Shown here: one piece after another, positions 1 to 64,000 of the stretch | How positions within the stretch are numbered: the first letter of the stretch is position 1 | How the letters are laid out: each line of letters starts with the position of its first letter | NCBI GenBank assembly: GCA_020057115.1 | Contig: JAGVGJ010000027.1 | Location: 5,058 to 69,057, forward strand | DNA length: 64,000 nt | Reading direction: 5' to 3' | Source: Candidatus Omnitrophota bacterium | GTDB lineage: Bacteria > Omnitrophota > Gorgyraeia > 2-01-FULL-45-10 | Program-made: the position numbers and the translations under genes | The notes under the pieces: generated by a model | Told to the model about the DNA's origin: nothing | Database searches by the model: none | What the model saw: only the letters and a program-made list of their open reading frames with translations

Positions 1-185
1 TCTTCTTAGGAGATGGCGTGAAGCTTATTGCCAGGCCTGAGAATGAAACATTTGCATGGTACCCGCGAGCGGAGATAATAGGGAAACTCGCGCTGGAAGA
101 TATAAAAAATAAAAAATTCACGACACCCGAGAAGCTGGAGCCGATGTATCTGTATTCGAAGGAATGCGATATCACAGGAAAGTAG
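1..185 (+). CDS. 3' end of an upstream CDS (partial, hypothetical). The open frame ends at TAG 183-185 and translates as ...GDGVKLIARPENETFAWYPRAEIIGKLALEDIKNKKFTTPEKLEPMYLYSKECDITGK*.
   Basis: Open frame with no stop from position 3 to the TAG at 183-185, immediately ahead of the alr start. No recognisable motif. Confidence 0.3.
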   Translation, partial: FLGDGVKLIARPENETFAWYPRAEIIGKLALEDIKNKKFTTPEKLEPMYLYSKECDITGK

Positions 186-186
186 A

Positions 187-1341
187 ATGACCTCAATAGC
201 GCTGAAGACCCGAAACGGCACGAAACACATCCGCCACAGGTCGACGTGGGCAGAGATAGACCTTAAGGCCGTAGAACATAATTTTAAACAGATAAAGAAG
301 GTCTCCGGCAAAAAGATCAAGGTAATGGCAGTCGTAAAGGCCAATGCCTATGGCCATGGCACTGTTGAGGTATCGAAAGTGCTTGAGCGTCTTGGTGTAG
401 ATTACCTCGGTGTTGCCACCACCGACGAGGCGATGCGCCTGCGCGACCATGGAATAAAGGCGCCGATACTTATCCTCGGGCATGTCCTTCCTCGGGAAGT
501 CAGATCCGCGATCGAGCACGACATAGCGCTTACCGTATCCAGCGAAGAGCTCTTGTCCGCTATCAGGAAAGCGGCGACTGGCGCAAAGAAAGCCAGGATA
601 CACATAAAGATAGATACAGGCATGGGCCGCCTCGGCATATGGCATGAAGAGGCGATAAACTTTATAAAGAACCTTGTCGCGGACAGGAATATAGTCCTCG
701 AAGGTATATATACTCATTTTTCAAGCGTAGGGCGCGATGACTTCTTCACCGCTTATCAGTTCGATTCTTTCGAGAAGATCCTGTCAAAGCTCGAAAGTTT
801 CGATATCAATATCCCCCTTAAGCACACAGCAAATTCGATCGCTACCGTGGATATGAAGCGCTCGCATTTAAATCTCGTAAGGCCCGGGCTTGTCATATAT
901 GGCATGTACCCAAAGGCTACATTCCAGAAGATCATAAACTTAAGGCCTGCCATGGCGCTCAAAACGAGGATTGTATTTATAAAAGATGCGCCGCCCGGAC
1001 GCTCCATAAGTTATGGCAGGACATATGTTACCCAAAAACATACCAGGATCGCTACGCTTCCCATAGGTTATGCTGATGGCTATGCCCGCAGCCTTTCCAA
1101 TAAGGCCGAAGTCCTTGTAAGAGGGCAGCGAGCTCCTGTGGTCGGTAAAGTTACCATGGACCAGACTATGATCGACGTCGGCCATATCAAGGATGTAAAA
1201 GTAGGTGATGAGGTAGTGCTCATAGGAAAACAGGGCAAAGATGAAATAAGGGCAGAAAAGCTCGCGCGTCTTGCCGGAACTATCGCTTATGAAACCGTCT
1301 GCTCCATCTCAAATCGCGTTCCCCGCATATACAAATATTAA
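187..1341 (+). CDS. alr: Alanine racemase (PLP-dependent)
   Basis: A 384-aa ORF with the classic PLP-lysine motif AVVKANAYGHG near the N-terminus. The C-terminal half is typical of Alr (…PIGYADGY…VGKVTMDQ…). Confidence 0.9.
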   Translation: MTSIALKTRNGTKHIRHRSTWAEIDLKAVEHNFKQIKKVSGKKIKVMAVVKANAYGHGTVEVSKVLERLGVDYLGVATTDEAMRLRDHGIKAPILILGHVLPREVRSAIEHDIALTVSSEELLSAIRKAATGAKKARIHIKIDTGMGRLGIWHEEAINFIKNLVADRNIVLEGIYTHFSSVGRDDFFTAYQFDSFEKILSKLESFDINIPLKHTANSIATVDMKRSHLNLVRPGLVIYGMYPKATFQKIINLRPAMALKTRIVFIKDAPPGRSISYGRTYVTQKHTRIATLPIGYADGYARSLSNKAEVLVRGQRAPVVGKVTMDQTMIDVGHIKDVKVGDEVVLIGKQGKDEIRAEKLARLAGTIAYETVCSISNRVPRIYKY

Positions 1342-1512
1342 TTTCCCGCTATGATGTAAAGATACAAAAAAGTTAGTATGCCTGGCTTGTTTTCTGTATA
1401 TAAGGTAGGTATACTATAATTAGAATAAAATATCGTTCTTTTAGGATCAAATAGTATCAATAGCAAACCATTCGAAAGAGTGGGTCATTCGCAAAGCTAA
1501 AGGGCCTTAATT

Positions 1513-1585
1513 CGTAATGCGTTGTGCGTGTTGCGTTGTGCAGTGATGTAACGCAATACGCAAAACACAACACGCAACACGAAAA
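1513..1585 (+). other. Long imperfect nested hairpin (cgtgttgcgttgtg … cacaacacgcaacacg, with an inner gcgtt…aacgc) in the alr/giant-gene intergenic leader
   Basis: Inverted repeat read directly from the sequence. Non-coding. Confidence 0.4.
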
Positions 1586-1647
1586 AGGTAGCCAGTTGCC
1601 GTTTTAAAGCTATCGTTAAAGCTTGGCAAAAAGAACGATAAAGCGAA

Positions 1648-1680
1648 CCCGCTCAAAATTAGAATGAGCGGGTTTTTTAT
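1648..1680 (+). terminator. Rho-independent terminator (cccgctca-N9-tgagcggg followed by TTTTTT)
   Basis: An 8-bp GC-rich stem plus a T6 run at 1673-1678. Confidence 0.7.
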
Positions 1681-1792
1681 TGAGCAGATAATTTACGGAG
1701 TCCGGAGGACGACGTAAATTATAGGCCGAAGGCCGTCTGCGAAATAATCCCGGAATATACCGCTTAAAGGCGTGTGGTTTGCAATATAAGAT

Positions 1793-4700
1793 ATGTTCCG
1801 GGATAGGCATCCTAAAAAAGGCTTGGCAATGGAGAAGAAAAATTTTTTTAGACAGATCGTGAAGGCTTTTATAAAGCATAGAGCGAGGGCGACTGCCCTG
1901 GTGGTCGCGATCGTTTTTTTCTTTAATACGATATATCTTGATGTAGCCTTGGCAGCAAAGACAGATGCGGGGCTTGCCTCTGTTTCAACACCAAGCGCCT
2001 CAACTTCTAAAACATCCCAGCCATATAAAGATCTTAATATCAAAGATTTTATATTACCAGACTATCTTGGGACAATAAAAGACAGATATATATCTCCATC
2101 CGCTTCAGGCGATGTGATGATCCACATCCAGGATGCCCACTGTAACCAGCCATGCCAGAATAAGATCGCCGACATCATCAGCTATCTAAACAGCGAATAC
2201 GGCATCAAGGTTATAAACCTCGAAGGCGGAAGCGGCGAATATGATACGGCCGTATTTACCCGAATAGGCGATATGAATATCCGCCAGAAGGTAGCCGAGA
2301 CTTTCGTCGGCGAAGGCATGCTTAATGGCGGGGAATATTATGCAGTGCTTAATCCTGAGAAGGCCTCTCTCTGGGGCTTAGAGGATGCCTCGCTGTATGT
2401 TAAAAACCTGGATGTCTATCGGGATTCATTGAAGCATAAAGACGAAGTGGACAAATACCTCAAGAGCCTGAACCATGCATTAAGCAGCCTGAAGGCAAAA
2501 ATGTATTCGAAAGACCTGCTTGAACTTGACCTGAAAACTTCAGCCTACAAGTCCGATAATATCGATATGCGTGCGTATCTCGCGTATCTTTGCGATGCAG
2601 CCGTGAGGAAGGGGATGGGTATAGACAAGTTTGCCGATATAGCAAGCCTAAAGAAGGCGATAGACCTGGAGAAGTCCATAGATTTCAGGACGGCCGATGT
2701 CGAGCGAGAAGAGTTGTTCAAGGCCCTGTCGAAACGCCTTTCAAAGAATGCTATGGAAGAATTCGCGGCTAAAGCCATTGAGTTTAAGGCTGAGCGTATC
2801 TCGCCCGAGGTATTTTACGGCTATATGCTTAGCAGGGCCAGGTCTAGCGGGCTTAAGACTGATAAATATCCGGAACTTGCGAAGTATCTGGCTTATGTAT
2901 CAAGCTATGCCTCTATAGATAAGATAAAACTTACCAAGGAGATAGAGTCGCTTGAAAACGCCCTTAAGGAATCATATTTCGAGAATGAGGGCCAGCGTGA
3001 GCTTGCAAGTCTCTCCAAGAACCTTATTATCCTCGCCAATATCTTTAATTTGAAATTATCCAAAGATGATTATGACTATTATCTGGCGAATGAAGGCAAT
3101 TTCGAGACAGCGCTTTATGCGAAGTTTATCCAGAAGAATGCCTCGATATACAAGATAGCGGATAGGCTGGATAACGGGGTATCAGATCTAGATACCTATC
3201 GAAAAGAGATATCAAAATTCTATGAATATTCGCTTAAGAGAGATGATGCGTTCATGAGGAACATGAAATTTGGTGGGGGTCCAGGATCCAGGGGCCAGGG
3301 TCCAGATTCCGAAGTCCGGGGGGCTGTTATCGTGACCGGAGGGTTCCATTCGGAGAACCTGTGTGAGCTATTCAAGAAGAGCGGGATCTCTTACATATCC
3401 ATAATGCCAAGCTTTAAGATAGAAGAAGGCTATGCATGTCCATACTTCAAACTGCTGGCAGGACAGACCGATGGCATGCAGAACAGGCTTTATTCTATAA
3501 TCTCATCCGAAACGCGCACTTCAGGCATGCAGATAGCCAGCATGCTCTCAAGCGCCATAGCCGAGGCGGTATGGGGCAAAGCAAGAGTTAATGCTTTCCG
3601 CGCCGCGGTAGAGATAGATACCATGGTTACGGAAGGCAAGCGCGTCCTCGTCGTAAATGATAAAGGCGAAGTCCTCAAAGATGCGCGAGGCGAAGAGCTT
3701 GTATTTGGCGAGGGCGAGGATAAGCCGATAAGGATTGCGGAGCTTTTAGGTATTCCGTCTGCCGAAGCGCCGGATGTTTATGCAGTACCGGTTCAAGCCG
3801 TAGCGCCTCAGAAAGCAGCGCCTGCGATAACTCCCGCGCCAGCTGCCCCTGTAATCCGGCCGCTTGGAGGAGCTGTTACCGGATGGCTCAAGCGGCTTAC
3901 ACCCGGGATGCCGGAATGGGCGAGGGCGCTCATCGCGGCTCCTATAGTGGAGGAAGGGCTTTATAGAGGGTTTCCGCTGCTGGCGTCAATGGCCACTGTC
4001 TTGATAGCAGGCGCAGGATTTAACTGGCAACTCATCATGATAGGCTCTGTCTTTTTCCAGATACCGGCAGGGCTAAAGTTTATAGCTGATCATTATCCTA
4101 AAGGCAGAGCGCCGCCGTCCGTTATTATCAAGATGTTACTCGCCCCTTCCATAGTCGCAATAATAAATGCCGTTATCCTGCCGCTAGTATTCACGAACCC
4201 GTTCATGTTCACAGGCGCTGCCATATTAAGCCACTTAACGATAAATCTTGCGGTCATGATCGCCAATGCAATATTCCCGAGCGTCAATATCGGCTTTGCC
4301 GCTATAGGGGTTAGCTCCGGTAGGCCAGGCCCTGCTACCTCTAATATCGAAACACTTAAGCGCATGATGAGAGACCATGCATCTGCCCTTGAGAGATCTG
4401 CCTGGGACAGGAGCGGAAGATTGGGAAGATACATGCTGTTGATGCGGGAGCTGTTGGATAAAGGAGTGTTCCGGGTAGACTTTAGGCCCGAGAACGCGAT
4501 CCTTACCGATAATGCCATGAGCGCCCAGACATTTGACTATGACAAGCTGTATGAGGCGACAAACGTCTCATGGGATGAGACTAAATACTTTATATTCGCT
4601 TCCGTGATACAGCCGGCCAGATACGTATTCAGGGAGCTCGCCCGGGACGCATCCGGGAAAGAGAGGGCTGATTGGTTCTCGGAATACTTCAATGATTATC

Positions 4701-7700
4701 TCGATGCCATGTTCCAGGCAGGCGTGGCCAAGAATATAATAGGCGCTCGTTCGAGCCGCCAGAGGGCGAGGATCGTGGGCCTGGTGGATGCATACAATAA
4801 GAACAGAGAAGATGTCTCGATACTGCAAAAGCAGATAGCCACTCTAAAGGGAAAGCTGAAAGAGCTTGAAAGCGCGTCCAGGTCGCCTCAGACAGACGCG
4901 GTAAAGCGAAGCATAGAAGAGAATATCTCGCGCATAGGCTCCGAATACGAGAAGCGGAGCTCGGTAATGAGGTTCATAAGCGATGATATCGAAACATTCC
5001 TCAAGGAAAGCTTCCAGAAGGTCCCGATGGCAAGGCTGGACCAGGCCGAGCGCGAATGGGTCTATTCCCATCCGAGGCTTGCCATGCTTAAACGCCTGGG
5101 GATGAACGATGAATATGACGCGTTGGTAAGGCAGAGGCGCGTTATATTCTCGATCGTCGGGCAAAAAGGGCTGGCGGCATCTGAAGTTAGGACAAGGCAG
5201 GGTGTCGCGGATAAGAATATCACAAGGCCAGTTGATATCGACAGCGGCCTGCAGCAGCTGCTTCGCGCAGGTGTGGGTAAGTTTGCCCAGGGAGGTATTA
5301 ACGGAGTATATGAGAGAAGGCAATTCATAAGCGACCTCAATGCTATGATCGTATCAATGAGACAAGGAATGAGTTTTGCGCAATCATTCGAGAACGCGAT
5401 GAAGGAGAAAGATGCGAACTATAAGCTTGCTTCTTCGTATCGCGACATCCTGACCATGCTTAAGGGCCCGGAAGGCGCAGGTATCGAGACGGCCGCCACC
5501 GCATTTATGAAGAGATTGGCAAGTCGAGATGCGGCCGCGTGGAGCCAGGTCAACATGGTCATGCCGGAAGGCTATGTATTTAAAATGCCGCTTGGCAAGG
5601 ACCTGACATTCCTTGAGTTCAAAGATATAGGCAAGATGCCGGCAAGACAATTGGCAGGCAAGGTGTTCAAGGTAGACTCGGCGACGTCAGCGCTTAGCGC
5701 AGTAGATATGGAAGGCGAAACAGGAAGGCTCTTCCTGTTCGCATTATCCCGCAGGCATGCCGGAGAACTCATAAGGATCGTTAATAGCACGGTCGATCTT
5801 CCTACCGGGGAAAGGGCGGCGATATCAACTATTATATTCCAGGACCGGGAACAGATAGCGATAACCAGAGATGCGCTTGGCCTATTTACAAGAGAGCTTG
5901 GCGGAATCCAGCGTCAGGCGGAATTCTTGAGCATGGCAGCCAAAGACGTGCCGGGCCTCATCAATCCGACAACTTATTTTGAGATAAACGGAAAGGTGTT
6001 CGGTTCCGCCAGTAAAAAGTTCGATGCAGCCCAGGAGGTCCGCAAGGAGATAGATAAGGACATAGGCAGGGAGAATGTTATACGAGAAGGCATGGAAAAA
6101 ATAGATGTTAAGATCAAGCTATCGAGTGCTCCTTTCGGAGCATTTACACCTTACAGGATTTTTGATAGCTCCGGGAACGGCATATCCGTGAAGCGTTATC
6201 AGAATGGCGTGATAACAATAGGGGCGAGGAGAAACGTGGACGGAAAGGTCATGGCGGTCGGGGTTGATGAGACGATGTCCGCAGAGGACCTTGCCGACGA
6301 AAATAGGTTGTACGGACTTATAGAGTCGCTTAACAGAAGGGCGCCCGGCGTTGACTCGGATGCGATGATACGTAAAGTATTTACAGGGATGGGGATCCTG
6401 CTTCCTGGCGTAGGAGAGCCTGCGCTTATGCACGCCGGATTTGGCATAGCGATGTCAGGCTATGCCTTCGCCTCAGTAGAGGATGTAGAAGCTCACAGGG
6501 TTGCCCTGCAGGGCGAGATAGATAAAGGTATCACGCCTAGTAGCTTCGTAAAAGATAAGGTAATAATTGGCGGCAAGGAGATTCAGATAGTAATACATAA
6601 GACAGTATTAGACAGGCTTGATGCCGTAAAGAAGACTTTGCAGGGCTTTATAGAAGAATGTATAAAGATACGCGGGCCGGATTATGAAGCTACATTAAGG
6701 ACTAAGCTTGCAGGAAAACCCCTTATATTCGACGCCCTCACCAGATCTCCAAATCTCTACGGTAATTGCCAGAATGACGGCTATATCTACATAAATACCA
6801 ATTCGCCTATCCAGCTTGATGCGGTAGGTGTCTCTCATGAGTTCATGCATGAAGCGGATATATTCACTGATTCGGAGACCGATGAACAGGCGCTGGCCAA
6901 GAAAGATGTCGAGCTGATGCAGTATGTCGGCATAGATATCGCAAAATTCATGGAAAGACTTAAAGACGTAACGATGCCTACCGGGTATCTTGCAGCTGCG
7001 CTCGCAGCTATAGCATCGGCTAGACCGGTTGGAACGGCAGCGCCCATGCGCTTGGAAGGGGAAAACCTGATAGCTAGCTGCGACCGGTCGAATGCATGCG
7101 ATCTGCCTAACAGGCACAGGTATGTGGAAGATCTTGTTAAAAAATTACGTGAAGGTAAGAGGGTGGAGGTCGTTTCATTGAATATCCAGAACTTCAAGAT
7201 GGAGTTCAATGATAGAGGTAATAGCCTGGGGCCTGAGGTGGGCCATTTATTCGGAGATTTCGGTATACAGGCGGTTGCCGACGCATTGCCGAAGGCCATA
7301 AAGGCTACGTTGGAAGAGAAAGGCATCAAGGGCAATTTCGCGGTTTATAATGACGGGAAAAGTTACTTTGTCATATTTGAAGATATGCCAGCAGGATTCT
7401 CGGCTACAGATGCCCTGGAGTCGATGCTTAAGGATGACAATACTGCCTTCAAACGCAGCGTTGTCAAGAGCGTCATCTCCGAGACCAAAAAGGTGAAAAA
7501 ATGGAATGATGAGGCAACAGCCGATTTCACCAAAAATTTCACGACCCGCAACTTCAACATGTATGCCGGCATCTCTGCGCCGGCCTCCCTGAAGGACGAA
7601 GTTGGTTCCGGCGTAGATATCTTAAAGCTCGCGCAGCGCGCTGTTGCCCAGGCGGATCTTTCGGCAAAGGCCGCCCAGATGAGGACCGGGGAGATACTCA

Positions 7701-10700
7701 ACGCGATATTCCAGCAGTCTGACATGGAGGGCAAGACAGAGGCAGATATCCGAAAGCTGATAATGGATCGTGCTCAGAGCGCAAGGACCATGGCGATAAG
7801 CGCATGGCGCCCGTACGGAGCGCATGTGGAAGATGAAATAGTGGCGCTTGCCAAATACAGCCCTAAAGGCGAGTATGAAGTCATATACAGGCCGATCCCG
7901 GAAGTTTATAACGAAGAGGCTACCTATGAGAATCTTATTAACCAATATAGAGTTGCGCTAAAAGCAAGAGATCCGGCTAAGGTCCTGAAGGCCAAAGAGA
8001 AACTCTACGATAAGATGCTATTCTATGTACCTGAGCCGTCTGTGAGGTCGAGGTATGTGCGGCCGATCATCGTAGGGATGGAAAGGTTCAGGGATGCCAT
8101 AAACGGATTGATAAGGGCCCCGCCCCAGGCCGATTGGTCCGGAACATTTCGCGTGGGAGGGGATGAATTCGCGAAAATCATATTTAATGCCAAGACCGGG
8201 GTCTTGAGGATATTGCGGTTTGACGCGAATAACCTTGGAAAGATGAATGCCGCATGGGGTAGCAGGATCGGTGACAGGGTGATCGATGATATGCTGCGGC
8301 TCATCGATAAAGTGCAGGATCCAAACGACCTGATGGAGTATATCTATAGGTATTTTGACAATACAAATGAACGGGGCGAGAATTTCAGGGACAATCCTCT
8401 GGAGCTGACCGATACGGATCATGCTTATATATTGCGGGAACTCGTCCGGTTAGACATAAAAGATACTTCAAGGTACTTAATTTCAGATGAGAGCGGCAGG
8501 AATTATCTGGTCAAAGTCCCACCGCTATCATTGACGCATCAGGAAACGGGCAGGTCTTATAAGACCGGGCCTTCGGTTTCTGTGGGGCTTGTCGAGATAG
8601 ATACTCACCTCATACCCGGAAAAGATAGAATGCGTGACTTTTCTCCGATCCAGGGCAGGGCCGATTCAACGGCCGAGACAGTTAAGTCATCTATAAAGAG
8701 ATACCAATCCGAGCATGATGGCGCCATCGATTTTGCTGAAGTCAACAGATTGATGGTCAATTCTCAGCCATTCAATACAAAGGCATTGACAACATTCGAG
8801 AGATCGCCTATCGACCCGCTCCGTGAAGAGTTCGCAAGGTTCATCGTATCAAAACTTGAAAAGCCGGCCGCGCCAGTTACACCCGAAATGGCGCCTGTTG
8901 TCCCCGCCGCGCCGGCGCTTGACTTTAATGTGCGCATAGAGGCAGTTTCATTTAAAGGCGTAGAAGCAGAGTCTTGGAATAAATATAAAGAGCTTCTTGA
9001 TATGGCGCAAGAGATCGTATCATCTATCCCGAGAAGCGAGCTATTGACCATTATCCGCAACATATCCGGCAATAAGACGCTGCGTTTTGAAGATATTTCC
9101 AAAGACATAGCCATATCGTATTTTGCGGAAGGAGTCCATAAGTATGTCTTCAGGGTCGCGTTTTCGACGAAAGAGGGCAAACCGCTCGAGATATTGCTTG
9201 CCGCTAAAAAAGAGAAGAACTTAAAAGATATAAGCGGACACGAACTGCAGAACTTGAAGAAACTGCACGGCAGAGGCGTCCCTAAATTCGGTGGGTCGTT
9301 CAGGTCTAAGGACGGCAGGTTGTGGTATCTGGAAGAATTTATCGCCGGAGATACGGTCGGCGCGCTCCAGAAGCAAGGTGCCTTGAAGGACAATGTCAAA
9401 CGCGGCATAGTGGCTACCATGTTATTGATCGCTACCGGACTTAACGGGATGATACCGCGCGACATGCATGCCGAGAATATAATGGTTGAGAAAGGAACGG
9501 GCAGGGTTGTGATGGTGGATCTAGGAGACAGGAGGTTACATATAACAGGCAAAGACGCCACCGATGCCCACAGGATGCTATTTATAGGCATGCTGTTGTC
9601 CCAATACGGCGTTAACGACAAGGAGAGACCTGAGCTTGACCATGTCTTCTTTGACGCCATAGCCAATGACAGATCTCTTTCCGAGGAAGGAAGCCTTGAA
9701 ATGCTGCAAAAGGCGTATGCGGAACTTGAGAAGAGAGGCCAGGCAGGCGTTGTTGGCTATCTGGCCAAAGAAGGGCGCAATATGTTCGTAAGCGTCGGGG
9801 CGCAGAATAGGGATGCTGCGCGCATGGACGATTTTGTAGGCACATTTACAAGAAGCCTCGGATCATACCTTGCTAAGTCAGGCCAGCTCCGCGGCCCGCC
9901 TATTATGCCAATATCTACAGCACCGGTTGCTGCCGCTGTCCCTGGTATTGTGAGCCTTACCGATAATATTGCTGAAGACATGGCGTTGCGCAATGTGATC
10001 GCTCTGGCAAGTTTCAGCCATGCGTCGAACAGGCTTACCGAAATAATGGGCATGGTGCAGATAGTTATGACGCTCACATCTGACATGATAGAGATACTAA
10101 AGAAAGAGAATGCGTCGGACGCCATGTTGAACGAGATGCGAGATATCCGAAGAGGCATGGTCGATGACGGTATAAGCAAAATAATAGAGCTTCACAAAAA
10201 GGCCATAGAACAGATGAGGAGTGGAGGCAAGAAGTATGCTCCTGCAGAAGTGTCTTCATGGAAAGAGGAATACCTTAAAGCGTACCGATCTTTCGAAGCT
10301 TCCGCGAAAAGGTTCGACGGCGTAAAAGAGAAGATGGCGGCCGCCGTAACCGATAAAGAACTGCCAAAACTTCTGAAATGGTATGGTGATGTCGCGCCCA
10401 AGCTTGATGACGTGCTTTCTGACAGGGCCAGTCTTATGACCGGCGAACTTAAAGATGAGTTGATCGATTTGCGCGAGGTCCTTGATCGGGAGCTCTTTAT
10501 AAAATTACTCCAGGCCGTTGTCAATAACCCTGCTACGGAAAGGTATTTCGATATTCGCATGCCCGACGGACCTGTCATGGTCAAGGGCAACAGGATATCG
10601 CTATCAGCACTCTTTACAGACCTTGCTAACAATGCCTATAAGTATGCCGAGAAGGCGCAGAAAGGGAATGCCAAAGTAATCATTGAGCTTGCACTTGAAA

Positions 10701-11935
10701 ACGGCAAGCCAGTGGTCAAGGTGACCGATAACGGCGAGGGCATAACGCCGGAGAAGCTGGCCCAGATGCAGCAGCCGTTCTTCACTACCGGAGGCACGGG
10801 TATCGGCCTTACCGAGTCGCGCATAATAGCCAAGGACCATGGCGGCTCGATCGATGTGCAGTCAGAGCCTGGCAAAGGCGCTATGTTCATAGTCCGCCTG
10901 CCTCTCGCATCAGCACCCGTCTCTATACCGCCTGTCGTCGAGGTCGCTGGGCTGGTGGCGCCGGCACCAGGCGAGAGGGAAGTGGTGAAGGTTGAAAAAG
11001 TGACTACGCCTTTGACAAAGGTGGAAGAGGCTTCCAGGAGGCGTGCGAAAAAGGCTGGCCTTGAGATAGCGGTTTACCGCAAGAATGTAGTTCCGATGGC
11101 TGAGGAATTTGCCAGGTCCAAGGATATCGAAACCCTCAGGCGCGAGCGAGATATATTGCAGCAAAAATTCGAAAGAGGCGAGACATTGCCTATTTACCAG
11201 GATGAAGCGTATGAGCTTGCTATAGAGATGCTAGAGGGTGCGGCGCCGGCTATAACTCCGAGCCAGGTCATCAAGACCGCACTTGCGGATGCGGCTCAGG
11301 GAACCGCGAATATAATAGTCATGGCAGGGTCTGAGATGTATGTTGCCCAGCAGACCAGCATAAACCGCACTATGGCACAGCAGCTCGGCAAGACGCAGAA
11401 TATCACGGTAGTTCCTTACAGCTATAAATACGGGGAGAATATCGATTGGAAGGCCGGCATAACAAAGGTCTTGTCTATGGCAGTGCAGGACCTTCACGCC
11501 AGGATCAAGAAAGGCGATGCTACTGCGCGCGTGATAGTATTTGTGCCATTCGACGGCGTGAAAGATGTGAAGGCGATGGTGGCAGGCATAGACGCCGATA
11601 TGGTGCCCAGGGTGACGGTCGTCGGCGAAGCCAATATGCCGATGGACGGAGGCATAGATAACATAGTCCATATAGCGTCAGGCGTAAGCATGCTTGAATA
11701 TGAAAGATTCCGGAAAGGCGATTACGGTGATGCTGTCATGCCGCAGGAGTCCAAGATGCGCTTAAATGACCTCATGAAGCTTCTGGTCGTAGATCCAGCC
11801 GCTATCGATATAGGAAAACATCCGGATATAATAGACAGGATCCTGGACGGCCTTACCGCCATACCGCTCAGGCCGATCACCGGAGAAATATCCCAGCGCA
11901 TAGAGAGTATGAAGAAAGTCCTTCAATCACTTTAA
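1793..11935 (+). CDS. Giant multidomain protein (3380 aa), a signalling/enzyme mosaic. Order of elements: N-terminal signal/TM anchor; TraB/GumN-like motifs; CPBP (CAAX/Abi) intramembrane protease-like domain; kinase-like DxxxxN loops; an HExxH motif; degenerate and canonical GGDEF motifs; HisKA-like H-box plus HATPase_c.
   Basis: A single uninterrupted 10.1 kb ORF. All antisense ORFs inside it are short and low-complexity. The motifs I read in the translation are listed below.
- Hydrophobic anchor ALVVAIVFFFNTIYLDVALA.
- MIHIQDAH … AVIVTGGFHSENL, which resembles the two signature motifs of the TraB/GumN family.
- EEGLYRG, FIADH and HLTIN, matching the three CPBP motifs EExxxR, FxxxH and HxxxN.
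- FRVDFRPENAIL and IPRDMHAENIM…VVMVDLGD, which are protein-kinase-like.
- VSHEFMHE, an HExxH motif.
- LNIQNFKMEFNDRGNSLGPEVG…YNDGKSYFVIFED, a degenerate GGDEF-like stretch, and FRVGGDEFAKII.
- ASFSHASNRLTEI (H-box-like) followed by DLANNAYKYA, DNGEGI and GTGIGL, the N, G1 and G2 boxes of a GHKL/His-kinase ATPase.
Alternative start at M13 (nt 1829). Confidence 0.85.
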   Translation: MFRDRHPKKGLAMEKKNFFRQIVKAFIKHRARATALVVAIVFFFNTIYLDVALAAKTDAGLASVSTPSASTSKTSQPYKDLNIKDFILPDYLGTIKDRYISPSASGDVMIHIQDAHCNQPCQNKIADIISYLNSEYGIKVINLEGGSGEYDTAVFTRIGDMNIRQKVAETFVGEGMLNGGEYYAVLNPEKASLWGLEDASLYVKNLDVYRDSLKHKDEVDKYLKSLNHALSSLKAKMYSKDLLELDLKTSAYKSDNIDMRAYLAYLCDAAVRKGMGIDKFADIASLKKAIDLEKSIDFRTADVEREELFKALSKRLSKNAMEEFAAKAIEFKAERISPEVFYGYMLSRARSSGLKTDKYPELAKYLAYVSSYASIDKIKLTKEIESLENALKESYFENEGQRELASLSKNLIILANIFNLKLSKDDYDYYLANEGNFETALYAKFIQKNASIYKIADRLDNGVSDLDTYRKEISKFYEYSLKRDDAFMRNMKFGGGPGSRGQGPDSEVRGAVIVTGGFHSENLCELFKKSGISYISIMPSFKIEEGYACPYFKLLAGQTDGMQNRLYSIISSETRTSGMQIASMLSSAIAEAVWGKARVNAFRAAVEIDTMVTEGKRVLVVNDKGEVLKDARGEELVFGEGEDKPIRIAELLGIPSAEAPDVYAVPVQAVAPQKAAPAITPAPAAPVIRPLGGAVTGWLKRLTPGMPEWARALIAAPIVEEGLYRGFPLLASMATVLIAGAGFNWQLIMIGSVFFQIPAGLKFIADHYPKGRAPPSVIIKMLLAPSIVAIINAVILPLVFTNPFMFTGAAILSHLTINLAVMIANAIFPSVNIGFAAIGVSSGRPGPATSNIETLKRMMRDHASALERSAWDRSGRLGRYMLLMRELLDKGVFRVDFRPENAILTDNAMSAQTFDYDKLYEATNVSWDETKYFIFASVIQPARYVFRELARDASGKERADWFSEYFNDYLDAMFQAGVAKNIIGARSSRQRARIVGLVDAYNKNREDVSILQKQIATLKGKLKELESASRSPQTDAVKRSIEENISRIGSEYEKRSSVMRFISDDIETFLKESFQKVPMARLDQAEREWVYSHPRLAMLKRLGMNDEYDALVRQRRVIFSIVGQKGLAASEVRTRQGVADKNITRPVDIDSGLQQLLRAGVGKFAQGGINGVYERRQFISDLNAMIVSMRQGMSFAQSFENAMKEKDANYKLASSYRDILTMLKGPEGAGIETAATAFMKRLASRDAAAWSQVNMVMPEGYVFKMPLGKDLTFLEFKDIGKMPARQLAGKVFKVDSATSALSAVDMEGETGRLFLFALSRRHAGELIRIVNSTVDLPTGERAAISTIIFQDREQIAITRDALGLFTRELGGIQRQAEFLSMAAKDVPGLINPTTYFEINGKVFGSASKKFDAAQEVRKEIDKDIGRENVIREGMEKIDVKIKLSSAPFGAFTPYRIFDSSGNGISVKRYQNGVITIGARRNVDGKVMAVGVDETMSAEDLADENRLYGLIESLNRRAPGVDSDAMIRKVFTGMGILLPGVGEPALMHAGFGIAMSGYAFASVEDVEAHRVALQGEIDKGITPSSFVKDKVIIGGKEIQIVIHKTVLDRLDAVKKTLQGFIEECIKIRGPDYEATLRTKLAGKPLIFDALTRSPNLYGNCQNDGYIYINTNSPIQLDAVGVSHEFMHEADIFTDSETDEQALAKKDVELMQYVGIDIAKFMERLKDVTMPTGYLAAALAAIASARPVGTAAPMRLEGENLIASCDRSNACDLPNRHRYVEDLVKKLREGKRVEVVSLNIQNFKMEFNDRGNSLGPEVGHLFGDFGIQAVADALPKAIKATLEEKGIKGNFAVYNDGKSYFVIFEDMPAGFSATDALESMLKDDNTAFKRSVVKSVISETKKVKKWNDEATADFTKNFTTRNFNMYAGISAPASLKDEVGSGVDILKLAQRAVAQADLSAKAAQMRTGEILNAIFQQSDMEGKTEADIRKLIMDRAQSARTMAISAWRPYGAHVEDEIVALAKYSPKGEYEVIYRPIPEVYNEEATYENLINQYRVALKARDPAKVLKAKEKLYDKMLFYVPEPSVRSRYVRPIIVGMERFRDAINGLIRAPPQADWSGTFRVGGDEFAKIIFNAKTGVLRILRFDANNLGKMNAAWGSRIGDRVIDDMLRLIDKVQDPNDLMEYIYRYFDNTNERGENFRDNPLELTDTDHAYILRELVRLDIKDTSRYLISDESGRNYLVKVPPLSLTHQETGRSYKTGPSVSVGLVEIDTHLIPGKDRMRDFSPIQGRADSTAETVKSSIKRYQSEHDGAIDFAEVNRLMVNSQPFNTKALTTFERSPIDPLREEFARFIVSKLEKPAAPVTPEMAPVVPAAPALDFNVRIEAVSFKGVEAESWNKYKELLDMAQEIVSSIPRSELLTIIRNISGNKTLRFEDISKDIAISYFAEGVHKYVFRVAFSTKEGKPLEILLAAKKEKNLKDISGHELQNLKKLHGRGVPKFGGSFRSKDGRLWYLEEFIAGDTVGALQKQGALKDNVKRGIVATMLLIATGLNGMIPRDMHAENIMVEKGTGRVVMVDLGDRRLHITGKDATDAHRMLFIGMLLSQYGVNDKERPELDHVFFDAIANDRSLSEEGSLEMLQKAYAELEKRGQAGVVGYLAKEGRNMFVSVGAQNRDAARMDDFVGTFTRSLGSYLAKSGQLRGPPIMPISTAPVAAAVPGIVSLTDNIAEDMALRNVIALASFSHASNRLTEIMGMVQIVMTLTSDMIEILKKENASDAMLNEMRDIRRGMVDDGISKIIELHKKAIEQMRSGGKKYAPAEVSSWKEEYLKAYRSFEASAKRFDGVKEKMAAAVTDKELPKLLKWYGDVAPKLDDVLSDRASLMTGELKDELIDLREVLDRELFIKLLQAVVNNPATERYFDIRMPDGPVMVKGNRISLSALFTDLANNAYKYAEKAQKGNAKVIIELALENGKPVVKVTDNGEGITPEKLAQMQQPFFTTGGTGIGLTESRIIAKDHGGSIDVQSEPGKGAMFIVRLPLASAPVSIPPVVEVAGLVAPAPGEREVVKVEKVTTPLTKVEEASRRRAKKAGLEIAVYRKNVVPMAEEFARSKDIETLRRERDILQQKFERGETLPIYQDEAYELAIEMLEGAAPAITPSQVIKTALADAAQGTANIIVMAGSEMYVAQQTSINRTMAQQLGKTQNITVVPYSYKYGENIDWKAGITKVLSMAVQDLHARIKKGDATARVIVFVPFDGVKDVKAMVAGIDADMVPRVTVVGEANMPMDGGIDNIVHIASGVSMLEYERFRKGDYGDAVMPQESKMRLNDLMKLLVVDPAAIDIGKHPDIIDRILDGLTAIPLRPITGEISQRIESMKKVLQSL

Positions 11936-12032
11936 GGATATCCTCTTTATCTATATTGGTCGCACGCCCTTGATTTCCGGATAATTCTATGTGTACTATT
12001 AAGAGCTAATATAAAAGGATATTATATTTAAT

Positions 12033-13055
12033 ATGAGTGATTTGAGCATTCGAAATTCTGCGCGGGCCTGGTTGTGGCCCTTTTTTCTTATCCTGGCCGC
12101 CTTGTTTCTGTATTGCAACGGGCTTTTGAACGAAGATATATTCAGCCCGGATGCCGTCAGGATAGCCATGGACGGCGCCTATTTCCACGACCTCTTAAGA
12201 GATGCGCCGATATTCAATCTGTATGATTATACGATCCACTATTATGCTAGATACCCCGCTGTATCTTTAGGTTTTCGCGAGCCATTCTTCCAGTTTATCC
12301 TGGGCATCCTCTATCATATATTCGGCATAAGCATGTCTGTGGCCAAGCTCGGAGTGCTTATATTCGCGGCAATAGGCATAATCTTCTTCTATAAACTTGT
12401 GGAAAACATATATGGCCGAATAGCAGCCATACTATCGTCGCTTCTTTTTATCACCGCACCTTTTTTGGTCAGGTTTACGTGGATCCCGATGCTTGAGATG
12501 CCGGCATTGGCCATGTCATTAGCCACGATATACTATTTTTACAGATATGTTGAGCTAAAAGACAAGAAGGCGCTCGGTTTATTCTTTGTTATATTCGCGT
12601 TGTCGTTGTGGACCAAGAGGCTGACTTGGTTCATATTTATTTTTTGCGCCTTATATCTGACTGTTGCCGGAGGATGGAGGCTGTTCGTCAAGAAAGAGGC
12701 CCTCCGGTGGTTAGCTCTATTTATGCTCATGATCACGCCGCTTATAGTCATTTCAGCATGGCTTGGCGAGCCAACTATTAAACGCGCGGCTCCGCTGGCG
12801 AAGGTTGCCGTTACCGCGGACGCAGTAAAAAGCCAGGCGGCGATCAGAACGGTGGCTTTGCCAAAGGGCTTTGTTATGCGCGTTCCGGATTTTATCTATT
12901 ATTTAAAGGCCCTGTATAAATTCAACCTGACCTTGCCTGTCGTAGCGCTGTCTCTGGCCGGAGCGATCCTGGCGATATTTAAAAGAGACAGGAGGGCGAT
13001 ATTATTCGCATGCTGGATAATAGCCGTTTATATAACAATGATATCCATCAGGTAG
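12033..13055 (+). CDS. N-terminal membrane portion of an ArnT/PMT-like GT-C glycosyltransferase (GT39/GT83-like). It ends at an in-frame TAG at 13053-13055 that interrupts the gene.
   Basis: A 340-aa ORF with 8-10 predicted TM helices and composition typical of ArnT/PMT_2 family transferases. The same reading frame stays open directly after the TAG (13056 onward) and encodes two more hydrophobic helices (…WIPAFIALAGSIAAY…LLLAGLFAGCIIF…) that run into the next ORF. Confidence 0.6.
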   Translation: MSDLSIRNSARAWLWPFFLILAALFLYCNGLLNEDIFSPDAVRIAMDGAYFHDLLRDAPIFNLYDYTIHYYARYPAVSLGFREPFFQFILGILYHIFGISMSVAKLGVLIFAAIGIIFFYKLVENIYGRIAAILSSLLFITAPFLVRFTWIPMLEMPALAMSLATIYYFYRYVELKDKKALGLFFVIFALSLWTKRLTWFIFIFCALYLTVAGGWRLFVKKEALRWLALFMLMITPLIVISAWLGEPTIKRAAPLAKVAVTADAVKSQAAIRTVALPKGFVMRVPDFIYYLKALYKFNLTLPVVALSLAGAILAIFKRDRRAILFACWIIAVYITMISIR

Positions 13056-13211
13056 AAAGAGCCCCGGTATGCGATATGCTGGATACCGGCTTTTATAGCC
13101 CTGGCCGGCAGCATTGCAGCCTATCCGGCATCCCGCAGGAGATGGGCCCCGCTGCTTCTCGCAGGGCTATTTGCCGGATGCATCATCTTTAATCTTTATA
13201 AGGTTCAAAGG

Positions 13212-13748
13212 ATGAATGATTTTAGGGCCACCGGATTCAGGGCCGCGGCAGAATATGTGACAGAGGATCCCAGGGGGTCCACATTATTCTATGACGGGTA
13301 TGGTAACGGGGCTTTTGTATTCTGGGTGCGCAAATTTGATAAGGACAGGAAGACCATAGTCTTAAGAGGCGATAAGCTCCTGACATCTTCGGCCATATTC
13401 GATTGGAGGGATCTTAAGATACATGTCCGCTCGACCGAAGAGATATATGATATCTTCAGGCGGTTTGGCACGACATATGTAGTCGTCGAAAAATACGATA
13501 AGGCAGGGATACCGGTCCGGGCCATGCTAAGAGAAATGCTGAAGACGGGCAAGTTCCGCATGGTAAAAGAGCTGCCGATCGAAACATCCGATCCGGAGCT
13601 TAAAGGCCAGAGCATCTTGATATATGAAAGGCTTGAAGGTCCTGTGGCTCCGTATGGAGAGCTGGTATTGCCGTTACCGATAGTAGGCAAGGAGATAAAG
13701 CTGCCGATAGAGGACCTGGTGCAGGATGGAACGCGAAAGCGGAGATAG
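13212..13748 (+). CDS. C-terminal soluble (periplasmic-type) domain of the same ArnT/PMT-like glycosyltransferase. It lies in the same frame as 12033..13055, so the annotated Met is probably not a true start.
   Basis: Frame 0 is continuous from 13056 to 13748. Length and composition fit the C-terminal domain of roughly 560-aa GT-C transferases. Confidence 0.55.
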   Translation: MNDFRATGFRAAAEYVTEDPRGSTLFYDGYGNGAFVFWVRKFDKDRKTIVLRGDKLLTSSAIFDWRDLKIHVRSTEEIYDIFRRFGTTYVVVEKYDKAGIPVRAMLREMLKTGKFRMVKELPIETSDPELKGQSILIYERLEGPVAPYGELVLPLPIVGKEIKLPIEDLVQDGTRKRR

Positions 13749-13749
13749 C

Positions 13750-15156
13750 ATGGCGCAAGATAGGATCGTTATAATAGGAGCTGGCCCGGCCGGTATGGCG
13801 TGCGCTCATACGCTTACGGCAAAGGGCCGGCCATGCACCGTGATAGAGAAAGAGGATATGCCCGGCGGGCTATGCCGCACGCTCGACCATGGCGGATATC
13901 TATTTGACATAGGCGGCCATCGCTTTCTTACAAAGTCGGATGAGATCGACAAGCTGTGGCGTGAAGTTATGGGGGATGACATGCTTCACGTGAAGCGCCT
14001 GTCGAGGATATATTACAATAAAAGATATTTTGATTATCCACTCTCTTTCTTTAATACTTTCTGGAATCTCGGGCCTTTTGAAAGCGCGTTATGCGTAGCC
14101 AGTTATCTAAAGTCAAAGATATCGCGCGTCGATGATTCCACTTTCGAAGGATGGGTCATAAACCGTTTCGGAAAGCGCCTGTATGACATATTTTTTAAGA
14201 CCTACACCGAAAAGGTGTGGGCTGTAGCATGTACGGACATCTCTGCGGACTGGGCAAGCCAAAGATTAAGAGGATTGTCCTTGAGGATCGCGATAAAAAA
14301 GGCAATGCTCGGCATGAAGGGAAAGTCGCCGAAGACTTTATCCGGGGAGTTCCTTTATCCCAGGACCGGTCCAGGCGAGTTCTATTATAGGTTGAAAGAG
14401 CGGGTGTCGGAAGGCGGAGGGCAGTTTATATTTAAGAGAACATTGACCGGTATCCGGCATAACGCTAATAATGTGAGCTCGATAGAGGTCGAAGACGCTA
14501 GAACCGGCAAGAGGGAGGAGATGCCGGTAGAATATCTATTTTCCAGCATGCCGTTGCCATCCATGATAATGGCCCTGGACCCCGCTCCACCGGATGAAGT
14601 GTTGCAGGCCGCTAGAAATTTACGCTTCAGGGATTTTTTAGTGGTAAACTTGATACTGGACAAGGAGCGCATCTTCCCCGATCAATGGATATACGTGCAT
14701 TCACCAGAGGTCAAGCTCGGCAGGGTCCAAAACTATAAGAACTGGAGCCCGGCCATGGTGATCGATCCTAAGAAGACGTCTCTGGGGCTTGAATACTTCT
14801 GCACCGAAGGCGATGAGCTGTGGCGGATGAATGACGTAGACTTGATCAACTATGCGATTCGCGAGCTTGAGAGTATCGGAATAGTCTCCAGGCGCTATCT
14901 AGTGAACGGTTTTGTTGTCCGGTGCCAGAACGCTTATCCGATATATTCGCTGGGCTATCAAAAGAACATGGATATAGTGCGCGGCTATTTAAGCCGATTC
15001 ACGAATCTGCAGACCATCGGGCGGGGCGGGCTTTTTCGGTACGACAATTCGGATCATGCCTTATTGACGGGCATATACGCGGCAAAGAATTTTTTGGGCG
15101 CCGGGCATTATGATCTATGGAAGGTGAGCGCGGAAGACGGATATCTTGAATCCTGA
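13750..15156 (+). CDS. FAD-dependent oxidoreductase (amine-oxidase / UDP-galactopyranose-mutase-like Rossmann protein)
   Basis: N-terminal dinucleotide-binding motif IVIIGAGPAGMACAHTL…VIEKEDMPGG. Length is about 470 aa. Start moved to the ATG at 13750, just after the upstream TAG. Confidence 0.6.
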   Translation: MAQDRIVIIGAGPAGMACAHTLTAKGRPCTVIEKEDMPGGLCRTLDHGGYLFDIGGHRFLTKSDEIDKLWREVMGDDMLHVKRLSRIYYNKRYFDYPLSFFNTFWNLGPFESALCVASYLKSKISRVDDSTFEGWVINRFGKRLYDIFFKTYTEKVWAVACTDISADWASQRLRGLSLRIAIKKAMLGMKGKSPKTLSGEFLYPRTGPGEFYYRLKERVSEGGGQFIFKRTLTGIRHNANNVSSIEVEDARTGKREEMPVEYLFSSMPLPSMIMALDPAPPDEVLQAARNLRFRDFLVVNLILDKERIFPDQWIYVHSPEVKLGRVQNYKNWSPAMVIDPKKTSLGLEYFCTEGDELWRMNDVDLINYAIRELESIGIVSRRYLVNGFVVRCQNAYPIYSLGYQKNMDIVRGYLSRFTNLQTIGRGGLFRYDNSDHALLTGIYAAKNFLGAGHYDLWKVSAEDGYLES

Positions 15157-15178
15157 ACATCGCATAAGGCCGGGATAA

Positions 15179-15943
15179 ATGAATATACGAAGATACCTCA
15201 ATTTATTAAGGGAGATAGCATTCTCCCAGTTCAAGATCAAGGACCAGAGCACGGTTTTTGGTTTTGTCTGGAGTTTCCTGAACCCGCTTGCGATGCTGTT
15301 GATCCTTTACGCGTTTTTCAGCATGCGGATGGGTGCCGAGATCGAACATTACGCTATCTACATACTTATAGGGGTGATCCAGTATAATTATTTTGCCACA
15401 GCTACCAGCACGGCTATGCGCAGCTTGTATTCCATGAAACAACTCGCTACAAGCACTATATTTCCGAAAGATGTCCTGGTCGTGGGAGTTGTCGTAGCCA
15501 ACGCCGTAGAATTTATCCTCTCGATGCTTATCTGCGTAGTGATAGCCTGCGCTTCAGGCATCCCCATATCCTGGGCGGTATTCATGCTTCCGCTGGTCAT
15601 TATATTGCAAGCCATGACCGTGCTTTGGATAGGATTCATATTGGCCACCCTATTCGTATTTATCAAGGACCTTGGGCACATCTACGAAGTATTTTTACGC
15701 GTGCTCTTCTTCGTAACCCCGATATTCTACGCCTTGAGTTTCGCAGGTAACGGTTTGCCGAGATATGTGCTCCTGGCTAATCCGCTTACCCATCTGATAG
15801 GTTTTTCCAGGGACATAATAATAAATGGCAAACCCTTTCCCGCGGCACCATTTGCTATCCTGCTATTCGCGAATCTGATATTGTTGCTGTTATCGATAAG
15901 GCTATTTAAAAAGTTCGAGAAAAAATTTGCGGAGTATCTGTAA
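15179..15943 (+). CDS. ABC-2 type polysaccharide/O-antigen exporter permease (Wzm/KpsM/TagG-like)
   Basis: A 254-aa protein with 6 TM helices. The N-terminus FKIKDQSTVFGFVWSFLNPL is typical of ABC-2 permeases. It sits immediately upstream of an ABC ATPase. Confidence 0.75.
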   Translation: MNIRRYLNLLREIAFSQFKIKDQSTVFGFVWSFLNPLAMLLILYAFFSMRMGAEIEHYAIYILIGVIQYNYFATATSTAMRSLYSMKQLATSTIFPKDVLVVGVVVANAVEFILSMLICVVIACASGIPISWAVFMLPLVIILQAMTVLWIGFILATLFVFIKDLGHIYEVFLRVLFFVTPIFYALSFAGNGLPRYVLLANPLTHLIGFSRDIIINGKPFPAAPFAILLFANLILLLLSIRLFKKFEKKFAEYL

Positions 15944-15944
15944 T

Positions 15945-16679
15945 ATGGAATTTGCGATCAATATAAAAGACGGGTGCAAGGCCTTCGCGCTGGAGAGGTA
16001 TCACGCTACAATGTTCAGGGCCATAAAGAGGAAGATCCTCAGGCGTCCTTTTTCCGCGCAGCATTTTTTGGCTCTTCAGAACATTAACATCGAAGTATCA
16101 CCCGGAGAAAAGATAGGCCTGGTGGGGGATAACGGATCCGGAAAGACCACTTTATTGCGGACCATGGCCGGCTTGTATGAATTGAGCGGAGGGCACATAG
16201 AGACTCGGGGCACAAAGATGATCCTGAGCGGTTTCGGGCTCGGGATGTGCGACGAGTTAAGCGTGGAAGAGAATATATATCTATACGGTACTATATATGG
16301 GATCGGGCGCGATGATATCAATAAAAATTTTCACGAGATAATAGAGTGGGCCGCATTACAGAAGTTCGTAGGCGCGAAACTCAAGACGCTGTCATCGGGA
16401 ATGGTGACCAGGCTGGCGTTCTCGATAAGCAGGCATGTCCAGGCCGACATATATCTACTTGACGAGGCGCTATCTGCCGGCGACAAACATTTTAAGGATA
16501 AGTGCGGTCAGGTATTTGAGGATTATAAGAAGGGCCCAAAGACGTTCGTGGTCGCAACGCATGACATGGAGTTTGTGCGCAGGTTCTGCTCAAAAGCCCT
16601 GTGGCTGCACAAAGGCAGCCAGATGGCATTCGGGGACGTGGAAAGCACGCTTAAGCAATATGCCGATTCCAAAGCCTAA
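15945..16679 (+). CDS. ABC transporter ATP-binding protein (Wzt/KpsT/TagH-like, short form)
   Basis: Walker A GDNGSGKTT, signature LSSGMVTRLAFS, Walker B IYLLDEALSAGD. The ATG at 15945 overlaps the permease stop. Confidence 0.85.
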   Translation: MEFAINIKDGCKAFALERYHATMFRAIKRKILRRPFSAQHFLALQNINIEVSPGEKIGLVGDNGSGKTTLLRTMAGLYELSGGHIETRGTKMILSGFGLGMCDELSVEENIYLYGTIYGIGRDDINKNFHEIIEWAALQKFVGAKLKTLSSGMVTRLAFSISRHVQADIYLLDEALSAGDKHFKDKCGQVFEDYKKGPKTFVVATHDMEFVRRFCSKALWLHKGSQMAFGDVESTLKQYADSKA

Positions 16680-16717
16680 TGGCTCATGTCCTCGACAGGA
16701 AGATAGCGGTGTAATCT

Positions 16718-18013
16718 ATGAGAAACGTAACAGCTATAGTGCTGAGCATAGGCGAGAAGACGACCGAGCGGGCCATCGAAAGCTTAAAAAAACAATCACT
16801 CCCTCCCAAAGAGATCATAGCGATAGAGAACGTCGCTCCGTTCCATAAGGCCCTGAATCTGGGCGCTTCAAAGGTTAAAACGGAGTTCTTCGTTCAGGTT
16901 GACTCTGACATGATCCTTGACAGGACCTGCCTGGAGGACCTCAGGCGCTCTATGAGGCATAATGTCGGCGTGGTGATAGGGCATCTCAGGGATCTTATCA
17001 CAGGAAGGGTTGTGGGTGTAAAGCTATTCAGAGCGGGATGTTTTAAGGGCCATCAGTTTAAAGACGTGATGTCGCCGGACACGACCTTCGCCGATGAGAT
17101 ACTAAAAGACGGCTGGAAGACCGTGTTTGCGCTTAAGTTTTCCGGTAAAGATGAAATAAAGTGGCACACCTTCGGAGAGCACAGGCCCGAGTATACAAAT
17201 CTTTACACCTATTGCAAGTTCATTTTAGAGGGCGGCAGATATAAAACAAGAAAAGACTTTGCGGGAATAAGATGGCATATAGAGAATTTGCGTGATTCGG
17301 GCCATGATAAATCGCTGATAGCCATTCTGGCGCTAGCCCAGGGCGTTTTGATAGTCGAGGATAAGGACGGCTTGAGGCCGTTTCAGTACAGCAAAGATGT
17401 CGAGTTCCTGGAAAGATTTTTGATCGCTGCCGGCGGTTCCGAGGCCGAGACCCCGATTTTTAAGGCCCCTGTAAATTTCAAACCGGAGGAGGTGTTCAGC
17501 GACAATTACAAGCTGGGCGCAGAATTCAGAAGAAAGAATTCAGCCGTATCATTTGAGCGCTATGTCGGGCAATTACTCAAGAACACCAGAGACACTTCCG
17601 CGCTGATCGCACTCTTTGGCCTGTGTCATGGATTGTTCGCGGATGACAAGGAAGCAAATAACGCCGCTGATGGCTATAGCTCTATCCAGTATAATTTGCT
17701 TAGGAAGTGGATCACGGAGTGGATAACCCGATACTTGTCAGTAGGCAGGAGGCATGCAATAAAAGGGGACCTCGGCGGGATCATCTGGTATTTCAGCCAG
17801 CTTGCAGATACAAAATACAGCGATTCACTGATCTCTCAGATCTTTCTTGCGGAAGGGATGTTTACGGCAGGCTCAGAAGACGTGTCCGGTCGCAGCGTCG
17901 CGGCGTCCGGATATTTTGATTTTTTGGAAGATTTTATGAAAGGCGGCGGCACCTGCGATATCAAATCCGACGATCGCTGTCACTGGGTTCAAGCCCGAAG
18001 AGATATTCCGTAG
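16718..18013 (+). CDS. GT-A (GT2-like) N-terminal domain followed by tandem ~85-aa repeats of unknown function. Probably the 5' part of a frameshifted gene that continues in 18036..18752.
   Basis: The N-terminus (IVLSIGEK…QVDSDMIL) resembles a GT2 fold with a DxD. Downstream, repeats carry a conserved core …ALxGLCHGLF…LISxxFLAEGMF…YFDFLE… . Confidence 0.55.
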   Translation: MRNVTAIVLSIGEKTTERAIESLKKQSLPPKEIIAIENVAPFHKALNLGASKVKTEFFVQVDSDMILDRTCLEDLRRSMRHNVGVVIGHLRDLITGRVVGVKLFRAGCFKGHQFKDVMSPDTTFADEILKDGWKTVFALKFSGKDEIKWHTFGEHRPEYTNLYTYCKFILEGGRYKTRKDFAGIRWHIENLRDSGHDKSLIAILALAQGVLIVEDKDGLRPFQYSKDVEFLERFLIAAGGSEAETPIFKAPVNFKPEEVFSDNYKLGAEFRRKNSAVSFERYVGQLLKNTRDTSALIALFGLCHGLFADDKEANNAADGYSSIQYNLLRKWITEWITRYLSVGRRHAIKGDLGGIIWYFSQLADTKYSDSLISQIFLAEGMFTAGSEDVSGRSVAASGYFDFLEDFMKGGGTCDIKSDDRCHWVQARRDIP

Positions 18014-18035
18014 ATTTATTACGCTGGGTTCGGAG

Positions 18036-18752
18036 TTGGGAAAGTCCAAAGCCACGCCATCATTTAAATACATCATGGAAAAGTTAGCCCTGAACAAGTC
18101 TATCATGGCATTGGTCGGGAAGATAGCTTTATGCCACGGCTTATTTTCTGACAGCTCTTCGGAAGATAAGATCAAAGGCGATTATTACATGCTTAAGGGG
18201 ATCCTGGCAGAATGGTTCGGCAGAAATTTATTGCAAGGAATAATACGAAAAAATGCGAAAGATCCGGTCGGGCTTATGTCGGATTTCAAGATCACAAGAG
18301 AGCTGTACGGTGCGGACGATGCATTGATCTCGGAGTTATTATTGGCGGAGGGGATCTTCCTGAAAAGCCAGAAAGACTTATCGCGGTTTTTTGTTAAAAC
18401 AAAATATTTCGATCATGCGGAGCGTTCCTTGGGTGGAGATGGAGACCACAAGCTCGATCCTTCGGATTTTTCGCCCATGGCCGATTCCGGATCGAGCGAT
18501 ATATTCGAAAAATATTACATGTTGGGATCAACGTTATGGTCTAAGAGCGCATCTGCAGCGATTAGAGAGCTGATGGCTGGACTTGATGCAGGCGCAGGCA
18601 GGCAATTCTTCGTCGCTAAAATAGCCCTGTCTCGCGGAGTGATGTCGGCTCTATCCGGAGCGCAAAATATATTCGAAGATTATAATCGTATCAAGCATCT
18701 CATCCGCCCGGAAAGCATTCTTTCCAGGATGAGAAGAATATTCACAAGATAG
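18036..18752 (+). CDS. Continuation of the tandem-repeat protein. It holds 2-3 more copies of the same ~85-aa repeat and sits in a different frame from 16718..18013.
   Basis: The repeat consensus (KPEEIF…ALVGKIALCHGLF…LISELLLAEGIF…) already appears in this frame upstream of the annotated TTG start, from 17940. This places a frameshift near the ggcggcggc run around 17941-17950. Confidence 0.5.
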   Translation: MGKSKATPSFKYIMEKLALNKSIMALVGKIALCHGLFSDSSSEDKIKGDYYMLKGILAEWFGRNLLQGIIRKNAKDPVGLMSDFKITRELYGADDALISELLLAEGIFLKSQKDLSRFFVKTKYFDHAERSLGGDGDHKLDPSDFSPMADSGSSDIFEKYYMLGSTLWSKSASAAIRELMAGLDAGAGRQFFVAKIALSRGVMSALSGAQNIFEDYNRIKHLIRPESILSRMRRIFTR

Positions 18753-19680
18753 CCTCAGGTCCCTTCGAGGTTTCTTTATCAAAATAATATTCGAGTTCCT
18801 TGTCGCTATATTCACAGAATGGCCTTCCGCGCCTGTCTTTTATGACAAAGTCGAATTTATCTGAGCGCACAGGATTGATCCCATGCTTTCTTATGAATGC
18901 AATCAGCGACTTGTAAAGCGTCTTATTGTTTTCGCGTATTTTAATGTAACGCGCTTCATCTTTGAAGAAATCAGCATCTTTAAGCCTTCTGTTATGATGC
19001 ACCGCGATCACGTTATGATCGCATGCCAGCAGCCAGCCCTTTTTTCTCGCTCTTATCGATAGATCATAATCTTCGTATCCGTTCAGAAATCTTTCGTCAT
19101 AGGAAACATTTTCGAGGAGCTTGCGCCTGAACAGGGTAGCCCCGCCTGAAACATAGTCACAAAAGAGAAGGCCGTTCTTACCGGGTTTTCTGTGACGGGA
19201 GGTTCCGCTGTCCATAAAAAAAGCGATGTAACCTTTCCTGCTCATCTTGCCGTCAATGGTGAATCTTTCAATGAATCCGCCGTTAAGCAGCGTTTTTCCT
19301 GCCGGCGATATGCAGCGCGCCTGTAAGGCGCCCAGCTTATTATTACGCCTCATGTCGCATGTCAGCTTCTCGAGCCATCCTCTGTCGAATGTCATGTCAT
19401 TGTCGGACTGAAAGATCAGATCAGACCTGGAGGAACATAAACCCAAGGCCTTTTTACGGCCTCTTGCGCATCCTATATTTTCCCTTAAAAATAGCACTTT
19501 AAGGCTGGGGAATGATAGGCTCTTCAGGTAGCTCTTTGTTATTTTATTGGAATTCTGGTCTAGAATGATGACTTCGAAAGGCGTTTTATCAGGATCCGTA
19601 TTCCAGTAAATTGAATTTATGCAGTTTTTGATATCATTGCGCCTGTCCAGCGACAGGATCGCAATGGAGGTCATCGCCAT
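18742..19680 (-). CDS. Family 2 glycosyltransferase
   Basis: A GT-A fold with IILDQNSN, SDNDM (DxD) and EDYDLS motifs. Length 312 aa. Confidence 0.8.
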   Translation of the reverse strand: MAMTSIAILSLDRRNDIKNCINSIYWNTDPDKTPFEVIILDQNSNKITKSYLKSLSFPSLKVLFLRENIGCARGRKKALGLCSSRSDLIFQSDNDMTFDRGWLEKLTCDMRRNNKLGALQARCISPAGKTLLNGGFIERFTIDGKMSRKGYIAFFMDSGTSRHRKPGKNGLLFCDYVSGGATLFRRKLLENVSYDERFLNGYEDYDLSIRARKKGWLLACDHNVIAVHHNRRLKDADFFKDEARYIKIRENNKTLYKSLIAFIRKHGINPVRSDKFDFVIKDRRGRPFCEYSDKELEYYFDKETSKGPEAIL

Positions 19681-19700
19681 TTTTTTGTCATCTCAGTATA

Positions 19701-21191
19701 TTATTTTGCCTTTCGCAATAATTCGGCGACTTTTAAATCTATGCTTTCCAGTATGTCCTCGGATATGGCGCGCCACTCTTTAAGAAGCGGCGCAGTTATC
19801 TCTATCCTTCGAGGCTCCGGGTTGTCGACATAATTTTCGTAAGTCTTCTCTATCCATGAGGCATCTTTGCCATAGTGCCTTATATATTCCGCGACCGTTT
19901 CTCGCGGAGTCGTGGTGATCATGCCGTGGTCAAGGAAAAGTTGCGTAGCGGGCAGCGTGCAATACAAAAGCGATATTATGCGTTGAACATAAAGCTGGTC
20001 TCCCATAAAAGCATTTCTTACGGTGCTTGGGAGCCTGGAAGAGAAAGCCATTATATTCTCGAATAAGGCGCTTGCGGTAGGTTCTCTCAAGAGATCCATC
20101 ATGTCATCGCCGCAGACGATCTCGCCATGCCTCTTCAGGTAATAGTATTCTACTGGCAGGCAGTAGGGGTTATGAAATGTATTCAGGTACGATAGTCCGG
20201 AAGACCTGATAAAATTTGGACGGTCTGAAATGAAACATATCCTATGCTTTGTGATCGCGCCAAAGAGGGGATGAGGCGGAAACCCGGCGCTGTCCGATAT
20301 GGCCTTTAAACATGCCGTATCCGGCGCGCGATCATCAAGTATAAAATATAGAAAATATCCAAAATCCGTGCAGGGCGCCGAAGCTAAAAGCACGGATCTT
20401 ACGGTCCCGTTCTGCTTATCGCAAAAATCCGCTATGGAAGGTCGAAGCTGTTCAAGGATGGCTGCTTTGTTCTTTTGAGGGTAGCGCGCATCCGTTAATC
20501 TCATTGATAAGCCGGCATGGATGGCGCAGGCACGATCCGTATTCACGCGCTCCTCTATCTGCAAGACGGCGCCTAGGTGCATATTTGTGAATTTCTCCAT
20601 CATGGCGGCGTCGAATCGCATATTTGCGCCGTTCGCGATCTGCACGTACAGGCGGCAGGCATTGCGAATATCTACGGGACGCTTATCCTCGCCGCCTAGA
20701 AGCATTTTGCAAAAAGCATAATTCGCGGTCTCATGGACGCCCGGCGTCAATTTTTTTGAGAGCTTTATGAAGTTGTTGCAAAAATGCCTGACGATGCTGG
20801 GTGTCCTTATCTCATTTGCAGTGTAGTACATATCTGTAAAGCTGTTGAAGAAACAGAATATCCAGTTATTGCGCTCGCTATCCTGGCGAGCGGGCTTGAG
20901 CGCAAGGCGCATCTTCGCGGGTATTACGGGTATCGAGTGTTGATATTTTGGGTTGACGCTCATTTCGAGAGAGTTCTTTAATTCCGCGGCCTTCCATATA
21001 ACGAAGTACATTGCAACAATACTCATTCTGCGAAAACCGTCTAGGAATGCCATGAGATCGGCCGTATCTTCAGCGGAAGCATTGTCTTTTATGACGACCC
21101 CGATATCTATATCGCTCGATCCGCACACCGTATCTTCTTTGTATTTCTTGTCCGTATATACACAAATGACATTTTTATTGAAAGAAAGCAT
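19701..21191 (-). CDS. Hypothetical protein (496 aa). A weak minimal nucleotidyltransferase-like N-terminal motif (GSSDIDIGV) is possible.
   Basis: A long clean ORF transcribed divergently from the HprK-like gene. No strong motif. Confidence 0.45.
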   Translation of the reverse strand: MLSFNKNVICVYTDKKYKEDTVCGSSDIDIGVVIKDNASAEDTADLMAFLDGFRRMSIVAMYFVIWKAAELKNSLEMSVNPKYQHSIPVIPAKMRLALKPARQDSERNNWIFCFFNSFTDMYYTANEIRTPSIVRHFCNNFIKLSKKLTPGVHETANYAFCKMLLGGEDKRPVDIRNACRLYVQIANGANMRFDAAMMEKFTNMHLGAVLQIEERVNTDRACAIHAGLSMRLTDARYPQKNKAAILEQLRPSIADFCDKQNGTVRSVLLASAPCTDFGYFLYFILDDRAPDTACLKAISDSAGFPPHPLFGAITKHRICFISDRPNFIRSSGLSYLNTFHNPYCLPVEYYYLKRHGEIVCGDDMMDLLREPTASALFENIMAFSSRLPSTVRNAFMGDQLYVQRIISLLYCTLPATQLFLDHGMITTTPRETVAEYIRHYGKDASWIEKTYENYVDNPEPRRIEITAPLLKEWRAISEDILESIDLKVAELLRKAK

Positions 21192-21227
21192 CAGCGATAG
21201 GATGAAGGTTATGCGGAACCAGAATTT

Positions 21228-22169
21228 TTGAAGTGGATAGAGATCGATTTTTCATATTTCAAGCGGGATAGCCAGGGATCCGATCTGCATCTTCATGTTT
21301 TTAAAGAGACCAGGCGCATAGAGGAGATCCCGGGGATGGTGGCGGTATTCTCCACGCCGCGGAATGTTTGCTATTACAAGGACGGGGTTACTTACATAGA
21401 CTATTTCGGGAGGGGGCTGGCTATATACGACAGAAAGTCCGGTCGTGTTGATATATATTCCGAAGATCCCGTGATAATACATTCCGCCTCTTACGAGTCC
21501 ATTCTATCGCTTGTCGGCCAGTATCTGGATGGCAAGGCCTGGCATCGCATACATGGCGTGGGTTTTGATGTAAATGGAAAAGCTGCGATAGTCATGCTGG
21601 ACAGCGGTTCCGGCAAGACCGAGCTTGCCATGAGGTTTTTGCGCTCAAAGGCTCCGCAAAAACTCATATCCGAAGATACTCCCCTTGTTACTAGAGAGGG
21701 TAAAGTTTTGCCATTCCCGCTTCGGATAGGCGTAATAAATGCCGAAGCTATTGCGGACATACCGGAAAGCGCGAAGGTCTATTTTCCCAGAACGGAGTTC
21801 GGCCCTAAATATCTGGCAGATGTCACATATTTTAAGGACAAAATAGCCACCAAAAGTTCTTCCGCGTGGATCCTTGTTATGGGAAAGCGCTCCACGCTGG
21901 ACGAGCCTAAAATATATGCCGTACCAAAGATAGCGGTACTCGGCAATGTCTTTAAAAATCATATAATGGGTTTGGGCGTATATCATGGCCTGGAGTTCAT
22001 ACTTAAGGCTACTCCTTTCGATTTATTCAAAAAGACAGGCCTGGTATTTTCGAGGATCATCAACAGCATAATATTGATAGCGCGCTCCAGGACTTTCTCT
22101 CTGATACTTTCAAAGGATACGGAGAAGAATTGCGCGCTCTTAGAGAAATTCTTTCAGGAGCAGCAATAG
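21228..22169 (+). CDS. HPr kinase/phosphorylase C-terminal-domain-like P-loop protein (an 'HprK-related kinase')
   Basis: HRIHGVGFDVNGKAAIVMLDSGSGKTELAMRFL…ISEDTPLV aligns with the HprK_C core (hG-v-v-G-GvLi-G-SG-GKSE-AL-L…DD). The annotated start is a TTG. Confidence 0.55.
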   Translation: MKWIEIDFSYFKRDSQGSDLHLHVFKETRRIEEIPGMVAVFSTPRNVCYYKDGVTYIDYFGRGLAIYDRKSGRVDIYSEDPVIIHSASYESILSLVGQYLDGKAWHRIHGVGFDVNGKAAIVMLDSGSGKTELAMRFLRSKAPQKLISEDTPLVTREGKVLPFPLRIGVINAEAIADIPESAKVYFPRTEFGPKYLADVTYFKDKIATKSSSAWILVMGKRSTLDEPKIYAVPKIAVLGNVFKNHIMGLGVYHGLEFILKATPFDLFKKTGLVFSRIINSIILIARSRTFSLILSKDTEKNCALLEKFFQEQQ

Positions 22170-23045
22170 ATGGCATCCGCAACAGCAGTGTCCGTGGTAG
22201 TTCCCGTATATAATTCCGAGAAAACTCTCGAGGCATGCATACAGTCCTTGCTGGATATCGATCATCCAAAAGGGTCCATGGAGCTCATATTTGTGGATAA
22301 TGGATCGACTGATTCCACTCCCGAGATCCTGAAGCGATATGCAGATAAGATCATCCTGCTTTCCGAAAAAAAACGCGGGCCAGCTGCGGCCAGGAATCGC
22401 GGGATCAAAGCTGCGACATGCGGGATAATAGCTTTCACGGATTCGGATTGCGTTGTCGACAAGAGTTGGCTGCGCGAGCTGGTCAAACCGCTGGAGGATC
22501 CGGCGGTTGGTATTACCGGAGGCAAGATACTCGCAAAGCAGCCATGCAATGAGATCGAGAAGTTCGGCGAAGATATACACGATCACTATAAGGCCCTCAA
22601 CATATATAAGCCGCCATACGCCATAACCATGAACTGGGCTTCAAGGCTTTCGACGCTAAAGGAAGCCGGACTATTTGACGAAGGATTGCTTAGAGGGGAA
22701 GATTCTGATCTGTCGTATAGGATATGTCAGGCCGGCTATAAAATGGCCTATGTTCCGGAAGCTGTCATATGCCATGAGAACGAAAAAGGCCTGAAAGGGT
22801 TGTTCATGGAAGGGTTTGCGCACGGATTCTATTCCGTTCAGCTGCTGAAGAAACATAAGGATCTTGTGAAGCGCGCCGGTCATCGCAGGTTTGTCGCAAA
22901 TGATTATGTCGTTATATTATCCGGCATTTTTGATATCCTGTTGCGCCGAAGCAAGATCAGCTCGACTTGCGCAACTGTTTTTAACCTAGGCAAAAAGATC
23001 GGCAAGATCCTAGGTTCATTCCGGTTTTTTTACGTGGAATTGTGA
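22170..23045 (+). CDS. Family 2 glycosyltransferase
   Basis: VSVVVPVYNSEKTLEACIQSLL…FVDNGSTDST…AFTDSDC, canonical GT2 motifs. Confidence 0.85.
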   Translation: MASATAVSVVVPVYNSEKTLEACIQSLLDIDHPKGSMELIFVDNGSTDSTPEILKRYADKIILLSEKKRGPAAARNRGIKAATCGIIAFTDSDCVVDKSWLRELVKPLEDPAVGITGGKILAKQPCNEIEKFGEDIHDHYKALNIYKPPYAITMNWASRLSTLKEAGLFDEGLLRGEDSDLSYRICQAGYKMAYVPEAVICHENEKGLKGLFMEGFAHGFYSVQLLKKHKDLVKRAGHRRFVANDYVVILSGIFDILLRRSKISSTCATVFNLGKKIGKILGSFRFFYVEL

Positions 23046-24346
23046 GGTTGTCGATGAGGTTTTTTAAGGAGCCGGAAGCTGTGCCGCGCCCGCGCAAAAT
23101 ACTCTATTATTTCTGGTGGTTCCCGGAGCTGAGCGAGATATTCATACGCAGGGAGATAATGGAGCTTAAATCGCTTGGATTGGATGTGGAAATATGGTCT
23201 CAGATACCGGCTCATGACCAGGACCTGGGCCCGGAAGCGCGCAGATTGGGTTCGGACGCTCATTATCTGTATCCTCATTTAACCAAAGAGAATGAGGGTA
23301 AGTGTTTCAGTTATTTTTTCAGGAAAAGGCCGCTGGTCGTAATAAGGCTGCTGGTCTTTATTTTTTTGCGCAGATACAGGAGCGCAAGGCATCGAGCGAT
23401 AGGGATCGAACACTTCACAAAGGGCCTGGTCCTCGCAAGGAACATTGAAAATCGAGGTGTCGCGCATATACACAGCCCCTGGTCGGATTTTACGGCCATA
23501 ACTGCATTGGTAGCCTCTAGATTATTGAGCATAACCTATAGCATAGACGCTCGATCATTCGAACTATATAGGAACACTGAAGGTTTTATGCTTCCCGAAA
23601 AGGTAAAATATGCAAAATTCGTGAGAGTGAATTCTCGCTATAACAGGGACCATCTGAATGCGCTTACTAAAGGCAGATATGCAGGAAAGATACATGTTAT
23701 CTACGGCGGCCTTGACTTGAGCCGGTTCGTTGGGGTAGGAGACAAGGGTCGAATCTCCGCAGGGTTACGCATACTTTCCGTCGGAAGGATAATAGAGGAG
23801 AAGGGGTTCCACGTATTGGCTAAAGCCTTAAAGATCCTGGAAGGGAAAGGTGTGGATCTCAAGTGCGAGATCGTGGGAGGGCTTCCTGAGAATGATGCGT
23901 ATCACGAAACGCTCGAACGCCTTATTCTGGACCTTGGCTTGAAAGATAAGATGACTCTTTCGGGATCTCAGCCCCTTGAATTTGTAATGAAAAAATACAG
24001 GGAAGCGGATATTTTCGTACTGCCATGCGTTGTGGCGCAGAACGGCGGCAGGGACAATATCCCTAATGCGCTGAAAGAGGCGATGGCGATGAAGCTCGCA
24101 GTCATTTCTACTGATATAACCGGCATGCCGGAGTTGGTCGACAATGGCAAGAACGGCATTCTTGTTCCGGAGAATGACGTAGAAGCATTGGCGACGGCTA
24201 TAGGTAATCTGGCGAAGAATAAGGAGATCGCGACGAAGTTGGGCGAGAACGCGCGAATCAAGATCGAGGAAAAGTTCGATCTATCCAAGAATGCAGGCAG
24301 GCTATACGAACTGTTGGTTGACGGGTATTCCGCCAGGGAAGCATAG
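23042..24346 (+). CDS. Family 4 (GT-B) glycosyltransferase
   Basis: C-terminal GT4 signature …VLPCVVAQNGGRDNIPNALKEAMAMKLAVISTDITGMPELVDNGKNGILV… (an EX7E-type motif). The first ATG is at 23054. Confidence 0.8.
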   Translation: MRLSMRFFKEPEAVPRPRKILYYFWWFPELSEIFIRREIMELKSLGLDVEIWSQIPAHDQDLGPEARRLGSDAHYLYPHLTKENEGKCFSYFFRKRPLVVIRLLVFIFLRRYRSARHRAIGIEHFTKGLVLARNIENRGVAHIHSPWSDFTAITALVASRLLSITYSIDARSFELYRNTEGFMLPEKVKYAKFVRVNSRYNRDHLNALTKGRYAGKIHVIYGGLDLSRFVGVGDKGRISAGLRILSVGRIIEEKGFHVLAKALKILEGKGVDLKCEIVGGLPENDAYHETLERLILDLGLKDKMTLSGSQPLEFVMKKYREADIFVLPCVVAQNGGRDNIPNALKEAMAMKLAVISTDITGMPELVDNGKNGILVPENDVEALATAIGNLAKNKEIATKLGENARIKIEEKFDLSKNAGRLYELLVDGYSAREA

Positions 24347-26419
24347 ATGAATGACAGAGACAAGATAACGGTCCTGATGACACTTAAAGACCAGAAGCGC
24401 GAATTTCTGACCGCTGCCATAGATTCTGTCATCCAGCAGAGTTCGCCCGACTGGTTCTTTCTGGTGATAATAGACTTCGATACGCCCGATCACGTGAAAG
24501 ATATAATACGCGCTTACTGCAAAGACCCTCGCGTCAAGATGCTGGTCTCCGACAGAGATGCGCCGCCAGGTTTAGCCAGGGGATTGAACATAGGGATGAA
24601 AGAAGCAGTAACAGATTTTGTGTGCATTCTGCTAAGCGACGATCTCATGAATAAGGACGCGATCGCTATTCTAAAAGAGTATATTAAAAAATATCCCGGC
24701 GTGGATTTCTTCTATTCCTCGAGAGCGTTCATCGATTCGAAAGGAGTTGTCAGATCGCCGATCATATGCAGCACTCCTCCGATATTTGCCATAGATAATC
24801 TTAAAAAAGCAGGGTGTCCCGCAAAGCATCTATTGTGCTGGCGCAGGTTGAAGGGCGCGGAGGCCGGCGGAATGGATGAAGAGTTTGGATTGCATGGTTG
24901 CGATGATTTTGATTTCCCATGGACTATGGCGGATCGAGGGTGCACATTCAAAGCCGTAGACGAACGCCTTTATTACTACAGGAATCATGATGATTTTTAT
25001 AGATTGACGACCCATATTCCCATGATGCATCAGGTTGAGATATTGCGAAAGATATTTAAAAAACACCGCGTATCAGAAAAAGATGCCGAAGAGTATATCG
25101 CGGCTGCGATGCGGGGATATCTTGTGAATGACAAGCTGGTCAATTATGAAAAAGACACGTCATGGCATGTAATGTCTGCCGGTTTCAGGACCGCTGATGG
25201 CAAGGCGGCAGAGTTCGTCGATAAGGGGTTCGAAAAAAGCCGTTTTTTCCCGCATAAAACATATTATCTGCCCAAGGCCGGACCGGATGGCATGCAGAAT
25301 GCTGTCAAGATGTGCGGGGTAAGCGATCCCGGCAAGCTGTTCGAGGCGGTGATGTATGCCGAGGATGGTCTTATGGCGAGCGCCAACTTAATTGTAAAGG
25401 GCGACGCGCTCTACGCGAATAATCTATCATCCGACGTTTTCCAAGGAATATCGCAAAGGCCGGAGCATGAGGCCGGAGTAGAAAATAAGCTAAATGGTCG
25501 GGCTGATATGTTATTGAACAGCGTAATGAATTTCGCATTAGAGAGGCATATCAAGAAAGTCTATCTTCCCGCGGCAGATCTTTTGTCGCGCTACAGGGCG
25601 AACAAAAGCGGATGGCCGGGCAGGGGCGGGTGGTGGGTCGTAGATCTTAAAAAGAATATGGACAGGATAGTATTGCTTGAAAAAAAAGAGGAGTCCGTAG
25701 AGCAATTCAAGACGATATGCGTATGTCATGATATTGAGCACGGCCTGGGATATGCCGACACAGATCAGCAATTTAAGGCAATTGCGGACAAAGAGTCTCC
25801 CGGAGCCATACTTGAAATGCTGAAGATCGAACGGGAGATGAATGTCAAGGCAACTTATAACATCGTGGGATGTCTTTTCGACAGGTGGCGCTCGCCTATA
25901 GAAAAAGACGGTCACTGCATAGCATTCCATTCTTTCGACCATAAGATCGATAGCTCCGGATGCGAGAATCCAGGTTTACGATCATTCGATGACCCTAAAG
26001 GGCAATTGCATAAATGCCGGTCTATCGATCGTCGGATAAAAGGATACAGGATACCTCGATCCAGGATAACCCCGGAATTGACAGACGAGAATCTGGCTTA
26101 TCATAATTTTGAATGGCTGGCAACCTCCACCGATTGTATTAAACAGGATTTTCCGAAAATGCAAAACGGCATAGTGAAGATACCTGTCTTGTTCGACGAT
26201 TCCGCTATGCATAATAATAAGCTCAGATACGAGGAATGGGAAAATATGGCCATCGAGACCATAAAGAGCAATTATTTTGTGGCATTCGGACTGCATGATT
26301 GTTATGCGCAATACTGGCTGCCTCATTATGGGGAATTCCTCAAGAAGATATCATCGCTCGGCACTCTCAGGACAATGAACGAAGTCGCCGGTGATGTGAT
26401 AATCGGAAGCGCTGTTTAA
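24347..26419 (+). CDS. Two-domain protein: an N-terminal GT2-like glycosyltransferase and a C-terminal polysaccharide-deacetylase-like (CE4-like) domain
   Basis: N-terminus ITVLMTLKDQ…AIDSVIQQ…ILLSDDLM (GT-A). C-terminus …CVCHDIEHGLGY…ATYNIVGCLF…IAFHSFDH, a NodB-like His motif. Confidence 0.55.
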   Translation: MNDRDKITVLMTLKDQKREFLTAAIDSVIQQSSPDWFFLVIIDFDTPDHVKDIIRAYCKDPRVKMLVSDRDAPPGLARGLNIGMKEAVTDFVCILLSDDLMNKDAIAILKEYIKKYPGVDFFYSSRAFIDSKGVVRSPIICSTPPIFAIDNLKKAGCPAKHLLCWRRLKGAEAGGMDEEFGLHGCDDFDFPWTMADRGCTFKAVDERLYYYRNHDDFYRLTTHIPMMHQVEILRKIFKKHRVSEKDAEEYIAAAMRGYLVNDKLVNYEKDTSWHVMSAGFRTADGKAAEFVDKGFEKSRFFPHKTYYLPKAGPDGMQNAVKMCGVSDPGKLFEAVMYAEDGLMASANLIVKGDALYANNLSSDVFQGISQRPEHEAGVENKLNGRADMLLNSVMNFALERHIKKVYLPAADLLSRYRANKSGWPGRGGWWVVDLKKNMDRIVLLEKKEESVEQFKTICVCHDIEHGLGYADTDQQFKAIADKESPGAILEMLKIEREMNVKATYNIVGCLFDRWRSPIEKDGHCIAFHSFDHKIDSSGCENPGLRSFDDPKGQLHKCRSIDRRIKGYRIPRSRITPELTDENLAYHNFEWLATSTDCIKQDFPKMQNGIVKIPVLFDDSAMHNNKLRYEEWENMAIETIKSNYFVAFGLHDCYAQYWLPHYGEFLKKISSLGTLRTMNEVAGDVIIGSAV

Positions 26420-26441
26420 ATTTATTCAGGAAGAGATCAAG

Positions 26442-27584
26442 ATGAACATACTGTTTGAGACCATCAGCTATCATCCGATGAAAGGCGGCGCGGAATTAAT
26501 GATCGAGAGGCTCGCTATCGAGTTTATGCGGCTCGGTCATAATGTTACCGTCGTCACCCAGAGATATCCGGATTCCCTCCCGGAATTTGAGAGGCGGAAC
26601 GGCATAGATATCATACGATTGAAATATCCTCCGGATAATGTCACGAACAGAAAACGCATCATTCCGTTTATCCGCATATCCTGGCCGGTTACATTGGCTA
26701 TAAAAAAGATAATAAGCGCAAGGAATATCGACGTTGTGTGCGTCGGATTATTGGGCACGGGCTCCATCTCTGCCGTCTTACTGAAATATGTAATGCGTTT
26801 TAAATTTGTTCTTTATCTTCACGGCGGAGAGATCAGGAAAGACAGGCATGTCTCAAAATTGAAGAAACTTATCCTGACCCTGTGCCTTCGGAAAGCGCGT
26901 GTCGTGATAGCGGTCTCAAACAGATTAAAAGAGGAAGCCGTTAAATTTGCGCCTTTCGCAGGAAAGAAAATGCACTTTCTACCTAATGGCGTTGATTTTA
27001 AAAAGATCAGAGCCTGCCCCGGGCATTCTCATCCTCGTGATTATATCCTTTATGTCGGACGATTTCATCCGGTCAAAGGAACCGATATTCTGATAAACGC
27101 TTTTCATTCTATCTCAAGCCAAGTTCCGGGATTGGACCTTTTTATGATAGGGGTTGAGTATGAGGACCGTGGAGTGGAGAAGGGCCTGAGGCAGATGGTC
27201 TCCGAATACGGGCTGGAGAACAGGGCGTTCTTTCTGGGCTCGAAAGAGCAGGAAGAGGTCTATTCGCTCTTAAATTCATGCAAATTCATGGTCATGCCTT
27301 CTCATGCGGAAGGATGTCCGCTTGTATTGCTGGAGGCGCTGGCGGCGAATAAGGCAGTTATCGGAAGCAATGTAAAAGGCATCGCGGAGATCATCGAGAA
27401 TGGCAAGAATGGCATCCTTTTTCCGGAAGGCGACTCCAAAGAGCTGGGGAGATTGATCGTGGAATATTATACGGACAAACAAAAGCTAAATTCTATAGAG
27501 GAAAACATCAAGAGAGCCTGTTTTGAAGACAAGTACGATATAGCCAGCATAGCGGCCAAGCACCTCTCCTTATACGCGCGTTAA
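26442..27584 (+). CDS. Family 4 (GT-B) glycosyltransferase
   Basis: …FMVMPSHAEGCPLVLLEALAANKAVIGSNVKGIAEIIENGKNGILFPEGD…, a GT4 signature. Confidence 0.85.
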   Translation: MNILFETISYHPMKGGAELMIERLAIEFMRLGHNVTVVTQRYPDSLPEFERRNGIDIIRLKYPPDNVTNRKRIIPFIRISWPVTLAIKKIISARNIDVVCVGLLGTGSISAVLLKYVMRFKFVLYLHGGEIRKDRHVSKLKKLILTLCLRKARVVIAVSNRLKEEAVKFAPFAGKKMHFLPNGVDFKKIRACPGHSHPRDYILYVGRFHPVKGTDILINAFHSISSQVPGLDLFMIGVEYEDRGVEKGLRQMVSEYGLENRAFFLGSKEQEEVYSLLNSCKFMVMPSHAEGCPLVLLEALAANKAVIGSNVKGIAEIIENGKNGILFPEGDSKELGRLIVEYYTDKQKLNSIEENIKRACFEDKYDIASIAAKHLSLYAR

Positions 27585-27611
27585 CTTTTAGCGCCCATCC
27601 TTTTAATTTAA

Positions 27612-27640
27612 TTGCAAAATTTGGCGTAATAGTATATAAT
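27612..27640 (+). promoter_or_regulatory. Candidate sigma70-type promoter (TTGCAA-N17-TATAAT) upstream of ilvD
   Basis: Hexamers read directly from the sequence in an AT-rich 140-nt intergenic gap, about 90 nt before the ilvD start. Confidence 0.4.
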
Positions 27641-27728
27641 TCAACGTTATATTTAACATAATATGAATTAAATCATCGATTATATACTGAAATTCAGCTG
27701 CATTTACAACTTGAAGGGGAAACTTGGT

Positions 27729-29384
27729 ATGAAGAGCGATAAGATAAAGAAAGGTATTGAGCGGGCAGGGGCAAGGTCTCTTTTATATGCTACAGGCATA
27801 TCAAAAGAGGATATGGCCAAGCCATTTATAGCTATTGTCACCTCCAGAAGCGACATAATCCCGGGCCATATACACATGCCCAGGCTCGAGCGCTTTATTG
27901 AGCGCGGGGTCGCGGCCGGAGGCGGCGTGCCATTTGTTTTCGGCGTTCCCGGCATATGCGACGGCATTGCCATGGGCCATTCCGGGATGAGGCATTCGCT
28001 CCCTTCGCGTGAGCTTATCGCCGATATGATAGAAACTGTGATGAAGGCCCACCAGCTCGATGGCATGGTCTGCCTTACCAATTGCGACAAGATAACGCCC
28101 GGCATGATGATGGCTATAGGAAGATTGAATATTCCGGCCCTGGTCGTGACCGCAGGCCCGATGATGAGCGGGAATCTTAAGGGTAGAAGGCTTTCCCTTG
28201 TCAAAGATACATTTGAGGCTGTCGGACGCTGCAAGAGGGGCGAGATAACCCAGGATGAGCTTGCCGCTCTTGAGATGTGCGCGTGTCCGGGCGCCGGCGC
28301 TTGCCAGGGGCTATATACGGCCAATTCCATGGCTTGTTTTACCGAGGCATTGGGTTTGAGCTTGCCAGGTTGCGCTACGGCGCTGGCTGTTTCTGCCAAA
28401 AAGGACAGGATAGCCCAGGCAACTGGCGAGAAGGTCGTCCAGCTTGTCAGGCGAAATACCCTTCCCAGAACGATACTAAAGAAAGAAGCTTTCATGAACG
28501 GCATCAAGGTCGATATGGCTTTAGGCGGTTCGACTAATACCGTATTACATGTTATTGCCGTTGCAAAAGAGTTCGGCGTCAATATAACACCTGACACTTT
28601 TGACCAGGTGTCTAAAGAGACGCCGCATATTGCTAACATATTGCCCGGTGGCGAGCATTTTATGGAGGATCTAGATTCCGCTGGCGGTATCCCGGCCATC
28701 ATGAAGAGGATGAAACTCCAGCTCAATGATGTCATGACTATGGGTGAGAAGACCGTGAGCCAGATAGCCAATGATGCCCAGATACTAGACGAGAATGTCA
28801 TACGCGATTACAAGAATGCCTACCACAAAGAGGGCGGCATTGCGGTCTTGAGGGGTAATCTGGCTCCGGAGGGCTCTGTCATAAAACAGACAGCGGTTTC
28901 CGACAAAATGATGAAATTCACAGGAAAGGCCTGCGTCTTCGATTCGGAAGAGAAGGCGATGGAAGCGATAATGGGCGGCCATATCAAGAAGGGCGATTGC
29001 GTCGTTATCCGGTACGAAGGGCCGAAAGGCGGTCCCGGGATGCGTGAGATGCTCTCTCCGACGGCTGCCATAGTCGGTATGGGCCTTGCGGATGATGTCG
29101 CGCTTATCACAGACGGCCGTTTCTCGGGCGGGACTCAAGGGCCCTGCATAGGCCATATTTCGCCGGAGGCTGCCGTGGGCGGGCCCATAGCCGCCTTAAA
29201 GGACGGCGATGGCATAGTCATCGATATCCCTGCAAGAAAGCTTGAAGTTATGCTGACCGATGAAGAGATAAAGAAGCGCCTTGCATCATGGAAGGCGCCG
29301 GAGCCGAAAGAGACCGAAGGGTATCTCGCCAGATATGCAAAGATGGTCGGCTCTGCATCAGAAGGAGCAATGTTAAAAGCATGA
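27729..29384 (+). CDS. ilvD: Dihydroxy-acid dehydratase
   Basis: [11 protein letters not shown] and [23 protein letters not shown] motifs. N-terminus [22 protein letters not shown] aagggg precedes the ATG at 27729. Confidence 0.92.
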
Positions 29385-31057
29385 AGATGACCGGAGCGAA
29401 GATACTGATAGAATCACTTAAGAAGGAAGGCGTTGAAGTCATATTCGGCTACCCGGGCGGAGTCGTGTTGCCGCTCTTCGATGAGTTGTATGACGTGCCG
29501 ATACGTTTCATACTGGTGCGCCATGAACAGGGGGCTGCTCATGCGGCCGACGGTTACGCGAGAGCGACCGGAAAGGTCGGAGTCTGCCTTGCGACCTCAG
29601 GGCCGGGCGCCACAAATCTCGTTACCGGTATCGCTACTGCTTACATGGATTCAGTCCCTATGGTTGCTATTACGGGCCAGGTAAAGACATTCCTTATCGG
29701 TAATGATGCTTTCCAGGAAGCCGACATAACGGGTATCACAAGGCCGATCACAAAACACAATTATCTCGTCGAGGATATAAAGGACCTGGCGCGCATAGTC
29801 AAAGAGGCATTCCATATAGCCAGGACCGGCAGGCCGGGGCCTGTCCTTATAGACCTGCCTGTCGACATACAGCAGCAGGAGCTGGAGTTCCATTATCCCG
29901 AGAAGGTGGACATGCGCGGCTATAATCCTAACTACGAAGGACATCCGGGACAGATAAAGCGCGCCGCTAAGGCCATCTCTGATTCAAAGAGGCCTGTCAT
30001 ATATGCGGGCGGCGGCGTCATAATATCTGAAGCATCCGGTGAGCTGATCGAGCTTGCCAAGAATAACAATATCCCGGTGACACTGACGCTTCTCGGAATG
30101 GGCGCATTTCCCCAGACAGACAAGCTGGCGCTCGGGATGCTTGGCATGCACGGAACGGCTTATGCCAACCACGCTATCATGGAGTCTGATCTTATCATTG
30201 CGGTCGGCGCAAGGTTCGATGACCGCGTGACCGGCAAGGTCGACGCATTTGCGCCCCATGCCAAGGTCATACATATCGACATAGATCCGACGAGCGTCTC
30301 CAAGTCGGTCGATGTCGATATACCGATAGTCGGCGATGCAAAGCGCATATTAAAAGAGCTGAATGCCAATGTGAAGAAGCCCGATACTGCAGCATGGCTC
30401 GAGCAGATAGAAGGGTGGAAGAAGAAGTTTCCGCTTAAGTATAAGGATGACGATAAGCTGCGCCCCCAATATGTCATCGAACAGATATGGGAGGCTACCA
30501 AGGGCGAGGCGATCATCTGCACGGAGGTTGGACAGAACCAGATGTGGGCTGCCCAGTTCTATAAATATATAAAGCCGCGTTCGATAATATCGTCAGGCGG
30601 GCTGGGCACTATGGGCTATGGATTCCCGGCGGCGATCGGAGCCAAGGTTGGCAAGCCCGATGCGATCGTCTTCGATGTTGCCGGAGACGGTTCTATACAG
30701 ATGAATATCCAAGAGCTTGCTACAGCCGTTTCTAATAAGATACCGGTCAAGATAGCGATACTGAACAACTGCTATCTCGGCATGGTCAGGCAATGGCAGG
30801 AACTATTCTACAAGAAACGCTACTCATATACCTGCCTGAAGGGCTCAAGTCCTGATTTCGTGAAACTGGCCGAGAGCTATGGGGCGGTCGGCATGAGGAT
30901 AACGAAGAAGGCAGATGTCCGCGCCGCATTAGATAAGGCCATAAAGACGGATAATGTTGTCGTGATGGATTTTGTTATAGAAAGAGAAGAGAATGTCTTC
31001 CCGATGGTCCCTGCGGGGCAGGCGATCAACCAGATGATCGAGGGAGGGCTGGCATAA
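29381..31057 (+). CDS. ilvB: Acetolactate synthase large subunit
   Basis: [27 protein letters not shown]…, a ThDP-binding GDG…N motif, and an ATGA overlap with the ilvD stop. Confidence 0.9.
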
Positions 31058-31572
31058 TGAAACATACGATCTCGGTTCTAGTGGAAAACAAATTCGGCGT
31101 CCTGGCGAGGATCTCGGGGCTTTTTAGCGCCCGTGGATATAATATCGATTCGCTCGCTGTCGGGATGACCGAGGATCCTACGGTGTCGAGGATGACCATC
31201 GTTTCAGAAGGGGACGACAAGACGCTCGAACAGATAAAGAAACAGCTGAATAAGCTTATCGACGTCATAAAGGTCGTCGATTTCAAGGAAGGCGAATTTG
31301 TTGACAGGGAGCTGATCCTCCTGAAGGTCGCGGTTTCGTCCAAAACCAGAAAAGAGGTCCTCGAGGCCATAGATTCATGCGGGGCGAAGATAGTGAACGC
31401 AGGATCGAAGACCATATCAGTCGAGGCCGCAGGCGACCAGAATGCGATAAAGTCCCTGATAGAGTTGTTGCGGCCGTTCGGCTTGATGGAGGTCGTCAGG
31501 ACCGGGCGGATAGCGTTGGAAATAGGCGATAAAGCTTTGAGCGGGCAGGGAAAGCCCGAGGCGAACGAGTAG
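31057..31572 (+). CDS. ilvN: Acetolactate synthase small (regulatory) subunit
   Basis: ACT-domain N-terminus [35 protein letters not shown]. The start overlaps the ilvB stop. Confidence 0.9.
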   Translation: MKHTISVLVENKFGVLARISGLFSARGYNIDSLAVGMTEDPTVSRMTIVSEGDDKTLEQIKKQLNKLIDVIKVVDFKEGEFVDRELILLKVAVSSKTRKEVLEAIDSCGAKIVNAGSKTISVEAAGDQNAIKSLIELLRPFGLMEVVRTGRIALEIGDKALSGQGKPEANE

Positions 31573-31597
31573 CTAACAAAGAAAGGGGTAGTAAGAG

Positions 31598-32593
31598 ATG
31601 GCGAAGATCTACTATGACAAGGACGCGGATCTAAATGTGTTGAAGGGTAAGAAGGTCGCAGTCATCGGCTACGGCATACAGGGCCGCAGCCAGAGCTTGA
31701 ACCTGAGGGATTCGGGGATAGATGTGATCGTAAGCGAACTTCCCGGAACGAAGAATTATGAGCAGGCGAAGGCCGATGGTTTCAATCCGGTCTCTGCCGA
31801 AGAGGCCGCGAAAGAGGCCGACATAGTCCAGGTATTGACCGAAGACCATGTGCAGGCAAAGGTTTACAAAGAGAGTATCGCGAAGCACATGACCAAGGGC
31901 AAAGCTCTCGTCTTCTCCCACGGCTTCAATATTCGTTTCAAACAGATAAAGCCCACCAAAAAGATAGACGTATTCATGATAGCCCCGAAAGGGCCCGGCG
32001 CGCTTGTCCGCAGGATGTATGAAGAGGGTAAAGGCGTTCCATGCCTGGTGGCGATATACCAGGACGCTACCGGTAATGCCTTGAAGATCGCGCTTGCTTA
32101 TGCCAAAGCGATAGGCGGGGCGAGGGCAGGAGTTATAGAGACGACATTTGACGAGGAGACAGAAACAGATCTCTTCGGCGAGCAGGCAGTCCTCTGCGGC
32201 GGCGTTTCCGAGCTTATCAAAGCAGGTTTTGACACGCTCGTAAATGCAGGATACCAGCCCGAGATAGCTTATTTTGAAGTGCTCCACGAGCTTAAGCTCA
32301 TCACTGACCTTATACAGGAAAAAGGTATAAGCGGGATGAGGCGGAGCGTATCCAACACAGCGTGCTACGGCGATGTGACCAGAGGCAAGAAGATCATCAC
32401 CGAGCGCACTCGCAAGGCTATGGACAAGATGCTGAAAGAGATCAGGTCCGGTAAATTCGCCAGGGAGTGGATAAAGGAGAATACGGAAGGCCAGAAGAAC
32501 TTCAGGGCTATATTGGCCAAAGAAGACGGCGACAAGATAGAGAAGGTAGGTCAGGACCTGAGAAAGATGATGCCGTGGATGGAAAAGAAATAG
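31598..32593 (+). CDS. ilvC: Ketol-acid reductoisomerase
   Basis: A 331-aa protein: …[22 protein letters not shown]…VLTEDHVQ…, a class I KARI. Confidence 0.92.
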
Positions 32594-32672
32594 GGTCTAG
32601 GGGCCAGGGTCAAGGGTCCAGGAAAGAAATAAAATCTTTCTGGACCCTGGACCCCGGACCCTTGCCCCTGAC
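32594..32672 (+). repeat. Intergenic GC-rich palindromic element R1 (GGGTCTAGGGGCCAGGGTCAAGGGTCCAGG – AT-rich loop – TGGACCCTGGACCCCGGACCC…)
   Basis: An inverted repeat built from GGGTCCAG-like heptads. It starts right after the ilvC stop and ends before the leuA RBS. Confidence 0.8.
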
Positions 32673-32684
32673 AGGCAGAGTGCT

Positions 32685-34196
32685 ATGGACAAGATAATTA
32701 TATTCGACACGACGCTGCGCGATGGAGAGCAGTGCCCCGGCGCGAGCATGAACAATAATGAAAAGCTCGAGATGGCCAGGCAGCTCGCATCTCTTGGCGT
32801 TGACGTGATCGAGGCGGGATTTCCCGTATCGAGCCCCGGGGATTTTGAGGGCGTCAAGAGCGTCGCAAAGAACGTGAAGGGCCCTGCCATATGCGGCCTG
32901 GCAAGATCCATCGCCAAGGATATAGACGCCGCCTATAATGCCGTCAAATATTCAAAGAGGCCCAGGATACACGTATTTTTGGCCACGTCCAAGATCCACA
33001 TGAAGTATAAGCTCAAAAAAGCCGAGGACGAGATACTGAAGCTTGCCGTATCTGCCGTTAAATATGCCAGGAAGAAGTGCGATGATGTCGAATTCTCCCC
33101 GGAAGATGCCTCCAGGACCGAGAGGGGATTCCTCCACAAGGTCGTCGAGAGCGTTATTGCGGCCGGGGCAAGGACAGTGAATATCCCCGATACCGTAGGA
33201 TATTCCACGCCTTATGAGTTCGGCGCTATCATCAAGGGCATAAAAGAAAATGTGCCGGATATAAATAAGTGCGTGATAAGCGTCCATTGCCACAATGACC
33301 TCGGGCTGGGGGTCGCGAACTCTCTTGCGGCAGTGCTGAACGGCGCCCGCCAGGTGGAATGCACCATGAACGGCCTTGGCGAAAGGGCCGGCAATGCTTC
33401 CCTGGAAGAGATCGTTATGGCCATCAAGACCAGGAACGACGTCTTTAAAGGCCTGTATACGAACGTGAATACGCGCGAGATCTATAAGACGAGCCGCCTG
33501 GTCTCTAAGCTGACGGGCATGGTCGTCCAGCCGAACAAGGCGATAGTCGGCGCCAATGCGTTCGCGCATGAATCGGGCATACACCAGGACGGCATATTAA
33601 AAGAGCGCATCACTTACGAGATAATGAAGCCGCAGGACGTCGGCGTGGGAGGCACGCAGCTTGTCCTGGGCAAGCATTCCGGAAGGCACGCCTTTCAGGA
33701 GAGGCTCAAGTCTCTTGGATACACGCTCGACGGCGACCAGCTCGAGACTGCGTTCGACCGTTTTAAGGAACTGGCGGATAAGAAGAAATCCATCTACGAC
33801 GGCGACCTCGAAGCCATCGTGGATGAGGAGATATCGAGGATCCCCGAAGAATTCAGGCTTCTGCACTTCAGGATAACGTCAGGGGATGATATAAAACCAG
33901 CGGCGAATATCAAACTTGGATGCCACAATAAGGTTTTAGAGGCTACATCCAGCGGTGACGGCCCTGTCGATGCCTGTTATAAGGCCATCGACAAGATCAC
34001 CGGGATGGGCGGAAAGCTCCTGGATTACCAGATAAGATCGGTCACCAGCGGCAAGGACGCCATCGGCGAGGTATCTGTCAAGATAGGGACCAAGGGAAGG
34101 GTCGTATCAGGCAGAGGATCCTCGACAGACATCATAGAGGCGAGCATAAAGGCGTATATAAACGCCGTCAACAAGCTCGCATACAAGACAAGGTAA
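32685..34196 (+). CDS. leuA: 2-isopropylmalate synthase (LeuA/CimA family)
   Basis: [12 protein letters not shown]…, HCHNDLGL, and a C-terminal LeuA-dimer regulatory domain. Confidence 0.88.
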
Positions 34197-34231
34197 GCCG
34201 ATAGCGTCAAGGTCTCTCTAAAACAATAAGA

Positions 34232-34282
34232 AAAGTCCGCTGACATCCACTCGGGTGGTTTTGTAGGCGGACTTTTTATTAG
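34232..34282 (+). terminator. Rho-independent terminator after leuA (agtccgc…gcggact + TTTTATT, with a nested ccactcgggtgg hairpin)
   Basis: Stem and T-run read directly. Confidence 0.6.
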
Positions 34283-34290
34283 GAAAGAAT

Positions 34291-35133
34291 ATGGCAAAGA
34301 CGATATACGGCATAATAGGTTACCCGGTGAAGCACTCGCTCTCGCCCGCGATGCAGAACGCCGCATTTAAGGCGCTCGGGATCGACGCTGAGTATAAGCT
34401 ATTCGAGGTCGCGCCGGCCGATGTCGGCAGTTTCCTCGATAGCGCCTCCGGGAAAGGCATTTCGGGATTTAATGTGACCGTTCCGCACAAGATAGCGGCA
34501 AAGGAGTATATCGAAAAGCGCGGTTTTCTCGATGAGACCGCCAGGAAGCTCGGCGCCGTAAATACCGTAAATACGGCCGGCGGCTCGTTGAAAGGCTATA
34601 ACACGGACGGTCCGGGATTTTACCGCTCGCTTCAGGAGGACCTTAAATTCGAGCCGGAAGGGAAGAATGTATTCGTACTGGGCTCGGGCGGGGCGGCAAG
34701 GGCGGTCGTCATGTATCTTGGGAATGGGCCTAAGAAGATCTATGTCTTTGACGTGGACGCGAAGAAGGCGGAAGATCTCAAAACGCATTACTGGAAATAT
34801 TACGATGCAGACCGCCTGATGACCGTCTCCAGGTCGGATATGGGGCTTGTGCTATCCCAAAGCCATCTTCTTGTGAATGCCACTCCGGTGGGGATGAAAG
34901 AGGGCGAGGCGATGCCAATCGATAAAGAGTCTCTGCATCTCGGACTTAGAGTCTATGACCTGGTCTACAACAGGCAGACGGAGCTTATAAAGGAAGCATC
35001 CAAAATGAAGCTGCACGCTGTTACCGGCCTTGGGATGCTATTATACCAGGGCGCGATCGCATTCGAGATATGGACGGGACGCAGCGCACCTGTTGATGTC
35101 ATGAGAAAAGCGTTGAAGAGCGCGATAAAGTAA
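34291..35133 (+). CDS. aroE: Shikimate dehydrogenase
   Basis: YGIIGYPVKHSLSPAMQNAAFKALGID…GSGGAARAV. Confidence 0.9.
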   Translation: MAKTIYGIIGYPVKHSLSPAMQNAAFKALGIDAEYKLFEVAPADVGSFLDSASGKGISGFNVTVPHKIAAKEYIEKRGFLDETARKLGAVNTVNTAGGSLKGYNTDGPGFYRSLQEDLKFEPEGKNVFVLGSGGAARAVVMYLGNGPKKIYVFDVDAKKAEDLKTHYWKYYDADRLMTVSRSDMGLVLSQSHLLVNATPVGMKEGEAMPIDKESLHLGLRVYDLVYNRQTELIKEASKMKLHAVTGLGMLLYQGAIAFEIWTGRSAPVDVMRKALKSAIK

Positions 35134-35209
35134 AGGGTCCAGGTCCCAGGCTCCAGGAACCAGAATATTATTTTGCTGGTACCTGGAACCTGGTACCTGG
35201 TACCTAAGG
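35134..35209 (+). repeat. Intergenic palindromic element R2 (GGGTCCAGGTCCCAGGCTCCAGG … CTGGTACCTGGAACCTGGTACCTGGTACC)
   Basis: Same architecture as R1, with a GGTACCAGG variant on the right arm. Confidence 0.75.
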
Positions 35210-35220
35210 ATAGACTGAAT

Positions 35221-35994
35221 ATGGCAATTTTCATTTTCGTGATGGGAGCGATCGTGGGGAGCTTTCTGAATGTCTGTATCTATAGGTTGCAGAGATCCGA
35301 GTCGATAGTTACGCCGGCCTCGAATTGCCCGAATTGCAAAAAGCCGATACCATGGCATGACAATATACCGGTCATAAGCTATCTGTTCCTGACCGGCAAG
35401 TGCAGGTTCTGCGGGAAGATGATATCGCCGCGCTATCTATTGGTAGAGCTCTTGACCGGCGCGCTTTTCCTGACGCTATTCACCGCATTCGGTTTGTCGC
35501 CGAAGTTCTTCGCGTATCTGATGCTCGTATCAGGGCTCATCATAGTGACATTTATAGATTTTGACACGCAGACCATACCTGACCATATAACGTTTACAGG
35601 GATCGCTGCGGGAACAGCGGCTGCGTTGGCGGCGCCTTCCGTAATGGGAGAGGCGTCGAGGGTCTTGGCTTTCTTCAATTCGGCGCTCGGCGCGGTCGTC
35701 GGGGGCGTGATGATATACGCGGTCGCATTGCTGGGTAAGATGGCTTTCAAGAAAGACGCTATGGGGGACGGCGACATATTCTTGCTCGCCATGATAGGCG
35801 CATTCCTCGGGTGGAAGCTGGTGATATTGACTTTCTTCATAGCGCCTATGTTCGGAGCCGTAGTAGGCATAATATTGAAACTGAAGCGCGGAGACGAGAC
35901 GATGCCGTATGGGCCGTACCTGTCTCTCGGCGCGCTTGTGTCGATATTTTTCGGGAACAGGATATTGGAATATTTGTTTTATGGATTAAAATGA
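35221..35994 (+). CDS. pilD: Prepilin (type IV) leader peptidase, A24 family
   Basis: N-terminal Cys box CPNCKKPIPWHDNIPVISYLFLTGKCRFCGK, a catalytic Asp region DGDIFLLAMIGAFLGW, and 6-8 TM helices. The track start at 35173 lies inside R2, so the ATG at 35221 is preferred. Confidence 0.88.
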   Translation: MAIFIFVMGAIVGSFLNVCIYRLQRSESIVTPASNCPNCKKPIPWHDNIPVISYLFLTGKCRFCGKMISPRYLLVELLTGALFLTLFTAFGLSPKFFAYLMLVSGLIIVTFIDFDTQTIPDHITFTGIAAGTAAALAAPSVMGEASRVLAFFNSALGAVVGGVMIYAVALLGKMAFKKDAMGDGDIFLLAMIGAFLGWKLVILTFFIAPMFGAVVGIILKLKRGDETMPYGPYLSLGALVSIFFGNRILEYLFYGLK

Positions 35995-36000
35995 TTAATA

Positions 36001-36068
36001 GGGTCAAGGGGCAGGGGTCCAGGATAAAAACTTACTGGACCCCGGACCCAGGACCCTGGCCCCTTGAC
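36001..36068 (+). repeat. Intergenic palindromic element R3
   Basis: GGGTCAAGGGGCAGGGGTCCAGG – ataaaaacttact – CTGGACCCCGGACCCAGGACCCTGGCCCCTTGAC. The aroC RBS aaggagg follows directly. Confidence 0.8.
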
Positions 36069-36079
36069 AAGGAGGTTTT

Positions 36080-37204
36080 ATGCTTCGATATTTAACAGGC
36101 GGTGAATCTCACGGCAAGTGCATACTGGCCGTAATGGACGGCGTGCCGGCCGGTCTTCACATATACAAATCTTCGATAGATAAGGAGCTTGCAAGGCGGA
36201 TGGTGGGATATGGCCGGGGCAAGCGCATGCAGATCGAGGCCGATAAGGCTGAGGTGCTTTCCGGCGTCCGGAAGAACATCACTATAGGCAGCCCGATCGC
36301 CATGATCGTTGAGAACAAGGACCAGTCGATAGACTCGCTTCCCGTGGTCCTGGATCCACGCCCGGGCCATGCGGACCTGGCAGGGATATTGAAATATGAT
36401 CTTAAGGATGCCAGGAGCGTTCTTGAGCGCGCCAGCGCGAGAGAGACCGTGGGGCGCGTCTGCATAGGGGCAATAGCCAAGATGCTCCTTGCAGAGTTCG
36501 GGATAAGGGTCATGAGCCATGTGATAATGGTCGGAGGCATTGAGGCCAGGACAAAAGGCCTGGGATTCAACCAGATAATAACTCTTGCCGAGAAATCGGA
36601 CCTGAGGTGCGCTGACTACAAAGCGGCGGCCCGCATGAGGGAAGAGATAGACGCTGCCGCTAAAACCGGCGATACTCTGGGCGGTATATTTGAGGTCATA
36701 ATAAAAGGCGCTCCTCCCGGCCTCGGAAGCTATGTCCAGTGGGACAAGAGGCTGGACGCCAACCTGTCCCGGGCCATCATGTCGATACAGGCGGTGAAGG
36801 GTGTCAGCTTCGGAATAGGCTTCAAGCTAGCGGAGCGAAAAGGTTCGATAGTCCACGACGAGATATTATACGACGGGAAGATAGGTTTTTACAGGAAGAC
36901 CAATAATGCCGGAGGCATCGAGGGCGGCATGACCAACGGCGAAGATGTCGTCATGCAGGCCGTGATGAAGCCGATAGCTACATTGAAAAAGCCGCTTGCG
37001 AGCGCAAACATCAAGACCAAGAGGCCTGTTAAAGCCGTCGTGGAGCGCTCGGACGTATGCGCTGTCCCGGCAGCCGGGGTCATAGGCGAGTCTATGGCGG
37101 CCGTTGAGATCGCAGGCGCCATGATCGAGAAATTCGGCGGGGATTCCGTCACCGAGATGGTGAGGAATTATGAGGGGTATTTGAAGCAGGTGAAAGAAAT
37201 ATAG
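36080..37204 (+). CDS. aroC: Chorismate synthase
   Basis: MLRYLTGGESHGKCILAVMDGVPAG… and a conserved C-terminal FMN-binding region. Confidence 0.92.
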   Translation: MLRYLTGGESHGKCILAVMDGVPAGLHIYKSSIDKELARRMVGYGRGKRMQIEADKAEVLSGVRKNITIGSPIAMIVENKDQSIDSLPVVLDPRPGHADLAGILKYDLKDARSVLERASARETVGRVCIGAIAKMLLAEFGIRVMSHVIMVGGIEARTKGLGFNQIITLAEKSDLRCADYKAAARMREEIDAAAKTGDTLGGIFEVIIKGAPPGLGSYVQWDKRLDANLSRAIMSIQAVKGVSFGIGFKLAERKGSIVHDEILYDGKIGFYRKTNNAGGIEGGMTNGEDVVMQAVMKPIATLKKPLASANIKTKRPVKAVVERSDVCAVPAAGVIGESMAAVEIAGAMIEKFGGDSVTEMVRNYEGYLKQVKEI

Positions 37205-37279
37205 TAGGGTCAAGGGGCAGGGGTCCAGGGTCCAGAATAAAAACTTACTGGACCCTGGACCCAGGACCCTGGCCCCTTA
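37205..37279 (+). repeat. Intergenic palindromic element R4 (near-identical to R3)
   Basis: GGGTCAAGGGGCAGGGGTCCAGGGTCCAG – aataaaaacttact – CTGGACCCTGGACCCAGGACCCTGGCCCCTTA. Confidence 0.8.
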
Positions 37280-37285
37280 CGTTTA

Positions 37286-37807
37286 TTGAGGTTTGATTTG
37301 AAGAACATAGTTCTCGTAGGCTTTATGGGTACCGGCAAAACGACGATAGCGACTAAACTGGCGCTGCGGCTTGGGATGCGCTATGTCTCGACCGACAACC
37401 TTATTGAGGCAAAGGAGAAGCGCACAATAAACGAGATATTCACAAATAGCGGTGAAGATTATTTCAGGGACGTGGAATCATCGGTTGCGCGCGAAGTTTC
37501 CGCGATGGAGAATCTCGTTATAGATTGCGGCGGAGGGGTCGTTTTGCGCGAAGAGAACATGGCGAACCTGAAGTCAGGCGGCATCGTGGTATGCCTTACC
37601 GCAAAACCTGAAGTCATAATGGAGCGGACGAAGAAGTATAAACACAGGCCGTTATTGAACGTCGAGGATCCGAAGCGCAAGATACTGGACCTTTTGAACA
37701 AGCGCGCGCCTTTCTATGCGAAGGCAGATCATATAGTAGATACCGGAGATCTTACCGTCAGGCAAGTCGTAGACAAGATAGCCATGATCGCCGAAGGCCG
37801 TAAATAG
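37286..37807 (+). CDS. aroK: Shikimate kinase
   Basis: P-loop LVGFMGTGKTTIATKLALRLG. Length 173 aa. TTG start. Confidence 0.88.
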   Translation: MRFDLKNIVLVGFMGTGKTTIATKLALRLGMRYVSTDNLIEAKEKRTINEIFTNSGEDYFRDVESSVAREVSAMENLVIDCGGGVVLREENMANLKSGGIVVCLTAKPEVIMERTKKYKHRPLLNVEDPKRKILDLLNKRAPFYAKADHIVDTGDLTVRQVVDKIAMIAEGRK

Positions 37808-37822
37808 AGGAGCAGGAATACG

Positions 37823-38158
37823 ATGACTCGCAAGACAAGATTATGGATAGGCGTTACTCTTTTAATAGTTCTCGGGTTCAACTATGCGCTCATCGGATTT
37901 CCTCTTTACAAGAAATCCGAATCGATCAGCGATGCCGCTAAGGCCATATATACAAAGCAGGTAAAGGCGAACAAGGTCTTCAAGGGTTCCAGGGATGAAT
38001 ACCTCCTCGAGGTATTCAGGCGAGAGAAGAAAGCTATCGAGAGCGGGCTTTTGGTGCTCAACTGCGTTTCCGTAAGCGCATTTGTGATCATCATAAGCTG
38101 GATCGGATTCGGGCTTATCGGCCGAAAGGATGATTTCCAGAGTTATGGCAATCCGTAA
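37823..38158 (+). CDS. Small hypothetical membrane protein (2 TM helices)
   Basis: A 111-aa ORF that overlaps the dprA start by 29 nt. No motif. Confidence 0.4.
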   Translation: MTRKTRLWIGVTLLIVLGFNYALIGFPLYKKSESISDAAKAIYTKQVKANKVFKGSRDEYLLEVFRREKKAIESGLLVLNCVSVSAFVIIISWIGFGLIGRKDDFQSYGNP

Positions 38159-39059
38159 ATTGGCGTTCAGCGACGCGGGTTATCCCAAGAACCTGCGCAA
38201 TATTCACAAGCCGCCGAAGCAGCTTTTCGTGAACGGGACTCTGTTGGCGCAGGATGAGATGGCGGTGGCTATCGTAGGCTCCCGCCGGGCTACGCACTAC
38301 GGCCTGGAGGTAGCTGAGAGGCTTGGATGCGAGCTTGCCGCAAGAGGCGTCACGGTCGTAAGCGGTATGGCCCGCGGCATAGATTCAGCCGCCCACAGGG
38401 GCGCGCTCCGGGCTAAGGGGAGGACCATAGCCGTGATGGGCAGCGGCCACGGCAATATCTATCCTCCGGAGAACAAGAAGCTGTATGACGAAATCGTGAA
38501 GTCGGGGGCCGTTGTGACAGAGTTCGAGGATGACATGGAGCCAATGCCCTATAACTTTCCGCAGCGCAACAGGATAATAAGCGGGCTTTCGCTCGGGCTC
38601 GTAGTGGTGGAGGCGGCGAAGAATTCAGGCGCTCTCATAACGGCGGATCTTGCGCTCGAGCAGGGGCGCGAGATATTCGCGGTGCCGGGCAAGATATCAT
38701 CGGCTACGAGCTCCGGGACGCACGAGTTGATAAAGGACGGCGCCAAACTCATCCAGTCTGCCGACGACATAATAGAGGACCTTAAGACATTTGAGATAGC
38801 GCCGCTGGAGGGCGAGGCGAAAGAGGCCAAGACCGAGGCCATAGCGGCGAAAACCAAGGCGTATATTTATAACTCGCTCACCGACGATGAGAGAGCGATA
38901 TACAAGACGCTGTCGGACGAGCCTGTTCATATAGACGAGATATTCGAGAGGGCCCGGCTCAGCGCGAGCCGGGGTTTGAAGATACTCCTCGATCTGGAGC
39001 TTAAGCGCCTGGTAAAGGAGTTGCCGGGCAAGCAGTACGTGAGAAAGGACGATAGATGA
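38130..39059 (+). CDS. dprA: DNA processing protein A (DprA/Smf)
   Basis: Rossmann-like core VAIVGSRRATHYGLEVAERLGCELAARGVTVVSGMARGIDSAAHRGAL…, plus a C-terminal wHTH. Confidence 0.88.
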   Translation: MISRVMAIRKLAFSDAGYPKNLRNIHKPPKQLFVNGTLLAQDEMAVAIVGSRRATHYGLEVAERLGCELAARGVTVVSGMARGIDSAAHRGALRAKGRTIAVMGSGHGNIYPPENKKLYDEIVKSGAVVTEFEDDMEPMPYNFPQRNRIISGLSLGLVVVEAAKNSGALITADLALEQGREIFAVPGKISSATSSGTHELIKDGAKLIQSADDIIEDLKTFEIAPLEGEAKEAKTEAIAAKTKAYIYNSLTDDERAIYKTLSDEPVHIDEIFERARLSASRGLKILLDLELKRLVKELPGKQYVRKDDR

Positions 39060-41113
39060 GCAAATATCTGGTAATCGTAGAGTCGCCTGCGAAGGCGAAG
39101 ACCATAAACAAATTCCTCGGAAGCGACTATACCGTCACCTCAAGCTACGGCCACGTCATAGACCTTCCGAAGTCCAAACTCGGCGTGGATGTCGAGAATG
39201 ATTTTAAAGCCGAGTATATCGTCATACCGGAGAGGAAGAAGAACCTCGAGACGCTGAAGAAAGAGGCGAAGGGGAAGCTGGCCATATACCTGTGTCCTGA
39301 CCCTGATAGGGAGGGCGAGGCTATAAGCTGGCACATAAAGAACGCCCTTTCGCAGGTAAAGGCCAAGGGCAAGGATAAGGATAAAGACGTGCCTAAAAAG
39401 TTCTACAGGGTCACGTTCGACGAAATAACCAAGGATGCGGTGCTTACGGCCTTCAAGCATCCGCGAGAGATCGACACCAACCTTGTCAACGCCCAGCAGG
39501 CGCGGCGCATCCTCGACAGGATAGTGGGATATACGCTAAGCCCGCTTCTCTGGAAGAAAGTGTCCCGCGGGCTTTCGGCCGGCAGGGTGCAGTCCGTGGC
39601 TGTGCGCATCATAGTCGAGAGGGAGGAAGAGATAAAGCGCTTCAAGCCCCAGGAATACTGGGATATCGAAGCCGAGCTTAAGCGCAAGGCGGACAGCGAG
39701 AAGGAAAAATTCAAAGCCAAGCTCTCTAAATATAAAGGCAAAGATATTGAGATACATACCAAGGAAGAGTCCGAGAGGATAGTTGCGGCGCTAGAGAAGG
39801 CGCATTATGTGGTCGGAGACGTCAGGGAGACGAAGAAGAGAAAGAATGCGCTCGCTCCTTTTACTACCAGTAAGCTCCAGCAAGAGGCTTTTAACAAGCT
39901 GAGATTCCCCGCAGCCAAGACTATGCATGCCGCCCAGGGTCTTTACGAAGGCGTCGATATAGGGGGCGAGGGCGCGGTCGGTCTTATCACATACATGAGG
40001 ACCGACTCGGTCAGGATATCCAATGACGCGCAGGTTGCCGCAAAGGCGTATGTCCTGGAGAAGTTCGGCAAGAAATACTATCCCGAGATTCCCAACGTAT
40101 ATAAGTCGAAGAAGACTGCCCAGGAGGCGCACGAGGCGATACGCCCGGCCCTGCCATTGAGGGAGCCGAACGCCGTAAAGGATCACCTGTCTCCGGAACA
40201 ATTCAAGTTATACCAGCTTATATGGAACCGTTTCATAGCAAGCCAGATGGCGCCGGCGCTCTTTGCGCAGACCACTGTAGACATAAAGGCGGGGGATTAT
40301 CTCCTCAAGACGGGCGCGACGAGCGTGGTCTTCGACGGATTCACGGCAGTGTACGAAGAAGAGAATAAGGAGCCCGAAGAGAAAGAGGAAGAGAAGTATA
40401 AGCTTCCTATTCTTTCTATCGATGAGCCGCTCGACATGCTCGACCTCTTATGGACGCAGCATTTCACTAAGCCCCCTCCGAGGTATTCAGACGGATCTCT
40501 CGTCAAGACGCTCGAAGAGCTCGGCATCGGCAGGCCGTCGACTTACGCGCCTATCATATACACGATCGTTACGAGGGATTACGTGAGGCGCGAATCCGGA
40601 TACTTCAGGCCGACCGAGCTCGGCGTGATAGTGACGGAGCTTCTCTTAAAACACTTCCCGAAGGTCCTGGACGTGGAGTTCACCGCCAAGATGGAAGACG
40701 AGCTCGACGGAGTGGAAGAGGGCGAGATAGATTGGCTCACGGTCATGAAGAGCTTCTACTCGCCTTTCATACATACGGTTGAAGCGGCGAAGCTCCAGAT
40801 GAAGGATGTCAAAAAAGAGGTCGTTCCTACCGGCGAGCTATGCTCGATGTGCGGCAAGCCTATGGTCATAAAGTGGGGCAGGCGCGGCAAGTTCATGAGT
40901 TGTTCCGATTACCCGACCTGCAAGAATGCGAAGTCGATAACTTCAGGCGTTAAGTGCCCGGCCCAGGGCTGCGACGGCGAGCTTGTGGCGCGCCGCTCGG
41001 TTAGAGGGTCTTTCTACGGCTGCTCCCGGTTCCCGAAATGCCGTTATATCACCAAGAAACTGCCTGACGCCGCGGATGAAAAGCCCGAAGGCGAAGCGGC
41101 GGCGCAGGGATAG
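39056..41113 (+). CDS. topA: DNA topoisomerase I
   Basis: TOPRIM N-terminus MSKYLVIVESPAKAKTINKFLG…YGHV. The active-site Tyr region, three C-terminal Cys4 zinc ribbons, and the usual dprA-topA synteny are present. Confidence 0.92.
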   Translation: MSKYLVIVESPAKAKTINKFLGSDYTVTSSYGHVIDLPKSKLGVDVENDFKAEYIVIPERKKNLETLKKEAKGKLAIYLCPDPDREGEAISWHIKNALSQVKAKGKDKDKDVPKKFYRVTFDEITKDAVLTAFKHPREIDTNLVNAQQARRILDRIVGYTLSPLLWKKVSRGLSAGRVQSVAVRIIVEREEEIKRFKPQEYWDIEAELKRKADSEKEKFKAKLSKYKGKDIEIHTKEESERIVAALEKAHYVVGDVRETKKRKNALAPFTTSKLQQEAFNKLRFPAAKTMHAAQGLYEGVDIGGEGAVGLITYMRTDSVRISNDAQVAAKAYVLEKFGKKYYPEIPNVYKSKKTAQEAHEAIRPALPLREPNAVKDHLSPEQFKLYQLIWNRFIASQMAPALFAQTTVDIKAGDYLLKTGATSVVFDGFTAVYEEENKEPEEKEEEKYKLPILSIDEPLDMLDLLWTQHFTKPPPRYSDGSLVKTLEELGIGRPSTYAPIIYTIVTRDYVRRESGYFRPTELGVIVTELLLKHFPKVLDVEFTAKMEDELDGVEEGEIDWLTVMKSFYSPFIHTVEAAKLQMKDVKKEVVPTGELCSMCGKPMVIKWGRRGKFMSCSDYPTCKNAKSITSGVKCPAQGCDGELVARRSVRGSFYGCSRFPKCRYITKKLPDAADEKPEGEAAAQG

Positions 41114-41128
41114 GCCGGTAACGCGCGC

Positions 41129-42004
41129 ATGATCGAAAGATATATAGAGAAATTCATCAACTACCTTAAGGTCGAGAAGAATTCGTCGGAGCATACGATA
41201 ACGAATTATCTCGTGGACCTCAAGGTCTTCGGCGAGTTTTTAGGCGATAAGGATATTTCAAGCGTAGACCATCTCACTTTGCGCAGGTTCCTTGCCGATA
41301 TGCGCGCCAGGAACTACGCCAAGAGGACTGTCGCAAGGAAACTGGCGTCCTTGCGGACATTCTTCAAGTTCCTATTCAGGGAAGGCCTGATAAAGACGAA
41401 TCCCGCCACTGCGGTGATGACGCCCAAGCTCGATAAGCACCTCCCTAATATCCTCGATGTCGATAAGGTGGCAAAGCTCCTTGAAGCGCCTAGCGAGAAG
41501 ACGCTCGCAGGGCTGCGCGACAGGGCGATGTTCGAGACCCTCTATTCGACGGGCGCGCGGGTGAGCGAGCTGGTGGGACTGGACCAGGATGACGTCGATT
41601 TTATAAGCGGCGTGGTGAAGTTGTTCGGCAAGGGCAGGAAGGAACGGATAGTGCCGATAGGCGAGCCGGCGCTCAAGGCCATAAAGAGATACATAGATAA
41701 CAGGATCGGCGTCAAGGTCAAGGACCGTAACGCGATATTTTTGAATAAGGCCGGCGGCAGGTTGACCGACAGGAGCGTGCGCAGGATACTCGATAAGTAC
41801 ATACGCTTATCCAGCATAGTGATGAAGGTGTCGCCTCATTCGCTGCGCCACTCCTTTGCCACGCATCTTCTGGATAGGGGCGCCGACTTAAGAAGCGTTC
41901 AGGAGCTTTTGGGGCACATGAACCTTTCCACGACGCAGATATATACGCACGTGTCTACGGAAAGGCTCAAGGCCGTGTATGACAAGGCGCATCCGAGAGC
42001 GTGA
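41129..42004 (+). CDS. xerC: Tyrosine site-specific recombinase XerC/XerD
   Basis: The R…HxxR…Y catalytic tetrad: …HSLRHSFATHLLDRGADLRSVQELLGHMNLSTTQIYTHV. Confidence 0.85.
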   Translation: MIERYIEKFINYLKVEKNSSEHTITNYLVDLKVFGEFLGDKDISSVDHLTLRRFLADMRARNYAKRTVARKLASLRTFFKFLFREGLIKTNPATAVMTPKLDKHLPNILDVDKVAKLLEAPSEKTLAGLRDRAMFETLYSTGARVSELVGLDQDDVDFISGVVKLFGKGRKERIVPIGEPALKAIKRYIDNRIGVKVKDRNAIFLNKAGGRLTDRSVRRILDKYIRLSSIVMKVSPHSLRHSFATHLLDRGADLRSVQELLGHMNLSTTQIYTHVSTERLKAVYDKAHPRA

Positions 42005-42030
42005 AATGAAAGATGAAAAAAGATATATGG

Positions 42031-42117
42031 TAGGGTCTAGGGGCAAGGGTCCAGGGTCCAGAAAGAAAAAAACTATTTTTTTCCTGGACCCTGGACCCTG
42101 GACCCTGGACCCTACAC
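42031..42117 (+). repeat. Intergenic palindromic element R5, the longest copy: (GGGTCCAG)x≈3 – A/T loop – (CTGGACC)x4
   Basis: GTAGGGTCTAGGGGCAAGGGTCCAGGGTCCAG – aaagaaaaaaactatttttttc – CTGGACCCTGGACCCTGGACCCTGGACCCTAC. Confidence 0.8.
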
Positions 42118-42130
42118 AGAGGTTTGATCG

Positions 42131-43393
42131 ATGTTATACGACATAGGTTTCTTCATATTCTCAATTTTTTATTTGCCGACCCTTATATTTAAGGGAAAGC
42201 TGCACAAGGAGTTCTTGCAGAGGTTCGGGGCCTATGACAAGAAGACGATGGAATCCTTCCGTTCTCCGAGCGGCAAGATATGGGTGCAGGCGGTGTCTGT
42301 AGGAGAAGTTGCCTTGTGCAAGATATTCATACCTCTTCTGCGGGAAAGGTATCCCGGCAGGGAGATCGTGCTCTCGACCATAACAAAAACAGGCTATGAC
42401 CTGGCCAGGAAGAATTTCGAGCGTACCGCGACCATAATATATTTTCCGCTAGACTTCAGTTTTATCGTAAAGAAGGTCGTCTCCATCATAAGGCCTAAAT
42501 TGTATATCATGGTCGAGACGGAGATATGGCCCAACCTGCTGAAGGAGCTGGCCGGAAGCGGCGTGCCGTGCGTCATGGTGAATGGCCGGATATCGGACAG
42601 GTCTATAGGCAAGTACAGGCTGGTAAAGCCATTCCTTAAAGGGATACTTGAAAAGGTCATGCTCTTCTGCATGCGGAGCCAGGCGGACGCCGACAGGATA
42701 ATAGAGCTGGGCGCTCCGAGATCAAGGGTCAAGATCACCGGAAACATGAAGTTCGATATAGGGCCGGCTCCTAGATCGGGGAGCGCTAAGAGCGTTGTCG
42801 CCTCCCTGGGGCTTAAAGACGGCGAAAAGCTTTTTGTGGCAGGCTCGACGCATCCCGGCGAGGATGAGATGGTGCTCGAGTCATTTAAGGCGGTCAGCAA
42901 GGAATTAAGCAATATCAGGATCCTGATCGCGCCTCGCCATATCGAGCGCGTCGGGGATGTGGAGGCTGCGGTCAGAAAGTTCGGATTGGATCCTGTAAGG
43001 GTGTCGGAGTGCCGCGGCGACGGGCGCTCGGAGGTATTCATACTAGACACGATAGGCCAGTTGAACGACGTCTATTCCATAGCTACGCTCGTCTTTATAG
43101 GAGGCAGCCTCGTCAGGCACGGAGGCCACAATCCGATAGAGCCGGCGATATTCGAAAAGCCGATAATATTCGGGCCGCACATGTTCAATTTCAGGGATAC
43201 GGCATCCGTCTTCGTGCGAAGCAATGCCGCCATACAGGTGCATGACAAAGAGGCTTTCCTTGAAAAGGTGCGGATACTATTGAGGGATGAGGTCCAGAGA
43301 AAATGGCTGGGCGAGAATGCAAGGCGCGTTGTTGCGGAGAACCGCGGCGCGACCGAGCGGAACCTTAAAGCCATAAAAGAGGTCGCAAGATGA
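42131..43393 (+). CDS. waaA: 3-deoxy-D-manno-octulosonic acid (Kdo) transferase
   Basis: KIWVQAVSVGEVALCKIF… and a C-terminal GT-B region. Length 420 aa. Confidence 0.88.
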   Translation: MLYDIGFFIFSIFYLPTLIFKGKLHKEFLQRFGAYDKKTMESFRSPSGKIWVQAVSVGEVALCKIFIPLLRERYPGREIVLSTITKTGYDLARKNFERTATIIYFPLDFSFIVKKVVSIIRPKLYIMVETEIWPNLLKELAGSGVPCVMVNGRISDRSIGKYRLVKPFLKGILEKVMLFCMRSQADADRIIELGAPRSRVKITGNMKFDIGPAPRSGSAKSVVASLGLKDGEKLFVAGSTHPGEDEMVLESFKAVSKELSNIRILIAPRHIERVGDVEAAVRKFGLDPVRVSECRGDGRSEVFILDTIGQLNDVYSIATLVFIGGSLVRHGGHNPIEPAIFEKPIIFGPHMFNFRDTASVFVRSNAAIQVHDKEAFLEKVRILLRDEVQRKWLGENARRVVAENRGATERNLKAIKEVAR

Positions 43394-44436
43394 GAGATCT
43401 TATTTATTCATTGATGACGGATAGGAAGAACGGCGCCCTGTTCGCGCCGCTCAAAGCCATCCTCTGGGCGGTTTCATTGTTATACGGCGCCGCCATAGCG
43501 ATAAGGGCCTTATTGTATAAGGCCGGCATATTTAAGGCGCACCGGGCGCCCGTAAAAGTGATAAGCGTCGGGAACCTGACGCTGGGCGGGACCGGCAAGA
43601 CGCCTTTTGTCATACATCTGGCCAAGATACTGAAGAAGGATATAAAAAGGGACACGAGCGTCCTCATAAGAGGTTACGGGTGGGATGAAACTGCGATGCT
43701 CAAGAACAGCCTCCCTGAGACGCCGATACTTGCCAGGGAAGACAGGGTCGATTCGGCCCATAAGGCATCAAGGCTTTACGGTTGCGATACAGCTGTCCTC
43801 GACGACGGTTTCCAGTATTGGGAGCTTAAGCGCGACCTCGAGATCGTTCTGGTGGACTCGAGGAACCCGTTCGGTAACGGAGCCCTCTTTCCGCGCGGCG
43901 TATTAAGGGAGCCTAAGAGCGCACTTCGCAGGGCCGATGTCATAGTATTCACCAAGGTAGATAAGAAGCTGGCAGATCTGAACGCCCTGCGCTCTGAGCT
44001 TAAGTCCATAAATCCAGGCCTCATATTCCTGGAGGCGAGGCACAGGCCCCTCTACCTATATGACATGAAGCTCAAGAAGAACCAGGAGATAGCTTTCCTT
44101 AAGGATAAGAAGGTGATGCTCCTTTCGAGCATCGGTGATCCTAAGTATTTCAAGGAGATGGTGAAGGGCCTTGGCGCAAATATAGTCGCTCATCTGATAT
44201 TCAAGGACCACCATGACTATAAGAAGAAGGATATTGATAATATAATAAAGGTCTGCGCTGAAAGGAAGTTCGATTTCATCCTGACCACGGAGAAGGACGC
44301 AGTGAAACTAAGCCGCCTTGGACTGTCGATAGCCAGCCACACCGTAATGGTGATCGTCGTCGACATGGAGATAACAAGCGGTAGGGAGAGCCTCGTTGCT
44401 AGACTACATAGCCTCTATAGCCGTAAGGGCGCTTAA
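43390..44436 (+). CDS. lpxK: Tetraacyldisaccharide 4'-kinase
   Basis: P-loop VISVGNLTLGGTGKTPFV. The start overlaps the waaA stop. Confidence 0.88.
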   Translation: MRDLIYSLMTDRKNGALFAPLKAILWAVSLLYGAAIAIRALLYKAGIFKAHRAPVKVISVGNLTLGGTGKTPFVIHLAKILKKDIKRDTSVLIRGYGWDETAMLKNSLPETPILAREDRVDSAHKASRLYGCDTAVLDDGFQYWELKRDLEIVLVDSRNPFGNGALFPRGVLREPKSALRRADVIVFTKVDKKLADLNALRSELKSINPGLIFLEARHRPLYLYDMKLKKNQEIAFLKDKKVMLLSSIGDPKYFKEMVKGLGANIVAHLIFKDHHDYKKKDIDNIIKVCAERKFDFILTTEKDAVKLSRLGLSIASHTVMVIVVDMEITSGRESLVARLHSLYSRKGA

Positions 44437-46339
44437 TATAGTATTCAATATCGTGCCAATAAGCGCTAGCCTCTGGCTTGGCCGGCGCCTGGGAGGGCTT
44501 GTCTTCTTCCTTAACAAGAGAAGGCGCGTGATCGCCTACGCCAACCTGAAGGCCGCGTTCTCGAAAGAGAAATCGCCCCAAGAGCTCCGCAAGATAACCA
44601 AAGCCGTATATGTCAATATGGTCCAGACGTTCATGGAGATATTGAGCCTGACGAAGGTCGACAGGGCCTATGTAGATAAATATATCACCATTATCGACAG
44701 GCAGCATATGGACAATGCCGTGATCTCTGGTAGGGGCGCGATACTCCTGACCGGACACTACGGCGACTGGGAACTGTCGAGCATGACCAGCGCCTTGCAC
44801 GATTACCCCATCATGGTCCTGGTGAGAGAGCAGAAGATGAAACACCTGAACGAGTTGCTGAACCAGCTTCGTGAATCGAAAGGCTGCAAGGTCATTCGCA
44901 AGGGGATCGAGACAAAGAATATCCTCAAGGGGCTCAAGAAAGGCGAGGTCGTCGGCATTCTCTCTGACCAGGATGCCGGCAGAAATGGAATGTTCGTCAA
45001 CTTCTTCGGCCGCCCCACATCGACCCATACGGGCGCCATGGTAATGGCCCAGAGGATAGGGTGCGATATAATCCCGAATTTCATAGTGAGGACGAGGGGA
45101 CCGTATCATGTGCTGCATCTTGAGAAACCTTTCAATATCTCTCCGGACAGCGGCGAGGAAGGTGTCAGGCAGGGCCTGCAGAGTTACGCTAATGTGCTTG
45201 AAAAATATGTCAGGGCGCATCCGGAGCAGTGGCTATGGCTTCATAAGAGATGGAAATCCACGCCCGTACGGACGGTGCTTGTATTGAATGACGGCAAGGC
45301 AGGCCACTTGAACCAGTCGCTCTCCGTAGCGCGCGAGATACAGAAGGCCCGGACCACTCAAGGGTATGCCCTGGAAGATACGAGGATCACAGTTGTCGAT
45401 ATCAAATACAAGAGCCGGTTCAGACGCATAGCGCTCTCGGTCGCGGCCGCTCTATGCAGTTGGAGGTGTCACGGATGCATGCGTTGCATGAAAGCATGTC
45501 TCGAAAAAGAGAGCTACGATGTTCTCATGGGAACATATTCCGAATTCGTGGTCTCATGCGGATCGTCTACGGCTCCCGTGAACGCCTTCATGGCGATAGA
45601 GAATAACGCGAAGAACATATTGATAATGCGACCGTCGGCTCCGCTCGGATACGGAAAATTCAAGCTCGCCATAGTCCCCAGGCACGATAACCCGCCCAAG
45701 AGAAAGAACGTGGCGATCACTAGCATGGCGCCAAATCTCATAAACAGGGAGGCCTTAAAGGCCCAGGGCGAAAGACTTAAGGATATTTCCGGTGTCACCG
45801 GCGGCAAGACGATCGGTCTTTTGATAGGCGGGGATAATCCGGAGTTCTCCCTTACGGGCGATCTTATAAATAAGGTGATAGATTCGGCCGTCAGATTCTC
45901 CAGGGCGACGGGCGCGTCGATCCTGGCGACCACGTCGAGACGGACCTCAAAAGAGGTCGAGAGCATCCTGAAAGAGAAGCTTAAAGGCGACGCCGCCTGC
46001 AAGCTCCTAGTTATAGCCAATGAGAACAATATAGACGAAGCCGTGGGCGGGATCCTTGCATTGAGCGATATGATCATCGTTTCCGCCGAATCCGTGTCGA
46101 TGATATCCGAGGCCATAGCTTCCGGGAAGAAGGTCATCGCATTCGAACTCGAGAAGAAGGTCCAGGGGTCCACCAAGCACGAGAGGGTCCTTAAGAGCTT
46201 AGAGGATAGCGGCTATGTCGCCGTTGCCAAGCCCGAAGGGCTTTACGGGGCCCTGGAGAGTGCCTGGAATACGAATGTGACAGGGAAAGAAAGCGCGGAC
46301 AATCAGACGATCTATGATGCGGTCAGGAGACTGATATAG
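44396..46339 (+). CDS. lpxL: Lipid A biosynthesis lauroyl/myristoyl acyltransferase (LpxL/HtrB family), fused to a C-terminal ~330-aa ELM1/DUF1022-like domain
   Basis: N-terminal half with an HX4D/E-type motif LTGHYGDWEL and a typical LpxL layout. The C-terminal half begins VLVLNDGKAGHLNQSLSVAREI…, resembling the bacterial 'mitochondrial fission ELM1'-like family. Confidence 0.7.
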   Translation: MLDYIASIAVRALNIVFNIVPISASLWLGRRLGGLVFFLNKRRRVIAYANLKAAFSKEKSPQELRKITKAVYVNMVQTFMEILSLTKVDRAYVDKYITIIDRQHMDNAVISGRGAILLTGHYGDWELSSMTSALHDYPIMVLVREQKMKHLNELLNQLRESKGCKVIRKGIETKNILKGLKKGEVVGILSDQDAGRNGMFVNFFGRPTSTHTGAMVMAQRIGCDIIPNFIVRTRGPYHVLHLEKPFNISPDSGEEGVRQGLQSYANVLEKYVRAHPEQWLWLHKRWKSTPVRTVLVLNDGKAGHLNQSLSVAREIQKARTTQGYALEDTRITVVDIKYKSRFRRIALSVAAALCSWRCHGCMRCMKACLEKESYDVLMGTYSEFVVSCGSSTAPVNAFMAIENNAKNILIMRPSAPLGYGKFKLAIVPRHDNPPKRKNVAITSMAPNLINREALKAQGERLKDISGVTGGKTIGLLIGGDNPEFSLTGDLINKVIDSAVRFSRATGASILATTSRRTSKEVESILKEKLKGDAACKLLVIANENNIDEAVGGILALSDMIIVSAESVSMISEAIASGKKVIAFELEKKVQGSTKHERVLKSLEDSGYVAVAKPEGLYGALESAWNTNVTGKESADNQTIYDAVRRLI

Positions 46340-46340
46340 C

Positions 46341-48443
46341 ATGAACATACTGCAGATATTGCCTTCGCTTGATATCGGCGGGGTCGAGACAGGGACCGTC
46401 GACCTTGCGAGGCATCTTGTCGTTAACGGCCACAGGGCCGTTGTCATATCAGGCGGAGGGAGGCTCGTTAAGGAGCTCGAGAGGGCTAATGCCCGTCACT
46501 ACACGCTTCCCGTAGGCAAGAAGTCTTTCTTTAATACCGTGAAGATGGTCAATGCGATAGCCTCCATAATAAAACAGGAAGATATCGACATAGTCCATGC
46601 CCGTTCGCGCGTTCCGGCGATCGCGGCATATTTCGCCTGCAAGCTTACGAACAGGATATTCATTACCACCGCCCATGGCCATTACAAAAAGCATCTGATG
46701 AGCGAAGTGATGGGGTGGGGTAAGTACGTCATAGTAGCATCGAACGCCATGGCTAAGCACATGTCAGGCGCGTTCGACGTCCCGCGGGGAAGGATCAGGT
46801 TGATCCCGCGCGGCGTGGACCTGGCGCGCTTTAATTTCAGGGACCCGCATGCGCATTTCTCGCAGAAATTCACTATCGGAATGGTCTCCCGGATAACGCC
46901 GCTTAAGGGACATGCCGATTTCCTGAAGGCTGTCGCCATGCTAAAGGGAAGGATCCCCGGCCTCAAGGTCCTGATCGTCGGAGAGGCGCCGAAATATAAG
47001 TATAGGGAAGAGCTCGAGAGGCTCTCGAACAGGCTCGGCCTGGCCGGCATCGTGGAGTTTACAGGCTCGAGCGATGACATACCGGAAATAATGTCGAAGC
47101 TCGACCTTCTCGTATCCGCCACCGTGACCCCGGAAGCATTCGGCCGCTCGATCATAGAGGCGCAGGCCTCAGGGGTGCCCGTGGTCGCGACGCGCGTCGG
47201 AGGCGTCGTGGACATAATAGAGGATGAGAAGAACGGCCTTCTGTGTCAGCCTTTTGCTCCGAGGGACATGGCCGGCCAGATATCGAGGATCTACGTCGAT
47301 AAAGATCTCTGGGCGTCCATAGCCATCGAGGGAAGAAAGCGCGTGAAGGAAAATTACGATCTGAAACTCATGATGACCAGGACGCTTGCCCTTTACGAGG
47401 AGGCGTTAAAGACGCAGAACATCCTCGTCATAAAGATGAGTGCCGTCGGCGACGTGATATTGAGTGTTCCTTCACTAAGGGCCATAAAAGCGAAATATCC
47501 GGATGCAGACATAAGAGTATTGATCGGCCGAGAAGCAAGGCCCGTCCTGGACAGGTGCCATTATATCAATGACAGGATAGTCTGCGACTTCAAGGGAAAG
47601 GACCGCGGCTTTTTGGGCCTCTGGCGCCTCGGCAGGGAGCTTAGAAAACACTGCTTCGACATGGTGATAGACCTGCAGAACAACAGGAAGAGCCACATGC
47701 TCTCGTTCTTGAGCTTCGCTCCTCTCCGGTACGGCTATGACAACAGGAAGCTCTCCGTGCTGCTCAACAGGAAGGTGAAGGATGATGCGCCGTATCTGGA
47801 TCCTGTAGAGCATCAGGCCAGGGTGCTGGCGCTTGCCGGCATAAAGAGCGAGGACAAGACCCTTGAGCTATGGCCTTCGGAATCAGATGATGCCGACGTC
47901 CAGAAGTTCCTTGACGATAACTGGGTCAAGCCCGGGCAGGAGCTTGTAGGGATAAACATAAGGGCGTCTTCGCGGTGGGAGTCGAAGAATTGGCCGGCAG
48001 GCTATATCGCCGAGCTGTGCGACAGGCTCGCCTCGGAGTTCAATATCAGGATAGTGCTGACCGGTTTAAAGAGCGATACGGGCCTGGCGAACAAGATAAC
48101 GAAATTAACGCGGTCGAAACCTGTCGTCGCGGTCGGCAGGACAGATATCCTTGAGCTGGCAAGCCTCATAAAGCGTTTCAAGGCGTACGTTACGCCGGAT
48201 TCCGCGCCTATGCATATCGCGGCTAGCGTCGCCGTGCCTTTCATAGCGCTATTCGGTCCGACGGACCCGGCCCGGCACCTTCCGCCGTCGAAACGCTTCG
48301 TCCTTCTCTATAAGACGCGGGAGCTCAGGTGCGGCCCTTGCTATAGCCCTAGATGCAGCAAGAACTTCAAGTGCATGCGCAAGATCAGCGTCGACGAGGT
48401 ATTTGACGCCATGAAGAAGTTCCTGGTGAAAGAGGATAGATGA
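46341..48443 (+). CDS. Bifunctional glycosyltransferase: N-terminal GT4 (GT-B) and C-terminal GT9 (heptosyltransferase-like)
   Basis: N-terminus MNILQILPSLDIGGVETGTVDLARHL…EAFGRSIIEAQASGVPVVATRVGGVVDIIEDEKNG. C-terminus …ILVIKMSAVGDVILSVPSLRAIKAKYPDADIRVL…TPDSAPMHIAASVAVPFIALFGPTDP. Confidence 0.8.
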   Translation: MNILQILPSLDIGGVETGTVDLARHLVVNGHRAVVISGGGRLVKELERANARHYTLPVGKKSFFNTVKMVNAIASIIKQEDIDIVHARSRVPAIAAYFACKLTNRIFITTAHGHYKKHLMSEVMGWGKYVIVASNAMAKHMSGAFDVPRGRIRLIPRGVDLARFNFRDPHAHFSQKFTIGMVSRITPLKGHADFLKAVAMLKGRIPGLKVLIVGEAPKYKYREELERLSNRLGLAGIVEFTGSSDDIPEIMSKLDLLVSATVTPEAFGRSIIEAQASGVPVVATRVGGVVDIIEDEKNGLLCQPFAPRDMAGQISRIYVDKDLWASIAIEGRKRVKENYDLKLMMTRTLALYEEALKTQNILVIKMSAVGDVILSVPSLRAIKAKYPDADIRVLIGREARPVLDRCHYINDRIVCDFKGKDRGFLGLWRLGRELRKHCFDMVIDLQNNRKSHMLSFLSFAPLRYGYDNRKLSVLLNRKVKDDAPYLDPVEHQARVLALAGIKSEDKTLELWPSESDDADVQKFLDDNWVKPGQELVGINIRASSRWESKNWPAGYIAELCDRLASEFNIRIVLTGLKSDTGLANKITKLTRSKPVVAVGRTDILELASLIKRFKAYVTPDSAPMHIAASVAVPFIALFGPTDPARHLPPSKRFVLLYKTRELRCGPCYSPRCSKNFKCMRKISVDEVFDAMKKFLVKEDR

Positions 48444-49558
48444 AAGTACTTCAGCTTACGACGCATATGAACATAGGGGGGATACCAAACTACATCCTGA
48501 CGCTCTCCGGCGCCCTGAGATCGAAAGGCGCGGAGTGCCTGGTCGCCTCGAGCGGCGGGGATCTCGTGCCGGAACTTGAAAGATCCGGCCTGCGGCATGT
48601 CGAGCTTGACATAAAGACCAAGTCTGAGCTGAGCCCGAAGGTGTTTAAGTCAGTATTCAATGTAGCGAGACTGATAAGATCAGAAGGCATCGACATAGTC
48701 CATGCCCACACGCGCGTCTCTCAAGTGGTGGCGTTCTTTGCATGCCGCTTGTCCGGAACGCCGTATGTCACGACTTGCCACGGCTACTTCAAGACCAGGT
48801 TCAGGAAGATATTTGATACCTGGGGAGAGACGGTGATAGCGATAAGTGATCCGGTCAGGGAGCATCTCGTAAAAGACCTTGGCGTAAAGAAGGAGCGCGT
48901 TGCGCTTGTATATAGCGGTATCGATGCATCGCGGTTTGCCGGAGATCATTCCAGGGATGAGATCCGCGCCATAAAAAAGTCTTACGGCTTGAAAGACGGC
49001 CCGGTCGTGGGCCACATAGGCAGGCTGTCTTCCGTCAAAGGACAGAAGTTCCTTGTGGAGGCGATGAAGCCCGTCATCTCAAATATGCCGGACGCCCAGC
49101 TGTTTATCATAGGCAATGGTCCGGAGGAGAAGGCCTTAAAGGCCCTTTCAAAGTCGCTCGGCATTGAAGGCTCTACGGTATTTCTTGATTCAGACCTCGA
49201 TACCCACAGGCTCCTGTCTGTCATGGACGTATTTGCATTTCCGTCGGTAAAGGAGGGACTCGGGATAGCGCTTCTGGAGGCGTTTGCTTCCGGCCGGGCT
49301 TGCGTTGCATCCGACATAGGCGGCATAAGCGATATCATAAAGAATCCGCTGGTCGGCCTGCTGGTCAGGGTCGGGGATACGAATGGCCTCTCCGGAGCCA
49401 TATTGAAGCTTCTGGCAGACGAGGGCCTTCGCAGCCGCATGGGAATGGCGGCCAGACAAGTAGCTAAGGACAGGTTCTCGCTCGACAGATGGTCTATCGG
49501 TGTCGCTAAAGTTTATAACGGCGTCTTAAAGAAAGATGGCTCAATTGAAAAAATTTAA
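48440..49558 (+). CDS. Family 4 glycosyltransferase
   Basis: MKVLQLTTHMNIGGIPNYILTL…FAFPSVKEGLGIALLEAFASGRACVASDIGG…. Confidence 0.85.
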   Translation: MKVLQLTTHMNIGGIPNYILTLSGALRSKGAECLVASSGGDLVPELERSGLRHVELDIKTKSELSPKVFKSVFNVARLIRSEGIDIVHAHTRVSQVVAFFACRLSGTPYVTTCHGYFKTRFRKIFDTWGETVIAISDPVREHLVKDLGVKKERVALVYSGIDASRFAGDHSRDEIRAIKKSYGLKDGPVVGHIGRLSSVKGQKFLVEAMKPVISNMPDAQLFIIGNGPEEKALKALSKSLGIEGSTVFLDSDLDTHRLLSVMDVFAFPSVKEGLGIALLEAFASGRACVASDIGGISDIIKNPLVGLLVRVGDTNGLSGAILKLLADEGLRSRMGMAARQVAKDRFSLDRWSIGVAKVYNGVLKKDGSIEKI

Positions 49559-50345
49559 AAGGATACAAATGCTTTTGGCGTCAGTAGGCGCCGTTTCTGT
49601 CATCGTCATGATCGTATTCCTTAAGACCGCCTACGTGGTTCCCGTACTCATGTACCATTCTGTTGACGGTAATGAAAACGTGACCAAGCTTTCGGTGGCT
49701 CCGGAAAATTTTGAGTCCCAGATGGAATTCTTCCGCAAGAACCATTACAATGTGGTCGGGCTTGACAGGATCGTGTCTTACATGCAGAAGAAAGAGAAGA
49801 TGCCTGCCAGGACCGTAGCCATTACATTCGATGACGGATATTATAATAACTACAAATACGCTTATCCGGTTTTAAAAAAATACAATTTTCCGGCAACCAT
49901 ATTCATGATAACGAGCAAGATAGGCCAGGATGGCTGGTGCGGATGGAAAGAGCTGAAAGAGATGTCCGATTCAGGGATCATAACTATCGGAAGCCATACA
50001 AAATCGCATTTATGGCTTCCTGATATGGGCTCAAAGCAACTTAAGGAGGAGCTTATCGAGTCGAAGGCCATTCTTGAGAAGGGGCTTGGGAGGAGCGTAG
50101 ATTTCCTATGCTATCCTATAGGCGCCAGGAATGATCGCGTCGAGCGGTTTGCCAGGGACGCCGGCTACCTCGGGGCGGTGGCTACCAACCCCGGCAGGTT
50201 CAGTCCTTCAAACGACATATACGCCATAAAACGCATAAAGATATCACGGACATCACGCAATCATATAGTCTTATGGTTTGAATCTTCCGGTTACTACACA
50301 TGGATAAAAGAGCAGCGCAAAAGGGACCAGTATGAGTATGACTAA
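49536..50345 (+). CDS. Polysaccharide deacetylase (CE4 / NodB family)
   Basis: TVAITFDDGYYNNY, IGSHTKSHLWL and an N-terminal TM anchor. Confidence 0.85.
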   Translation: MAQLKKFKRIQMLLASVGAVSVIVMIVFLKTAYVVPVLMYHSVDGNENVTKLSVAPENFESQMEFFRKNHYNVVGLDRIVSYMQKKEKMPARTVAITFDDGYYNNYKYAYPVLKKYNFPATIFMITSKIGQDGWCGWKELKEMSDSGIITIGSHTKSHLWLPDMGSKQLKEELIESKAILEKGLGRSVDFLCYPIGARNDRVERFARDAGYLGAVATNPGRFSPSNDIYAIKRIKISRTSRNHIVLWFESSGYYTWIKEQRKRDQYEYD

Positions 50346-51354
50346 GAGGATCCTGGTGGTCAATGTCAACTGGGTCGGAGACGTGATATTCTCGACGCCA
50401 TTTATAAAGGCGGTGCGGGAGGCGTATCCCGACGCCTATATCGCGTGCCTTATCCATCCGCGATGCAAGGAGATGCTTGAGGACAACCCGCGCCTTGACG
50501 AGCTTATTGCGTATGATGAAGAGGGCGAGCATGCCGGGCTTCTGGGCAAGGCCCGTCTTGTGATGGAGCTTAGGAAAAAGCGTTTTGATACAGCATTTAT
50601 ACTCCACAGGTCTTTTACGAAGGCGCTCCTGACGCGGCTTGCGGGGATAGAAGAGAGGATAGGGTATGCCACCAAGAACAGGGCTTTCGTCCTCACAAAA
50701 GCGGTCGAGATTCCCGACGAAGATATCCATAAGGTAGAATATTTCCTGGGTCTTGCAAGGGCCGCCGGGATCGCGCCTAAAGACAATTCATATGAATTTT
50801 TTGTAGGAGATAAAGAGAAGAAGGCCGTCAGGGAATTCCTGGCCAAAAGCGGCATATCGGAGAATGACAGGCTTGTCGTGATATGTCCTGGCGGTAACTG
50901 GGACCCCAAGAGATGGCCGAAGGACAAGTTCGCGAAGCTGTCGGACCTTCTGATCGAGAGGTTTGGCGTCAAGGTAGTCATTGCCGGCGCAAAGAAGGAT
51001 ATAAACCTAGCCGCGGACATAAAGAAGCGTATGAATAATCCCGCAGTCATAGCGTGCGGTACCACGACCCTTAAGGAGCTCGGAGCGCTTCTTGGCCGCG
51101 CGGCGCTCGTGATAGCAAATGATACGGGCCCCATGCACATGGCGGTCGCCGTCGGAGCTAAGACTATAGCGCTCTTCGGGCCCACATCCCCGAAGCTGAC
51201 CGGGCCATATGGCAAGGGCGAATACGAAGTGATATCCCGATATGAAAAGTGCGATATACCATGCTACGACGTCGCGTGCAAGGACTACAAATGCATGAAT
51301 TCCATCAAAGTGGAAGAGGTCCTGGAGGCCTCAGATCAGATGCTTAAGGAATGA
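50332..51354 (+). CDS. GT9 ADP-heptose:LPS heptosyltransferase
   Basis: ILVVNVNWVGDVIFSTPFIKAVREAYPDA…IANDTGPMHMAVAVGAKTIALFGPT. Confidence 0.85.
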   Translation: MSMTKRILVVNVNWVGDVIFSTPFIKAVREAYPDAYIACLIHPRCKEMLEDNPRLDELIAYDEEGEHAGLLGKARLVMELRKKRFDTAFILHRSFTKALLTRLAGIEERIGYATKNRAFVLTKAVEIPDEDIHKVEYFLGLARAAGIAPKDNSYEFFVGDKEKKAVREFLAKSGISENDRLVVICPGGNWDPKRWPKDKFAKLSDLLIERFGVKVVIAGAKKDINLAADIKKRMNNPAVIACGTTTLKELGALLGRAALVIANDTGPMHMAVAVGAKTIALFGPTSPKLTGPYGKGEYEVISRYEKCDIPCYDVACKDYKCMNSIKVEEVLEASDQMLKE

Positions 51355-52340
51355 ATATGCAGATAGACAAGTCGGCGGTGAACAGGATACTCGTGATAAC
51401 GCTCAGTAACGTGGGGGACGTGATACTTACGACTCCCGTAATCCGGGCGCTGGCAAAAGAGTTTCCAGGTGCTAGGATAGATGTCATGGTGGGCCCGAGC
51501 GGAAAGGCCGTATTCGAAAAGGACCCGCGCATATTTAAGGTGATAGTTTATGACAAGCACCTTCCGATGGTCCAGAAGCGGAGGCTGCAACTTAAGCTCA
51601 GCAAGCTTAAATATGACATGGTCGTGGACTTGAAGAACACCATATTTCCGCTCCTTATCGGGCCGAAGTTCAGGACAGCGACCATACAGCGCTTTCCCAG
51701 GAGTATCGTCCACAGCGGCAAGAAGCATCTCTACAGGCTCGCTTCCCTGGGGATAGATAACACGGCCGAGCCCTCATATATCTACATACCTCGTGAAGAT
51801 GAAGATTACGTCGAGGGCCTGCTTAAGGGGAACAAGATCCGGGATCCTATAGTCGTGATAAATCCCGGAGCGAAGAGCCATCTAAAGAGATGGGCGCCGG
51901 AAGGTTTCGCCGAGGTTGCGGACAGGATGATCGAGGAGTGCGGGGCGAGCGTCATATTCGTCGGTATGGATGCGGACAAAGAGGTCGTTGCCAAGATATT
52001 GTTCAAGATGAAGAAGGAGCCTTTTAACTTTGTGGGGAAGACGAATATACGGCAGCTGGCGGCTCTCCTCTCAAGGGCGAAGCTCCTCATAACCAATGAC
52101 AGCGCCCCGCTCCACCTGGGCTGTGCCGTCAAGACTAAGGTCCTCGCCATATTCGGCCCGACCGATCCGGAAAAGTACGGGCCCACGGGAGATCTGGATA
52201 TAGTTATGTCGACGAAGCTCTCATGCTCGCCGTGCGAATCGGCTGCATGCAAAAATAATTACGAGTGCATGAAGCTCATACCCTCCGAAGAGGTCTTTGA
52301 GACAGCGAAGCTGATGGTAGAAGGGTATGAGGAAGAATGA
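51351..52340 (+). CDS. GT9 heptosyltransferase family protein
   Basis: ILVITLSNVGDVILTTPVIRALAKEFPGARI…TNDSAPLHLGCAVKTKVLAIFGPTDP. Confidence 0.85.
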   Translation: MNMQIDKSAVNRILVITLSNVGDVILTTPVIRALAKEFPGARIDVMVGPSGKAVFEKDPRIFKVIVYDKHLPMVQKRRLQLKLSKLKYDMVVDLKNTIFPLLIGPKFRTATIQRFPRSIVHSGKKHLYRLASLGIDNTAEPSYIYIPREDEDYVEGLLKGNKIRDPIVVINPGAKSHLKRWAPEGFAEVADRMIEECGASVIFVGMDADKEVVAKILFKMKKEPFNFVGKTNIRQLAALLSRAKLLITNDSAPLHLGCAVKTKVLAIFGPTDPEKYGPTGDLDIVMSTKLSCSPCESAACKNNYECMKLIPSEEVFETAKLMVEGYEEE

Positions 52341-53383
52341 GCATCCAAAATCAAAATTCAAAAGTAAAAAGTAGAAATTACAAGAAGATCCTTATCGTAC
52401 GGCTCGACAGGATAGGCGATGTCGTATTGTCGACGCCTGTAATAAAAGCCGTCCGCGAGGCTTATCCCGCAAGCCACATAGCCTTCCTTGTAAGGCCTTA
52501 TGCCGAAGATGCGGTGAAAGGCAACCCGTATCTCGACGAGGTCATAACTTACGATAAGAAGGGTACGCTTAAATTTATCCTCAAGCTGGCGAGGAAGCGC
52601 TTTGAGCTTGCGATAATACTCCATCCTACGTCGCGCACGCACTGGGTGACATTATTGGCATGCATACCCGAGAGGGTCGGCTATGACAAAAAGATGGGAA
52701 CCCTGCTTACGGATAGGATCCCGCACAAAAAGGAACTGGGGCTAAAACACGAGGTCGATTATACTCTCGACATATTGGAACATATCGGCATCGCGGCAAA
52801 GGACAGGGCCCTATATTTTCCTATAAAGCGCGAGAGCGAGAAGAAGGTCAGGGACATTTTCGCCAGGGGCGGGATAAGAGAATCGGATGCCATAGTCGTC
52901 CTTAACCCTTCGGCAAGCTGTCCGTCAAAGAGATGGAGGCCTGAAAGTTTCGCGAATGTCGGAGACGCCATCGCAGAGCGGCTGGGCGCAAAGATAGTCA
53001 TCATATCGGATCTTAAGGACAGGGTTTTTGCGGACCAGGTGGCTAATGCGATGAGAATGGGCTCGTTCAACATCGCCGGGATGACGACCGTGGCGGACCT
53101 CGGAAGCGTGCTGAAGCGCGCGAAGCTGTTCATATCCAATGATTCCGGCCCGGTCCATATAGCGTGCGCCGTGGGAACGCCCGTCATAGCCATATTCGGC
53201 CGCAAGGATGCGGGGCTCTCGCCAAAGCGCTGGGGGCCGCGGGGGAAGAGGGATATAGTCCTGCATAAGGACGTCGGGTGCGATGTCTGCCTGGCGCATA
53301 ATTGCAATATCGCGTTCAAGTGCCTCGAGGAGATAACTCCTGAAGAGGTTATCTCTGCGGCGGCCACGATCCTGAAGAAGTAG
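52337..53383 (+). CDS. GT9 heptosyltransferase family protein
   Basis: ILIVRLDRIGDVVLSTPVIKAVREAYPASHI…SNDSGPVHIACAVGTPVIAIFG. Confidence 0.85.
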   Translation: MSIQNQNSKVKSRNYKKILIVRLDRIGDVVLSTPVIKAVREAYPASHIAFLVRPYAEDAVKGNPYLDEVITYDKKGTLKFILKLARKRFELAIILHPTSRTHWVTLLACIPERVGYDKKMGTLLTDRIPHKKELGLKHEVDYTLDILEHIGIAAKDRALYFPIKRESEKKVRDIFARGGIRESDAIVVLNPSASCPSKRWRPESFANVGDAIAERLGAKIVIISDLKDRVFADQVANAMRMGSFNIAGMTTVADLGSVLKRAKLFISNDSGPVHIACAVGTPVIAIFGRKDAGLSPKRWGPRGKRDIVLHKDVGCDVCLAHNCNIAFKCLEEITPEEVISAAATILKK

Positions 53384-53400
53384 CTTCTCGAGTATCGTGA

Positions 53401-53535
53401 ACCCTCTTAAGTGCGGGGTATCTTTACGCGAACGTAAAATTTCCAGCGGAAATTTTACTCGGATAATCGCTATCTTCGTTGAAAGATAGCGATTATCGAC
53501 GTCGCTTCAAGACACCCCGCACTTAAGAGGGTAGC
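53401..53535. other. Structured non-coding module 1. A perfect 18-bp outer inverted repeat (CCCTCTTAAGTGCGGGGT / ACCCCGCACTTAAGAGGG) encloses two perfect hairpins: an 11-bp stem GTAAAATTTCC/GGAAATTTTAC and a 15-bp stem ATAATCGCTATCTTT/AAAGATAGCGATTAT.
   Basis: Read directly from the sequence. No ORF. Confidence 0.6.
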
Positions 53536-53726
53536 TAGTTGCTCCAAGACCACCTCAGCGTCCGCCCGCTACATGAGATCGCAACCTGGGGGGCGGCGAT
53601 TGGATCACGCTCTACACGGAAAGCGGGTGAGTGATCCAATAAAACATTAAGGCGTCGTTTGTAGCGATGACGAGGGAGAATCTTCCTTATATAGCAATGT
53701 ACGGCGTGCTGTCATGTAGGCCCTGG

Positions 53727-53840
53727 AGGGGTAAGGTGTCCTGAAGCGACGTCGAAGGTTGCGATTTTTCAGCGAAAATCGCAACCTTCCGAACGACGTT
53801 CCCTCCGGGAACGGAGTGTTCGCGCAAGGACACCTTACCC
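53727..53840. other. Structured non-coding module 2. A perfect 15-bp outer inverted repeat (GGGGTAAGGTGTCCT / AGGACACCTTACCCC) encloses an approximately 21-bp bulged hairpin (CGTCGAAGGTTGCGATTTT…AAAATCGCAACCTTCCGAACGACG) and a 5-bp hairpin (CTCCG ggaa CGGAG).
   Basis: Read directly. Only a short spurious 60-aa ORF overlaps it. Confidence 0.6.
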
Positions 53841-53896
53841 CGAAAGGGCTATCACAGGGGAACGAGGATGAAAATTCGAATGAGGAGGAGATTTGG

Positions 53897-53932
53897 GCAA
53901 CAAAAAAGACCCTCATTCGAGAAGGTCTTTTT
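53897..53932. terminator. Bidirectional Rho-independent terminator (AAAAAAGACCCTCATTCGAGAAGGTCTTTTT)
   Basis: The hairpin is flanked by an A-run on one side and a T-run on the other. Confidence 0.55.
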
Positions 53933-54172
53933 AGAAGGTGATAGGCCTTAAATAGCTTTCGCTATCGTTCCATCTCCTTTGTATCTTTCTACTTAAAGTA
54001 TGCCACAAGAAAACGAAAAAGGCAAGGGTATGAGGCAAAAAATCTCAAGGGCAATATTCTGGCTTCTGTTCGCATTCTGCGTCATCTCCCTGATAGTGGA
54101 GTTCAAAAAGACCTGCGGCGAAAGATGCGCGGCTCCCGGAAGAGAGCCGGCGTCGATCACAGAGAGGGCAAA

Positions 54173-54655
54173 ATGAAGGAATTCATCGAAAAAGCCATAA
54201 GCATAATAAAGAAGAGGGAGTTCGTGATCGTCGCTACATGCGATCTGGATAACAACCCTAATGCCGCGCCTAAATTCGTTCTCAAATTGGATAAGGATTC
54301 GATATATCTTATCGATTATATCATGGGCAGGACCTATGATAACCTAAAGATAAATCCGAGGGTATCTCTGTCATTCACGGACCCGCGGACTCTTAAAGGT
54401 TATCAGATCAACGGCTCGGTCGATATCATAGAGAAAGGCCCGGTCTATAAGATGATATTCGAAGAACTGGATGCCAGGAAGGTCAATCTTACGGCAAAGC
54501 ATATCATTGAAGAGGTCCGCGGGGAGAGCAAGCATGACAGCTTTGAAGTGACGATGTCCGAAAGGTTCGTTATACTTAAAGTGGGAATGTATGAGATAGC
54601 CGAGATGAGTCCTACCGGAGAGCTTGCCAGGAAGAGGCTCAAGGACCATTCATAG
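54173..54655 (+). CDS. Pyridoxamine 5'-phosphate oxidase-like FMN-binding split-barrel protein
   Basis: About 160 aa, with MKEFIEKAISIIKKREFVIVATCDLDNNPNAAPKFV… typical of the PNPOx-like / general-stress-protein-26 fold. The track start is 54125; the ATG at 54173 is preferred. Confidence 0.5.
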   Translation: MKEFIEKAISIIKKREFVIVATCDLDNNPNAAPKFVLKLDKDSIYLIDYIMGRTYDNLKINPRVSLSFTDPRTLKGYQINGSVDIIEKGPVYKMIFEELDARKVNLTAKHIIEEVRGESKHDSFEVTMSERFVILKVGMYEIAEMSPTGELARKRLKDHS

Positions 54656-54672
54656 CATATAATATATTATAT

Positions 54673-54701
54673 TTGACGGTATATTATCTTCATGTTAAAA
54701 T
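54673..54701 (+). promoter_or_regulatory. Candidate promoter TTGACG-N17-TAAAAT upstream of the DHS-like / hldE / kds operon
   Basis: Hexamers read directly. It lies about 25 nt upstream of the RBS aagaagg at 54710-54716, which is followed by the ATG at 54725. Confidence 0.4.
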
Positions 54702-54724
54702 AACCCATTCAAGAAGGAAAATTG

Positions 54725-55663
54725 ATGAAAAGAGAGAGAGTAGACCTTTCGAAGATAAAGACCATTCCTCTTAACGCGAGGAAGTGTAAAGTATGCGTAA
54801 GCGACTTTGCCAAGGTCACCAAGAAAGGCGGCTCGTTCAAAGAGTTCTACGAGTCGCTTCCCAACATACTTGCAAGCCAGAACCTGCAGATAGTCGTAGA
54901 CGCCGTAGTGAAGGCGCATAAAGACGGTAAGAGCGTTGTCTTCATGATGGGCGCGCACGTGATCAAGTGCGGGCTGTCGCCGCTGGTGATAGACCTGATG
55001 AAGAGAGGCGTGCTCAAGGCGGTCGCTTTGAACGGCGCCGGCGTGATCCACGACACGGAGATAGCCATGATAGGCAGGACGAGCGAGGACGTGGGCGAGG
55101 CGATACTCGACGGATCGTTCGGCATGGCGAAGGAGACGGCGTCTTTCATAAATGACGCCATAAGCGACGGATTCAAGAATGGCATCGGCATAGGCGAGGC
55201 GGTGGGCAGCCGCATACTTCGCGACAAGCTGCCCCATAAAGACTTAAGCATACTTGCCGTCGGCCATGAGCTGAACGTGCCCGTCACAGCGCATGTCGCC
55301 ATCGGCACCGACATAATCCACCAGCATCCGTCGGCAAACGGCGCCGCGATCGGCGAGGGCTCGCTCCTCGATTTCAGGAATTTCATATATTCTCTCTCGA
55401 ATCTCGAGGACGGGGTCGTCATAAACTTCGGCTCCGCGGTAATATTACCGGAGGTATTTTTAAAAGCGGTAACCGTAGCGCGCAATCTCGGTTTTAAGCT
55501 CGAGCGTTTTACGACGGCGAATTTCGACATGATAAGCCAGTACAGGCCTTACCAGAACATACTCTCAAGGCCCACGTCGAAGGGCGGGAGAGGTTATAAC
55601 GTAATAGGGCATCATGAGATAATGATGCCTTTACTTTACCGGTCGATAATAGAGAAACTATAA
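54725..55663 (+). CDS. Deoxyhypusine-synthase-like (DHS-like NAD-binding fold) protein, putative
   Basis: …GVLKAVALNGAGVIHD… and …VPVTAHVAIGTDIIHQH… resemble the conserved TTAGGvEED and P-x-DGSIGD blocks of the DHS family. Moderate certainty only. Confidence 0.4.
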   Translation: MKRERVDLSKIKTIPLNARKCKVCVSDFAKVTKKGGSFKEFYESLPNILASQNLQIVVDAVVKAHKDGKSVVFMMGAHVIKCGLSPLVIDLMKRGVLKAVALNGAGVIHDTEIAMIGRTSEDVGEAILDGSFGMAKETASFINDAISDGFKNGIGIGEAVGSRILRDKLPHKDLSILAVGHELNVPVTAHVAIGTDIIHQHPSANGAAIGEGSLLDFRNFIYSLSNLEDGVVINFGSAVILPEVFLKAVTVARNLGFKLERFTTANFDMISQYRPYQNILSRPTSKGGRGYNVIGHHEIMMPLLYRSIIEKL

Positions 55664-56665
55664 ATGGCAAGCAAATACGCGGCAAGACTTGAGAAGGTCA
55701 TAGGAAATTTCGGGGATCGCAAGGTGCTCGTTATAGGCGACCTGATACTCGACGAATTCATCTGGGGCGATGTCTCAAGGATATCTCCCGAGGCGCCGGT
55801 CCCTGTCGTATGGGTTAAGAAAGAGAGCTTCATGCCGGGCGGCGCATCTAACGTTGCGAATAATCTGAGTTCTCTCGGCGCCAAGGTCTATCTCGCAGGC
55901 ATGATAGGCGGTGATGAGCATGGCGCCATACTTAAAGGCGAGCTTGAGCAGAAGGGCATAAATGTCGACGGCGTCCTGACCGACGAGTCCCGGCCCACGA
56001 TATTAAAGACAAGGGTCGTCGCCGGTCATCAGCAGGTATGCAGGATAGACAAGGAGACGGTCGGTCCGCTGGGGGACAATATCGTAGCGAGGATGATAAG
56101 ATACGTCAGGTCCATAATAGACGACGTAGATGCGGTCATCATAGAAGACTATGGCAAGGGCGCCATAAGTCCGAAGCTCTTGAAGGCTATACTCCCGCTC
56201 GCGCGTTCGCGCGGCAAGATAATATCCGTAGATCCCAAAGAAGAGCATTTCAAGTATTACAGGGGGATAAGCGTGATCACCCCGAATAATCACGAGGCCT
56301 CAAGGGCGGTCGGCTTCCAAATAAAAGACGACGCGACGCTGAAGAAAGCGGGGGCGGCGCTCCTTAACAAGATAAAGTGTAAGATCGCGCTCATAACCCT
56401 GGGTGAGAATGGCATGGCGGTATTCCAGAAGGGCAAGCCCATGAAGCAGATACCTACGGTAGCGCAGGAAGTATTCGACGTTTCCGGAGCGGGCGATACG
56501 GCCATAGCAAGCTATACTCTTTCGCTAGCCGCAGGCGCCGATCCGGTTCAGGCGGCATACATAGCGAATTGTGCCGCAGGCATAGTCGTAGGCAAAATAG
56601 GGATAGCCGTAGTGGCGCCCGACGAACTTATTAAAAGGGTCAAGAGAGAACTGGGAAAACTATAA
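55664..56665 (+). CDS. hldE: D-glycero-beta-D-manno-heptose-7-phosphate kinase (HldE/RfaE domain I; PfkB family), without the adenylyltransferase domain
   Basis: …KVLVIGDLILDEFIWGDVSRISPEAPVPVV…DVSGAGDTAIASYTLSLAAGA…. Length 333 aa. Confidence 0.85.
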   Translation: MASKYAARLEKVIGNFGDRKVLVIGDLILDEFIWGDVSRISPEAPVPVVWVKKESFMPGGASNVANNLSSLGAKVYLAGMIGGDEHGAILKGELEQKGINVDGVLTDESRPTILKTRVVAGHQQVCRIDKETVGPLGDNIVARMIRYVRSIIDDVDAVIIEDYGKGAISPKLLKAILPLARSRGKIISVDPKEEHFKYYRGISVITPNNHEASRAVGFQIKDDATLKKAGAALLNKIKCKIALITLGENGMAVFQKGKPMKQIPTVAQEVFDVSGAGDTAIASYTLSLAAGADPVQAAYIANCAAGIVVGKIGIAVVAPDELIKRVKRELGKL

Positions 56666-56688
56666 ATATCTTAGGAGGTGAGGGACAG

Positions 56689-57447
56689 GTGAAAGCGATA
56701 GGGGTCATACCGGCAAGGTGGGGAGCGACAAGGTTCGAAGGCAAGGTCCTTGCAAATCTTTTGGGAAAGCCGGTCATTCAGCATGTATGGGAGAATGCGA
56801 AGAAGGCGAAGACGCTGGACGATCTCGTGGTCGCTTGCGACGACGAGAGGATAATGAAGGTGGTCGAAGGCTTCGGCGGAAAGGCCATCTACACGTCTCC
56901 TAACCAGCCCTCAGGAACGGACAGGCTGGCTGAGGTCATAAATCCGCTCGATATAGAGATAGCCGTTAATATACAGGGCGACGAACCGCTGATGAAGCCT
57001 ATCATGATAGACAAGCTTGTGATGTCTCTCGAGGATGAGAAGCTCGCGCAGATGGCCACCGTCATAAAGAAGGTCGAGGATGATTCGGAACTTACGAACT
57101 CGAACGTCGTCAAGGTCGTGGTGGATAAGAACGGTTATGCGATATACTTCTCGAGATACGCCATCCCTTATAACAGGACCGGCAAGGCCGAGAAAGACAA
57201 GAAGCCCGTCTATTACAAACACATAGGGCTCTACGCATTCACCAAGGACTTTCTCTTTACTTTCAAGAAACTTCCGGAATCTTCTCTTGAGAGGGCCGAG
57301 AAGCTCGAGCAGTTAAGGGCGCTTGAATACGGCTATAAGATAAAGGTCGTGGAGACACAGTTCGATACCATCGGAGTGGATACTCCGGAAGACTTGAAGC
57401 GCGTCGAAGAGGCCCTTTTAAGGGAGAGAGAGAACACACAGGTATAA
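56689..57447 (+). CDS. kdsB: 3-deoxy-manno-octulosonate cytidylyltransferase (CMP-Kdo synthetase)
   Basis: MKAIGVIPARWGATRFEGKVLANLLGKPVIQHV…. GTG start preceded by aggagg. Confidence 0.9.
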   Translation: MKAIGVIPARWGATRFEGKVLANLLGKPVIQHVWENAKKAKTLDDLVVACDDERIMKVVEGFGGKAIYTSPNQPSGTDRLAEVINPLDIEIAVNIQGDEPLMKPIMIDKLVMSLEDEKLAQMATVIKKVEDDSELTNSNVVKVVVDKNGYAIYFSRYAIPYNRTGKAEKDKKPVYYKHIGLYAFTKDFLFTFKKLPESSLERAEKLEQLRALEYGYKIKVVETQFDTIGVDTPEDLKRVEEALLRERENTQV

Positions 57448-57448
57448 A

Positions 57449-64000: not shown

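Follow-up and report, generated by a model that had tools for sequence, protein, structure and literature searches.

The giant open reading frame (ORF) at 1793..11935 on the + strand of the window, the whole 64,000-nucleotide stretch of Omnitrophota DNA that was analysed, encodes a cargo-expanded member of a large and apparently undescribed Omnitrophota protein family. Members combine a conserved N-terminal head and a chain-ending tail with a mosaic middle, and the giant is no one-off fusion. We give about even credence to a reading of its product as a ~370-kDa beads-on-a-string envelope protein from this exported head-and-tail family of Omnitrophota-specific paralogues, gated by c-di-GMP.

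The giant ORF consists of 3380 codons without a stop. NCBI places the start at M13 (position 1829, 3368 aa) and IMG at M1 (3380 aa), the latter under the name [quoted passage not shown]. The first-pass annotation had described a single very long ORF that fuses several different enzyme-type modules, in a combination without a characterised counterpart and in an Omnitrophota-like host. These descriptions are borne out, and every relative found is from Omnitrophota. Its list of individual motifs was borne out for about half of the entries, with the first of two kinase-type DxxxxN loops and an H-box failing. No internal DNA repeats of note were found within the ORF, its base composition is uniform along its length, and ORFs of 2-4 kaa or longer with a like build occur in dozens of independent assemblies, one of them a complete chromosome. 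A chimeric assembly is therefore unlikely.

Relatives of the head were found in 44 proteins and at least 445 loci, all from Omnitrophota and several per genome, and the ORFs that start with this module span 0.6 to >3.9 kaa. Each family member has a signal-peptide-like N-terminus followed by a TIKI-like head. The family N-termini have a K/R-rich start, a hydrophobic core of 12-17 aa and the pattern D.AWA/A; in the giant (aa 1-55; 1793..1957, + strand) 11 K/R residues are followed by the hydrophobic stretch ATALVVAIVFFFNTIYL and then by DVALA/AK. An HMM from alignment A4 detected the tail (~260 aa; aa ~3123-3380 of the giant; 11159..11932, + strand) in 38 of 132 family proteins, and it lies 0-1 aa from the C-terminus in the matched members (8 aa in one case). 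It has no match in PDB, Pfam or NCBIfam. Members of about 870-960 aa consist of head and tail only, while the giant carries about 2450 aa of cargo between the two. Single modules of the giant recur elsewhere in the family at differing positions, and other relatives carry PFK, GNAT, AAA_18 or Metallophos domains, or PPDK_N in the case of L012, which is free of transmembrane (TM) segments. The cargo of the giant is strung on Pro/Ala-rich linkers, the first at aa 655-700 (3755..3892, + strand) and similar ones at aa ~1732-1753, 2355-2378, ~2700-2720 and ~3045-3075; the first three were identified by P/A content and the last two (~2700-2720 and ~3045-3075) were read from the translation.

The head (aa ~78-650; 2024..3742, + strand) shows a TIKI/TraB/ChaN/erythromycin-esterase-like alpha/beta core with the central parallel sheet common to solved members of these groups, split by a ~300-aa helical insertion. 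Its invariant residues include D114, H116, E144, R483 and H519. D114-A-H116, E144 (28 aa past the His) and H519 (within GGFH) are invariant in 45 sequences, and the catalytic set D114, H116, E144 and H519 is apparently intact. The MARTX effector RRSP has a 2His/2Glu catalytic set (E3900, H3902, E3930 and H4030; PMC6254334) with a like arrangement of D-x-H, a Glu 28 residues on and a distant His; the equivalence is by spacing only, and Asp replaces the first Glu in the head. Sequence profiles did not detect TraB/GumN (no Pfam match at E<=5 and no NCBIfam match at E<=0.1), and Foldseek against PDB returned no significant TIKI match. The earlier description of this region as TraB/GumN-like agrees with its fold and catalytic-residue pattern but not with profile or structure searches, and assignment to the TIKI/TraB superfamily is moderately supported by that fold and pattern. 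Several members of the TIKI/TraB-PrgY-GumN/ChaN/erythromycin-esterase superfamily are extracytoplasmic or are delivered effectors. Unlike them, the head has no sequence-profile match, has its core split by the insertion, and always stands behind a signal peptide at the opening of long mosaic proteins.

The first cargo module is a probable CPBP (Rce1-like) intramembrane protease (aa ~706-830; 3908..4282, + strand), assigned from motifs, relatives and phmmer. The motifs EExxxR (720), FxxxH (763) and HxxxN (814) occur in the same order, on about four hydrophobic helices (cluster 706-838), as in CPBP/Rce1-like proteases (PF02517). They are kept in P0002, L031 and L074, and P0036 ends before the third motif; phmmer also placed the module in L055, P0002, L031 and L074, and its position varies among relatives from aa ~650 to ~3200. 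The Pfam Rce1-like score of the giant (18.1 bits, E=0.0033) is below the 22.4 cutoff, although all three motifs named in the first-pass annotation are present and conserved. The PF02517 model matched one family member at E=7.7e-6, and P0036, which shares 32% identity with aa 45-811 of the giant, carries PF02517. The unit of the giant differs from PF02517 proteins in its sub-threshold score and in its setting mid-chain in 3380 aa.

Downstream of the CPBP module lies an orphan segment (aa 850-1535; 4340..6397, + strand), for which phmmer against 1.84 billion representatives returned only the giant itself and one match of 41.7 bits, and searches of Pfam, NCBIfam, PADLOC and PDB returned nothing. 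This segment holds the first of the DxxxxN sequences that had been read as kinase loops (D896..N901); it has no profile match, and DxxxxN occurs 11 times along the chain.

The sequence HExxH (1682), previously listed as a zincin motif, occurs once in the giant and forms part of a real, conserved, as yet unclassified module of ~190 aa (aa ~1536-1725; 6398..6967, + strand; HAGFG..M / SPNLYGNC..DGYIYIN / GVSHEfMHEA). Among 17 matches, 13 relatives were found at E<=1e-10, mostly in other proteins of 1.2-5.8 kaa. H1547, H1682, E1683, H1686, E1698 and D1705 are invariant in a 10-sequence alignment (A6), which upholds all three residues of the motif and leaves E1698, D1705 and H1547 as candidate third zincin ligands. 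The module has no PDB, Pfam or NCBIfam match.

The next module is a GGDEF-related double block (aa ~1757-2353; 7061..8851, + strand), recognised from a Pfam score on a slice of the protein, from NCBIfam models and from two stand-alone homologues (P0183 and P0184). Pfam GGDEF scored 30.2 bits over two stretches in the slice 1751-2200 and 22.8 bits on the whole protein (cutoff 23.8), TIGR00254 scored 23.7 bits on the giant (cutoff 37.4), and NCBIfam diguanylate cyclase models matched at E=1e-5 to 1e-3, below their cutoffs. The first copy (aa ~1765-1880) is degenerate and fits the N-terminal half of GGDEF models; it shares the LPNR..., NFK..ND and GH..GD motifs of GGDEF cyclases (PF00990/TIGR00254), but NDGKSY replaces the signature. 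A literal GGDEF follows at aa 2122-2126 (nt 8156-8170), ahead of an FD.NNLG..N..WG.R.GD motif, so that the second part shares with the cyclases an invariant R/K-x-GGDE(F/L) and a D..N..GD strand-helix motif. This GGDEF is invariant as GGDE in the two homologues, as is the GGDE plus D/N/D set in the block. The order of the elements differs, however: the hairpin of GGDEF cyclases lies ~40 aa after the metal-binding strand, whereas the GGDEF of the second copy lies ~20 aa upstream of the beta1-like FDANNLGKMN. Alignment to an approximate PleD sequence was weak (hhalign). An AF2 model from a 3-sequence alignment had a pLDDT of 44, with only aa ~1780-1920 at moderate confidence (a beta-alpha-alpha-beta-beta unit), and Foldseek with this model found nothing significant. 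The block also departs from GGDEF cyclases in having no confident fold and in its secreted stand-alone homologues, which carry signal peptides of their own. The two GGDEF elements proposed earlier thus stand in part, the degenerate copy through its partial model matches and the literal one through its invariance, but the latter is in a non-canonical context.

The second kinase-type loop of the first-pass annotation (D2557..N2562) falls in a protein-kinase-like module (aa ~2390-2690; 8960..9862, + strand) that is supported by PADLOC, PDB and relatives. The catalytic loop RDMHAENIMV (D2557, N2562) and a DLG at 2576 aligned to kinase elements, and a candidate beta3 Lys was picked out by eye in LLAAKK. 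The module matched PADLOC PD-T4-6 at E=4.7e-9 and APH(3'), Rad53 and STK24/25 in PDB at E=0.003-0.02; Pfam Pkinase scored 16.6 (cutoff 31.7). It recurs in L010, L008, P0171 and P0172. The last cargo module is of histidine-kinase type (aa ~2720-3045; 9950..10927, + strand), and here the complete GHKL ATPase described before was confirmed: HATPase_c (PF02518) matched at aa 2933-3039 (nt 10589-10909) with 73.8 bits and E=1.9e-20, and the translation shows the N, G1, F and G2 boxes as DLANNAYKYA, DNGEGI, FFTT and GGTGIGL. The H-box said to precede it did not hold up. No Pfam scan of the giant or its slices gave a HisKA-type match, and none of the alignments to 120 histidine kinases extends N-terminally beyond aa ~2819, a point downstream of the expected site, or aligns an H-box. 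SFSHASNRL at 2738, about 215 aa before the N-box, is an eye-match only.

Upstream of the giant ORF lies a c-di-GMP-I riboswitch aptamer (RF01051; 1452..1603, + strand) whose P2 hairpin is extended by 63 nt. It scored 49 bits with Rfam (gathering score 35; E=1.5e-6 for the whole window; model positions 1-87) and 65 bits with a custom covariance model (R1), and folding of the leader gave z=-4.5 against shuffles. An intrinsic-terminator-like hairpin with a U-run follows at 1647..1682 (+ strand; ACCCGCUC / GAGCGGGU, with an 11-nt loop between the octamers) and forms in the MFE fold; its loop exceeds the limit of 8 set in the consensus scanner, which did not report it. This hairpin is presumably the expression platform. 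In an alternative structure the 3' arm of aptamer helix P1a (1478-1485) pairs with 1647-1654; the nascent transcript has this pairing as its MFE, and in the full leader it costs only 5.1 kcal/mol relative to the MFE. The predicted arrangement is a ligand-dependent platform of a terminator and a competing antiterminator, and thermodynamic folding alone would predict an OFF switch in which the ligand favours termination. The giant's copy shares with the c-di-GMP-I (GEMM-I) class the GNRA tetraloop helix, a score above the Rfam gathering score and the downstream terminator; it differs in the P2 extension and in governing a 10-kb single-gene transcript. The riboswitch is not a family trait, being found upstream of the family gene at none of 77 related loci. 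c-di-GMP-I riboswitches are often located upstream of genes for secreted or surface proteins. Another Omnitrophota copy of this class precedes a PEP-CTERM protein. The riboswitch offers a directly testable c-di-GMP input for one giant-protein gene.

In the envelope reading, transcription would be gated by the riboswitch and its intrinsic terminator, and the product would comprise a Sec-type signal, a ~570-aa head, cargo on Pro/Ala linkers and the ~260-aa tail. The N-terminus would be exported and the CPBP helices would staple the chain in the membrane. Export fits the signal-peptide-like N-termini of the family and a hydropathy scan in which at least seven complete members of 2.3-3.8 kaa showed no further hydrophobic segment after the signal. 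It also fits GCA_024231215.1, from another PVC bacterium, where a head-only gene, a 248-aa ORF and the GGDEF-like block stand in a row as separate genes and all three start with a signal peptide. Behind the four-helix CPBP unit the cargo would run through the 690-aa orphan, HExxH, the GGDEF-related double block, the kinase-like module and the HK-type ATPase, these middle modules serving as exchangeable payload. The head, possibly together with the CPBP and HExxH modules, may act as a processing hydrolase on its own chain or on envelope or host substrates. Against this reading, the GHKL ATPase, kinase and GGDEF-like modules need ATP or GTP and make little sense outside the cytoplasm. Moreover, K and R are abundant in the short CPBP loop (HYPKGRAPPS) and on both sides of the CPBP module; the positive-inside rule would put these parts in the cytoplasm, in conflict with an exported head if there are four helices.

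These same observations favour a cytoplasmic signalling hub with feedback, which we consider doubtful. Here only the head would be periplasmic, where it would sense or process; the CPBP module would return the chain to the cytoplasm. There the GGDEF-like block would make c-di-GMP (or a nucleotide like it), signalling would fall to the kinase and HK-ATPase modules, and the c-di-GMP would shut the gene off through its own riboswitch. The intact GHKL ATPase with its four readable boxes and strong Pfam score, the kinase catalytic loop and DLG motif, the invariant GGDE and D/N/D set and the positive-inside cues all fit such a hub, and feedback is suggested by a c-di-GMP riboswitch 5' of a gene that carries GGDEF. 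However, the hub needs an odd number of membrane passes, while the CPBP core aligns as an Rce1-type unit of four helices, and in relatives whose motifs 1 and 2 lie closer together there is no room for an extra helix. It is also in tension with the signal-peptide-like N-termini of the family and the signal peptides on the stand-alone GGDEF-like homologues. By crude hydropathy counts, half of the members with a tail lack a TM segment beyond the signal, which would place their cargo on the side of the exported head. The missing H-box, the lack of a receiver domain among the ten neighbouring ORFs scanned, the degenerate first GGDEF copy and the non-canonical order of the second argue further against it.

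A secreted, MARTX-like polyprotein or effector array, in which the head, CPBP or HExxH module cuts the Pro/Ala linkers and the enzymes act in a host or prey, appears improbable. The family combines signal peptides with cytoplasm-type cargo (PPDK_N in TM-free L012, and PFK, GNAT, AAA_18 and Metallophos elsewhere), up to three protease-type modules occur per chain, and TIKI-fold relatives include RRSP and the type III effector HopBA1. Published proposals also hold that Omnitrophota are predatory or episymbiotic and that N-terminal peptidases may cleave giant proteins. Processing of this kind is putative, and four CPBP helices would keep the protein anchored in the membrane of the producing cell. 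The Pro/Ala linkers of the giant yielded no conserved cleavage motif; Pfam found no cysteine protease domain, and neither glycine-rich MARTX repeats nor type I secretion genes nearby were seen. The neighbouring genes (alr, PMT_2, ABC-2/ABC and glycosyltransferases) point instead to housekeeping and envelope biosynthesis. An artefact, either a chimeric assembly or a decaying pseudogene fusing unrelated genes, is extremely improbable: relatives have nothing that corresponds to the 690-aa orphan stretch or the HK module, but 3380 consecutive sense codons, a head and tail placed exactly at the termini as in intact relatives, the call of the same protein by both NCBI and IMG (77.9-kb contig), and the repeat, composition and independent-assembly evidence given above all contradict it.

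As a long shot beyond the envelope reading, the head-and-tail family might be an unrecognised Omnitrophota export or display system for cytoplasm-type enzymes placed between a TIKI-type protease head and the obligate tail. Proteases of the same chain would release or display these enzymes once across the membrane, and their targets would be host or prey cells, from outside or within, with c-di-GMP gating in the present case and a circularly permuted, secreted GGDEF-type palm domain as one payload. The separate genes of GCA_024231215.1 and the signal peptides make it a more pressing question why enzymes of cytoplasmic type that use nucleotides would be exported. For work on the family, the minimal two-domain version (~900 aa) could be expressed and studied, and the head/tail rule would tell complete from truncated genes in fragmented assemblies.

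MARTX toxins provide a works-like comparison only: they too are long secreted chains with conserved ends and a strain-variable mosaic of enzymes in the middle. Their effector sets include a TIKI-fold protease, whereas in the giant the TIKI-like domain is the constant head and not cargo. The closer comparison is with the multi-enzyme giants of the same phylum, which likewise tile unrelated divergent enzyme domains (HATPase_c, GGDEF, PPDK_N, GNAT) in one ORF and also have signal peptides, TM segments and an N-terminal peptidase by the signal peptide. West-Roberts et al. 2023 (bioRxiv 10.1101/2023.11.21.568195) described Omnitrophota giants, "Archaeovorins", with N-terminal C39 or S8 peptidases beside signal peptides and with domains mostly predicted "extracellular"; a link to c-di-GMP is hinted at by GGDEF domains in giants and PilZ genes downstream. 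Nielsen & Lui 2026 (bioRxiv 10.64898/2026.06.07.730766) described "multi-enzyme metabolic cluster" giants, of which 94% bear a signal peptide or TM segment and among whose commonest domains is PF02518. The catalogued giants are at least 10 kaa long or encoded by genes >90 kb, whereas the present protein has 3.4 kaa, and their N-terminal peptidases are C39 or S8 rather than TIKI-like. A term search of both papers found no mention of TraB, Tiki or riboswitch, and neither appears to describe the conserved head, the obligate C-terminal tail or the riboswitch. Giant mosaic proteins characterise the Omnitrophota, but in the literature their functions are described as poorly understood and reports of conserved features are few; a common head and a chain-ending tail would give this field a definable family.

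The frame at 1793-11935 on the forward strand is open over all 3380 codons when translated, as the first-pass annotation had described, and its base composition is the same as that of its surroundings. Public collections already include the protein, which sits on a 77.9-kb contig; the NCBI call is 3368 aa long with its start at M13, and the IMG call is 3380 aa long and is named 'signal transduction histidine kinase/GGDEF domain-containing protein'. We consider it very unlikely that the giant ORF is an assembly artefact. No DNA repeats above chance-level 15-27-mers were found inside it, and a role for linker DNA repeats as recombination sites was therefore dropped. The heptapeptide AAPAITP occurs in two Pro/Ala-rich linkers, at aa 675-681 and 3150-3156 (nt ~3815-3835 and ~11240-11260), and no DNA repeat matches this pair.

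Residues 1 to ~650 of the giant protein share 40-51% identity with the N-termini of 44 Omnitrophota proteins that are 500-1567 aa long. An AlphaFold model of the head domain (aa ~78-650), generated from the alignment of these 44 relatives, is confident (pLDDT 84.4). This region had been annotated as TraB/GumN-like. Its fold and its pattern of catalytic residues lend moderate support to a TIKI-type head, but a Foldseek search with the model returned nothing significant and no Pfam or NCBIfam profile recognises the domain, which is why we grade the assignment as moderate. Most of the Foldseek list is filled by weak matches of a ~300-aa helical insertion in the head (aa ~199-490, nt ~2387-3262). 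These matches, none significant (probability 0.02-0.1), are to coiled coils, components of alpha-pore-forming toxins (AhlB/C, YaxA, XaxB, MakA) and Tc toxins.

The head alignment was scanned against one genome per GTDB species, yielding at least 445 head relatives, often several per genome. All are from Omnitrophota, including records that bear the title 'uncultured Planctomycetia', and since the relatives of the N-terminal part come from this group without exception, the initial guess of an Omnitrophota-like organism was right. ORFs that start with the head are between ~600 aa and over 3900 aa long, many extending past the 10-kb flank. Their N-termini are alike, with a K/R-rich start, a hydrophobic core of 12-17 residues and D.AWA|A, a pattern that looks like a Sec signal peptide. 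In the same N-terminus scan, at least seven complete members of 2.3-3.8 kaa lack any further hydrophobic segment; among such members, Pfam identifies PPDK_N with PEP-utilizers in one (locus L012) and an AP_endonuc_2 barrel in another (L032), and a 2.3-3.8-kaa member (L038) has no Pfam match.

The last ~260 residues of the giant protein (aa ~3123-3380) form a tail that was detected in 38 of 132 family proteins using an HMM built from eight copies. In all 38 the tail occupies the extreme C-terminus, with 0-1 residues after it (8 in one case), and members of 870-960 aa have nothing but signal, head and tail. The giant itself is a mosaic: its other modules turn up one at a time, and at unrelated positions, across different members. 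CPBP and the kinase-like module each occur in four members and the GGDEF-like block in one, while the HK module and the orphan stretch occur in no other family member; the HExxH module is found in 17 proteins of the search set, including 16 representative-library matches retrieved with the same region. The picture suggested by these sequences is of a two-domain protein with variable cargo inserted between head and tail and Pro/Ala-rich linkers at the junctions. A conserved gene neighbourhood for family members was also considered and was dropped, as none was seen.

In the giant protein the head is followed by CPBP, the orphan stretch, the HExxH module, the GGDEF-related block, the kinase-like module, the HK-type ATPase and the tail. 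The three CPBP motifs of the first-pass annotation are present in order at 720, 763 and 814, within a hydrophobic cluster, and are kept in relatives, although the Pfam CPBP score is sub-threshold (18.1 versus 22.4). A related protein with 32% identity over aa 45-811 (P0036) has PF02517, and the PF02517 model matches one family member (E=7.7e-6). Another related protein (P0002) has an apparent canonical Ser/Thr kinase N-lobe (LGSGGFGMVFKA...AAVKVL, aa ~840-905) directly after its CPBP module; the CPBP-then-kinase order therefore recurs, with a different kinase. The orphan stretch (aa 850-1535) has no relative among 1.84 billion representative proteins except itself and one 41.7-bit match. The first of the two proposed kinase-like loops falls here, at aa 896, and has no support: DxxxxN occurs 11 times in the chain and the region is unmatched in any library. 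The HExxH motif is real, occurring once, in a ~190-aa module that is also found in other very long proteins. Ten of ten aligned sequences of the module keep HExxH, together with a Glu and an Asp downstream of it and a His upstream; the module, a candidate zincin, matches nothing in Pfam, NCBIfam or PDB. Searches of PDB by sequence or profile with the GGDEF block, tail, HExxH module and orphan region gave chance matches only, and hits to HK97 capsid, staphylococcal nuclease and similar entries were discarded as such.

The second proposed kinase-like loop held up as part of a genuine protein-kinase-like domain (aa ~2390-2690). PD-T4-6 kinase models from PADLOC match this segment (E=4.7e-9), and the PDB sequences of APH(3'), Rad53 and STK24/25 align to its catalytic loop RDMHAENIMV (E=0.003-0.02), with the best match, APH(3'), running beyond the DLG motif. 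An Abi/defence reading of the giant was set aside because this kinase is the sole PADLOC defence-system match. The GHKL ATPase is unambiguous, as HATPase_c scores 73.8 bits at aa 2933-3039 (Pfam) and many NCBIfam kinase models match the same stretch. The H-box reported ahead of it was not confirmed: whole-protein and sliced Pfam scans gave no HisKA-type match, and the H-box was aligned in none of 120 histidine kinases, whose alignments extend back to aa ~2819 at most, leaving no detectable H-box-bearing DHp domain. A homologue search with aa 2701-3380 was flooded by ordinary histidine kinases and returned nothing past the HATPase_c domain.

The GGDEF region is a conserved block of ~600 aa. Its first part, annotated as a degenerate copy, is indeed GGDEF-like, matching the N-terminal half of GGDEF models (Pfam, NCBIfam, PDB 3icl) with NDGKSY at the signature position. 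The literal GGDEF at aa 2122 is present, and its GGDE is invariant in two homologues, but it lies outside the canonical order. It stands ~20 residues before the motif FD.NNLG..N..WG.R.GD, which hhalign weakly paired with the beta1/alphaA element of PleD (an approximate PleD sequence was used), and the order of motifs in the block appears to be the reverse of that in a canonical GGDEF domain. An AF2 model of the block from a 3-sequence alignment has a pLDDT of 44, and its Foldseek search gave noise; a metagenome scan found no further relatives.

Counterparts of the GGDEF-like block are also encoded alone: P0183 (723 aa) and P0184 are stand-alone proteins, and both start with a signal-peptide-like N-terminus. 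In the PVC-group genome GCA_024231215.1 (locus L080; JAAEQR010000072.1, 3374-8172, forward strand), P0183 is the product of the last of three consecutive genes on one strand. The first encodes a 546-aa head-only protein with 27% identity to aa 83-566 of the giant, the second is a 248-aa ORF, and all three have a signal-peptide-like start. This run links the head and the GGDEF-like block functionally and, given these starts, argues for a block that works outside the cytoplasm. In the 248-aa ORF and P0183 the signal ends are nearly identical (NTVWA), and both proteins finish in the same C-terminal sequence (...EQAI).

The 450-nt gap between the alanine racemase gene (alr) and the giant ORF contains a full-length c-di-GMP-I riboswitch at 1452-1603 on the forward strand (Rfam 49 bits, gathering score 35), with a 63-nt extension of the P2 hairpin. 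Downstream of it, on the same strand, is a predicted terminator composed of a hairpin and U-run (1647-1682). When the nascent transcript is folded up to the terminator 3' arm, GAGUGGGU (1478-1485), one arm of aptamer helix P1a, pairs with ACCCGCUC (1647-1654), the terminator 5' arm; in the full leader, the penalty for imposing this pairing is only 5.1 kcal/mol. Taken by itself, thermodynamic folding suggests an OFF switch, in which the ligand would lock the aptamer and the terminator would form. A regular expression and a covariance model (R1, combining the Rfam consensus and the window copy) found no riboswitch upstream of 77 related family loci; it was therefore dropped as a family-wide feature and is specific to the giant gene. 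The sole other R1 match, at 48 bits, is an Omnitrophota c-di-GMP-I riboswitch at another family locus (L075, 8364-8450, reverse strand). It precedes an ORF (8249..7554, reverse strand) for a 231-aa signal-peptide and PEP-CTERM protein, divergent from the head-family gene, and by eye the ORFs between these two genes may be a sigma/anti-sigma pair. A literature search found no published link between c-di-GMP riboswitches and Omnitrophota.

The neighbourhood (187-1341 and 12033-61000) consists of housekeeping and envelope biosynthesis genes. Upstream lies alr. On the other side, a PMT_2 glycosyltransferase is followed by an ABC-2/ABC transporter pair and many glycosyltransferases, with heptosyltransferases, LpxK, a Kdo transferase, a lipid A acyltransferase, ilv genes, topoisomerase I and DprA still farther downstream. 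The gene families listed for this neighbourhood include neither a secretion-system nor a PilZ gene. The GC content steps up at ~28000, from ~0.45-0.49 (1-28 kb) to ~0.52-0.55 (28-64 kb), and one ORF somewhere within 21-61 kb has a Phage_integrase match (E=6.6e-49).

We rank first, at roughly an even chance, an exported, membrane-stapled mosaic protein. Its N-terminus would be exported, the CPBP helices would anchor the chain in the membrane, the head, and perhaps also the CPBP and HExxH modules, would be active hydrolases, and the middle modules would be payload. Cues to topology conflict. The signal-peptide-like N-terminus, the secreted stand-alone block and the members in which no other hydrophobic segment was seen point to head, cargo and tail lying outside the cytoplasm. 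The CPBP block aligns as a four-helix Rce1-type core, and the shorter motif 1-2 segment of some relatives leaves no room for an extra helix. Such a core would leave the chain on one and the same side of the membrane before and after it. Yet by the positive-inside rule the cytoplasm is the predicted place for the short loop HYPKGRAPPS and for the CPBP flanks, which are rich in K/R, and it is also where ATP/GTP-using domains are expected. Hydropathy-based TM counts are too crude to give head and tail sidedness by TM parity. A cytoplasmic signalling hub with c-di-GMP feedback, which the positive-inside cues would suit, ranks second and is considerably less probable. Third, and unlikely, is an effector array processed in the manner of MARTX toxins.

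The exported, membrane-stapled reading has precedents. Functionally uncharacterised giant ORFs of Omnitrophota, as presented in the accessible text of two studies, tile many divergent enzyme domains (West-Roberts et al. 2023, 10.1101/2023.11.21.568195; Nielsen & Lui 2026, 10.64898/2026.06.07.730766). Most have TM helices or signal peptides, and some carry a C39 or S8 peptidase at the N-terminus (10.1101/2023.11.21.568195; 10.64898/2026.06.07.730766). The same portions of West-Roberts et al. (10.1101/2023.11.21.568195) report GGDEF domains within giant proteins, with PilZ genes lying downstream, and predict most domains to be extracellular while judging some placements 'highly unlikely'; the topology puzzle of the present protein is the same problem. 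A term search of the accessible giant-protein literature found neither TraB nor Tiki nor any riboswitch, and that text holds no description of the riboswitch, of a TIKI-like head family with its obligate C-terminal tail and minimal head-plus-tail form, of the HExxH module or of a secreted GGDEF-related block whose motifs run in reverse order. Singletons make up 80% of long-protein clusters in the available part of Nielsen & Lui 2026 (10.64898/2026.06.07.730766). The giant is a smaller example of the known multi-enzyme giant proteins of Omnitrophota; as is common among them, its exact domain set is new.

Follow-up and report, generated by a model that had tools for sequence, protein, structure and literature searches.

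A divergent four-helix CPBP-type module embedded in very long multidomain proteins of the Omnitrophota

Proteins of the CPBP/Abi family are built on a published core of four transmembrane (TM) helices that carries the motifs EExxxR, FxxxH and HxxxN (PMC3578759). This CPBP domain corresponds to TM4-TM7 of the larger enzymes: both Rce1 and MrtX carry additional helices N-terminal to the core (PMC11980579). MrtX, a proven CPBP sorting enzyme (PMC11980579), and MrtJ, the protease of the JDVT-CTERM system, are stand-alone glutamic intramembrane endopeptidases with 7 TM helices and dedicated Cys-tagged substrates. Other CPBP-fold membrane domains are tied to kinase signalling, in the pairs Abx1-CovS and SpdC-WalK (PMC3578759, PMC5854430): Abx1 and SpdC are separate Firmicutes proteins of about 300 amino acids that contact their sensor kinase via TM helices. 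A more distant relative, the membrane peptidase PrsW, belongs to a different family and has 8 TM helices; in the fusions described by Zhang et al. 2012 (PMC3482391), it occupies the N-terminal part of a multidomain protein, a toxin domain follows, and processing or release of the attached domains in cis has been proposed.

The second point of comparison is the giant proteins of the Omnitrophota (West-Roberts et al. 2023, bioRxiv 10.1101/2023.11.21.568195; a 2026 preprint, bioRxiv 10.64898/2026.06.07.730766). These papers focus on proteins of at least 10 kaa, count their TM helices but leave them unassigned, and name C39/S8 peptidases as the domains that might do the processing; CPBP/CAAX modules are mentioned in neither of them, and a literature search returned no paper linking CPBP/CAAX domains with Omnitrophota or their long proteins. 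The protein studied here comes from the same phylum and, at 3.4 kaa, is well below that size. It resembles the giants in being long and multidomain, in its signal-peptide-like N-terminus, in its scattered TM clusters, and in a Pfam content of the signalling type (HATPase_c, GNAT, kinases).

The window, by which we mean the whole stretch of 64,000 nucleotides that was analysed, contains an uninterrupted open reading frame of 3380 amino acids at 1793..11935; this frame and all features below lie on the + strand. Its product is named [quoted passage not shown] by JGI; in the NCBI version it begins at M13 and is 3368 amino acids long. A hydrophobic helix of about 23 residues (1889..1960, aa 33-56) stands near the N-terminus: since 11 K/R precede it and ALA-AK ends it, it resembles a signal peptide or a signal anchor, and the AxA site is also present in homologs. 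Next comes a conserved N-terminal domain of about 580 residues (1970..3712, aa ~60-640) with the motifs HIQDAH, NLEGG and TGGFH. It is common to at least 49 Omnitrophota proteins, found in a search with the first 1000 amino acids, and to most carriers of the block described below; a relation to the ChaN/Tiki superfamily is hinted at only faintly. A Pro/Ala-rich linker (3755..3871, aa 655-693) then runs into the CPBP-type module.

Far downstream lie a kinase-like region (8957..9955, aa 2389-2721), with a weak Pkinase match and kept in six CPBP-bearing relatives, a histidine-kinase-type ATPase domain, HATPase_c (10589..10909, aa 2933-3039, Pfam E=1.9e-20), and a C-terminal domain without Pfam match (11264..11932, aa 3158-3380), kept in five CPBP-bearing relatives. 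HATPase_c is the sole Pfam domain above threshold in the full 3380 residues, the GGDEF-like and Pkinase-like matches being weak. The protein ends in ...KKVLQSL, with neither a Cys nor a TM tail. The surrounding genes encode an alanine racemase, a PMT_2-type glycosyltransferase, an amine oxidase-like protein, an ABC-2 transporter and a GT2 enzyme; six of the neighbours match unrelated Pfam families and two match none. A reading of the module as a bacteriocin immunity protein is rejected, this neighbourhood containing nothing bacteriocin-like.

The original prediction was that three CPBP motifs, EEGLYRGFP (from E720), FIADHYP (from F763) and HLTINLA (from H814), sit together within one giant frame, and they are indeed in frame in 1793..11935. 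It placed the block at 3940-4330: the internal block is real, with slightly wider limits according to the family profile, 3863..4312, that is, aa 691-840 or 150 residues. Instead of the four to six hydrophobic helices announced, hydropathy and AlphaFold2 give four TM helices and one short amphipathic helix in front. This pre-helix, AVTGWLKRL (3872..3898, aa 694-702), is specific to the family and lies beyond the Pfam CPBP model. Core helix 1 (3914..4006, aa 708-738) carries motif 1, EEGLYR (nt 3950-3967, aa 720-725); helix 2 (4025..4093, aa 745-766) ends in motif 2, FIADH (nt 4079-4093, aa 763-767); helix 3 (4115..4189, aa 775-799) carries the family-conserved residues P785, N792 and P797; and helix 4 (4199..4273, aa 803-827) contains the HxxxN motif as HLTIN (nt 4232-4246, aa 814-818). 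The module closes with a juxtamembrane tail, FPSVNIGFAAIGV (4274..4312, aa 828-840), modelled at low pLDDT, whose family consensus is h-P-x-L-x-L-G-x-A-x-I and which we regard as a candidate recognition or cleavage segment.

The AlphaFold2 model computed from a 20-sequence alignment (pLDDT 85.6, pTM 0.78) supersedes a run with 3 sequences only, whose pLDDT was 51. It is a four-helix bundle, with helices of 22-31 residues preceded by the short amphipathic helix at aa 694-702, and the hydropathy peaks agree with the four modelled TM helices. Along helix 1, the EE pair sits roughly a third of the way in; helix 2 ends with the motif-2 His, and HxxxN occupies the centre of helix 4. All three motifs lie within predicted membrane helices or end them, whereas motifs outside the membrane helices are what would have spoken against the original prediction. 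In a six-frame translation of the 64-kb window, the triad EExxxR...FxxxH...HxxxN/D with the same spacing occurs a single time. Composition-preserving shuffling of the giant protein reproduces it once in 2000 trials, and 52,176 residues of related proteins lacking the block contain no occurrence.

Profile comparisons point to the same family. The isolated window fragment matches PF02517 (Rce1-like) and no other Pfam family, over positions 6-92 of the 93 of the profile, with 18.7-19.8 bits (E=2.1e-3 to 9.5e-4), under the gathering score of 22.4 bits. The family consensus matches positions 6-93 of 93 with 24.5 bits (E=3.4e-5), which is above that cut-off. Among the 20 family members, six reach E<0.01 against PF02517, and no other Pfam family recurs. 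With the NCBIfam models, three of the 20 weakly match CPBP_JDVT_MrtJ (best E=9.7e-4, far below the curated cut-offs), one matches CPBP_M949_0222, and the window copy matches none. Two relatives are already named by NCBI as CPBP proteins: P0042, called "CPBP family glutamic-type intramembrane protease" and carrying a precomputed PF02517 match, and P0059.

Other routes were silent. A word-indexed homolog search returned no relatives, either for the 20-sequence alignment or for the 300 residues surrounding the block, and tblastn searches of plasmids and phages, with the fragment or the consensus of the family as query, gave nothing or one irrelevant match. Sequence searches of the PDB matched no CPBP structure, whether the query was profile A1, profile A2 or a CPBP-like consensus written by hand, and Foldseek found no match to solved CPBP structures. 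PDB matches to a ketol-acid reductoisomerase and to a K2P channel were judged spurious.

When 1.84 billion representatives are searched exhaustively with a three-sequence profile (E<=1e-3), 26 representatives of the same block are found, in proteins of 591-5785 amino acids. The position of the block varies, and it is always internal in complete sequences; not one of the 26 is a stand-alone CPBP protein of about 250 amino acids. The statement that CPBP domains normally stand alone is fair in general, but this subfamily is found only embedded. All carriers whose source is named among the 26 are Omnitrophota. A locus search with alignment A3 gives 3 loci, and in a MAG labelled Planctomycetia the block lies within an open frame of at least 2143 amino acids. 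P0002 has the block at 45% identity with every motif kept, and P0042 has a weaker copy.

The family alignment comprises 20 sequences, with a mean column identity of 34% and 28-46% identity to the window copy. Seven columns are invariant in all 20 sequences: E720, E721, F763, H767, P785, H814 and N818. Leaving out P785, these are the catalytic and signature residues of CPBP. At least 90% of the sequences keep A716, P717, R725 (19/20) and P797 (19/20), and N792 is kept in 16/20. P785 and the "AP" that precedes EE are conserved outside the published signature. The subfamily has further marks of its own: the pre-helix consensus G-x-A-V-T-x-W-L-K-R-L-T-P-x-M, the loop G-x-R-x-P-P following the motif-2 His, and the helix 3 signature P...N..ILP.

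Six proteins (P0055, P0057, P0058, P0061, P0068 and P0069) have two to three copies of the module, hundreds to more than 1000 residues apart, and the extra copies retain the motifs. In many members, CPBP modules are the only TM clusters besides the N-terminal helix. Most carriers share with the window protein the N-terminal domain, the kinase-like region (aa 2389-2721 in the window protein) and the C-terminal domain (aa 3158-3380); the usual position of the module is after the ~580-aa N-terminal domain and ahead of the kinase-type modules. Bona fide Ser/Thr kinase domains stand 150-400 residues downstream of the block in relatives, a kinase begins just past it in P0002, and GNAT domains are also found downstream. 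Other TM clusters of long relatives, checked for hidden CPBP motifs, are mostly unrelated; a degenerate CPBP copy may lie at aa ~4800-4920 of P0057, and P0072 has an M50/S2P-like HEIGH module in place of CPBP motifs.

Compared with the CPBP/Abi family at large, the module shows the three motifs at the canonical spacing, carried by the first, second and fourth of its four core helices. It differs in being the core only, without the TM helices that precede the core in Rce1 and MrtX; in always being embedded in proteins of 0.6-5.8 kaa, with up to three copies per protein; in having its own flanks (AVTxWLKRLTPxM and hPxLxLGxAxI) and its own signature in TM helix 3 (P785, N792, P797); and in that individual sequences score under the Pfam threshold. 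Taken together, the evidence makes it well supported that nucleotides 3863-4312 encode a genuine, very divergent CPBP/Abi (Rce1-like) domain, reduced to the four-helix core.

The orientation of the module in the membrane is a harder matter. With four helices, its N and C flanks must be on the same side. Across the family, the mean number of K+R per sequence is 3.25 in the N flank, 1.6 in the loop between helices 2 and 3, and 2.05 in the C flank, against 0.00 in loop 1-2 and 0.05 in loop 3-4, so that the positive-inside rule predicts cytoplasmic flanks. The need of the downstream modules for ATP or acetyl-CoA likewise indicates the cytoplasm. The N-terminus, with its K/R-rich start, its hydrophobic stretch and its conserved AxA, looks like a Sec signal peptide, which would have the N-terminal domain exported. 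With one plus four helices, these three lines are mutually incompatible: for the protein as a whole the topological evidence contradicts itself, and the paradox is family-wide. The 2026 Omnitrophota preprint (bioRxiv 10.64898/2026.06.07.730766) meets the same difficulty with long proteins of its "SP+TM" type.

The reading that we find rather probable is that the module both anchors the polypeptide and is an active glutamic endopeptidase, the catalysis, the substrate and the sidedness being what we infer. The module consists of a core equivalent to TM4-TM7 of Rce1/MrtX, the amphipathic pre-helix, and the conserved juxtamembrane tail. Having four helices and both flanks on the same side, it would serve as the main membrane anchor of the giant protein. 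The catalytic Glu/His/His/Asn would be in the half of the bilayer nearest to the side of the flanks, and a site in that leaflet suggests cleavage of a membrane-proximal segment on the side of the attached domains. That the module is most likely active is suggested by the invariance of the catalytic residues in every copy. Its substrate could be its own chain, a sister molecule, or a separate partner.

The main competitor, with an appreciable, if smaller, chance of being right, is a module that anchors without cutting: a CPBP-fold bundle that tethers the polypeptide, and may also be a sensor or regulator of the kinase and histidine-kinase-type modules fused to it. The protein would then be a "Rosetta-stone" fusion of the partnership seen in Abx1-CovS and SpdC-WalK. 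This reading can appeal to the presence of the HATPase_c domain (1.9e-20) and of a kinase-like region on the same polypeptide, to the Ser/Thr kinases that lie 150-400 residues past the block in relatives, to the kinase that starts immediately after it in P0002, and to the many members in which the blocks are the sole TM clusters. There are precedents: Abx1 controls CovS without needing catalytic residues (PMC3578759), WalK is under the control of SpdC (PMC5854430), and most S. aureus CPBPs are seemingly not proteases (PMC13559823). However, the catalytic residues here are invariant in 20/20 copies at 28-46% identity, extra copies included, whereas degenerate motifs mark CPBPs that demonstrably lack catalysis, LnsB for example (PMC13559823); every copy here is intact. 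In addition, the HATPase domain of the window protein is about 2100 residues away from the block. No recognisable DHp/HisKA domain adjoins the block, and what is observed of the likeness to the Firmicutes pairs is co-occurrence in one polypeptide with HATPase_c and kinase-like modules.

Two further readings seem to us highly improbable. The block could be a generic four-helix anchor, not a CPBP domain at all, in which the three motifs arose by chance or convergence: the window sequence is under the Pfam threshold, solved CPBP structures are matched neither by sequence nor by Foldseek, and spurious profile matches are common for hydrophobic segments. Against this, PF02517 is the sole family matched and its whole profile is covered, independent NCBIfam CPBP models are matched by other members, the invariant columns are the catalytic residues, spacing and helix placement are those of the published core (PMC3578759), and the triad appears in only one of 2000 shuffles. 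Just as hard to believe is a sorting-type CPBP like myxosortase, which would cut a lipid-modified sorting signal off the C-terminus of separate secreted proteins and whose fusion to a signalling protein would be incidental. What speaks for it is that the weak NCBIfam matches, in three of 20 members, are to MrtJ, and that sorting by a CPBP enzyme is established for MrtX (PMC11980579). But the MrtJ scores fall far short of any curated cut-off, and for the window copy there is no match; the C-terminus of the giant protein has neither Cys nor TM tail, no obvious tagged substrate is found among the neighbour genes, and MrtX and MrtJ are stand-alone enzymes with 7 TM helices.

Returning to the reading of the module as an anchor and active endopeptidase, its substrate could be the giant protein itself, as the original prediction suggested next to processing of a partner. 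Such self-processing is plausible, though we hold it to be only a tentative proposal. It is favoured by four facts: the module is never found alone, several spaced copies may occur in one protein, the conserved flanks lie outside the canonical domain, and a precedent exists in polymorphic toxins with a fused PrsW-type peptidase domain (PMC3482391). The PrsW fusions, with a membrane peptidase distantly related to CPBP inside a multidomain protein, are the closest precedent for this idea; the present module differs in being internal and in having four helices, and no Pfam match to the PrsW family is found in the block. A more specific conjecture, which we consider rather doubtful, is that long and giant Omnitrophota proteins are polyproteins in which the membrane-embedded modules serve as cis-acting autoprocessing units, each cutting its own conserved juxtamembrane flank, either the AVTxWLKRLTPxM helix ahead of it or the hPxLxLGxAxI tail after it.

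The CPBP fold and its motifs are already known, and two of the relatives are already labelled as CPBP by annotation pipelines. What appears to be new is a core-only CPBP subfamily, solely internal, sometimes repeated, found in very long multidomain proteins and coupled to kinase-type modules. With only four helices, it may be the smallest natural CPBP unit, and informs on the minimal needs of the fold. It also gives a CPBP domain physically fused to kinase and histidine-kinase-type modules, which fits the genetic links between Abi proteins and histidine kinases in Gram-positive pathogens, and it exposes a family-wide topology paradox that is directly testable.

For the Omnitrophota, the finding bears on how their very long proteins come to be inserted and anchored, and perhaps also cleaved into functional parts. 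A recurrent TM cluster is now identified as a CPBP core with intact catalytic residues, which provides a concrete, mutable candidate for both anchoring and processing. If autoprocessing is true, kinase, GNAT or ATPase modules would be freed from a membrane-tethered precursor, protease modules would account for some of the many TM clusters of the Omnitrophota giants that lack an explanation, and the giants themselves would be processed polyproteins.

The giant open reading frame begins with a large N-terminal domain, aa ~60-640 (window 1970-3712), that is conserved in Omnitrophota proteins, at least 49 of which carry it, and whose invariant residues are QDAH (aa 113-116), EG (aa 144-145) and GGFH (aa 516-519). 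No Pfam family matches the copy in the window, and two of ten members match PF04187 (ChaN, Tiki superfamily) weakly, at E=0.014. The pattern GxxH...E...GxxH, read from the sequence, recalls Tiki/TraB-type enzymes.

The domain is followed by the CPBP module, a four-helix CAAX-protease-like membrane core at window 3863-4312, directly 5' of which is a Pro/Ala-rich linker (window 3755-3871, aa 655-693). In homologs of the N-terminal domain without this block, P0007 (aa ~660-800) and P0045 (aa ~690-830), HExxH motifs (HEYTH, HEIGH) adjoin the transmembrane cluster that comes after the N-terminal domain. A separate fragment, P0072, keeps the CPBP block as partial pieces only, and has an M50/S2P-like module, HEIGH...NLAPFMP, within its transmembrane cluster (aa ~330-400). 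In several members, therefore, the N-terminal domain precedes a membrane-associated protease-like module, the kind of which varies.

The giant protein itself poses a topological paradox. Its N-terminus (window 1889-1960) is signal-peptide-like and includes a conserved AxA site; the four-helix CPBP module has flanks rich in K/R; and the domains downstream of it (window 8957-10909) are ATP-dependent. Because of helix parity, these three assignments cannot all be correct together, and the same paradox is found across the family.

Farther along, the motif HEFMH, of the HExxH type (window 6836-6850, aa 1682-1686), falls within a stretch that no Pfam family matches, and may be a zinc-metalloprotease-like site. 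Two partial GGDEF-like matches, at window 7100-7303 and ~8207-8335, account for the JGI name of the giant frame: both are weak and below threshold (E about 5e-3), and neither is convincing as a cyclase domain. The C-terminal domain (window 11264-11932, aa 3158-3380), also without a Pfam match, is conserved in relatives, being common to five that bear the CPBP block: P0052, P0053, P0058, P0061 and P0066.

An alanine racemase gene (window 187-1341) lies upstream of the giant frame. The genes 3' of it (window 12033-18013) look like a cell-envelope glycan cluster: their products are a PMT_2-type glycosyltransferase, an amine-oxidase-like flavoprotein, an ABC-2 permease and its ATPase, and a GT2-like protein.

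The same CPBP block is present in a related locus, L002 (CAZNEE010000006.1, 1-6429), within an open frame of at least 2143 aa that covers the full 6.4 kb. The metagenome-assembled genome was deposited as 'uncultured Planctomycetia bacterium': thus the family may reach beyond Omnitrophota, or else the label of the bin may be wrong.

Follow-up and report, generated by a model that had tools for sequence, protein, structure and literature searches.

Residues 2716-3041 of a giant protein encoded in the window (the whole 64-kb stretch of DNA analysed here) combine an ATP-binding domain of the histidine kinase type with an atypical helical domain. We give about even chances to the reading that this segment is a lineage-specific, divergent histidine-kinase-like cassette that phosphorylates His2743 and has its partner elsewhere. 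In the C-terminal half of the cassette lies a complete ATP-binding domain (GHKL/HATPase_c) of the NtrB/ZraS type; the N-terminal half is a helical domain of roughly 155 residues. The cassette has the following features:

9938-10915, forward strand: histidine-kinase-like cassette (aa 2716-3041), consisting of the helical H-domain and the ATP-binding domain; kept as a unit in relatives
9980-10441, forward strand: helical H-domain (aa 2730-2883), from AF2 secondary structure; no Pfam model
10007-10045, forward strand: H-box-like motif ASFSHASNRLTEI (aa 2739-2751), from motif location and invariance in relatives
10358-10441, forward strand: last helix of the H-domain (aa 2856-2883) with the Asp-Arg pair D2877-R2878, from hhalign and PDB profile alignments
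10589-10909, forward strand: HATPase_c catalytic/ATP-binding domain (aa 2933-3039), Pfam E=1.9e-20
10619-10648, forward strand: N box DLANNAYKYA with the Mg-binding Asn, from motif location and family conservation
10727-10744, forward strand: G1 box DNGEGI, from motif location; D, G and G are invariant in the family
10775-10810, forward strand: F box PFFTT and adjoining G2 box GGTGIGL(TE), from motif location and family alignment

The HATPase_c match covers positions 2-110 of the 111 in the Pfam model, with 73.8 bits against a cut-off of 26.4, and is far beyond chance. The F box occupies nt 10775-10789, and the core of the G2 box, GTGIGL, nt 10793-10810; together they are predicted to give a short ATP lid of the NtrB/ZraS type. 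Every sequence of the family alignment (A2, 12 sequences) keeps the ATP-site residues D, G, G, F and GxG. The best NCBIfam and PDB relatives of this domain are AtoS and ZraS, and all PDB sequence matches are histidine kinases. The top Foldseek matches are HK853, KinB, ZraS, CckA and WalK (E about 1e-10); ranks 1-33 are all histidine-kinase-type sensor proteins, including LvrB and DivL, with target-normalised TM of at most 0.65. The HATPase_c_2 model scores 20.0 bits, below its cut-off of 27.4 and beneath the stronger HATPase_c match. In this the protein differs from the anti-sigma Ser kinases RsbW/SpoIIAB, which are small single-domain proteins with HATPase_c_2 above the gathering score. The complete HATPase_c domain with its N, G1, F and G2 boxes is real. 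The first-pass annotation had proposed this domain and named its N, G1 and G2 boxes; these and the H-box-like motif lie exactly where it placed them.

The H-box-like motif contains His2743 (codon CAT, nt 10019-10021). This histidine is invariant in 23 modules (20 aligned and three metagenomic ones) at 24-43% identity, paralogous second copies included. Within the helical half, the 20 aligned instances agree without exception at His2743 and Arg2878 only, and almost without exception at Asp2877. The family motif around the histidine is [LF][AG]S[FL]xH[GA][TS]NxxT[EDN], and the extended diagnostic pattern is [LF][AG]S[FL]xH[GA][TS]NxxT ... DRxxLxxG ... GTGIGLTE.

The helical domain is unusual for a histidine kinase. 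Pfam gave no match to HisKA, HisKA_2, HisKA_3, HWE_HK, H-kinase_dim or Hpt in the window protein (E<=1). HisKA-clan and Hpt models matched neither ten relatives (E<=1e-3) nor ten isolated helical regions (E<=10), and HisKA itself matched none of more than 20 module instances. A search of ten members at E<=10 yielded nothing consistent over the H-domain, and the PDK model BCDHK_Adom3 was likewise absent from the helical regions even at E<=10. The acidic residue at H+1, which acts as a general base in HisKA kinases, is replaced by Gly, Ala, Ser, Pro or Asn in almost every member; one member has Glu. The distance from His2743 to the N-box Asn is 205 residues, as against about 110 in canonical kinases. 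The AF2 monomer model of the cassette (pLDDT 91, pTM 0.88) has a short helix ending at His2743, then a loop, then four long helices. The histidine is thus modelled at a helix end or loop, neither in the middle of a helix nor inside a two-helix DHp hairpin. About 95 extra residues, modelled as long helices at pLDDT 90-98, separate it from the helix that resembles DHp alpha-2. The region had earlier been taken for a transmitter module with an H-box. The catalytic domain and the invariant upstream histidine agree with this, but no model recognises the motif, no HisKA-type domain is matched, the spacing and the H+1 residue differ, and the standard transmitter layout is at odds with the AF2 model.

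Profile comparison of the cassette with 119 canonical kinases gave an hhalign probability of 100% (E=1.5e-42), with the alignment starting from module residue 143. Profile alignments to solved PDB kinases begin at positions 139-164. By these alignments, the last H-domain helix is equivalent to the canonical DHp helix alpha-2 and contiguous with the catalytic domain, as in canonical transmitters. Alpha-2 aligns to canonical kinases only together with the catalytic domain, and the rest of the H-domain does not align. A weak likeness to the canonical DHp was observed for the His segment and the next two helices (hhalign probability 67-77%, P=2e-5). Here the canonical His falls opposite a conserved family Thr (module residue 34) and not opposite His28 of the module, and thus the equivalence of the two histidines is ambiguous. 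Two other arrangements were considered and rejected: a tandem duplication of a DHp hairpin (residues 8-98 against 96-175, hhalign probability 0.3%), and a full canonical DHp formed by helices 102-168 alone (0.4%).

No candidate receiver was found. Pfam gave no Response_reg match in the scanned ORFs of at least 170 aa between positions 187 and 57,447. An HMM made from 74 receiver domains and run at maximum sensitivity detected nothing in any frame across the 64-kb window, and its score for the whole giant protein, which has no Pfam Response_reg match, was E=0.19. The family proteins and about 190 kb of related loci (13 + 6; six-frame) contain no receivers either. The cassette therefore neither shares its polypeptide with a Response_reg domain, as in hybrid kinases, nor has an adjacent or nearby response regulator, as in two-component operons, in the window or in the family loci. 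The first-pass annotation had reported no receiver in the protein and no regulator within 10 kb; both statements hold, and the latter extends to the entire window. All members of the small family, and not the giant gene alone, lack a neighbouring regulator. Two metagenome loci, L021 and L022, were considered as receiver-bearing members and rejected: their weak receiver matches belong to generic hybrid kinases, which are not family members because they lack the helical H-domain.

The cassette is followed by one more region:

10916-11932, forward strand: C-terminal orphan region (aa 3042-3380), with no homologues and no receiver signal

This region consists of an Ala/Pro-rich linker, a helical stretch and a probable alpha/beta domain. 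Its roughly 336 residues have no homologue at E<=1e-3 and no Pfam match, in agreement with the earlier remark that no motif is recognisable here. The AF2 model of the C-terminal 226 aa, computed with the MAFFT alignment, is of low confidence (pLDDT 48) and starts as beta-alpha-beta-alpha-beta; Foldseek returned no significant match for it (best E>=0.06, not receivers). Most relatives end in a common alpha/beta-looking domain of about 190 aa, which also ends proteins whose kinase cassette is thousands of residues away. The window C-terminus shows no significant similarity to this domain (E=0.25 by hmmsearch with the full protein, P=0.44 by hhalign), although the two look colinear in the MAFFT alignment (AGID/AGVD, C-terminal helix). 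The suggestion that the phosphoacceptor is internal, in this domain, is unsupported: profiles give no receiver signal, no fold match is significant, and the model is too poor for a verdict.

The cassette family is tiny and specific, with 14 cluster representatives among 1.84 billion proteins. One relative, P0001, has 42% identity over 339 aa (E=2e-77). Among the ten family genome loci, seven are from MAGs of Candidatus Omnitrophota and three from MAGs binned as Planctomycetia. All relatives sit in long multi-enzyme proteins, whose length ranges from 700 to more than 7,000 aa and which in some cases contain two to four copies of the cassette per chain, and their neighbouring domains include Pkinase, HATPase_c_2 and LMW phosphatase. 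Signal-like N-termini and effector-like cargo were also observed in the relatives. Omnitrophota megaproteins string together many interchangeable enzyme modules, of which the cassette is one.

The host protein is of this kind. Its gene and the weak domain matches outside the cassette are:

1793-11935, forward strand: giant ORF, 3,380 aa
7100-7303, forward strand: weak GGDEF-like region (aa 1770-1837), Pfam GGDEF E=8.4e-5, 22.8 bits against a cut-off of 23.8
9212-9526, forward strand: weak protein-kinase-like region (aa 2474-2578), Pfam Pkinase E=0.04, below the cut-off

The protein-kinase-like region lies directly upstream of the cassette and contains the motifs RDMHAENI and VDLGD. The protein has an N-terminal transmembrane segment (aa 33-55) and a transmembrane cluster (aa ~712-839); the remaining ~2,500 aa are free of transmembrane segments and contain several enzyme-like domains. 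Public copies are P0121 (3,368 aa, starting at Met13) and P0134 (3,380 aa), the latter named in IMG 'signal transduction histidine kinase/GGDEF domain-containing protein'. The window was assigned to Omnitrophota, an uncultured and probably host-dependent phylum, from its TopA, which has 80-83% identity to proteins of that phylum, and from the family loci. The giant protein fits the long multi-enzyme type of this phylum in its origin, membrane anchor, unrelated enzyme domains and HATPase_c plus GGDEF content, its Pkinase and GGDEF content being weak Pfam matches and its length 3,380 aa.

The mechanism that we favour is autophosphorylation, and the cassette probably autophosphorylates on His2743. 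The ATP-binding domain would bind Mg-ATP and phosphorylate this residue. Its sequence context, the degenerate LASFxH-x-[ST]-N, resembles an NtrB-type H-box (LAAGVAHEINNPL) that has decayed. The canonical His-bearing hairpin partner would be replaced by the short helix ending in the invariant histidine, a structured loop and three long helices, and the enlarged intramolecular bundle may take the place of the usual dimeric four-helix bundle. A receiver encoded elsewhere would then accept the phosphoryl group in trans; it may sit within another very long Omnitrophota protein, as none was found in the protein itself, in the 64-kb window or beside any relative. The absence of a HisKA-type match and of the H+1 acid, the predicted position of the histidine at a helix end and the ambiguous register all speak against this reading. 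It is possible, but rather unlikely, that the cassette is a monomeric histidine kinase of a new architectural class, with an intramolecular five-helix domain in place of the dimeric DHp and the phosphorylated histidine on an N-terminal helix end or loop instead of in helix alpha-1. If true, monomeric kinase modules could function like beads along megaprotein chains, with receivers in other Omnitrophota giant proteins, or else proteins of a host or prey cell, as targets; the latter are proposed because of the signal-like N-termini and effector-like cargo of the relatives.

The same observations can be read differently. The cassette could be a GHKL protein kinase or ATPase without phospho-histidine, similar to PDK/BCKDK or RsbW/SpoIIAB, in which the histidine is structural or binds the substrate and the target is another domain of the same megaprotein or a separate protein. 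The intramolecular multi-helix bundle of the AF2 model, the missing H+1 acid and the lack of receivers in the window, family proteins and related loci all agree with this, and the Pkinase, HATPase_c_2 and LMW phosphatase neighbours suggest protein phosphorylation chemistry. Foldseek matches to BCKDK (E about 1e-9, ranks 34-50) align more columns than those to histidine kinases. However, they rank below 33 histidine-kinase-type matches and the superpositions are poor (rmsd 18-19 Å, TM 0.40-0.44, 15% identity), BCDHK_Adom3 is unmatched even at the loosest threshold, and HATPase_c_2 stays at 20 bits against 27.4. An absolutely invariant histidine in an H-box-like context is moreover what a phospho-histidine kinase predicts, and we regard the GHKL explanation as somewhat unlikely.

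It is quite unlikely that the cassette is an ordinary orphan histidine kinase with a normal dimeric four-helix bundle, an insertion in the DHp hairpin loop and a standard regulator gene elsewhere, the AF2 monomer model then misrepresenting the helix arrangement. Orphan kinases are common, the protein's name in IMG is that of a signal transduction histidine kinase, and the order of elements is canonical, with the H-box-like motif upstream and alpha-2 and the catalytic domain downstream. On the other hand, the ~95 extra residues between the histidine and alpha-2 are confidently modelled as long helices, no HisKA match was seen in more than 20 instances, and the H+1 acid is lost. Two to four copies in chains of 700 to more than 7,000 aa are hard to square with simple parallel homodimers. 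Finally, the C-terminal ~330 aa could be a new receiver-like domain containing an internal phosphoacceptor, which would make the protein a cryptic hybrid kinase. The start of the low-confidence AF2 model is compatible with a flavodoxin-like or Rossmann-like fold, and most relatives too end in an alpha/beta-looking domain. However, the receiver HMM found no signal (E=0.19 over the full protein), inspection of the sequence by eye shows no acidic-pocket motifs (DD...D...T/S...K), and the model has pLDDT 48 with no receivers among its best fold matches (E>=0.06). The window C-terminus has no significant homology to the family C-terminal domain, and that domain also occurs thousands of residues away from the cassette. 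We consider an internal receiver very improbable.

The defining feature of two-component kinases is a dimeric DHp hairpin that bears the phospho-histidine. The cassette keeps the catalytic domain and one invariant histidine, and the remainder is rebuilt as a larger single-chain helical domain. This single-chain layout, if confirmed, would add another exception to the rule that histidine kinases are dimeric and would show how kinase signalling may be packaged into Omnitrophota multi-enzyme megaproteins. Should the module prove to be an ordinary orphan kinase, on the other hand, the finding amounts to routine annotation. The family of ~23 modules, recognisable by its diagnostic motif, provides a compact, clean construct (about 335 aa) for which the model is confident.

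The closest known systems are the HisKA kinases of the NtrB/AtoS/ZraS type (ZraS 9jfj, HK853 2c2a/3dge, KinB 3d36). They share with the cassette the N, G1, F (PFFTT) and G2 boxes, an alpha-2 contiguous with the catalytic domain, and an upstream His motif similar to theirs. Unlike them, the cassette has no HisKA match, no acid at H+1, a histidine at 205 and not about 110 residues, three extra long helices in a predicted intramolecular bundle, no sensor-TM-HAMP/PAS input directly upstream and no partner regulator in the window, and it is embedded in megaproteins.

In EL346, a DHp-like intramolecular helical bundle packs against the catalytic domain; this kinase senses through a LOV domain, and its regulator pathway is known. 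EL346 is a monomeric histidine kinase of the HWE/HisKA_2 type (PMC10359499) and thus a precedent for a monomeric enzyme with such a bundle. However, the HWE/HisKA_2 H-box family is unmatched in the cassette by Pfam, and the bundle of the cassette is an AF2 monomer prediction. The mitochondrial PDK/BCKDK protein kinases (4h7q, 3tz5) similarly have a helical bundle and HATPase_c in one chain and no receiver partner, but they superpose at an rmsd of about 19 Å, their BCDHK_Adom3 domain is unmatched in the cassette, and they phosphorylate Ser and have no invariant H-box-like histidine.

Very long multi-enzyme proteins of Omnitrophota have been described (West-Roberts et al. 2023, bioRxiv 10.1101/2023.11.21.568195), and receiver domains do exist in other long proteins of the phylum: PF00072 was found in 105/779 of them and PF02518 in 136/779 (Nielsen & Lui 2026, bioRxiv 10.64898/2026.06.07.730766). 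HATPase_c and GGDEF rank with the commonest megaprotein domains, and the surveys do not explain the role of HATPase_c there. Both count Pfam domains only; neither the helical His-domain nor the lack of HisKA is described in them. The giant protein shares with the surveyed ones the phylum, the membrane anchor and many unrelated enzyme domains per chain; relatives of the cassette reach ORFs of more than 7,000 aa, and the 3,380 aa of the giant protein lie below the 10-30 kAA thresholds of the surveys. HATPase_c in Omnitrophota giant proteins and the histidine-kinase name in IMG were thus already known, and the atypical helical domain alone is new.

The giant protein is encoded by a single open reading frame of 3,380 codons (1793-11935, + strand). 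The features recognised along it are given below; all motifs quoted in the first-pass annotation lie exactly where it had placed them.

aa 33-55, + strand: N-terminal transmembrane segment
3944-3976, + strand: CPBP/CAAX-protease-like EExxxR motif IVEEGLYRGFP, within 3-5 transmembrane segments
6836-6853, + strand: HExxH motif (HEFMHE)
7100-7303, + strand: GGDEF match, sub-threshold (Pfam)
8156-8170, + strand: literal GGDEF
9212-9526, + strand: protein-kinase-like region, sub-threshold (Pfam), immediately upstream of the cassette
10007-10045, + strand: H-box-like motif ASFSHASNRLTEI, aa 2739-2751; His2743 codon CAT at 10019-10021
10619-10648, + strand: N box DLANNAYKYA
10727-10744, + strand: G1 box DNGEGI
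10775-10789, + strand: F box PFFTT
10793-10810, + strand: G2 box GTGIGL

The proposed HATPase_c catalytic domain is real, far beyond chance, as seen from Pfam, NCBIfam and PDB matches. Residues 2933-3039 cover the entire Pfam model (E=1.9e-20, 73.8 bits against a cut-off of 26.4), and all 40 sequence matches in PDB are histidine kinases, aligned within aa 2867-3062. NCBIfam kinase equivalogs (AtoS, VirA, PrsK, PhoR, ZraS and others) match via the C-terminal catalytic part only, far under their cut-offs. Residues 1-2700 (window 1793-9900) form a chain of mostly unrecognised domains with Ala/Pro-rich linkers between them; the string AAPAITP occurs twice in the protein, at aa 675 and aa 3150.

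The cassette (aa 2716-3041) combines a helical His-domain with this catalytic domain. AlphaFold2 was run on an alignment of 12 cassettes (mean pLDDT 91, pTM 0.88). In the model, a short helix (module residues 15-27) stops directly before His28, which is His2743 of the giant protein. It is followed by a structured loop (28-36), four long helices (37-56, 61-94, 102-136, 141-168) and the alpha/beta catalytic domain. Profile-profile comparison with 119 canonical kinases aligned the cassette only from module residue 143 on, that is, alpha-2 and the catalytic domain (probability 100%, E=1.5e-42), and a PDB profile search gave the same extent. Residues 8-98 show a weak likeness to canonical DHp (probability 67-77%, P=2e-5). 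The register is ambiguous, as the canonical His falls opposite the conserved Thr34 and not His28. Foldseek against PDB ranked histidine-kinase-type proteins 1-33 (HK853, KinB, ZraS, CckA, WalK, LvrB, DivL; E about 1e-10, target-normalised TM up to 0.65); BCKDK appeared from rank 34, with rmsd 18-19 Å. The helical domain shows no internal hairpin duplication.

Among the 12 aligned sequences, which share 24-43% identity with the window, the helical half is invariant at S25, H28, W108, D162, R163 and G169. The comparison was then widened to 20 distinct instances placed on the helical-domain HMM, among them paralogous second copies and seven instances newly taken from genomes; in this half, invariance held only for the His and for the Arg of the DR pair. 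Three further metagenome instances of the His motif are TLASLTHASNKLTN, NLASLMHGSNRRTD and SFASFGHATNKTTD. The family motif [LF][AG]S[FL]xH[GA][TS]NxxT[EDN] resembles, by inspection and without statistics, a decayed NtrB-type H-box (LAAGVAHEINNPL), with Leu-Ala upstream, Asn at +3 and, in two members, Pro at +5.

The first-pass description of a transmitter module stands as regards HATPase_c with its boxes and a conserved upstream His, but not as regards the helical part. Ten helical regions taken in isolation matched no DHp-type model, even with the limit set at E<=10. His2743 is separated from the N-box Asn by 205 residues, whereas the usual spacing in HisKA kinases is about 110. The conserved Glu or Asp that serves as general base at H+1 in HisKA kinases is lost: nearly all members have Gly, Ala, Ser, Pro or Asn, and one has Glu.

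When aa 2700-3380 were used as the query in a word-indexed search, P0001 was the one real relative (42% identity over 339 aa, E=2e-77). Its match runs from shortly ahead of the His through the whole catalytic domain; the remaining matches are ordinary kinases covering 10-30% of the query. A profile of the His and helical part, run against 1.84 billion cluster representatives, matched 14 proteins in all, six at E<=1e-10. Leaving aside one short fragment and one repeat protein rejected as spurious, these proteins have several domains each and lengths of 704-6,403 aa. A back-translated family pattern, G[TGK]GIG[LMT]TE[SAV][RK], located 10 loci in GTDB genomes (seven labelled Candidatus Omnitrophota, three "uncultured Planctomycetia" MAGs) and six more family loci in JGI metagenomes. 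At L015 and L018, two of these six, the cassette lies mid-ORF and the ORF spans the entire 21-kb locus, giving a protein of >7,000 aa; thus the cassette is also built into much larger giant proteins. These two ORFs, cut off at both ends, come from contigs of 141 kb and 218 kb, and in L018 another catalytic domain follows about 900 aa after the cassette.

Ten family proteins were scanned with Pfam. They carry one to four HATPase_c copies per chain, with Pkinase and HATPase_c_2 variously present, and none contains HisKA, HisKA_2, HisKA_3, HWE_HK, Hpt or Response_reg. Four HATPase_c domains per chain occur in P0123 (2,744 aa) and the L012/L017 ORF (3,183 aa); at least two of those in P0123 follow His-containing helical domains of the cassette type, e.g. 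VRSFDHGPATD at about aa 1880. The P0001 locus (L001:2379-11466) has three consecutive ORFs of 1,182, 1,188 and 642 aa, the third truncated at the contig end. Each opens with a signal-peptide-like segment, and besides the kinase cassette the cargo includes an LMW phosphatase, an M48 peptidase and a GNAT-like region. A short motif, [IRT][SRK]GAMHE, recurs between the domains (four copies in P0001) and looks like a processing site or standard linker. The N-termini of P0123-P0126, P0130, P0131 and the giant protein (window 1793-2000) start with a basic stretch and a single hydrophobic segment whose last residues are ..N.[LI][AS][YF][AG], then a Pro/Ser-rich stretch; this looks like a signal or signal-anchor common to them. 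It prompts the question whether the ATP-dependent domains come to lie outside the cell or in a host.

A regulator had been noted as missing within 10 kb, and this holds across the full 64 kb. Pfam scans of the large ORFs from 187 to 57,447 found no response regulator; they identified alanine racemase, glycosyltransferases, an ABC-2 exporter, ilv/leu and aro biosynthesis genes, DprA, TopA and XerC-like genes, and lipid A and LPS-core genes. A receiver HMM built from CheY, PhoB, Spo0F and 71 hybrid-kinase receiver domains was run at maximum sensitivity on every stop-to-stop frame of >=40 aa in the window, on the giant protein and its relatives, and on the related loci. No match at E<=1 was observed in the window or related loci, the giant protein scored E=0.19 with no receiver, and roughly 190 kb of family loci contain none.

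TopA of the window shares 80-83% identity with proteins named Candidatus Omnitrophota, and 100% with a protein on a public contig of 77,936 bp. The + strand carries nearly all large ORFs of the window (1-64000), and all 2-kb bins have a positive GC skew, consistent with the leading strand of one replichore. G+C rises from about 0.46-0.50 over the first 28 kb to about 0.52-0.55 thereafter. In or next to the glycosyltransferase/LPS clusters, five sizeable ORFs gave no Pfam match (threshold E<=1e-3, or <=1e-4 for the last):

13212-13748, + strand: ORF without Pfam match
18036-18752, + strand: ORF without Pfam match
19701-21191, - strand: ORF without Pfam match
21228-22169, + strand: ORF without Pfam match
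54722-55663, + strand: ORF without Pfam match

The C-terminal ~336 aa of the giant protein, described earlier as lacking a recognisable motif, indeed have no homologue at E<=1e-3, no Pfam match and no receiver signal. Most relatives end in a common ~190-aa domain, ..ALGTSWIKGY.. AKVxVLAG .. AGVD .. PxAxP..EL..Y..Q.FA. It occurs, without Pfam match, in nine of them (P0123-P0127, P0129-P0131, P0133), whatever the protein length (704-6,403 aa) or cassette position, and may serve such Omnitrophota proteins in common for anchoring, export or assembly. The window C-terminus looks colinear with it (MAFFT), but the similarity is non-significant (hmmsearch E=0.25 for the whole protein; hhalign P=0.44). 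AlphaFold2 on this alignment reached pLDDT of only 48, with a beta-alpha-beta-alpha-beta start. The Foldseek matches, none with E below 0.06, were all to generic Rossmann-like or periplasmic-binding-protein-like folds. Thus the suggested internal phosphoacceptor is unsupported and only a remote possibility.

An intact ATP-binding domain of the kinase type makes up the catalytic half. The helical half probably derives from a DHp, as alpha-2 and the H-box-like motif are retained; judging from the model, it appears to have been rebuilt into a larger domain folded within one chain. The invariant His2743 is most simply the phosphoacceptor, and therefore we read the cassette as a histidine-kinase-like autokinase of divergent type. 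The strongest competing reading is a kinase of PDK/RsbW style without phospho-His; the loss of the H+1 acid, the single-chain helical bundle and the absence of receivers leave room for it. In the autokinase reading, the catalytic domain would bind ATP, His2743 would be phosphorylated by the cassette's own kinase activity, and the phosphotransfer partner would act in trans. Among Omnitrophota proteins >=10 kAA, PF02518 occurs in 136 of 779 and the receiver PF00072 in 105 of 779, in separate co-occurrence modules (10.64898/2026.06.07.730766). Since both are found in megaproteins, receivers in other megaproteins are plausible partners.

HATPase_c on Omnitrophota giant proteins has already been reported as Pfam counts (10.1101/2023.11.21.568195; 10.64898/2026.06.07.730766). 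The giant protein is present in public collections, and automated annotation (IMG) already labels it a histidine kinase ([quoted passage not shown]). Three points appear undescribed in the searched literature: the cassette itself, whose five-helix His-domain escapes Pfam; its scarcity and its confinement to Omnitrophota plus a few MAGs binned as Planctomycetia; and its consistent lack of receivers. Unlike the textbook transmitter, the cassette matches no DHp model and has no acid at H+1; in the model its histidine lies at a helix end, and its four long helices are carried in one chain.

Follow-up and report, generated by a model that had tools for sequence, protein, structure and literature searches.

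Analysis of a 64-kb stretch of DNA (the window) from an uncultured Candidatus Omnitrophota bacterium, whose gene order is kept among Omnitrophota relatives, revealed five homologous imperfect palindromes of 69–89 nt (R1–R5), each occupying the gap that separates a stop codon from the Shine-Dalgarno (SD) sequence of the next, co-directional gene. The genes on either side, with identities backed by Pfam, are all on the + strand, as are the elements: R1 (32591..32672) lies between ilvC and leuA, R2 (35133..35209) between aroE and pilD, R3 (35999..36068) between pilD and aroC, R4 (37205..37279) between aroC and aroK, and R5 (42029..42117) between xerC and waaA. The elements start −2, 0, 5, 1 and 25 nt past the upstream stop codon, respectively, and end 14, 14, 11, 19 and 13 nt ahead of the downstream start codon, the ilvC stop codon being the first TAG of R1. 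These results agree with an initial sequence-only reading, which had reported five such elements in stop-codon-to-RBS gaps at coordinates within 1–3 nt of ours. That reading had also placed them in a single ilvC–leuA–…–waaA block; this block is not an uninterrupted operon, since the leuA/aroE gap contains a hairpin and T-run (~34229–34280) that we read as a probable canonical terminator. The terminator scan listed only the small inner hairpin of this site (34244–34257); its full extent, like that of hairpins followed by T-runs at ~1650–1680 and ~53905–53935, was read from the sequence.

The elements share a layout in which GGGTCCA-type heptads make up the 5′ arm and TGGACCC heptads the 3′ arm, with an A/T-rich loop between them; the unit variants of the left arms follow the conserved order GGGTCWA, GGGGCMA, GGGTCCA. 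The repeat unit is this heptad (GGGTCCA/TGGACCC) rather than the 9-mer GGGTC(C/A)AGG proposed earlier, and the loops, correctly described as AT-rich, measure 11–21 nt instead of 12–22 nt. The left arm of R1 (32592–32622) consists of GGGTCTA, GGGGCCA, GGGTCAA and GGGTCCA and is followed by a loop (32623–32639) and a right arm (32640–32670) of CTGGACC, CTGGACC, CCGGACC, CTTGCCC and a last CT; the minimum free energy (MFE) of the R1 RNA is −53.5 kcal/mol (z −5.9), and its G-arm is a canonical G-quadruplex (G4) motif. R2 is, as had been suggested, a variant member of the family, with only 60–68% identity to the other four; its left arm (35134–35163: AGGGTCC, AGGTCCC, AGGCTCC, AGGAACC) and loop (35164–35175) precede a (CTGGTAC)n right arm (35176–35206) that includes one CTGGAAC, and a mismatch returns at every 7 nt of the stem. 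R3 has a left arm at 36000–36023, a loop at 36024–36034 (GATAAAAACTT) and a right arm at 36035–36068 that exceeds the left by two units, thereby permitting alternative pairing registers. R4 is 87% identical to R3, loop included, confirming the near-identity noticed previously, and the two differ by an additional GGTCCAG heptad in the R4 left arm, one substitution and the last bases. R5 is the longest and most regular copy, with a left arm at 42032–42061, a loop at 42062–42082 in which an A-run and a T-run are self-complementary, and a right arm at 42083–42113 containing four perfect CTGGACC units (100% matches by TRF), closed by GTAGG...CCTAC; it also folds with an MFE of −68.9 kcal/mol as RNA (z −9.0) and a z of −11.7 as DNA. 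Copies of the element differ by whole heptads.

Both the enrichment of the unit and its periodicity far exceeded expectation. The sequence GGGTCCAG occurs 19 times in the window compared to 1.26 expected, a number reached in 0 of 100 shuffles, and 16 of the 19 occurrences are inside R1–R5. An inverted-repeat search found arms of 23–40 nt with 82–88% complementarity, 6–12 nt apart, for R1, R3, R4 and R5; the R2 arms were not among the 25 pairs listed, and R2 pairing rests on the folds. According to TRF, both arms of R1, R4 and R5 hold period-7 arrays of 3.9–4.9 copies; in R2 and R3, period 7 was confined to the right arm, and the left arm of R2 gave period 14. Seven is a specific period: 147 kb of Omnitrophota DNA contained 19 period-7 arrays, compared to 0.2 in shuffles, and 0–3 arrays for each of periods 5, 6 and 8–12. 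Mean column identity in the alignment of the five elements was 72%. Folding, proposed earlier as a check, showed stable hairpins for all five (z from −4.6 to −9.0 as RNA and from −4.4 to −11.7 as DNA); none of 200 shuffles folded equally well. The low ensemble frequency of the MFE structures (0.03–0.24) indicates that several pairing registers are available.

For 18 heptad hairpins, the MFE favored the sense strand in 10 and the antisense strand in 8, with no consistent strand bias in MFE or G-U counts, as expected of palindromes at the DNA level. The SD and start codon 3′ of R1–R5 had unpaired probabilities that were inconsistent among elements, pointing to neither uniform sequestration nor uniform exposure. 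The G-rich arm is 5′ on the sense strand in all nine Omnitrophota copies (p=0.004) and in a ratio of 33:9 in a wider set based on crude ORF calls. This non-random orientation hints at strand-specific selection and is not predicted by a purely neutral DNA model.

No further copy of the family was found by nhmmer in the 64-kb window. A heptad hairpin of a different unit family (1518..1581, + strand; TGCGTTG x3.4 and ACGCAAC x4.4) lies within a c-di-GMP-I riboswitch aptamer (1452–1603), where it is inserted at the tip of the second aptamer hairpin and takes up 63 nt compared to 2 nt in the Rfam consensus; this riboswitch is the only match in the window at the Rfam gathering score. An Rfam search had been recommended for R1–R5 as well, and no family matched them at the gathering score; a permissive search of 32.4–42.3 kb returned only sub-threshold matches resembling miRNA precursors (at most 31 bits, compared to cut-offs of 59–100). 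Two candidate features were rejected. A GGGTCCA x4 run at 3277–3305 has no inverted partner and a fold z of 0.06, and is coding sequence (GGGPGSRGQGP) inside a 3380-aa ORF. The tail 'GAGGTTTGAT' common to R4 and R5 was judged not to belong to the element, since GAGGTTT usually surrounds the SD in relatives lacking elements, too.

Comparison of the same junctions revealed compact gaps in several relatives. In the closest relative (L121, AroC 88% identical), the pilD/aroC gap is 21 nt compared to 85 nt in the window, and the aroC/aroK gap is 2 nt compared to 93 nt; in the P0004 contig, the pilD/aroC gap is 9 nt and aroC and aroK overlap (−4 nt). Most of these junctions are also short in four additional contigs (L036, L118, L119 and L120), and R3 is missing from the orthologous pilD/aroC junction of all four and of L121. 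The compact junctions of the closest syntenic relatives indicate that R1–R5 are lineage-specific insertions, derived additions of ~70–90 bp to ancestral junctions that were compact (0–35 nt). Heptad hairpins built from unrelated units are present at the same junctions in relatives (AGGTTCC/TGGTACC, AAAGTCA, TCGTATT, ATCAGGR, CATCAGC/GCTGAAA, CTATGAA and CTAAATC); the AGGTTCC/TGGTACC hairpin, in L031, resembles R2 but lies in the pilD/aroC gap. At least ten unit families occur in a handful of related genomes. The finding that junctions in relatives are either empty or hold unrelated units indicates that turnover is fast and that the elements are dispensable for the operon. No change in heptad copy number was found between strain contigs that are at least 99.9% identical (L031/32, L033–35 and L036/37), for which the sole indel was a GAG triplet in a coding region, suggesting that slippage is not extremely fast. 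By our own tally, roughly 14 intergenic heptad arrays in the clade are paired and 4–5 unpaired.

Additional copies of the family were found around ribH, showing that it is not unique to the window. L122, which belongs to the same organism or strain, has its ribH flanked by one full element and by one arm of a second; this match is on a 1-kb ENA contig and was linked by a RibH identical to that of the window's own 77.9-kb contig. In L063, a contig from a sister Omnitrophota species, two family elements flank a ribH whose product is 90% identical to RibH of the source contig. The L063 and L122 copies likewise sit between a stop codon and an SD. Together with the five in the window, those of L122 give at least seven copies in ~78 kb of sequence from the source contig or its strain. 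The occurrence in L063, together with GGGTCCA hairpins in Nitrospirota and Acidobacteriota MAGs, argues against the earlier description of the family as species-specific. The order GGGTCAA-GGGGCMA-GGGTCCA recurs in many unrelated metagenome contigs, and half arrays of the same family, consisting of the G-arm only, also occur. Of the 80 loci that the metagenome scan gave, about 20 were set aside as unrelated (telomere-like (GGGTCTA/GGGTTTA)n arrays, an L040-type repeat and further matches that are not heptads), as were eight high-GC matches from the genome scan, which are chance matches in coding sequence. Searches of viral contigs with both element patterns gave 0 matches, providing no evidence for a phage vehicle, and a literature search with the element sequence found no relevant context.

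We consider it probable that R1–R5 are dispersed heptanucleotide-repeat palindromes that are prone to slippage and are tolerated, and possibly useful, at operon junctions as intercistronic stem-loops. The one-heptad difference between R3 and R4 and the status of the elements as insertions relative to relatives support the initial suggestion of an expanding palindrome family, and the shared unit-variant order, and even loop, of copies within the genome indicates that they were copied from one another or homogenised. Replication slippage would lengthen and shorten the arrays 7 nt at a time, the second arm could arise or persist via fold-back or template switching or via correction within the palindrome, and spread would rely on recombination or gene conversion and not on a transposase encoded by the element. 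Persistence at operon junctions may reflect that insertion does little harm, because a self-folding palindrome re-joins the stop codon and the downstream SD. Transcribed within a polycistronic mRNA, the 19–36-bp stem would most likely act as an intercistronic stem-loop that could impede 3′ exonucleases, possibly serve as an RNase III substrate and modify translational coupling. Counted against slippage-driven palindromes, the loops shared by R3 and R4 and the conserved variant order in metagenome contigs would fit copy-and-paste better than independent slippage.

An alternative that we regard as possible, though unlikely, is that R1–R5 are selected cis-regulatory RNAs (terminators or attenuators lacking a U-tract, RNase III sites or mRNA stabilisers) that set the ratio of neighboring gene products and can be tuned by heptad register shifts. 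Consistent with such a role are the precise stop-to-SD placement of all five window copies and those in L063 and L122, the G-arm lying first on the sense strand, the return of the same architecture at the same junctions in many relatives, and the alternative registers implied by the low ensemble frequencies. RNase III needs a minimum stem length, and stems of 19–36 bp are long enough. However, the elements are dispensable, being missing from the junctions of the closest relatives, and the unit sequence is not conserved across orthologous sites; nor is there a consistent sense-strand folding advantage or G-U enrichment, and the downstream SD is neither uniformly hidden nor exposed. In addition, no T-run follows R1–R5, whose 3′ tails are GACAGGCA, TAAGGATA, AAGGAGGT, ACGTTTAT and ACACAGAG, respectively, and no + strand terminator-like site was called at any of them, even though other hairpins nearby in the window do have T-runs. 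The sequence-only reading was correct that T-runs are lacking, but its suggestion of intrinsic terminators is not supported, and a factor-independent terminator role is unlikely.

More doubtful is the proposal that R1–R5 are REP/REPIN- or MITE-like non-autonomous elements moved in trans by a transposase encoded elsewhere in the genome, such as a RAYT acting on a GTAG-headed hairpin. Dispersal of a family with 60–87% identity and shared loops, clean insertion relative to relatives, at least seven copies in ~78 kb of the source contig or its strain, and a unit-variant order repeated in many unrelated metagenome contigs would all be consistent with mobility, as would the GTAGGG...CCTAC termini of R5 and the GTAG of R4. 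However, the GTAG head is limited to these two of the five elements (R1 and R3 have ATAG and R2 has AAAG), no consistent target-site duplication was seen by eye in the flanks, and no transposase (Y1/RAYT) domain was found among the window ORFs scanned against Pfam. Moreover, at least ten unit families would demand many cognate transposases, and the G-arm-only half arrays and the lack of copies in viral contigs also argue against mobility. Classification as MITEs was rejected, because the whole element is palindromic, with no non-palindromic core flanked by TIRs, and TA is found at both ends only in R4 and R5.

We give similarly little credence to a broader scenario, in which a lineage-independent generative process would repeatedly seed such palindromes in Omnitrophota, Nitrospirota and Acidobacteriota, at stop-to-SD junctions and even at the tip of a riboswitch stem, register-shifting stems would be retained as tunable regulators of operon stoichiometry, and the cross-phylum GGGTCAA-GGGGCMA-GGGTCCA order would reflect horizontal spread of an unrecognised class of mobile RNA or DNA. 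Least probable, and in our view improbable, is that the G3N4 heptads serve G4s (with i-motifs opposite) and that the complementary arm makes a hairpin/G4 switch acting on transcription or translation: seven of the nine canonical motifs in the window, where 1.5 are expected overall, are in R1, R3, R4 and R5 (as sequence motifs only, on the + strand in R1, R4 and R5 and on the − strand in R1, R3, R4 and R5), early transcription of the G-arm would permit co-transcriptional G4 formation, and the Xanthomonas GGGAATC and Nostoc GGGGAYT heptamers form G4 and i-motif structures in vitro (PMC4692102), but no G4 motif is present in R2, the hairpins that relatives carry at these junctions are mostly built of heptads without G-runs (AAAGTCA, TCGTATT, CATCAGC and CTAAATC), and the competing hairpins are very stable, at about −39 to −68 kcal/mol.

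Heptanucleotide repeats are reported to be the commonest class of long bacterial simple sequence repeats (SSRs), with an origin and function that are not understood (PMC4679880, PMC4692102). The locus described here offers a clean natural experiment, in which a strongly conserved Omnitrophota gene order has junctions that are empty, hold one family or hold unrelated families, so that gain, loss, unit drift and homogenisation between arms can be traced directly. Defined constructs, such as aroC/aroK with and without R4, are also available from it to ask whether such a palindrome alters operon expression. For genome annotation, such hairpins should not be labelled REP elements or terminators.

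REP, BIME and REPIN sequences of Enterobacteria and Pseudomonas are extragenic imperfect palindromes present in multiple copies, many of them within operons between co-directional genes. REPs are ~20–40 nt long, lack tandem units, share a conserved GT[AG]G head and depend on RAYT transposases for their mobility, and some protect upstream mRNA from 3′ exonucleases. Our working model for R1–R5 at the RNA level is borrowed from these mRNA-stabilising REPs, but the REP/BIME membership suggested earlier is not supported, given heptad-periodic elements of 69–89 nt rather than palindromes of ~35 nt, GTAG in two of five and no Y1/RAYT in the window. Rho-independent terminators are likewise GC-rich stem-loops 3′ of a stop codon; in contrast to these, R1–R5 have no U-run, stems 3–4 times longer, and an SD and start codon immediately after.

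R1–R5 are more similar to other heptamers. Like the STRR of cyanobacteria and the TAACTGA heptamers of Beggiatoaceae, Cyanobacteria and Bacteroidetes (MacGregor 2015, PMC4679880), they are intergenic tandem heptads with a patchy phylogeny, and the four-heptad GGGACCG elements of Geobacter metallireducens (PMC2700814) are also tandem heptanucleotide arrays in intergenic DNA. These heptamers are often directly upstream of start codons, and a post-transcriptional or translational role has been suggested but not proven (PMC4679880, PMC2700814). In contrast to R1–R5, which are inverted pairs forming long hairpins, they are essentially direct arrays; the BOGUAY genome has 169 direct sets and one indirect set (PMC4679880).

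The closest described repeats are the inverted pairs of (GGGAATC)n in Xanthomonas and the (GGGGAYT)n heptameric SSRs of Nostoc (Rehm et al. 2015, PLoS One, PMC4692102), a class that the initial reading had left out of account. Xanthomonas genomes contain ~180 copies of the heptamer SSR, with 70–75 inverted pairs per genome that could form a stem-loop or cruciform; 89–93% are intergenic, with a mean distance of 28 nt to the nearest flanking ORF (PMC4692102). The same paper relays a published hypothesis that ties heptamers to polymerase slippage. Shared with R1–R5 are a 7-nt unit with a G3 tract, typically ~4 units per array, two convergent arrays with stem-loop or cruciform potential, an intergenic position close to a flanking ORF and mostly between co-directional ORFs, an association with housekeeping genes, and variation in length and sequence between related species at the same junctions. 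R1–R5 differ in their unit (GGGTCCA) and host (Omnitrophota), in filling the entire stop-to-SD gap, and in having the G-arm 5′ on the sense strand, a bias that the Xanthomonas SSRs lack. Furthermore, nearly all intergenic heptad arrays seen in the Omnitrophota clade are palindromic, compared to ~38–40% in Xanthomonas and few in Nostoc, and the clade combines many unrelated unit families, most of them not G-rich, unlike Xanthomonas. In sum, R1–R5 are best read as heptanucleotide SSR palindromes of a kind already described in Xanthomonas, and not as REP elements or terminators.

Direct reading of the window revealed the same succession of left arm, loop and right arm at all five sites, R1 (32591-32672), R2 (35133-35209), R3 (35999-36068), R4 (37205-37279) and R5 (42029-42117), bearing out the hairpin architecture proposed in the sequence-only reading. 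The left arm is G-rich (three to four heptads of the GGGTCCA type), the loop A/T-rich (11-21 nt) and the right arm C-rich (four to five heptads of the TGGACCC type). The window contains 19 occurrences of the motif GGGTCCAG, where 1.26 would be expected; none of 100 shuffles reached 19, and 16 of these occurrences lay inside R1-R5. An inverted-repeat search recovered arms of 23-40 nt with 82-88% complementarity in R1, R3, R4 and R5; the 25 pairs it listed did not include the R2 arms. By Tandem Repeats Finder, R1, R4 and R5 have period-7 arrays on both sides of the loop; R2 and R3 have one in the right arm only, and the left arm of R2 was assigned a period of 14. Compared with dinucleotide shuffles, the folds of R1-R5 gave z-scores from -4.6 to -9.0 as RNA and from -4.4 to -11.7 as DNA. 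The five elements are mutually homologous (mean column identity 72%, pairwise 60-87%), with R3 and R4 sharing a loop and set apart by exactly one GGTCCAG heptad, a single substitution and the final bases. A search with an nhmmer profile built from R1-R5 found no sixth copy in the window. Every unit of the GGGTCCA arrays carries overlapping GGWCC and CCWGG sites. The (GGTACCW)n arrays of R2 (35134-35206) and of a relative (L031, 1794-1857) approximate their own reverse complement, GGTACC being a perfect 6-bp palindrome and CCWGG a near-palindrome, and because (GGTACCW)n is nearly self-complementary, their stems carry exactly one mismatch per heptad.

The genes bordering the elements, verified by Pfam, place R1-R5 in the ilvC|leuA, aroE|pilD, pilD|aroC, aroC|aroK and xerC|waaA gaps, respectively. 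The elements start -2 to 25 nt past the upstream stop codon, the TAG within R1 being the stop codon of the upstream gene, and end 11-19 nt ahead of the downstream start codon, leaving space for a Shine-Dalgarno (SD) sequence only.

Three other identities were considered for R1-R5. A MITE was rejected, as inspection of the flanks by eye showed no consistent TSD. The REP/BIME resemblance suggested earlier failed on several counts, since the GTAG head is inconsistent and the size and construction are wrong; no RAYT was found among the window ORFs scanned. The suggestion of unusually long intrinsic terminators likewise failed: no T-run follows any of the five hairpins, and a terminator scan gave no + strand sites there. 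Rfam gave no match for R1-R5 at gathering score and only generic hairpin noise at permissive thresholds. A real and well-defined repeat family remains from the sequence-only reading, whose REP or terminator interpretation is not supported. Elsewhere in the same block, the leuA|aroE gap holds a GTCCGCC...GGCGGAC hairpin with a T-run, TTTTTATT, at about 34229-34280, which from its sequence we read as a canonical terminator, suggesting that the ilv-leu genes probably form a transcription unit distinct from that of the aroE-pilD-aroC block. Two relatives have a GTCCGTTGG...CAACGGAC hairpin at this position (L036, 5120-5275; L118, 8226-8312).

The best named homologues of AroC, encoded between R3 and R4, were from Candidatus Omnitrophota MAGs (~70% identity), and the fetched relatives share the gene order alr-ilvDBNC-leuA-aroE-pilD-aroC-aroK-x-dprA-topA-xerC-waaA-lpxK, which allowed comparison one junction at a time. 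In the closest relative with DNA (L121, AroC 88% identical), pilD|aroC measures 21 nt and aroC|aroK 2 nt; in the contig encoding P0004 (84%), the former is 9 nt and the latter a 4-nt overlap; and in four further relatives (L036, L118, L119 and L120) most of these junctions span 0-35 nt. This sequence comparison shows the compact junction to be the ancestral state and R1-R5 to be insertions of about 70-90 bp specific to the lineage. Hairpins at identical junctions in other relatives are built of quite different units: AGGTTCC/TGGTACC at pilD|aroC and AAAGTCA/TTTTGAG at aroC|aroK in L031; TCGTATT/ACGAAAT, ATCAGGR/CCTGATA and an 8-nt unit, GTCACCAC/GGTGACNT, in L033; CATCAGC or CAGCTAT with the partner GCTGAAA in L036 and L119; CTAAATC/GATTTAG in L120; and a CTATGAA array in L121. 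Across 147 kb of Omnitrophota DNA there were 19 period-7 arrays, compared with 0.2 in shuffles and with 0-3 arrays at periods 5, 6 and 8-12, and by our tally an inverted partner accompanies most of the intergenic arrays. L119 also has unpaired (TATACCC)n at ilvD|ilvB (3397-3429) and unpaired (GGGTATA)n at aroE|pilD (9187-9219), the same heptad in opposite orientation ~5.8 kb apart, which places two palindrome halves at separate junctions.

The family is not unique to the window. The best outside matches to the R1-R5 profile were two elements in a metagenome contig (L063), one on each side of ribH, which start at the stop codon and end ahead of the SD as in the window. The homologues of the L063 RibH are from Omnitrophota, and one of them, P0122, which we take to be encoded on the same contig as the window AroC, is 90% identical to the L063 RibH. 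A small contig (L122) encodes a RibH identical to P0122; there ribH is followed by a full R-type element and preceded by the right arm of a second one. Together with the window copies, this gives at least seven copies in the source organism or strain, and the L063 elements show that a sister species has this family at the same junctions. Beyond these, a pattern scan covering one genome from each species gave ~22 loci with heptad hairpins of the GGGTCCA type, nearly all in Nitrospirota and Acidobacteriota MAGs and often directly 5' of an SD and ATG, and the left-arm pattern matched at least 80 loci in JGI metagenomes; as these scans were pattern-based, they set lower bounds on copy numbers and taxonomic spread and are subject to ascertainment bias. 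Among the metagenome matches listed, ~25 were hairpins and ~35 G-arm-only arrays 5' of start codons; ~20 were set aside as unrelated (telomere-like, an L040-type repeat or other non-heptad matches). The telomere-like loci (L041, L043, L051, L071, L079, L094 and L115) are extended (GGGTCTA)n/(GGGTTTA)n arrays that look like plant/algal-type telomere repeats, unrelated to the bacterial elements, yet the unit is close to telomeric G3N4. Four G-arm-only arrays (L075, L096, L086 and L103) read GGGTCAA GGGGCAA GGGTCCA on the sense strand with no complementary arm, directly 5' of housekeeping-like genes (cimA/leuA-, ddl-, ahcY- and proB-like, by eye from the first residues), and their AAGGGG/AAGGGT units are SD-like. 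Viral contigs gave no matches to the element patterns. The cross-phylum occurrence could reflect horizontal transfer or convergence.

These comparisons show that the elements have a period of 7, that copies differ by whole heptads, that family members have the order of unit variants and the loop sequence in common, and that the elements turn over fast at orthologous junctions and are dispensable. We propose that arrays lengthen and shorten by 7-nt slippage, that the inverted arm may originate or be kept up through fold-back, template switching or correction within the palindrome, and that copies would spread by recombination or gene conversion. Folding favoured the sense strand in 10 of 18 hairpins and the antisense strand in 8, a near-equality consistent with maintenance of the palindromes at the DNA level. 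A self-folding palindrome between stop codon and SD would re-join the two in space, and so might be tolerated where other insertions break translational coupling (in L121, aroK starts 2 nt past the aroC stop). Once transcribed, the stems (19-36 bp) would form intercistronic stem-loops and barriers to 3' exonucleases, possibly serving as RNase III substrates or modifiers of coupling. SD accessibility 3' of R1-R5 showed no consistent pattern across the five. The G-arm lies 5' on the sense strand in all nine Omnitrophota copies (p=0.004) and by 33:9 in the wider set (p=0.0003), where the strand of ORFs in high-GC contigs could be called only crudely and was often ambiguous; both biases argue for strand-aware selection or mechanism. 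Seven of the nine canonical G-quadruplex (G4) motifs in the window lie within R elements, but G4 formation is not a general rationale because G-runs are lacking in R2 and in most of the other unit families of relatives.

Other features of the window included a c-di-GMP-I riboswitch (1452-1603; 49 bits, cut-off 35) with a TGCGTTG/ACGCAAC heptad hairpin (1518-1581) as a 63-nt insertion at the tip of its second hairpin, followed by a terminator-like hairpin with a T-run (about 1650-1680) and a 3380-aa ORF (1793-11935) whose sole Pfam match is HATPase_c, near residues 2933-3039. In L119 and L120 ilvD comes directly after alr; ~26 kb separates the two in the window (1342-27710), and the intervening riboswitch, giant ORF, ABC-2 transporter pair and ~8 glycosyltransferase genes look like an inserted cell-envelope island. 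A 741-nt gap (53384-54124) holds two similarly built, very stable elements, 53401-53535 and 53719-53850, with outer stems of 19 and 15 bp, respectively, and two inner hairpins each, one with a perfect 15-bp arm; their RNA folds reached -83 and -92 kcal/mol (z -10.3 and -8.7), Rfam gave no match at gathering score, and the predicted folds could represent a structured RNA not yet described or a different type of nested palindrome. From 59849 to 64000, a + strand frame of at least 1384 codons without a stop runs past the window end; its residues 11-1383 had no Pfam match, and the opposing - strand ORFs (60194-61003 and 62210-62656) are probably spurious.

The closest described class to R1-R5 is the heptameric G-rich simple-sequence repeats (SSRs) of Xanthomonas, (GGGAATC)n, where 70-75 cases among the ~185 arrays per genome are convergent inverted pairs that could form stem-loops or cruciforms; the arrays are 89-93% intergenic, mostly between co-directional genes with the nearer ORF 28 nt away on average, differ among related species and form G4 in vitro (PMC4692102). 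Tandem heptamers are also found elsewhere, as the STRR and TAACTGA repeats of cyanobacteria and Beggiatoaceae (PMC4679880) and the GGGACCG x4 elements of Geobacter metallireducens (PMC2700814), and the predominance of heptamers has been hypothesized to stem from the manner of DNA polymerase slippage (PMC4692102, PMC4679880). R1-R5 share the arrays of 7-nt units, the convergent paired arms and the intergenic placement between co-directional genes that define the Xanthomonas-type palindromes, and so add to this known heptanucleotide SSR palindrome class a member from a new phylum that has some distinctive traits. The individual elements are ordinary for the class; the syntenic junctions, some empty, some filled and some filled differently, provide a useful system for studying the origin of such repeats and any effect they have.

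Follow-up and report, generated by a model that had tools for sequence, protein, structure and literature searches.

In the window, by which we mean the whole 64-kb stretch of Omnitrophota DNA that was analysed, a variable non-coding block of about 520 bp was found to carry two inverted copies of one 130-nt module that folds into a three-way junction. A third copy of this module was identified on a metagenome contig with a different gene neighbourhood. Judged from the alignment of the three copies, the module fold is maintained by compensatory change, i.e. it is selected. The reading that we tentatively favour, with a confidence somewhat short of even, is that the block represents a non-autonomous palindromic mobile element of the MITE or REP/BIME kind, the modules of which would work as folded single strands with a trans-acting protein recognising the junction.

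Genomic setting and extent of the block

The block is located in an LPS-core operon, between the last heptosyltransferase gene (GT9) and the terminator of that gene. The assignment of the window to Candidatus Omnitrophota agrees with the names of homologous proteins. Three family-9 heptosyltransferases are encoded upstream; downstream follow, in this order, a small membrane ORF, a PNPOx-like protein, a PfkB kinase, KdsB, KdsA and KpsF, and the nearby genes are on the plus strand throughout. The right end of the block was fixed to the base (53889) and its left end lies somewhere between 53371 and 53401. The features are listed below in window coordinates, except for the last one, which is given in coordinates of the metagenome contig L011.

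53368-53374, plus strand: direct repeat, left copy (GATCCTG), inside the last codons of the GT9 gene
53371-53889, no strand assigned: whole variable non-coding block (the element), about 520 bp, absent at the orthologous site in the related locus L001
53402-53531, favoured strand minus: left module (module 1), 130-nt three-way junction, from fold and alignment
53532-53719, no strand assigned: spacer of 188 nt with two local hairpins and patchy homology to the interior of the L011 element
53720-53849, favoured strand plus: right module (module 2), 130-nt three-way junction, from fold and alignment
53850-53889, plus strand: right tail of 40 nt, the last 20 nt of which (53870-53889, GAAAATTCGAATGAGGAGGA) are the element terminus
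53890-53896, plus strand: direct repeat, right copy (GATTTGG), immediately past the element terminus
L011 535-664: third module, 130 nt, from fold and three-sequence alignment

A sequence-only reading of the window had described positions 53384-54124 as a gene-free region of 740 nt closed by a bidirectional terminator. The first statement holds for 53384-53999; beyond it lies a 58-aa ORF (54000-54176) encoding a conserved small membrane protein with homologs in L001, L129 and L002, the stop codon of which overlaps the start of the PNPOx-like gene (ATGA). The terminator hairpin is present at 53903-53932, but it is the ancestral terminator of the upstream gene, kept in relatives without the element, and not a part of the latter. 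From this comparison, both the terminator and the 58-aa ORF are ancestral neighbours situated outside the element.

It should be added that ten nucleotides of the tail (53876-53885, TCGAATGAGG) can pair without a mismatch with the terminator, at its loop and 5' arm (53911-53920, CCTCATTCGA), and that the terminator loop differs in L001, a relative without the element. This complementarity may have arisen by quasi-palindrome correction, or it may provide an alternative pairing that competes with the terminator.

Stems and fold of the modules

The nested inverted repeats reported from the letters alone were all found at their places, and they fold far better than shuffled sequences, so the observation is real and not a product of chance. 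In module 1, outer arms of 31 nt with 90% complementarity (53401-53431 and 53502-53532) enclose two perfect hairpins of 11 bp (53434-53444 and 53448-53458) and 15 bp (53462-53476 and 53483-53497), both as previously described and both found by the repeat scan. In module 2, the outer arms at 53720-53749 and 53820-53849 enclose a 15-bp hairpin (53754-53768 and 53775-53789) and a 7-bp one that reaches 11 positions across a GA/AG loop; the inner stems of this module, earlier put at about 21 and 5 bp, actually comprise 18 and 11 positions. The two stems noticed between the modules were likewise recovered, namely CCGCCC/GGGCGG (53562-67 and 53591-96) and GATCAC/GTGATC, the second being part of a perfect 10-bp stem ATTGGATCAC/GTGATCCAAT (53599-53608 and 53631-53640). 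Against dinucleotide shuffles, the fold z-scores of each module on either strand ranged from -8.4 to -14.6, with no shuffle as good, and the z-score of the whole block was about -11.5, again equalled by no shuffle.

Read 5' to 3' on the favoured strand (see below), a module consists of the outer stem P1 (23 positions), GAA, the 5' strand of the short stem P2 (GCGA), CG, hairpin B, hairpin A, GU, the 3' strand of P2 (UCGC), GYA and finally P1', the 3' strand of P1. Hairpin B has 18 bp, made of UCG and a further 15 bp; its loop is U[NARC]G and a single C is bulged. Hairpin A has 11 positions and a loop of 3 nt. The left module shows a GAA/GUA loop between P1 (23 bp) and P2. The right module has the same architecture with additional purine-purine internal loops, GGA/GAA in P1 and GA/AG in hairpin A.

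A third copy on a metagenome contig

The productive query was a spurious 89-aa ORF over module 2, which was searched as a protein against 1.84 billion representatives and returned P0122, a spurious 157-aa ORF on L011, a JGI metagenome contig of 1004 bp. A covariance model built from the two window modules matched this contig at 526-673 on the minus strand with 135.7 bits. No further relatives of P0122 were found, and P0121 was set aside as an unrelated tandem-repeat protein. A 94-aa open frame inside the L011 element was also rejected as a gene, having neither a Pfam/NCBIfam match nor a homolog.

The L011 element starts right after the stop codon of a gene for an RsmI-like methylase (TP_methylase) and, when read from the methylase end, matches the minus strand of the window from 53889 downward. 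Its terminal 20 nt are 100% identical to window positions 53870-53889 and its module is 79% identical to module 2. Similarity to the spacer is patchy and reaches as far as the start of the left module of the window, with unrelated sequence thereafter; the covariance model detected no second module in L011 where one was expected, and the contig ends 108 nt past the break in similarity. At the right border in the window, similarity to L011 ends with 53889, and from 53890 onward the sequence is again homologous to L001 and L129. Since the terminus, the module and the interior are common to L011 and the window, we conclude that this is one element in two unrelated neighbourhoods, with a sharp common end. 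The sequence-only reading had counted a lack of any second copy or homolog as evidence against itself; the search produced such a homolog on L011.

The last bases of the element terminus (53870-53889; L011 473-492) are GAGGAGGA, which strongly resembles a Shine-Dalgarno sequence and is directed outward, to the flanking DNA. In L011, an ATG lies 8 nt past it, on the strand antisense to the methylase gene.

Homology of the modules and covariation

Module 1, read on the plus strand, gave a gap-free alignment with module 2 in reverse complement, in which the junction and loop bases were kept and the stems differed. This makes the two modules diverged copies of one element in inverted orientation, and not independent of each other as had been supposed. 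RNAalifold predicted 52 pairs for the two window modules, 20 of which had both sides changed and none of which was broken. Positions unpaired in both window modules matched in 14 of 16 cases, and the paired columns were 60% identical.

With the L011 module included, all three copies measured exactly 130 nt and had identical helix and loop lengths. Their gapless alignment contained 56 pairs and was 93.5% paired. This is the comparative alignment for covariation that had been proposed at the outset, and it revealed 22 pairs with both sides changed; none of 500 shuffles reached this number, their mean being 7.6, and slid controls gave 1-3. Invariant across the three copies were P2 (GCGA/UCGC), the linkers and the GAA/GYA loop; the conserved core includes an 8-nt palindrome, CGACGTCG.

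A functionless cluster of palindromes, left behind by template switching during replication, could be imagined in a genome that is rich in long intergenic hairpins. However, it is contradicted by the homolog with compensatory changes in another genome, by the proportion of co-varying pairs and by the exactly kept length, and we regard this explanation as extremely improbable.

Variable presence among relatives

In a neighbour-joining tree of the adjacent GT9 protein, the window was grouped with L001, P0003 and P0007. L001, the sister of the window (78% GT9 identity), has nothing at the site: its GT9 frame runs straight into the terminator, and 184 nt separate it from the PNPOx gene. The contig of P0003 (76% GT9 identity) has a gap of 780 nt at the orthologous place, which probably carries the element. 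In L129 and L130 (P0007, 67% GT9 identity, basal in the clade), a different hairpin-rich insert of 215 nt lies between the stop codon and the same terminator. More distant relatives have a YchF or TPR gene at the site instead.

The insert in L129 (3426-3640; also in L130) has a small outer stem that encloses two hairpins, beside the same terminator. It has five collinear matches of 8-14 nt to the window element and no module. We do not claim it as a homolog; the short sequence matches hint at a degenerate relative. The 3' end of this LPS-core gene may be a recurrent site for hairpin-rich inserts.

The element may well have arrived by insertion, with a putative target duplication, at the 3' end of the GT9 gene. 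The window and L001 cease to be homologous at GAT(C/A)(C/T)TG (53368-53374) and are so again from GATTTGG (53890-53896), and L001 has a single GATATTG where the window has two copies of the repeat. This flanking repeat would fit a target duplication of 7-8 bp, but could equally be explained by a microhomology deletion in L001. Furthermore, the C-termini of GT9 in the window (ILKK*), P0003 (LLGK*) and P0007 (ILSK*) are closer to each other and to those of the outgroups (ILG* or ILGE*) than to that of L001 (ILGNKKDPLL*); as L001 is thereby set apart, the direct repeat is weak evidence for target duplication.

The position of the block raises the question of a cis-acting element selected by the host for its operon mRNA, which would stabilise the 3' UTR, be processed by RNase III or insulate the downstream genes from the heptosyltransferase gene; REP and BIME sequences play such a role in E. 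coli. Within a co-directional operon, the block follows a stop codon and precedes an intrinsic terminator, its fold on the transcribed strand is very stable, L129 has another hairpin-rich insert at the same site, and the complementarity of the ten tail nucleotides to the terminator loop would also fit. Nevertheless, the closest relative, L001, does without the block, and a stabilising hairpin needs neither invariant junction bases nor exact lengths. In L011, moreover, the favoured strand is antisense to the upstream gene, so that polarity belongs to the element and not to the host mRNA. Taken together, we consider a host-selected cis element decidedly unlikely.

Strand asymmetry

The two strands of a module are not equivalent. 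Over the three copies, all six G.U pairs (3.8% of the paired cells) fall on one strand. Purine-purine mismatches occur on that same strand: P1 has GGA/GAA and GAA/GAA, hairpin A has GA/AG, and hairpin B of L011 has A.G. The single exception is an A.A in the middle of the P1 loop of L011. RNA minimum free energies were -82.3 kcal/mol (minus) versus -75.4 (plus) for the left module, -83.1 kcal/mol (plus) versus -77.6 (minus) for the right one, and -81.6 kcal/mol (favoured strand) versus -69.6 (other strand) for that of L011. DNA parameters ranked the strands in the same way for all three copies. At each end of the block in the window, the favoured strand is the one whose 3' end points out of the block. 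The asymmetry argues for modules that work as a folded single strand.

Since the favoured strands of the two window modules are opposite, the asymmetry argues against a single transcript, or a single-stranded copy of the whole block, with both in their favoured form. The earlier suggestion had been of a large structured RNA or a hairpin element at the DNA level. A selected hairpin element is supported by the covariation, the third copy and the variable presence; a large structured RNA is not supported, the region being a composite of two inverted 130-nt modules, a spacer of 188 nt and a tail of 40 nt, with favoured strands opposite.

Separate structured non-coding RNAs are another matter. The modules might be divergent small RNAs transcribed from the spacer, or scaffold or guide RNAs made by the element and read outward, in which case the invariant junction and the GA-rich loops would be motifs for binding of protein or RNA. 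The strong covariation, the invariant junction and the exact conservation of length would suit such RNAs, as would the confinement of G.U pairs and tandem purine mismatches to one strand. Divergent transcription out of the spacer would yield just the orientation that the favoured strands have, and the right module is followed by the conserved tail and, 13 nt on, by the terminator. On the other hand, the promoter and terminator scan yielded nothing beyond chance, with no promoter-like site in the spacer, and no conserved -10 element is common to the window and L011. Neither the left module nor that of L011 is followed by a terminator, and the share of G.U pairs is low for RNA. Long near-perfect RNA helices are substrates of RNase III, and those of 23 and 18 pairs would be so here.

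The search against Rfam 15, which had been proposed as a check, also speaks against non-coding RNAs and agrees with the earlier failure to recognise any known RNA family. At the gathering threshold, nothing but a c-di-GMP-I riboswitch at 1452-1603 was reported in the whole window; at E <= 10, region 53200-54300 gave sub-threshold matches only (15-29 bits versus thresholds of 44-80). No tRNA or tmRNA genes were found. The covariation, the invariant junction, the symmetric GA-rich loops and the strand asymmetry suit RNAs as well as they suit a mobile element; on balance, structured non-coding RNAs are the main alternative, a possible but rather unlikely explanation of the modules.

Database and literature searches

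Two loci with three modules were recovered in total, from the matches listed for GTDB genomes and from the JGI metagenome, viral, phage, plasmid and protein searches. The 64-kb window holds no further copy of the module beyond its one element, and this lone occurrence leaves multi-copy behaviour unproven. The small ORFs inside the block had no real homolog and a chimeric six-frame query of the element gave no match. No transposase or recombinase was detected among the scanned window proteins or adjoining a copy, and no autonomous relative emerged from the searches above, including the matches listed for GTDB.

The exact junction of 21 nt had no match in GTDB genomes or viral contigs, and the 20-nt terminus had none in viral contigs. 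Several candidate matches were dismissed as products of chance: two to a two-sided junction pattern in JGI metagenomes, in unrelated high-GC DNA; six to the same kind of pattern in viral contigs, in a phage gene; and at least 114 to a relaxed junction pattern in GTDB, where none among the matches listed folds like a module. BLAST of the element against phages gave nothing, and against plasmids only two chance matches of 35 nt (E = 0.04).

These results bear on the notion that the block is a remnant or signal of a single-stranded or hairpin-ended replicon, similar to parvoviral ITRs or the fold-back telomeres of Streptomyces, or composed of priming sites on opposite strands. A T-shaped ITR has the topology seen here, with two hairpins inside an outer stem at both ends in inverted orientation; at either end, the favoured strand is the one that has its 3' terminus there, and folds with DNA parameters are equally strong. 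Yet tails of about 30-40 nt lie beyond the modules, which are thus not terminal, the two ends differ in sequence, and the block has only about 520 bp without a replication gene. As the viral and plasmid collections also gave nothing beyond chance, we rate this origin as highly unlikely.

No published description of such an element was encountered in the literature searched, and a search by the name of the phylum returned no mobile elements or non-coding RNAs for Omnitrophota. Omnitrophota are uncultivated and, to our knowledge, no mobile elements or non-coding RNAs have been described for them.

Other hairpins in the window

A second and unrelated family of long intergenic hairpins occurs in five copies within 10 kb, at 32582-32674, 35125-35220, 35990-36068, 37202-37286 and 42022-42122. 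It is made of heptamer-like units, (G)TAGGGTCnAGGGGCAnGGGTCCAGGGTCCAG ... CTGGACCCTGGACCC, and each copy occupies a short gap between co-directional genes. These hairpins have a REP-like look with a 5' motif of the GTAG type. The c-di-GMP-I riboswitch mentioned above, which at 49 bits exceeds the gathering threshold, precedes a 3380-aa ORF (1793-11935), and its match spans 152 nt versus 87 nt of the model because a long repeat hairpin of the GCGTTGTG type (approximately 1508-1590) is inserted.

Proposed mode of action

Under the mobile-element reading that we favour, the element would be mobile now or would have been so formerly, and its modules would act as folded single strands, most likely as DNA that is extruded or passes through a single-stranded state. 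A protein encoded elsewhere, which might move or maintain the element, would bind or cleave it at the invariant junction with its CGACGTCG palindrome, and the helices would serve as spacers of fixed geometry. Either single-stranded DNA or RNA is possible as the form in which the modules act, and we could not decide between the two.

This reading is supported by the absence of the element at the L001 site, by the second context in L011 with its common terminus, by the lack of coding capacity, by near-perfect, wobble-poor stems and by the other REP-like hairpin family in the genome. Against it stand the recovery of two loci only, extreme ends that are not inverted repeats, the lack of a partner protein in our searches, the missing second module in L011 and the ambiguity of the flanking repeat. 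It should also be added that the empty site of L001 could be a secondary microhomology deletion and not the state before insertion, and that functional RNAs just as typically have an invariant junction and symmetric loops rich in purines.

A bolder proposal, which we consider unlikely, is that a bacterial mobile system not described so far uses the 130-nt three-way junction as its functional nucleic acid, with the GAA/GYA-GCGA-CGACGTCG junction as its catalytic or recognition core. Such a system might employ branched ITR-like ends in structure-specific transposition of single strands or in a rolling-hairpin mechanism, or it might depend on a scaffold RNA that the element encodes and that is read outward over each end.

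In its exact length, 22 compensated pairs and invariant junction, the module provides a compact case of a selected nucleic-acid fold that travels on a small insert. If the partner protein were found, it could turn out to be a structure-specific single-strand recombinase with branched substrates, or the modules could constitute a new class of structured RNA. Should the element be an ordinary MITE, it would still document an unusual architecture of the ends.

Comparison with known systems

Like BIMEs and REPINs, the block combines two units of different sub-types (cf. the Y and Z palindromic units of BIMEs), which are situated at the 3' end of a gene near a terminator, and BIME/REPIN units are also thought to act as folded single strands. 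REP doublets (REPINs) are mobilised by RAYT transposases, which need GTAG beside the REP hairpins. GTAG is found immediately 5' of the right module (53716-53719), GTAT lies one base further out in L011 and the left module has GCTA, GTAG itself being absent before these two. REPs are simple hairpins of about 20-40 nt present in tens to hundreds per genome, whereas here 130-nt branched three-way junctions are separated by a spacer of 188 nt and one copy occurs in 64 kb. No RAYT (Y1 HUH) gene was seen among the scanned window proteins, and we know of none in this lineage.

With MITEs such as Correia, RPE, ERIC and Nezha, the element shares its size of about 0.5 kb, the non-coding content, an occurrence that varies among relatives at the orthologous site, ends that are homologous and inverted, and insertion at or overlapping the 3' end of a gene; a short target duplication may be a further likeness. 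It differs from them in that the stems of the inverted ends have diverged by about 40%, with their pairing compensated, and in that each end is a nested palindrome. The sub-terminal modules are inverted homologs, but the outer tails of 30-40 nt could not be aligned with each other, and terminal inverted repeats of the classical type are thus lacking. We know of no parent IS for the element. In PATEs derived from IS200/IS605, the end hairpins are active on one strand, whereas the favoured strands here are opposite.

The likeness to the ITRs of AAV, a parvovirus, concerns shape only: two small hairpin arms cap a long stem, and this figure is present at both ends in inverted orientation, with 125-145 nt there and 130 nt here. 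In contrast to those ITRs, the modules are not at physical ends, having tails of about 30-40 nt beyond them, the ends are not identical (60% of paired columns), Rep-binding repeats and a rep gene are absent, and the block resides in a bacterial chromosome. Integron attC sites also keep structure with little conservation of sequence, fold as single-stranded DNA in a strand-specific manner, reach sizes of up to about 140 nt and are sometimes branched. However, the RYYYAAC/GTTRRRY core sites are lacking here, the stem bases being CCCTC/GAGGG and GCCCT/AGGGC, conservation lies at the distal junction and not at the stem base, and there is neither a cassette array nor an integrase. Ribozymes with three-way junctions of the hammerhead type are distinguished by the core CUGAnGA ... 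GAAA, which is absent, the only linkers being CG, none and GU, and no ribozyme model matched at E <= 10 in 53200-54300.

As the element departs from REPINs in unit size and shape and in copy number within the window, and lacks the same-strand ends of IS200/IS605 derivatives, the core sites of attC, the terminal position and identical ends of parvoviral ITRs and the catalytic core of junction ribozymes, we assign it to no named family. By analogy, it appears to work most like a BIME/REPIN or a MITE.
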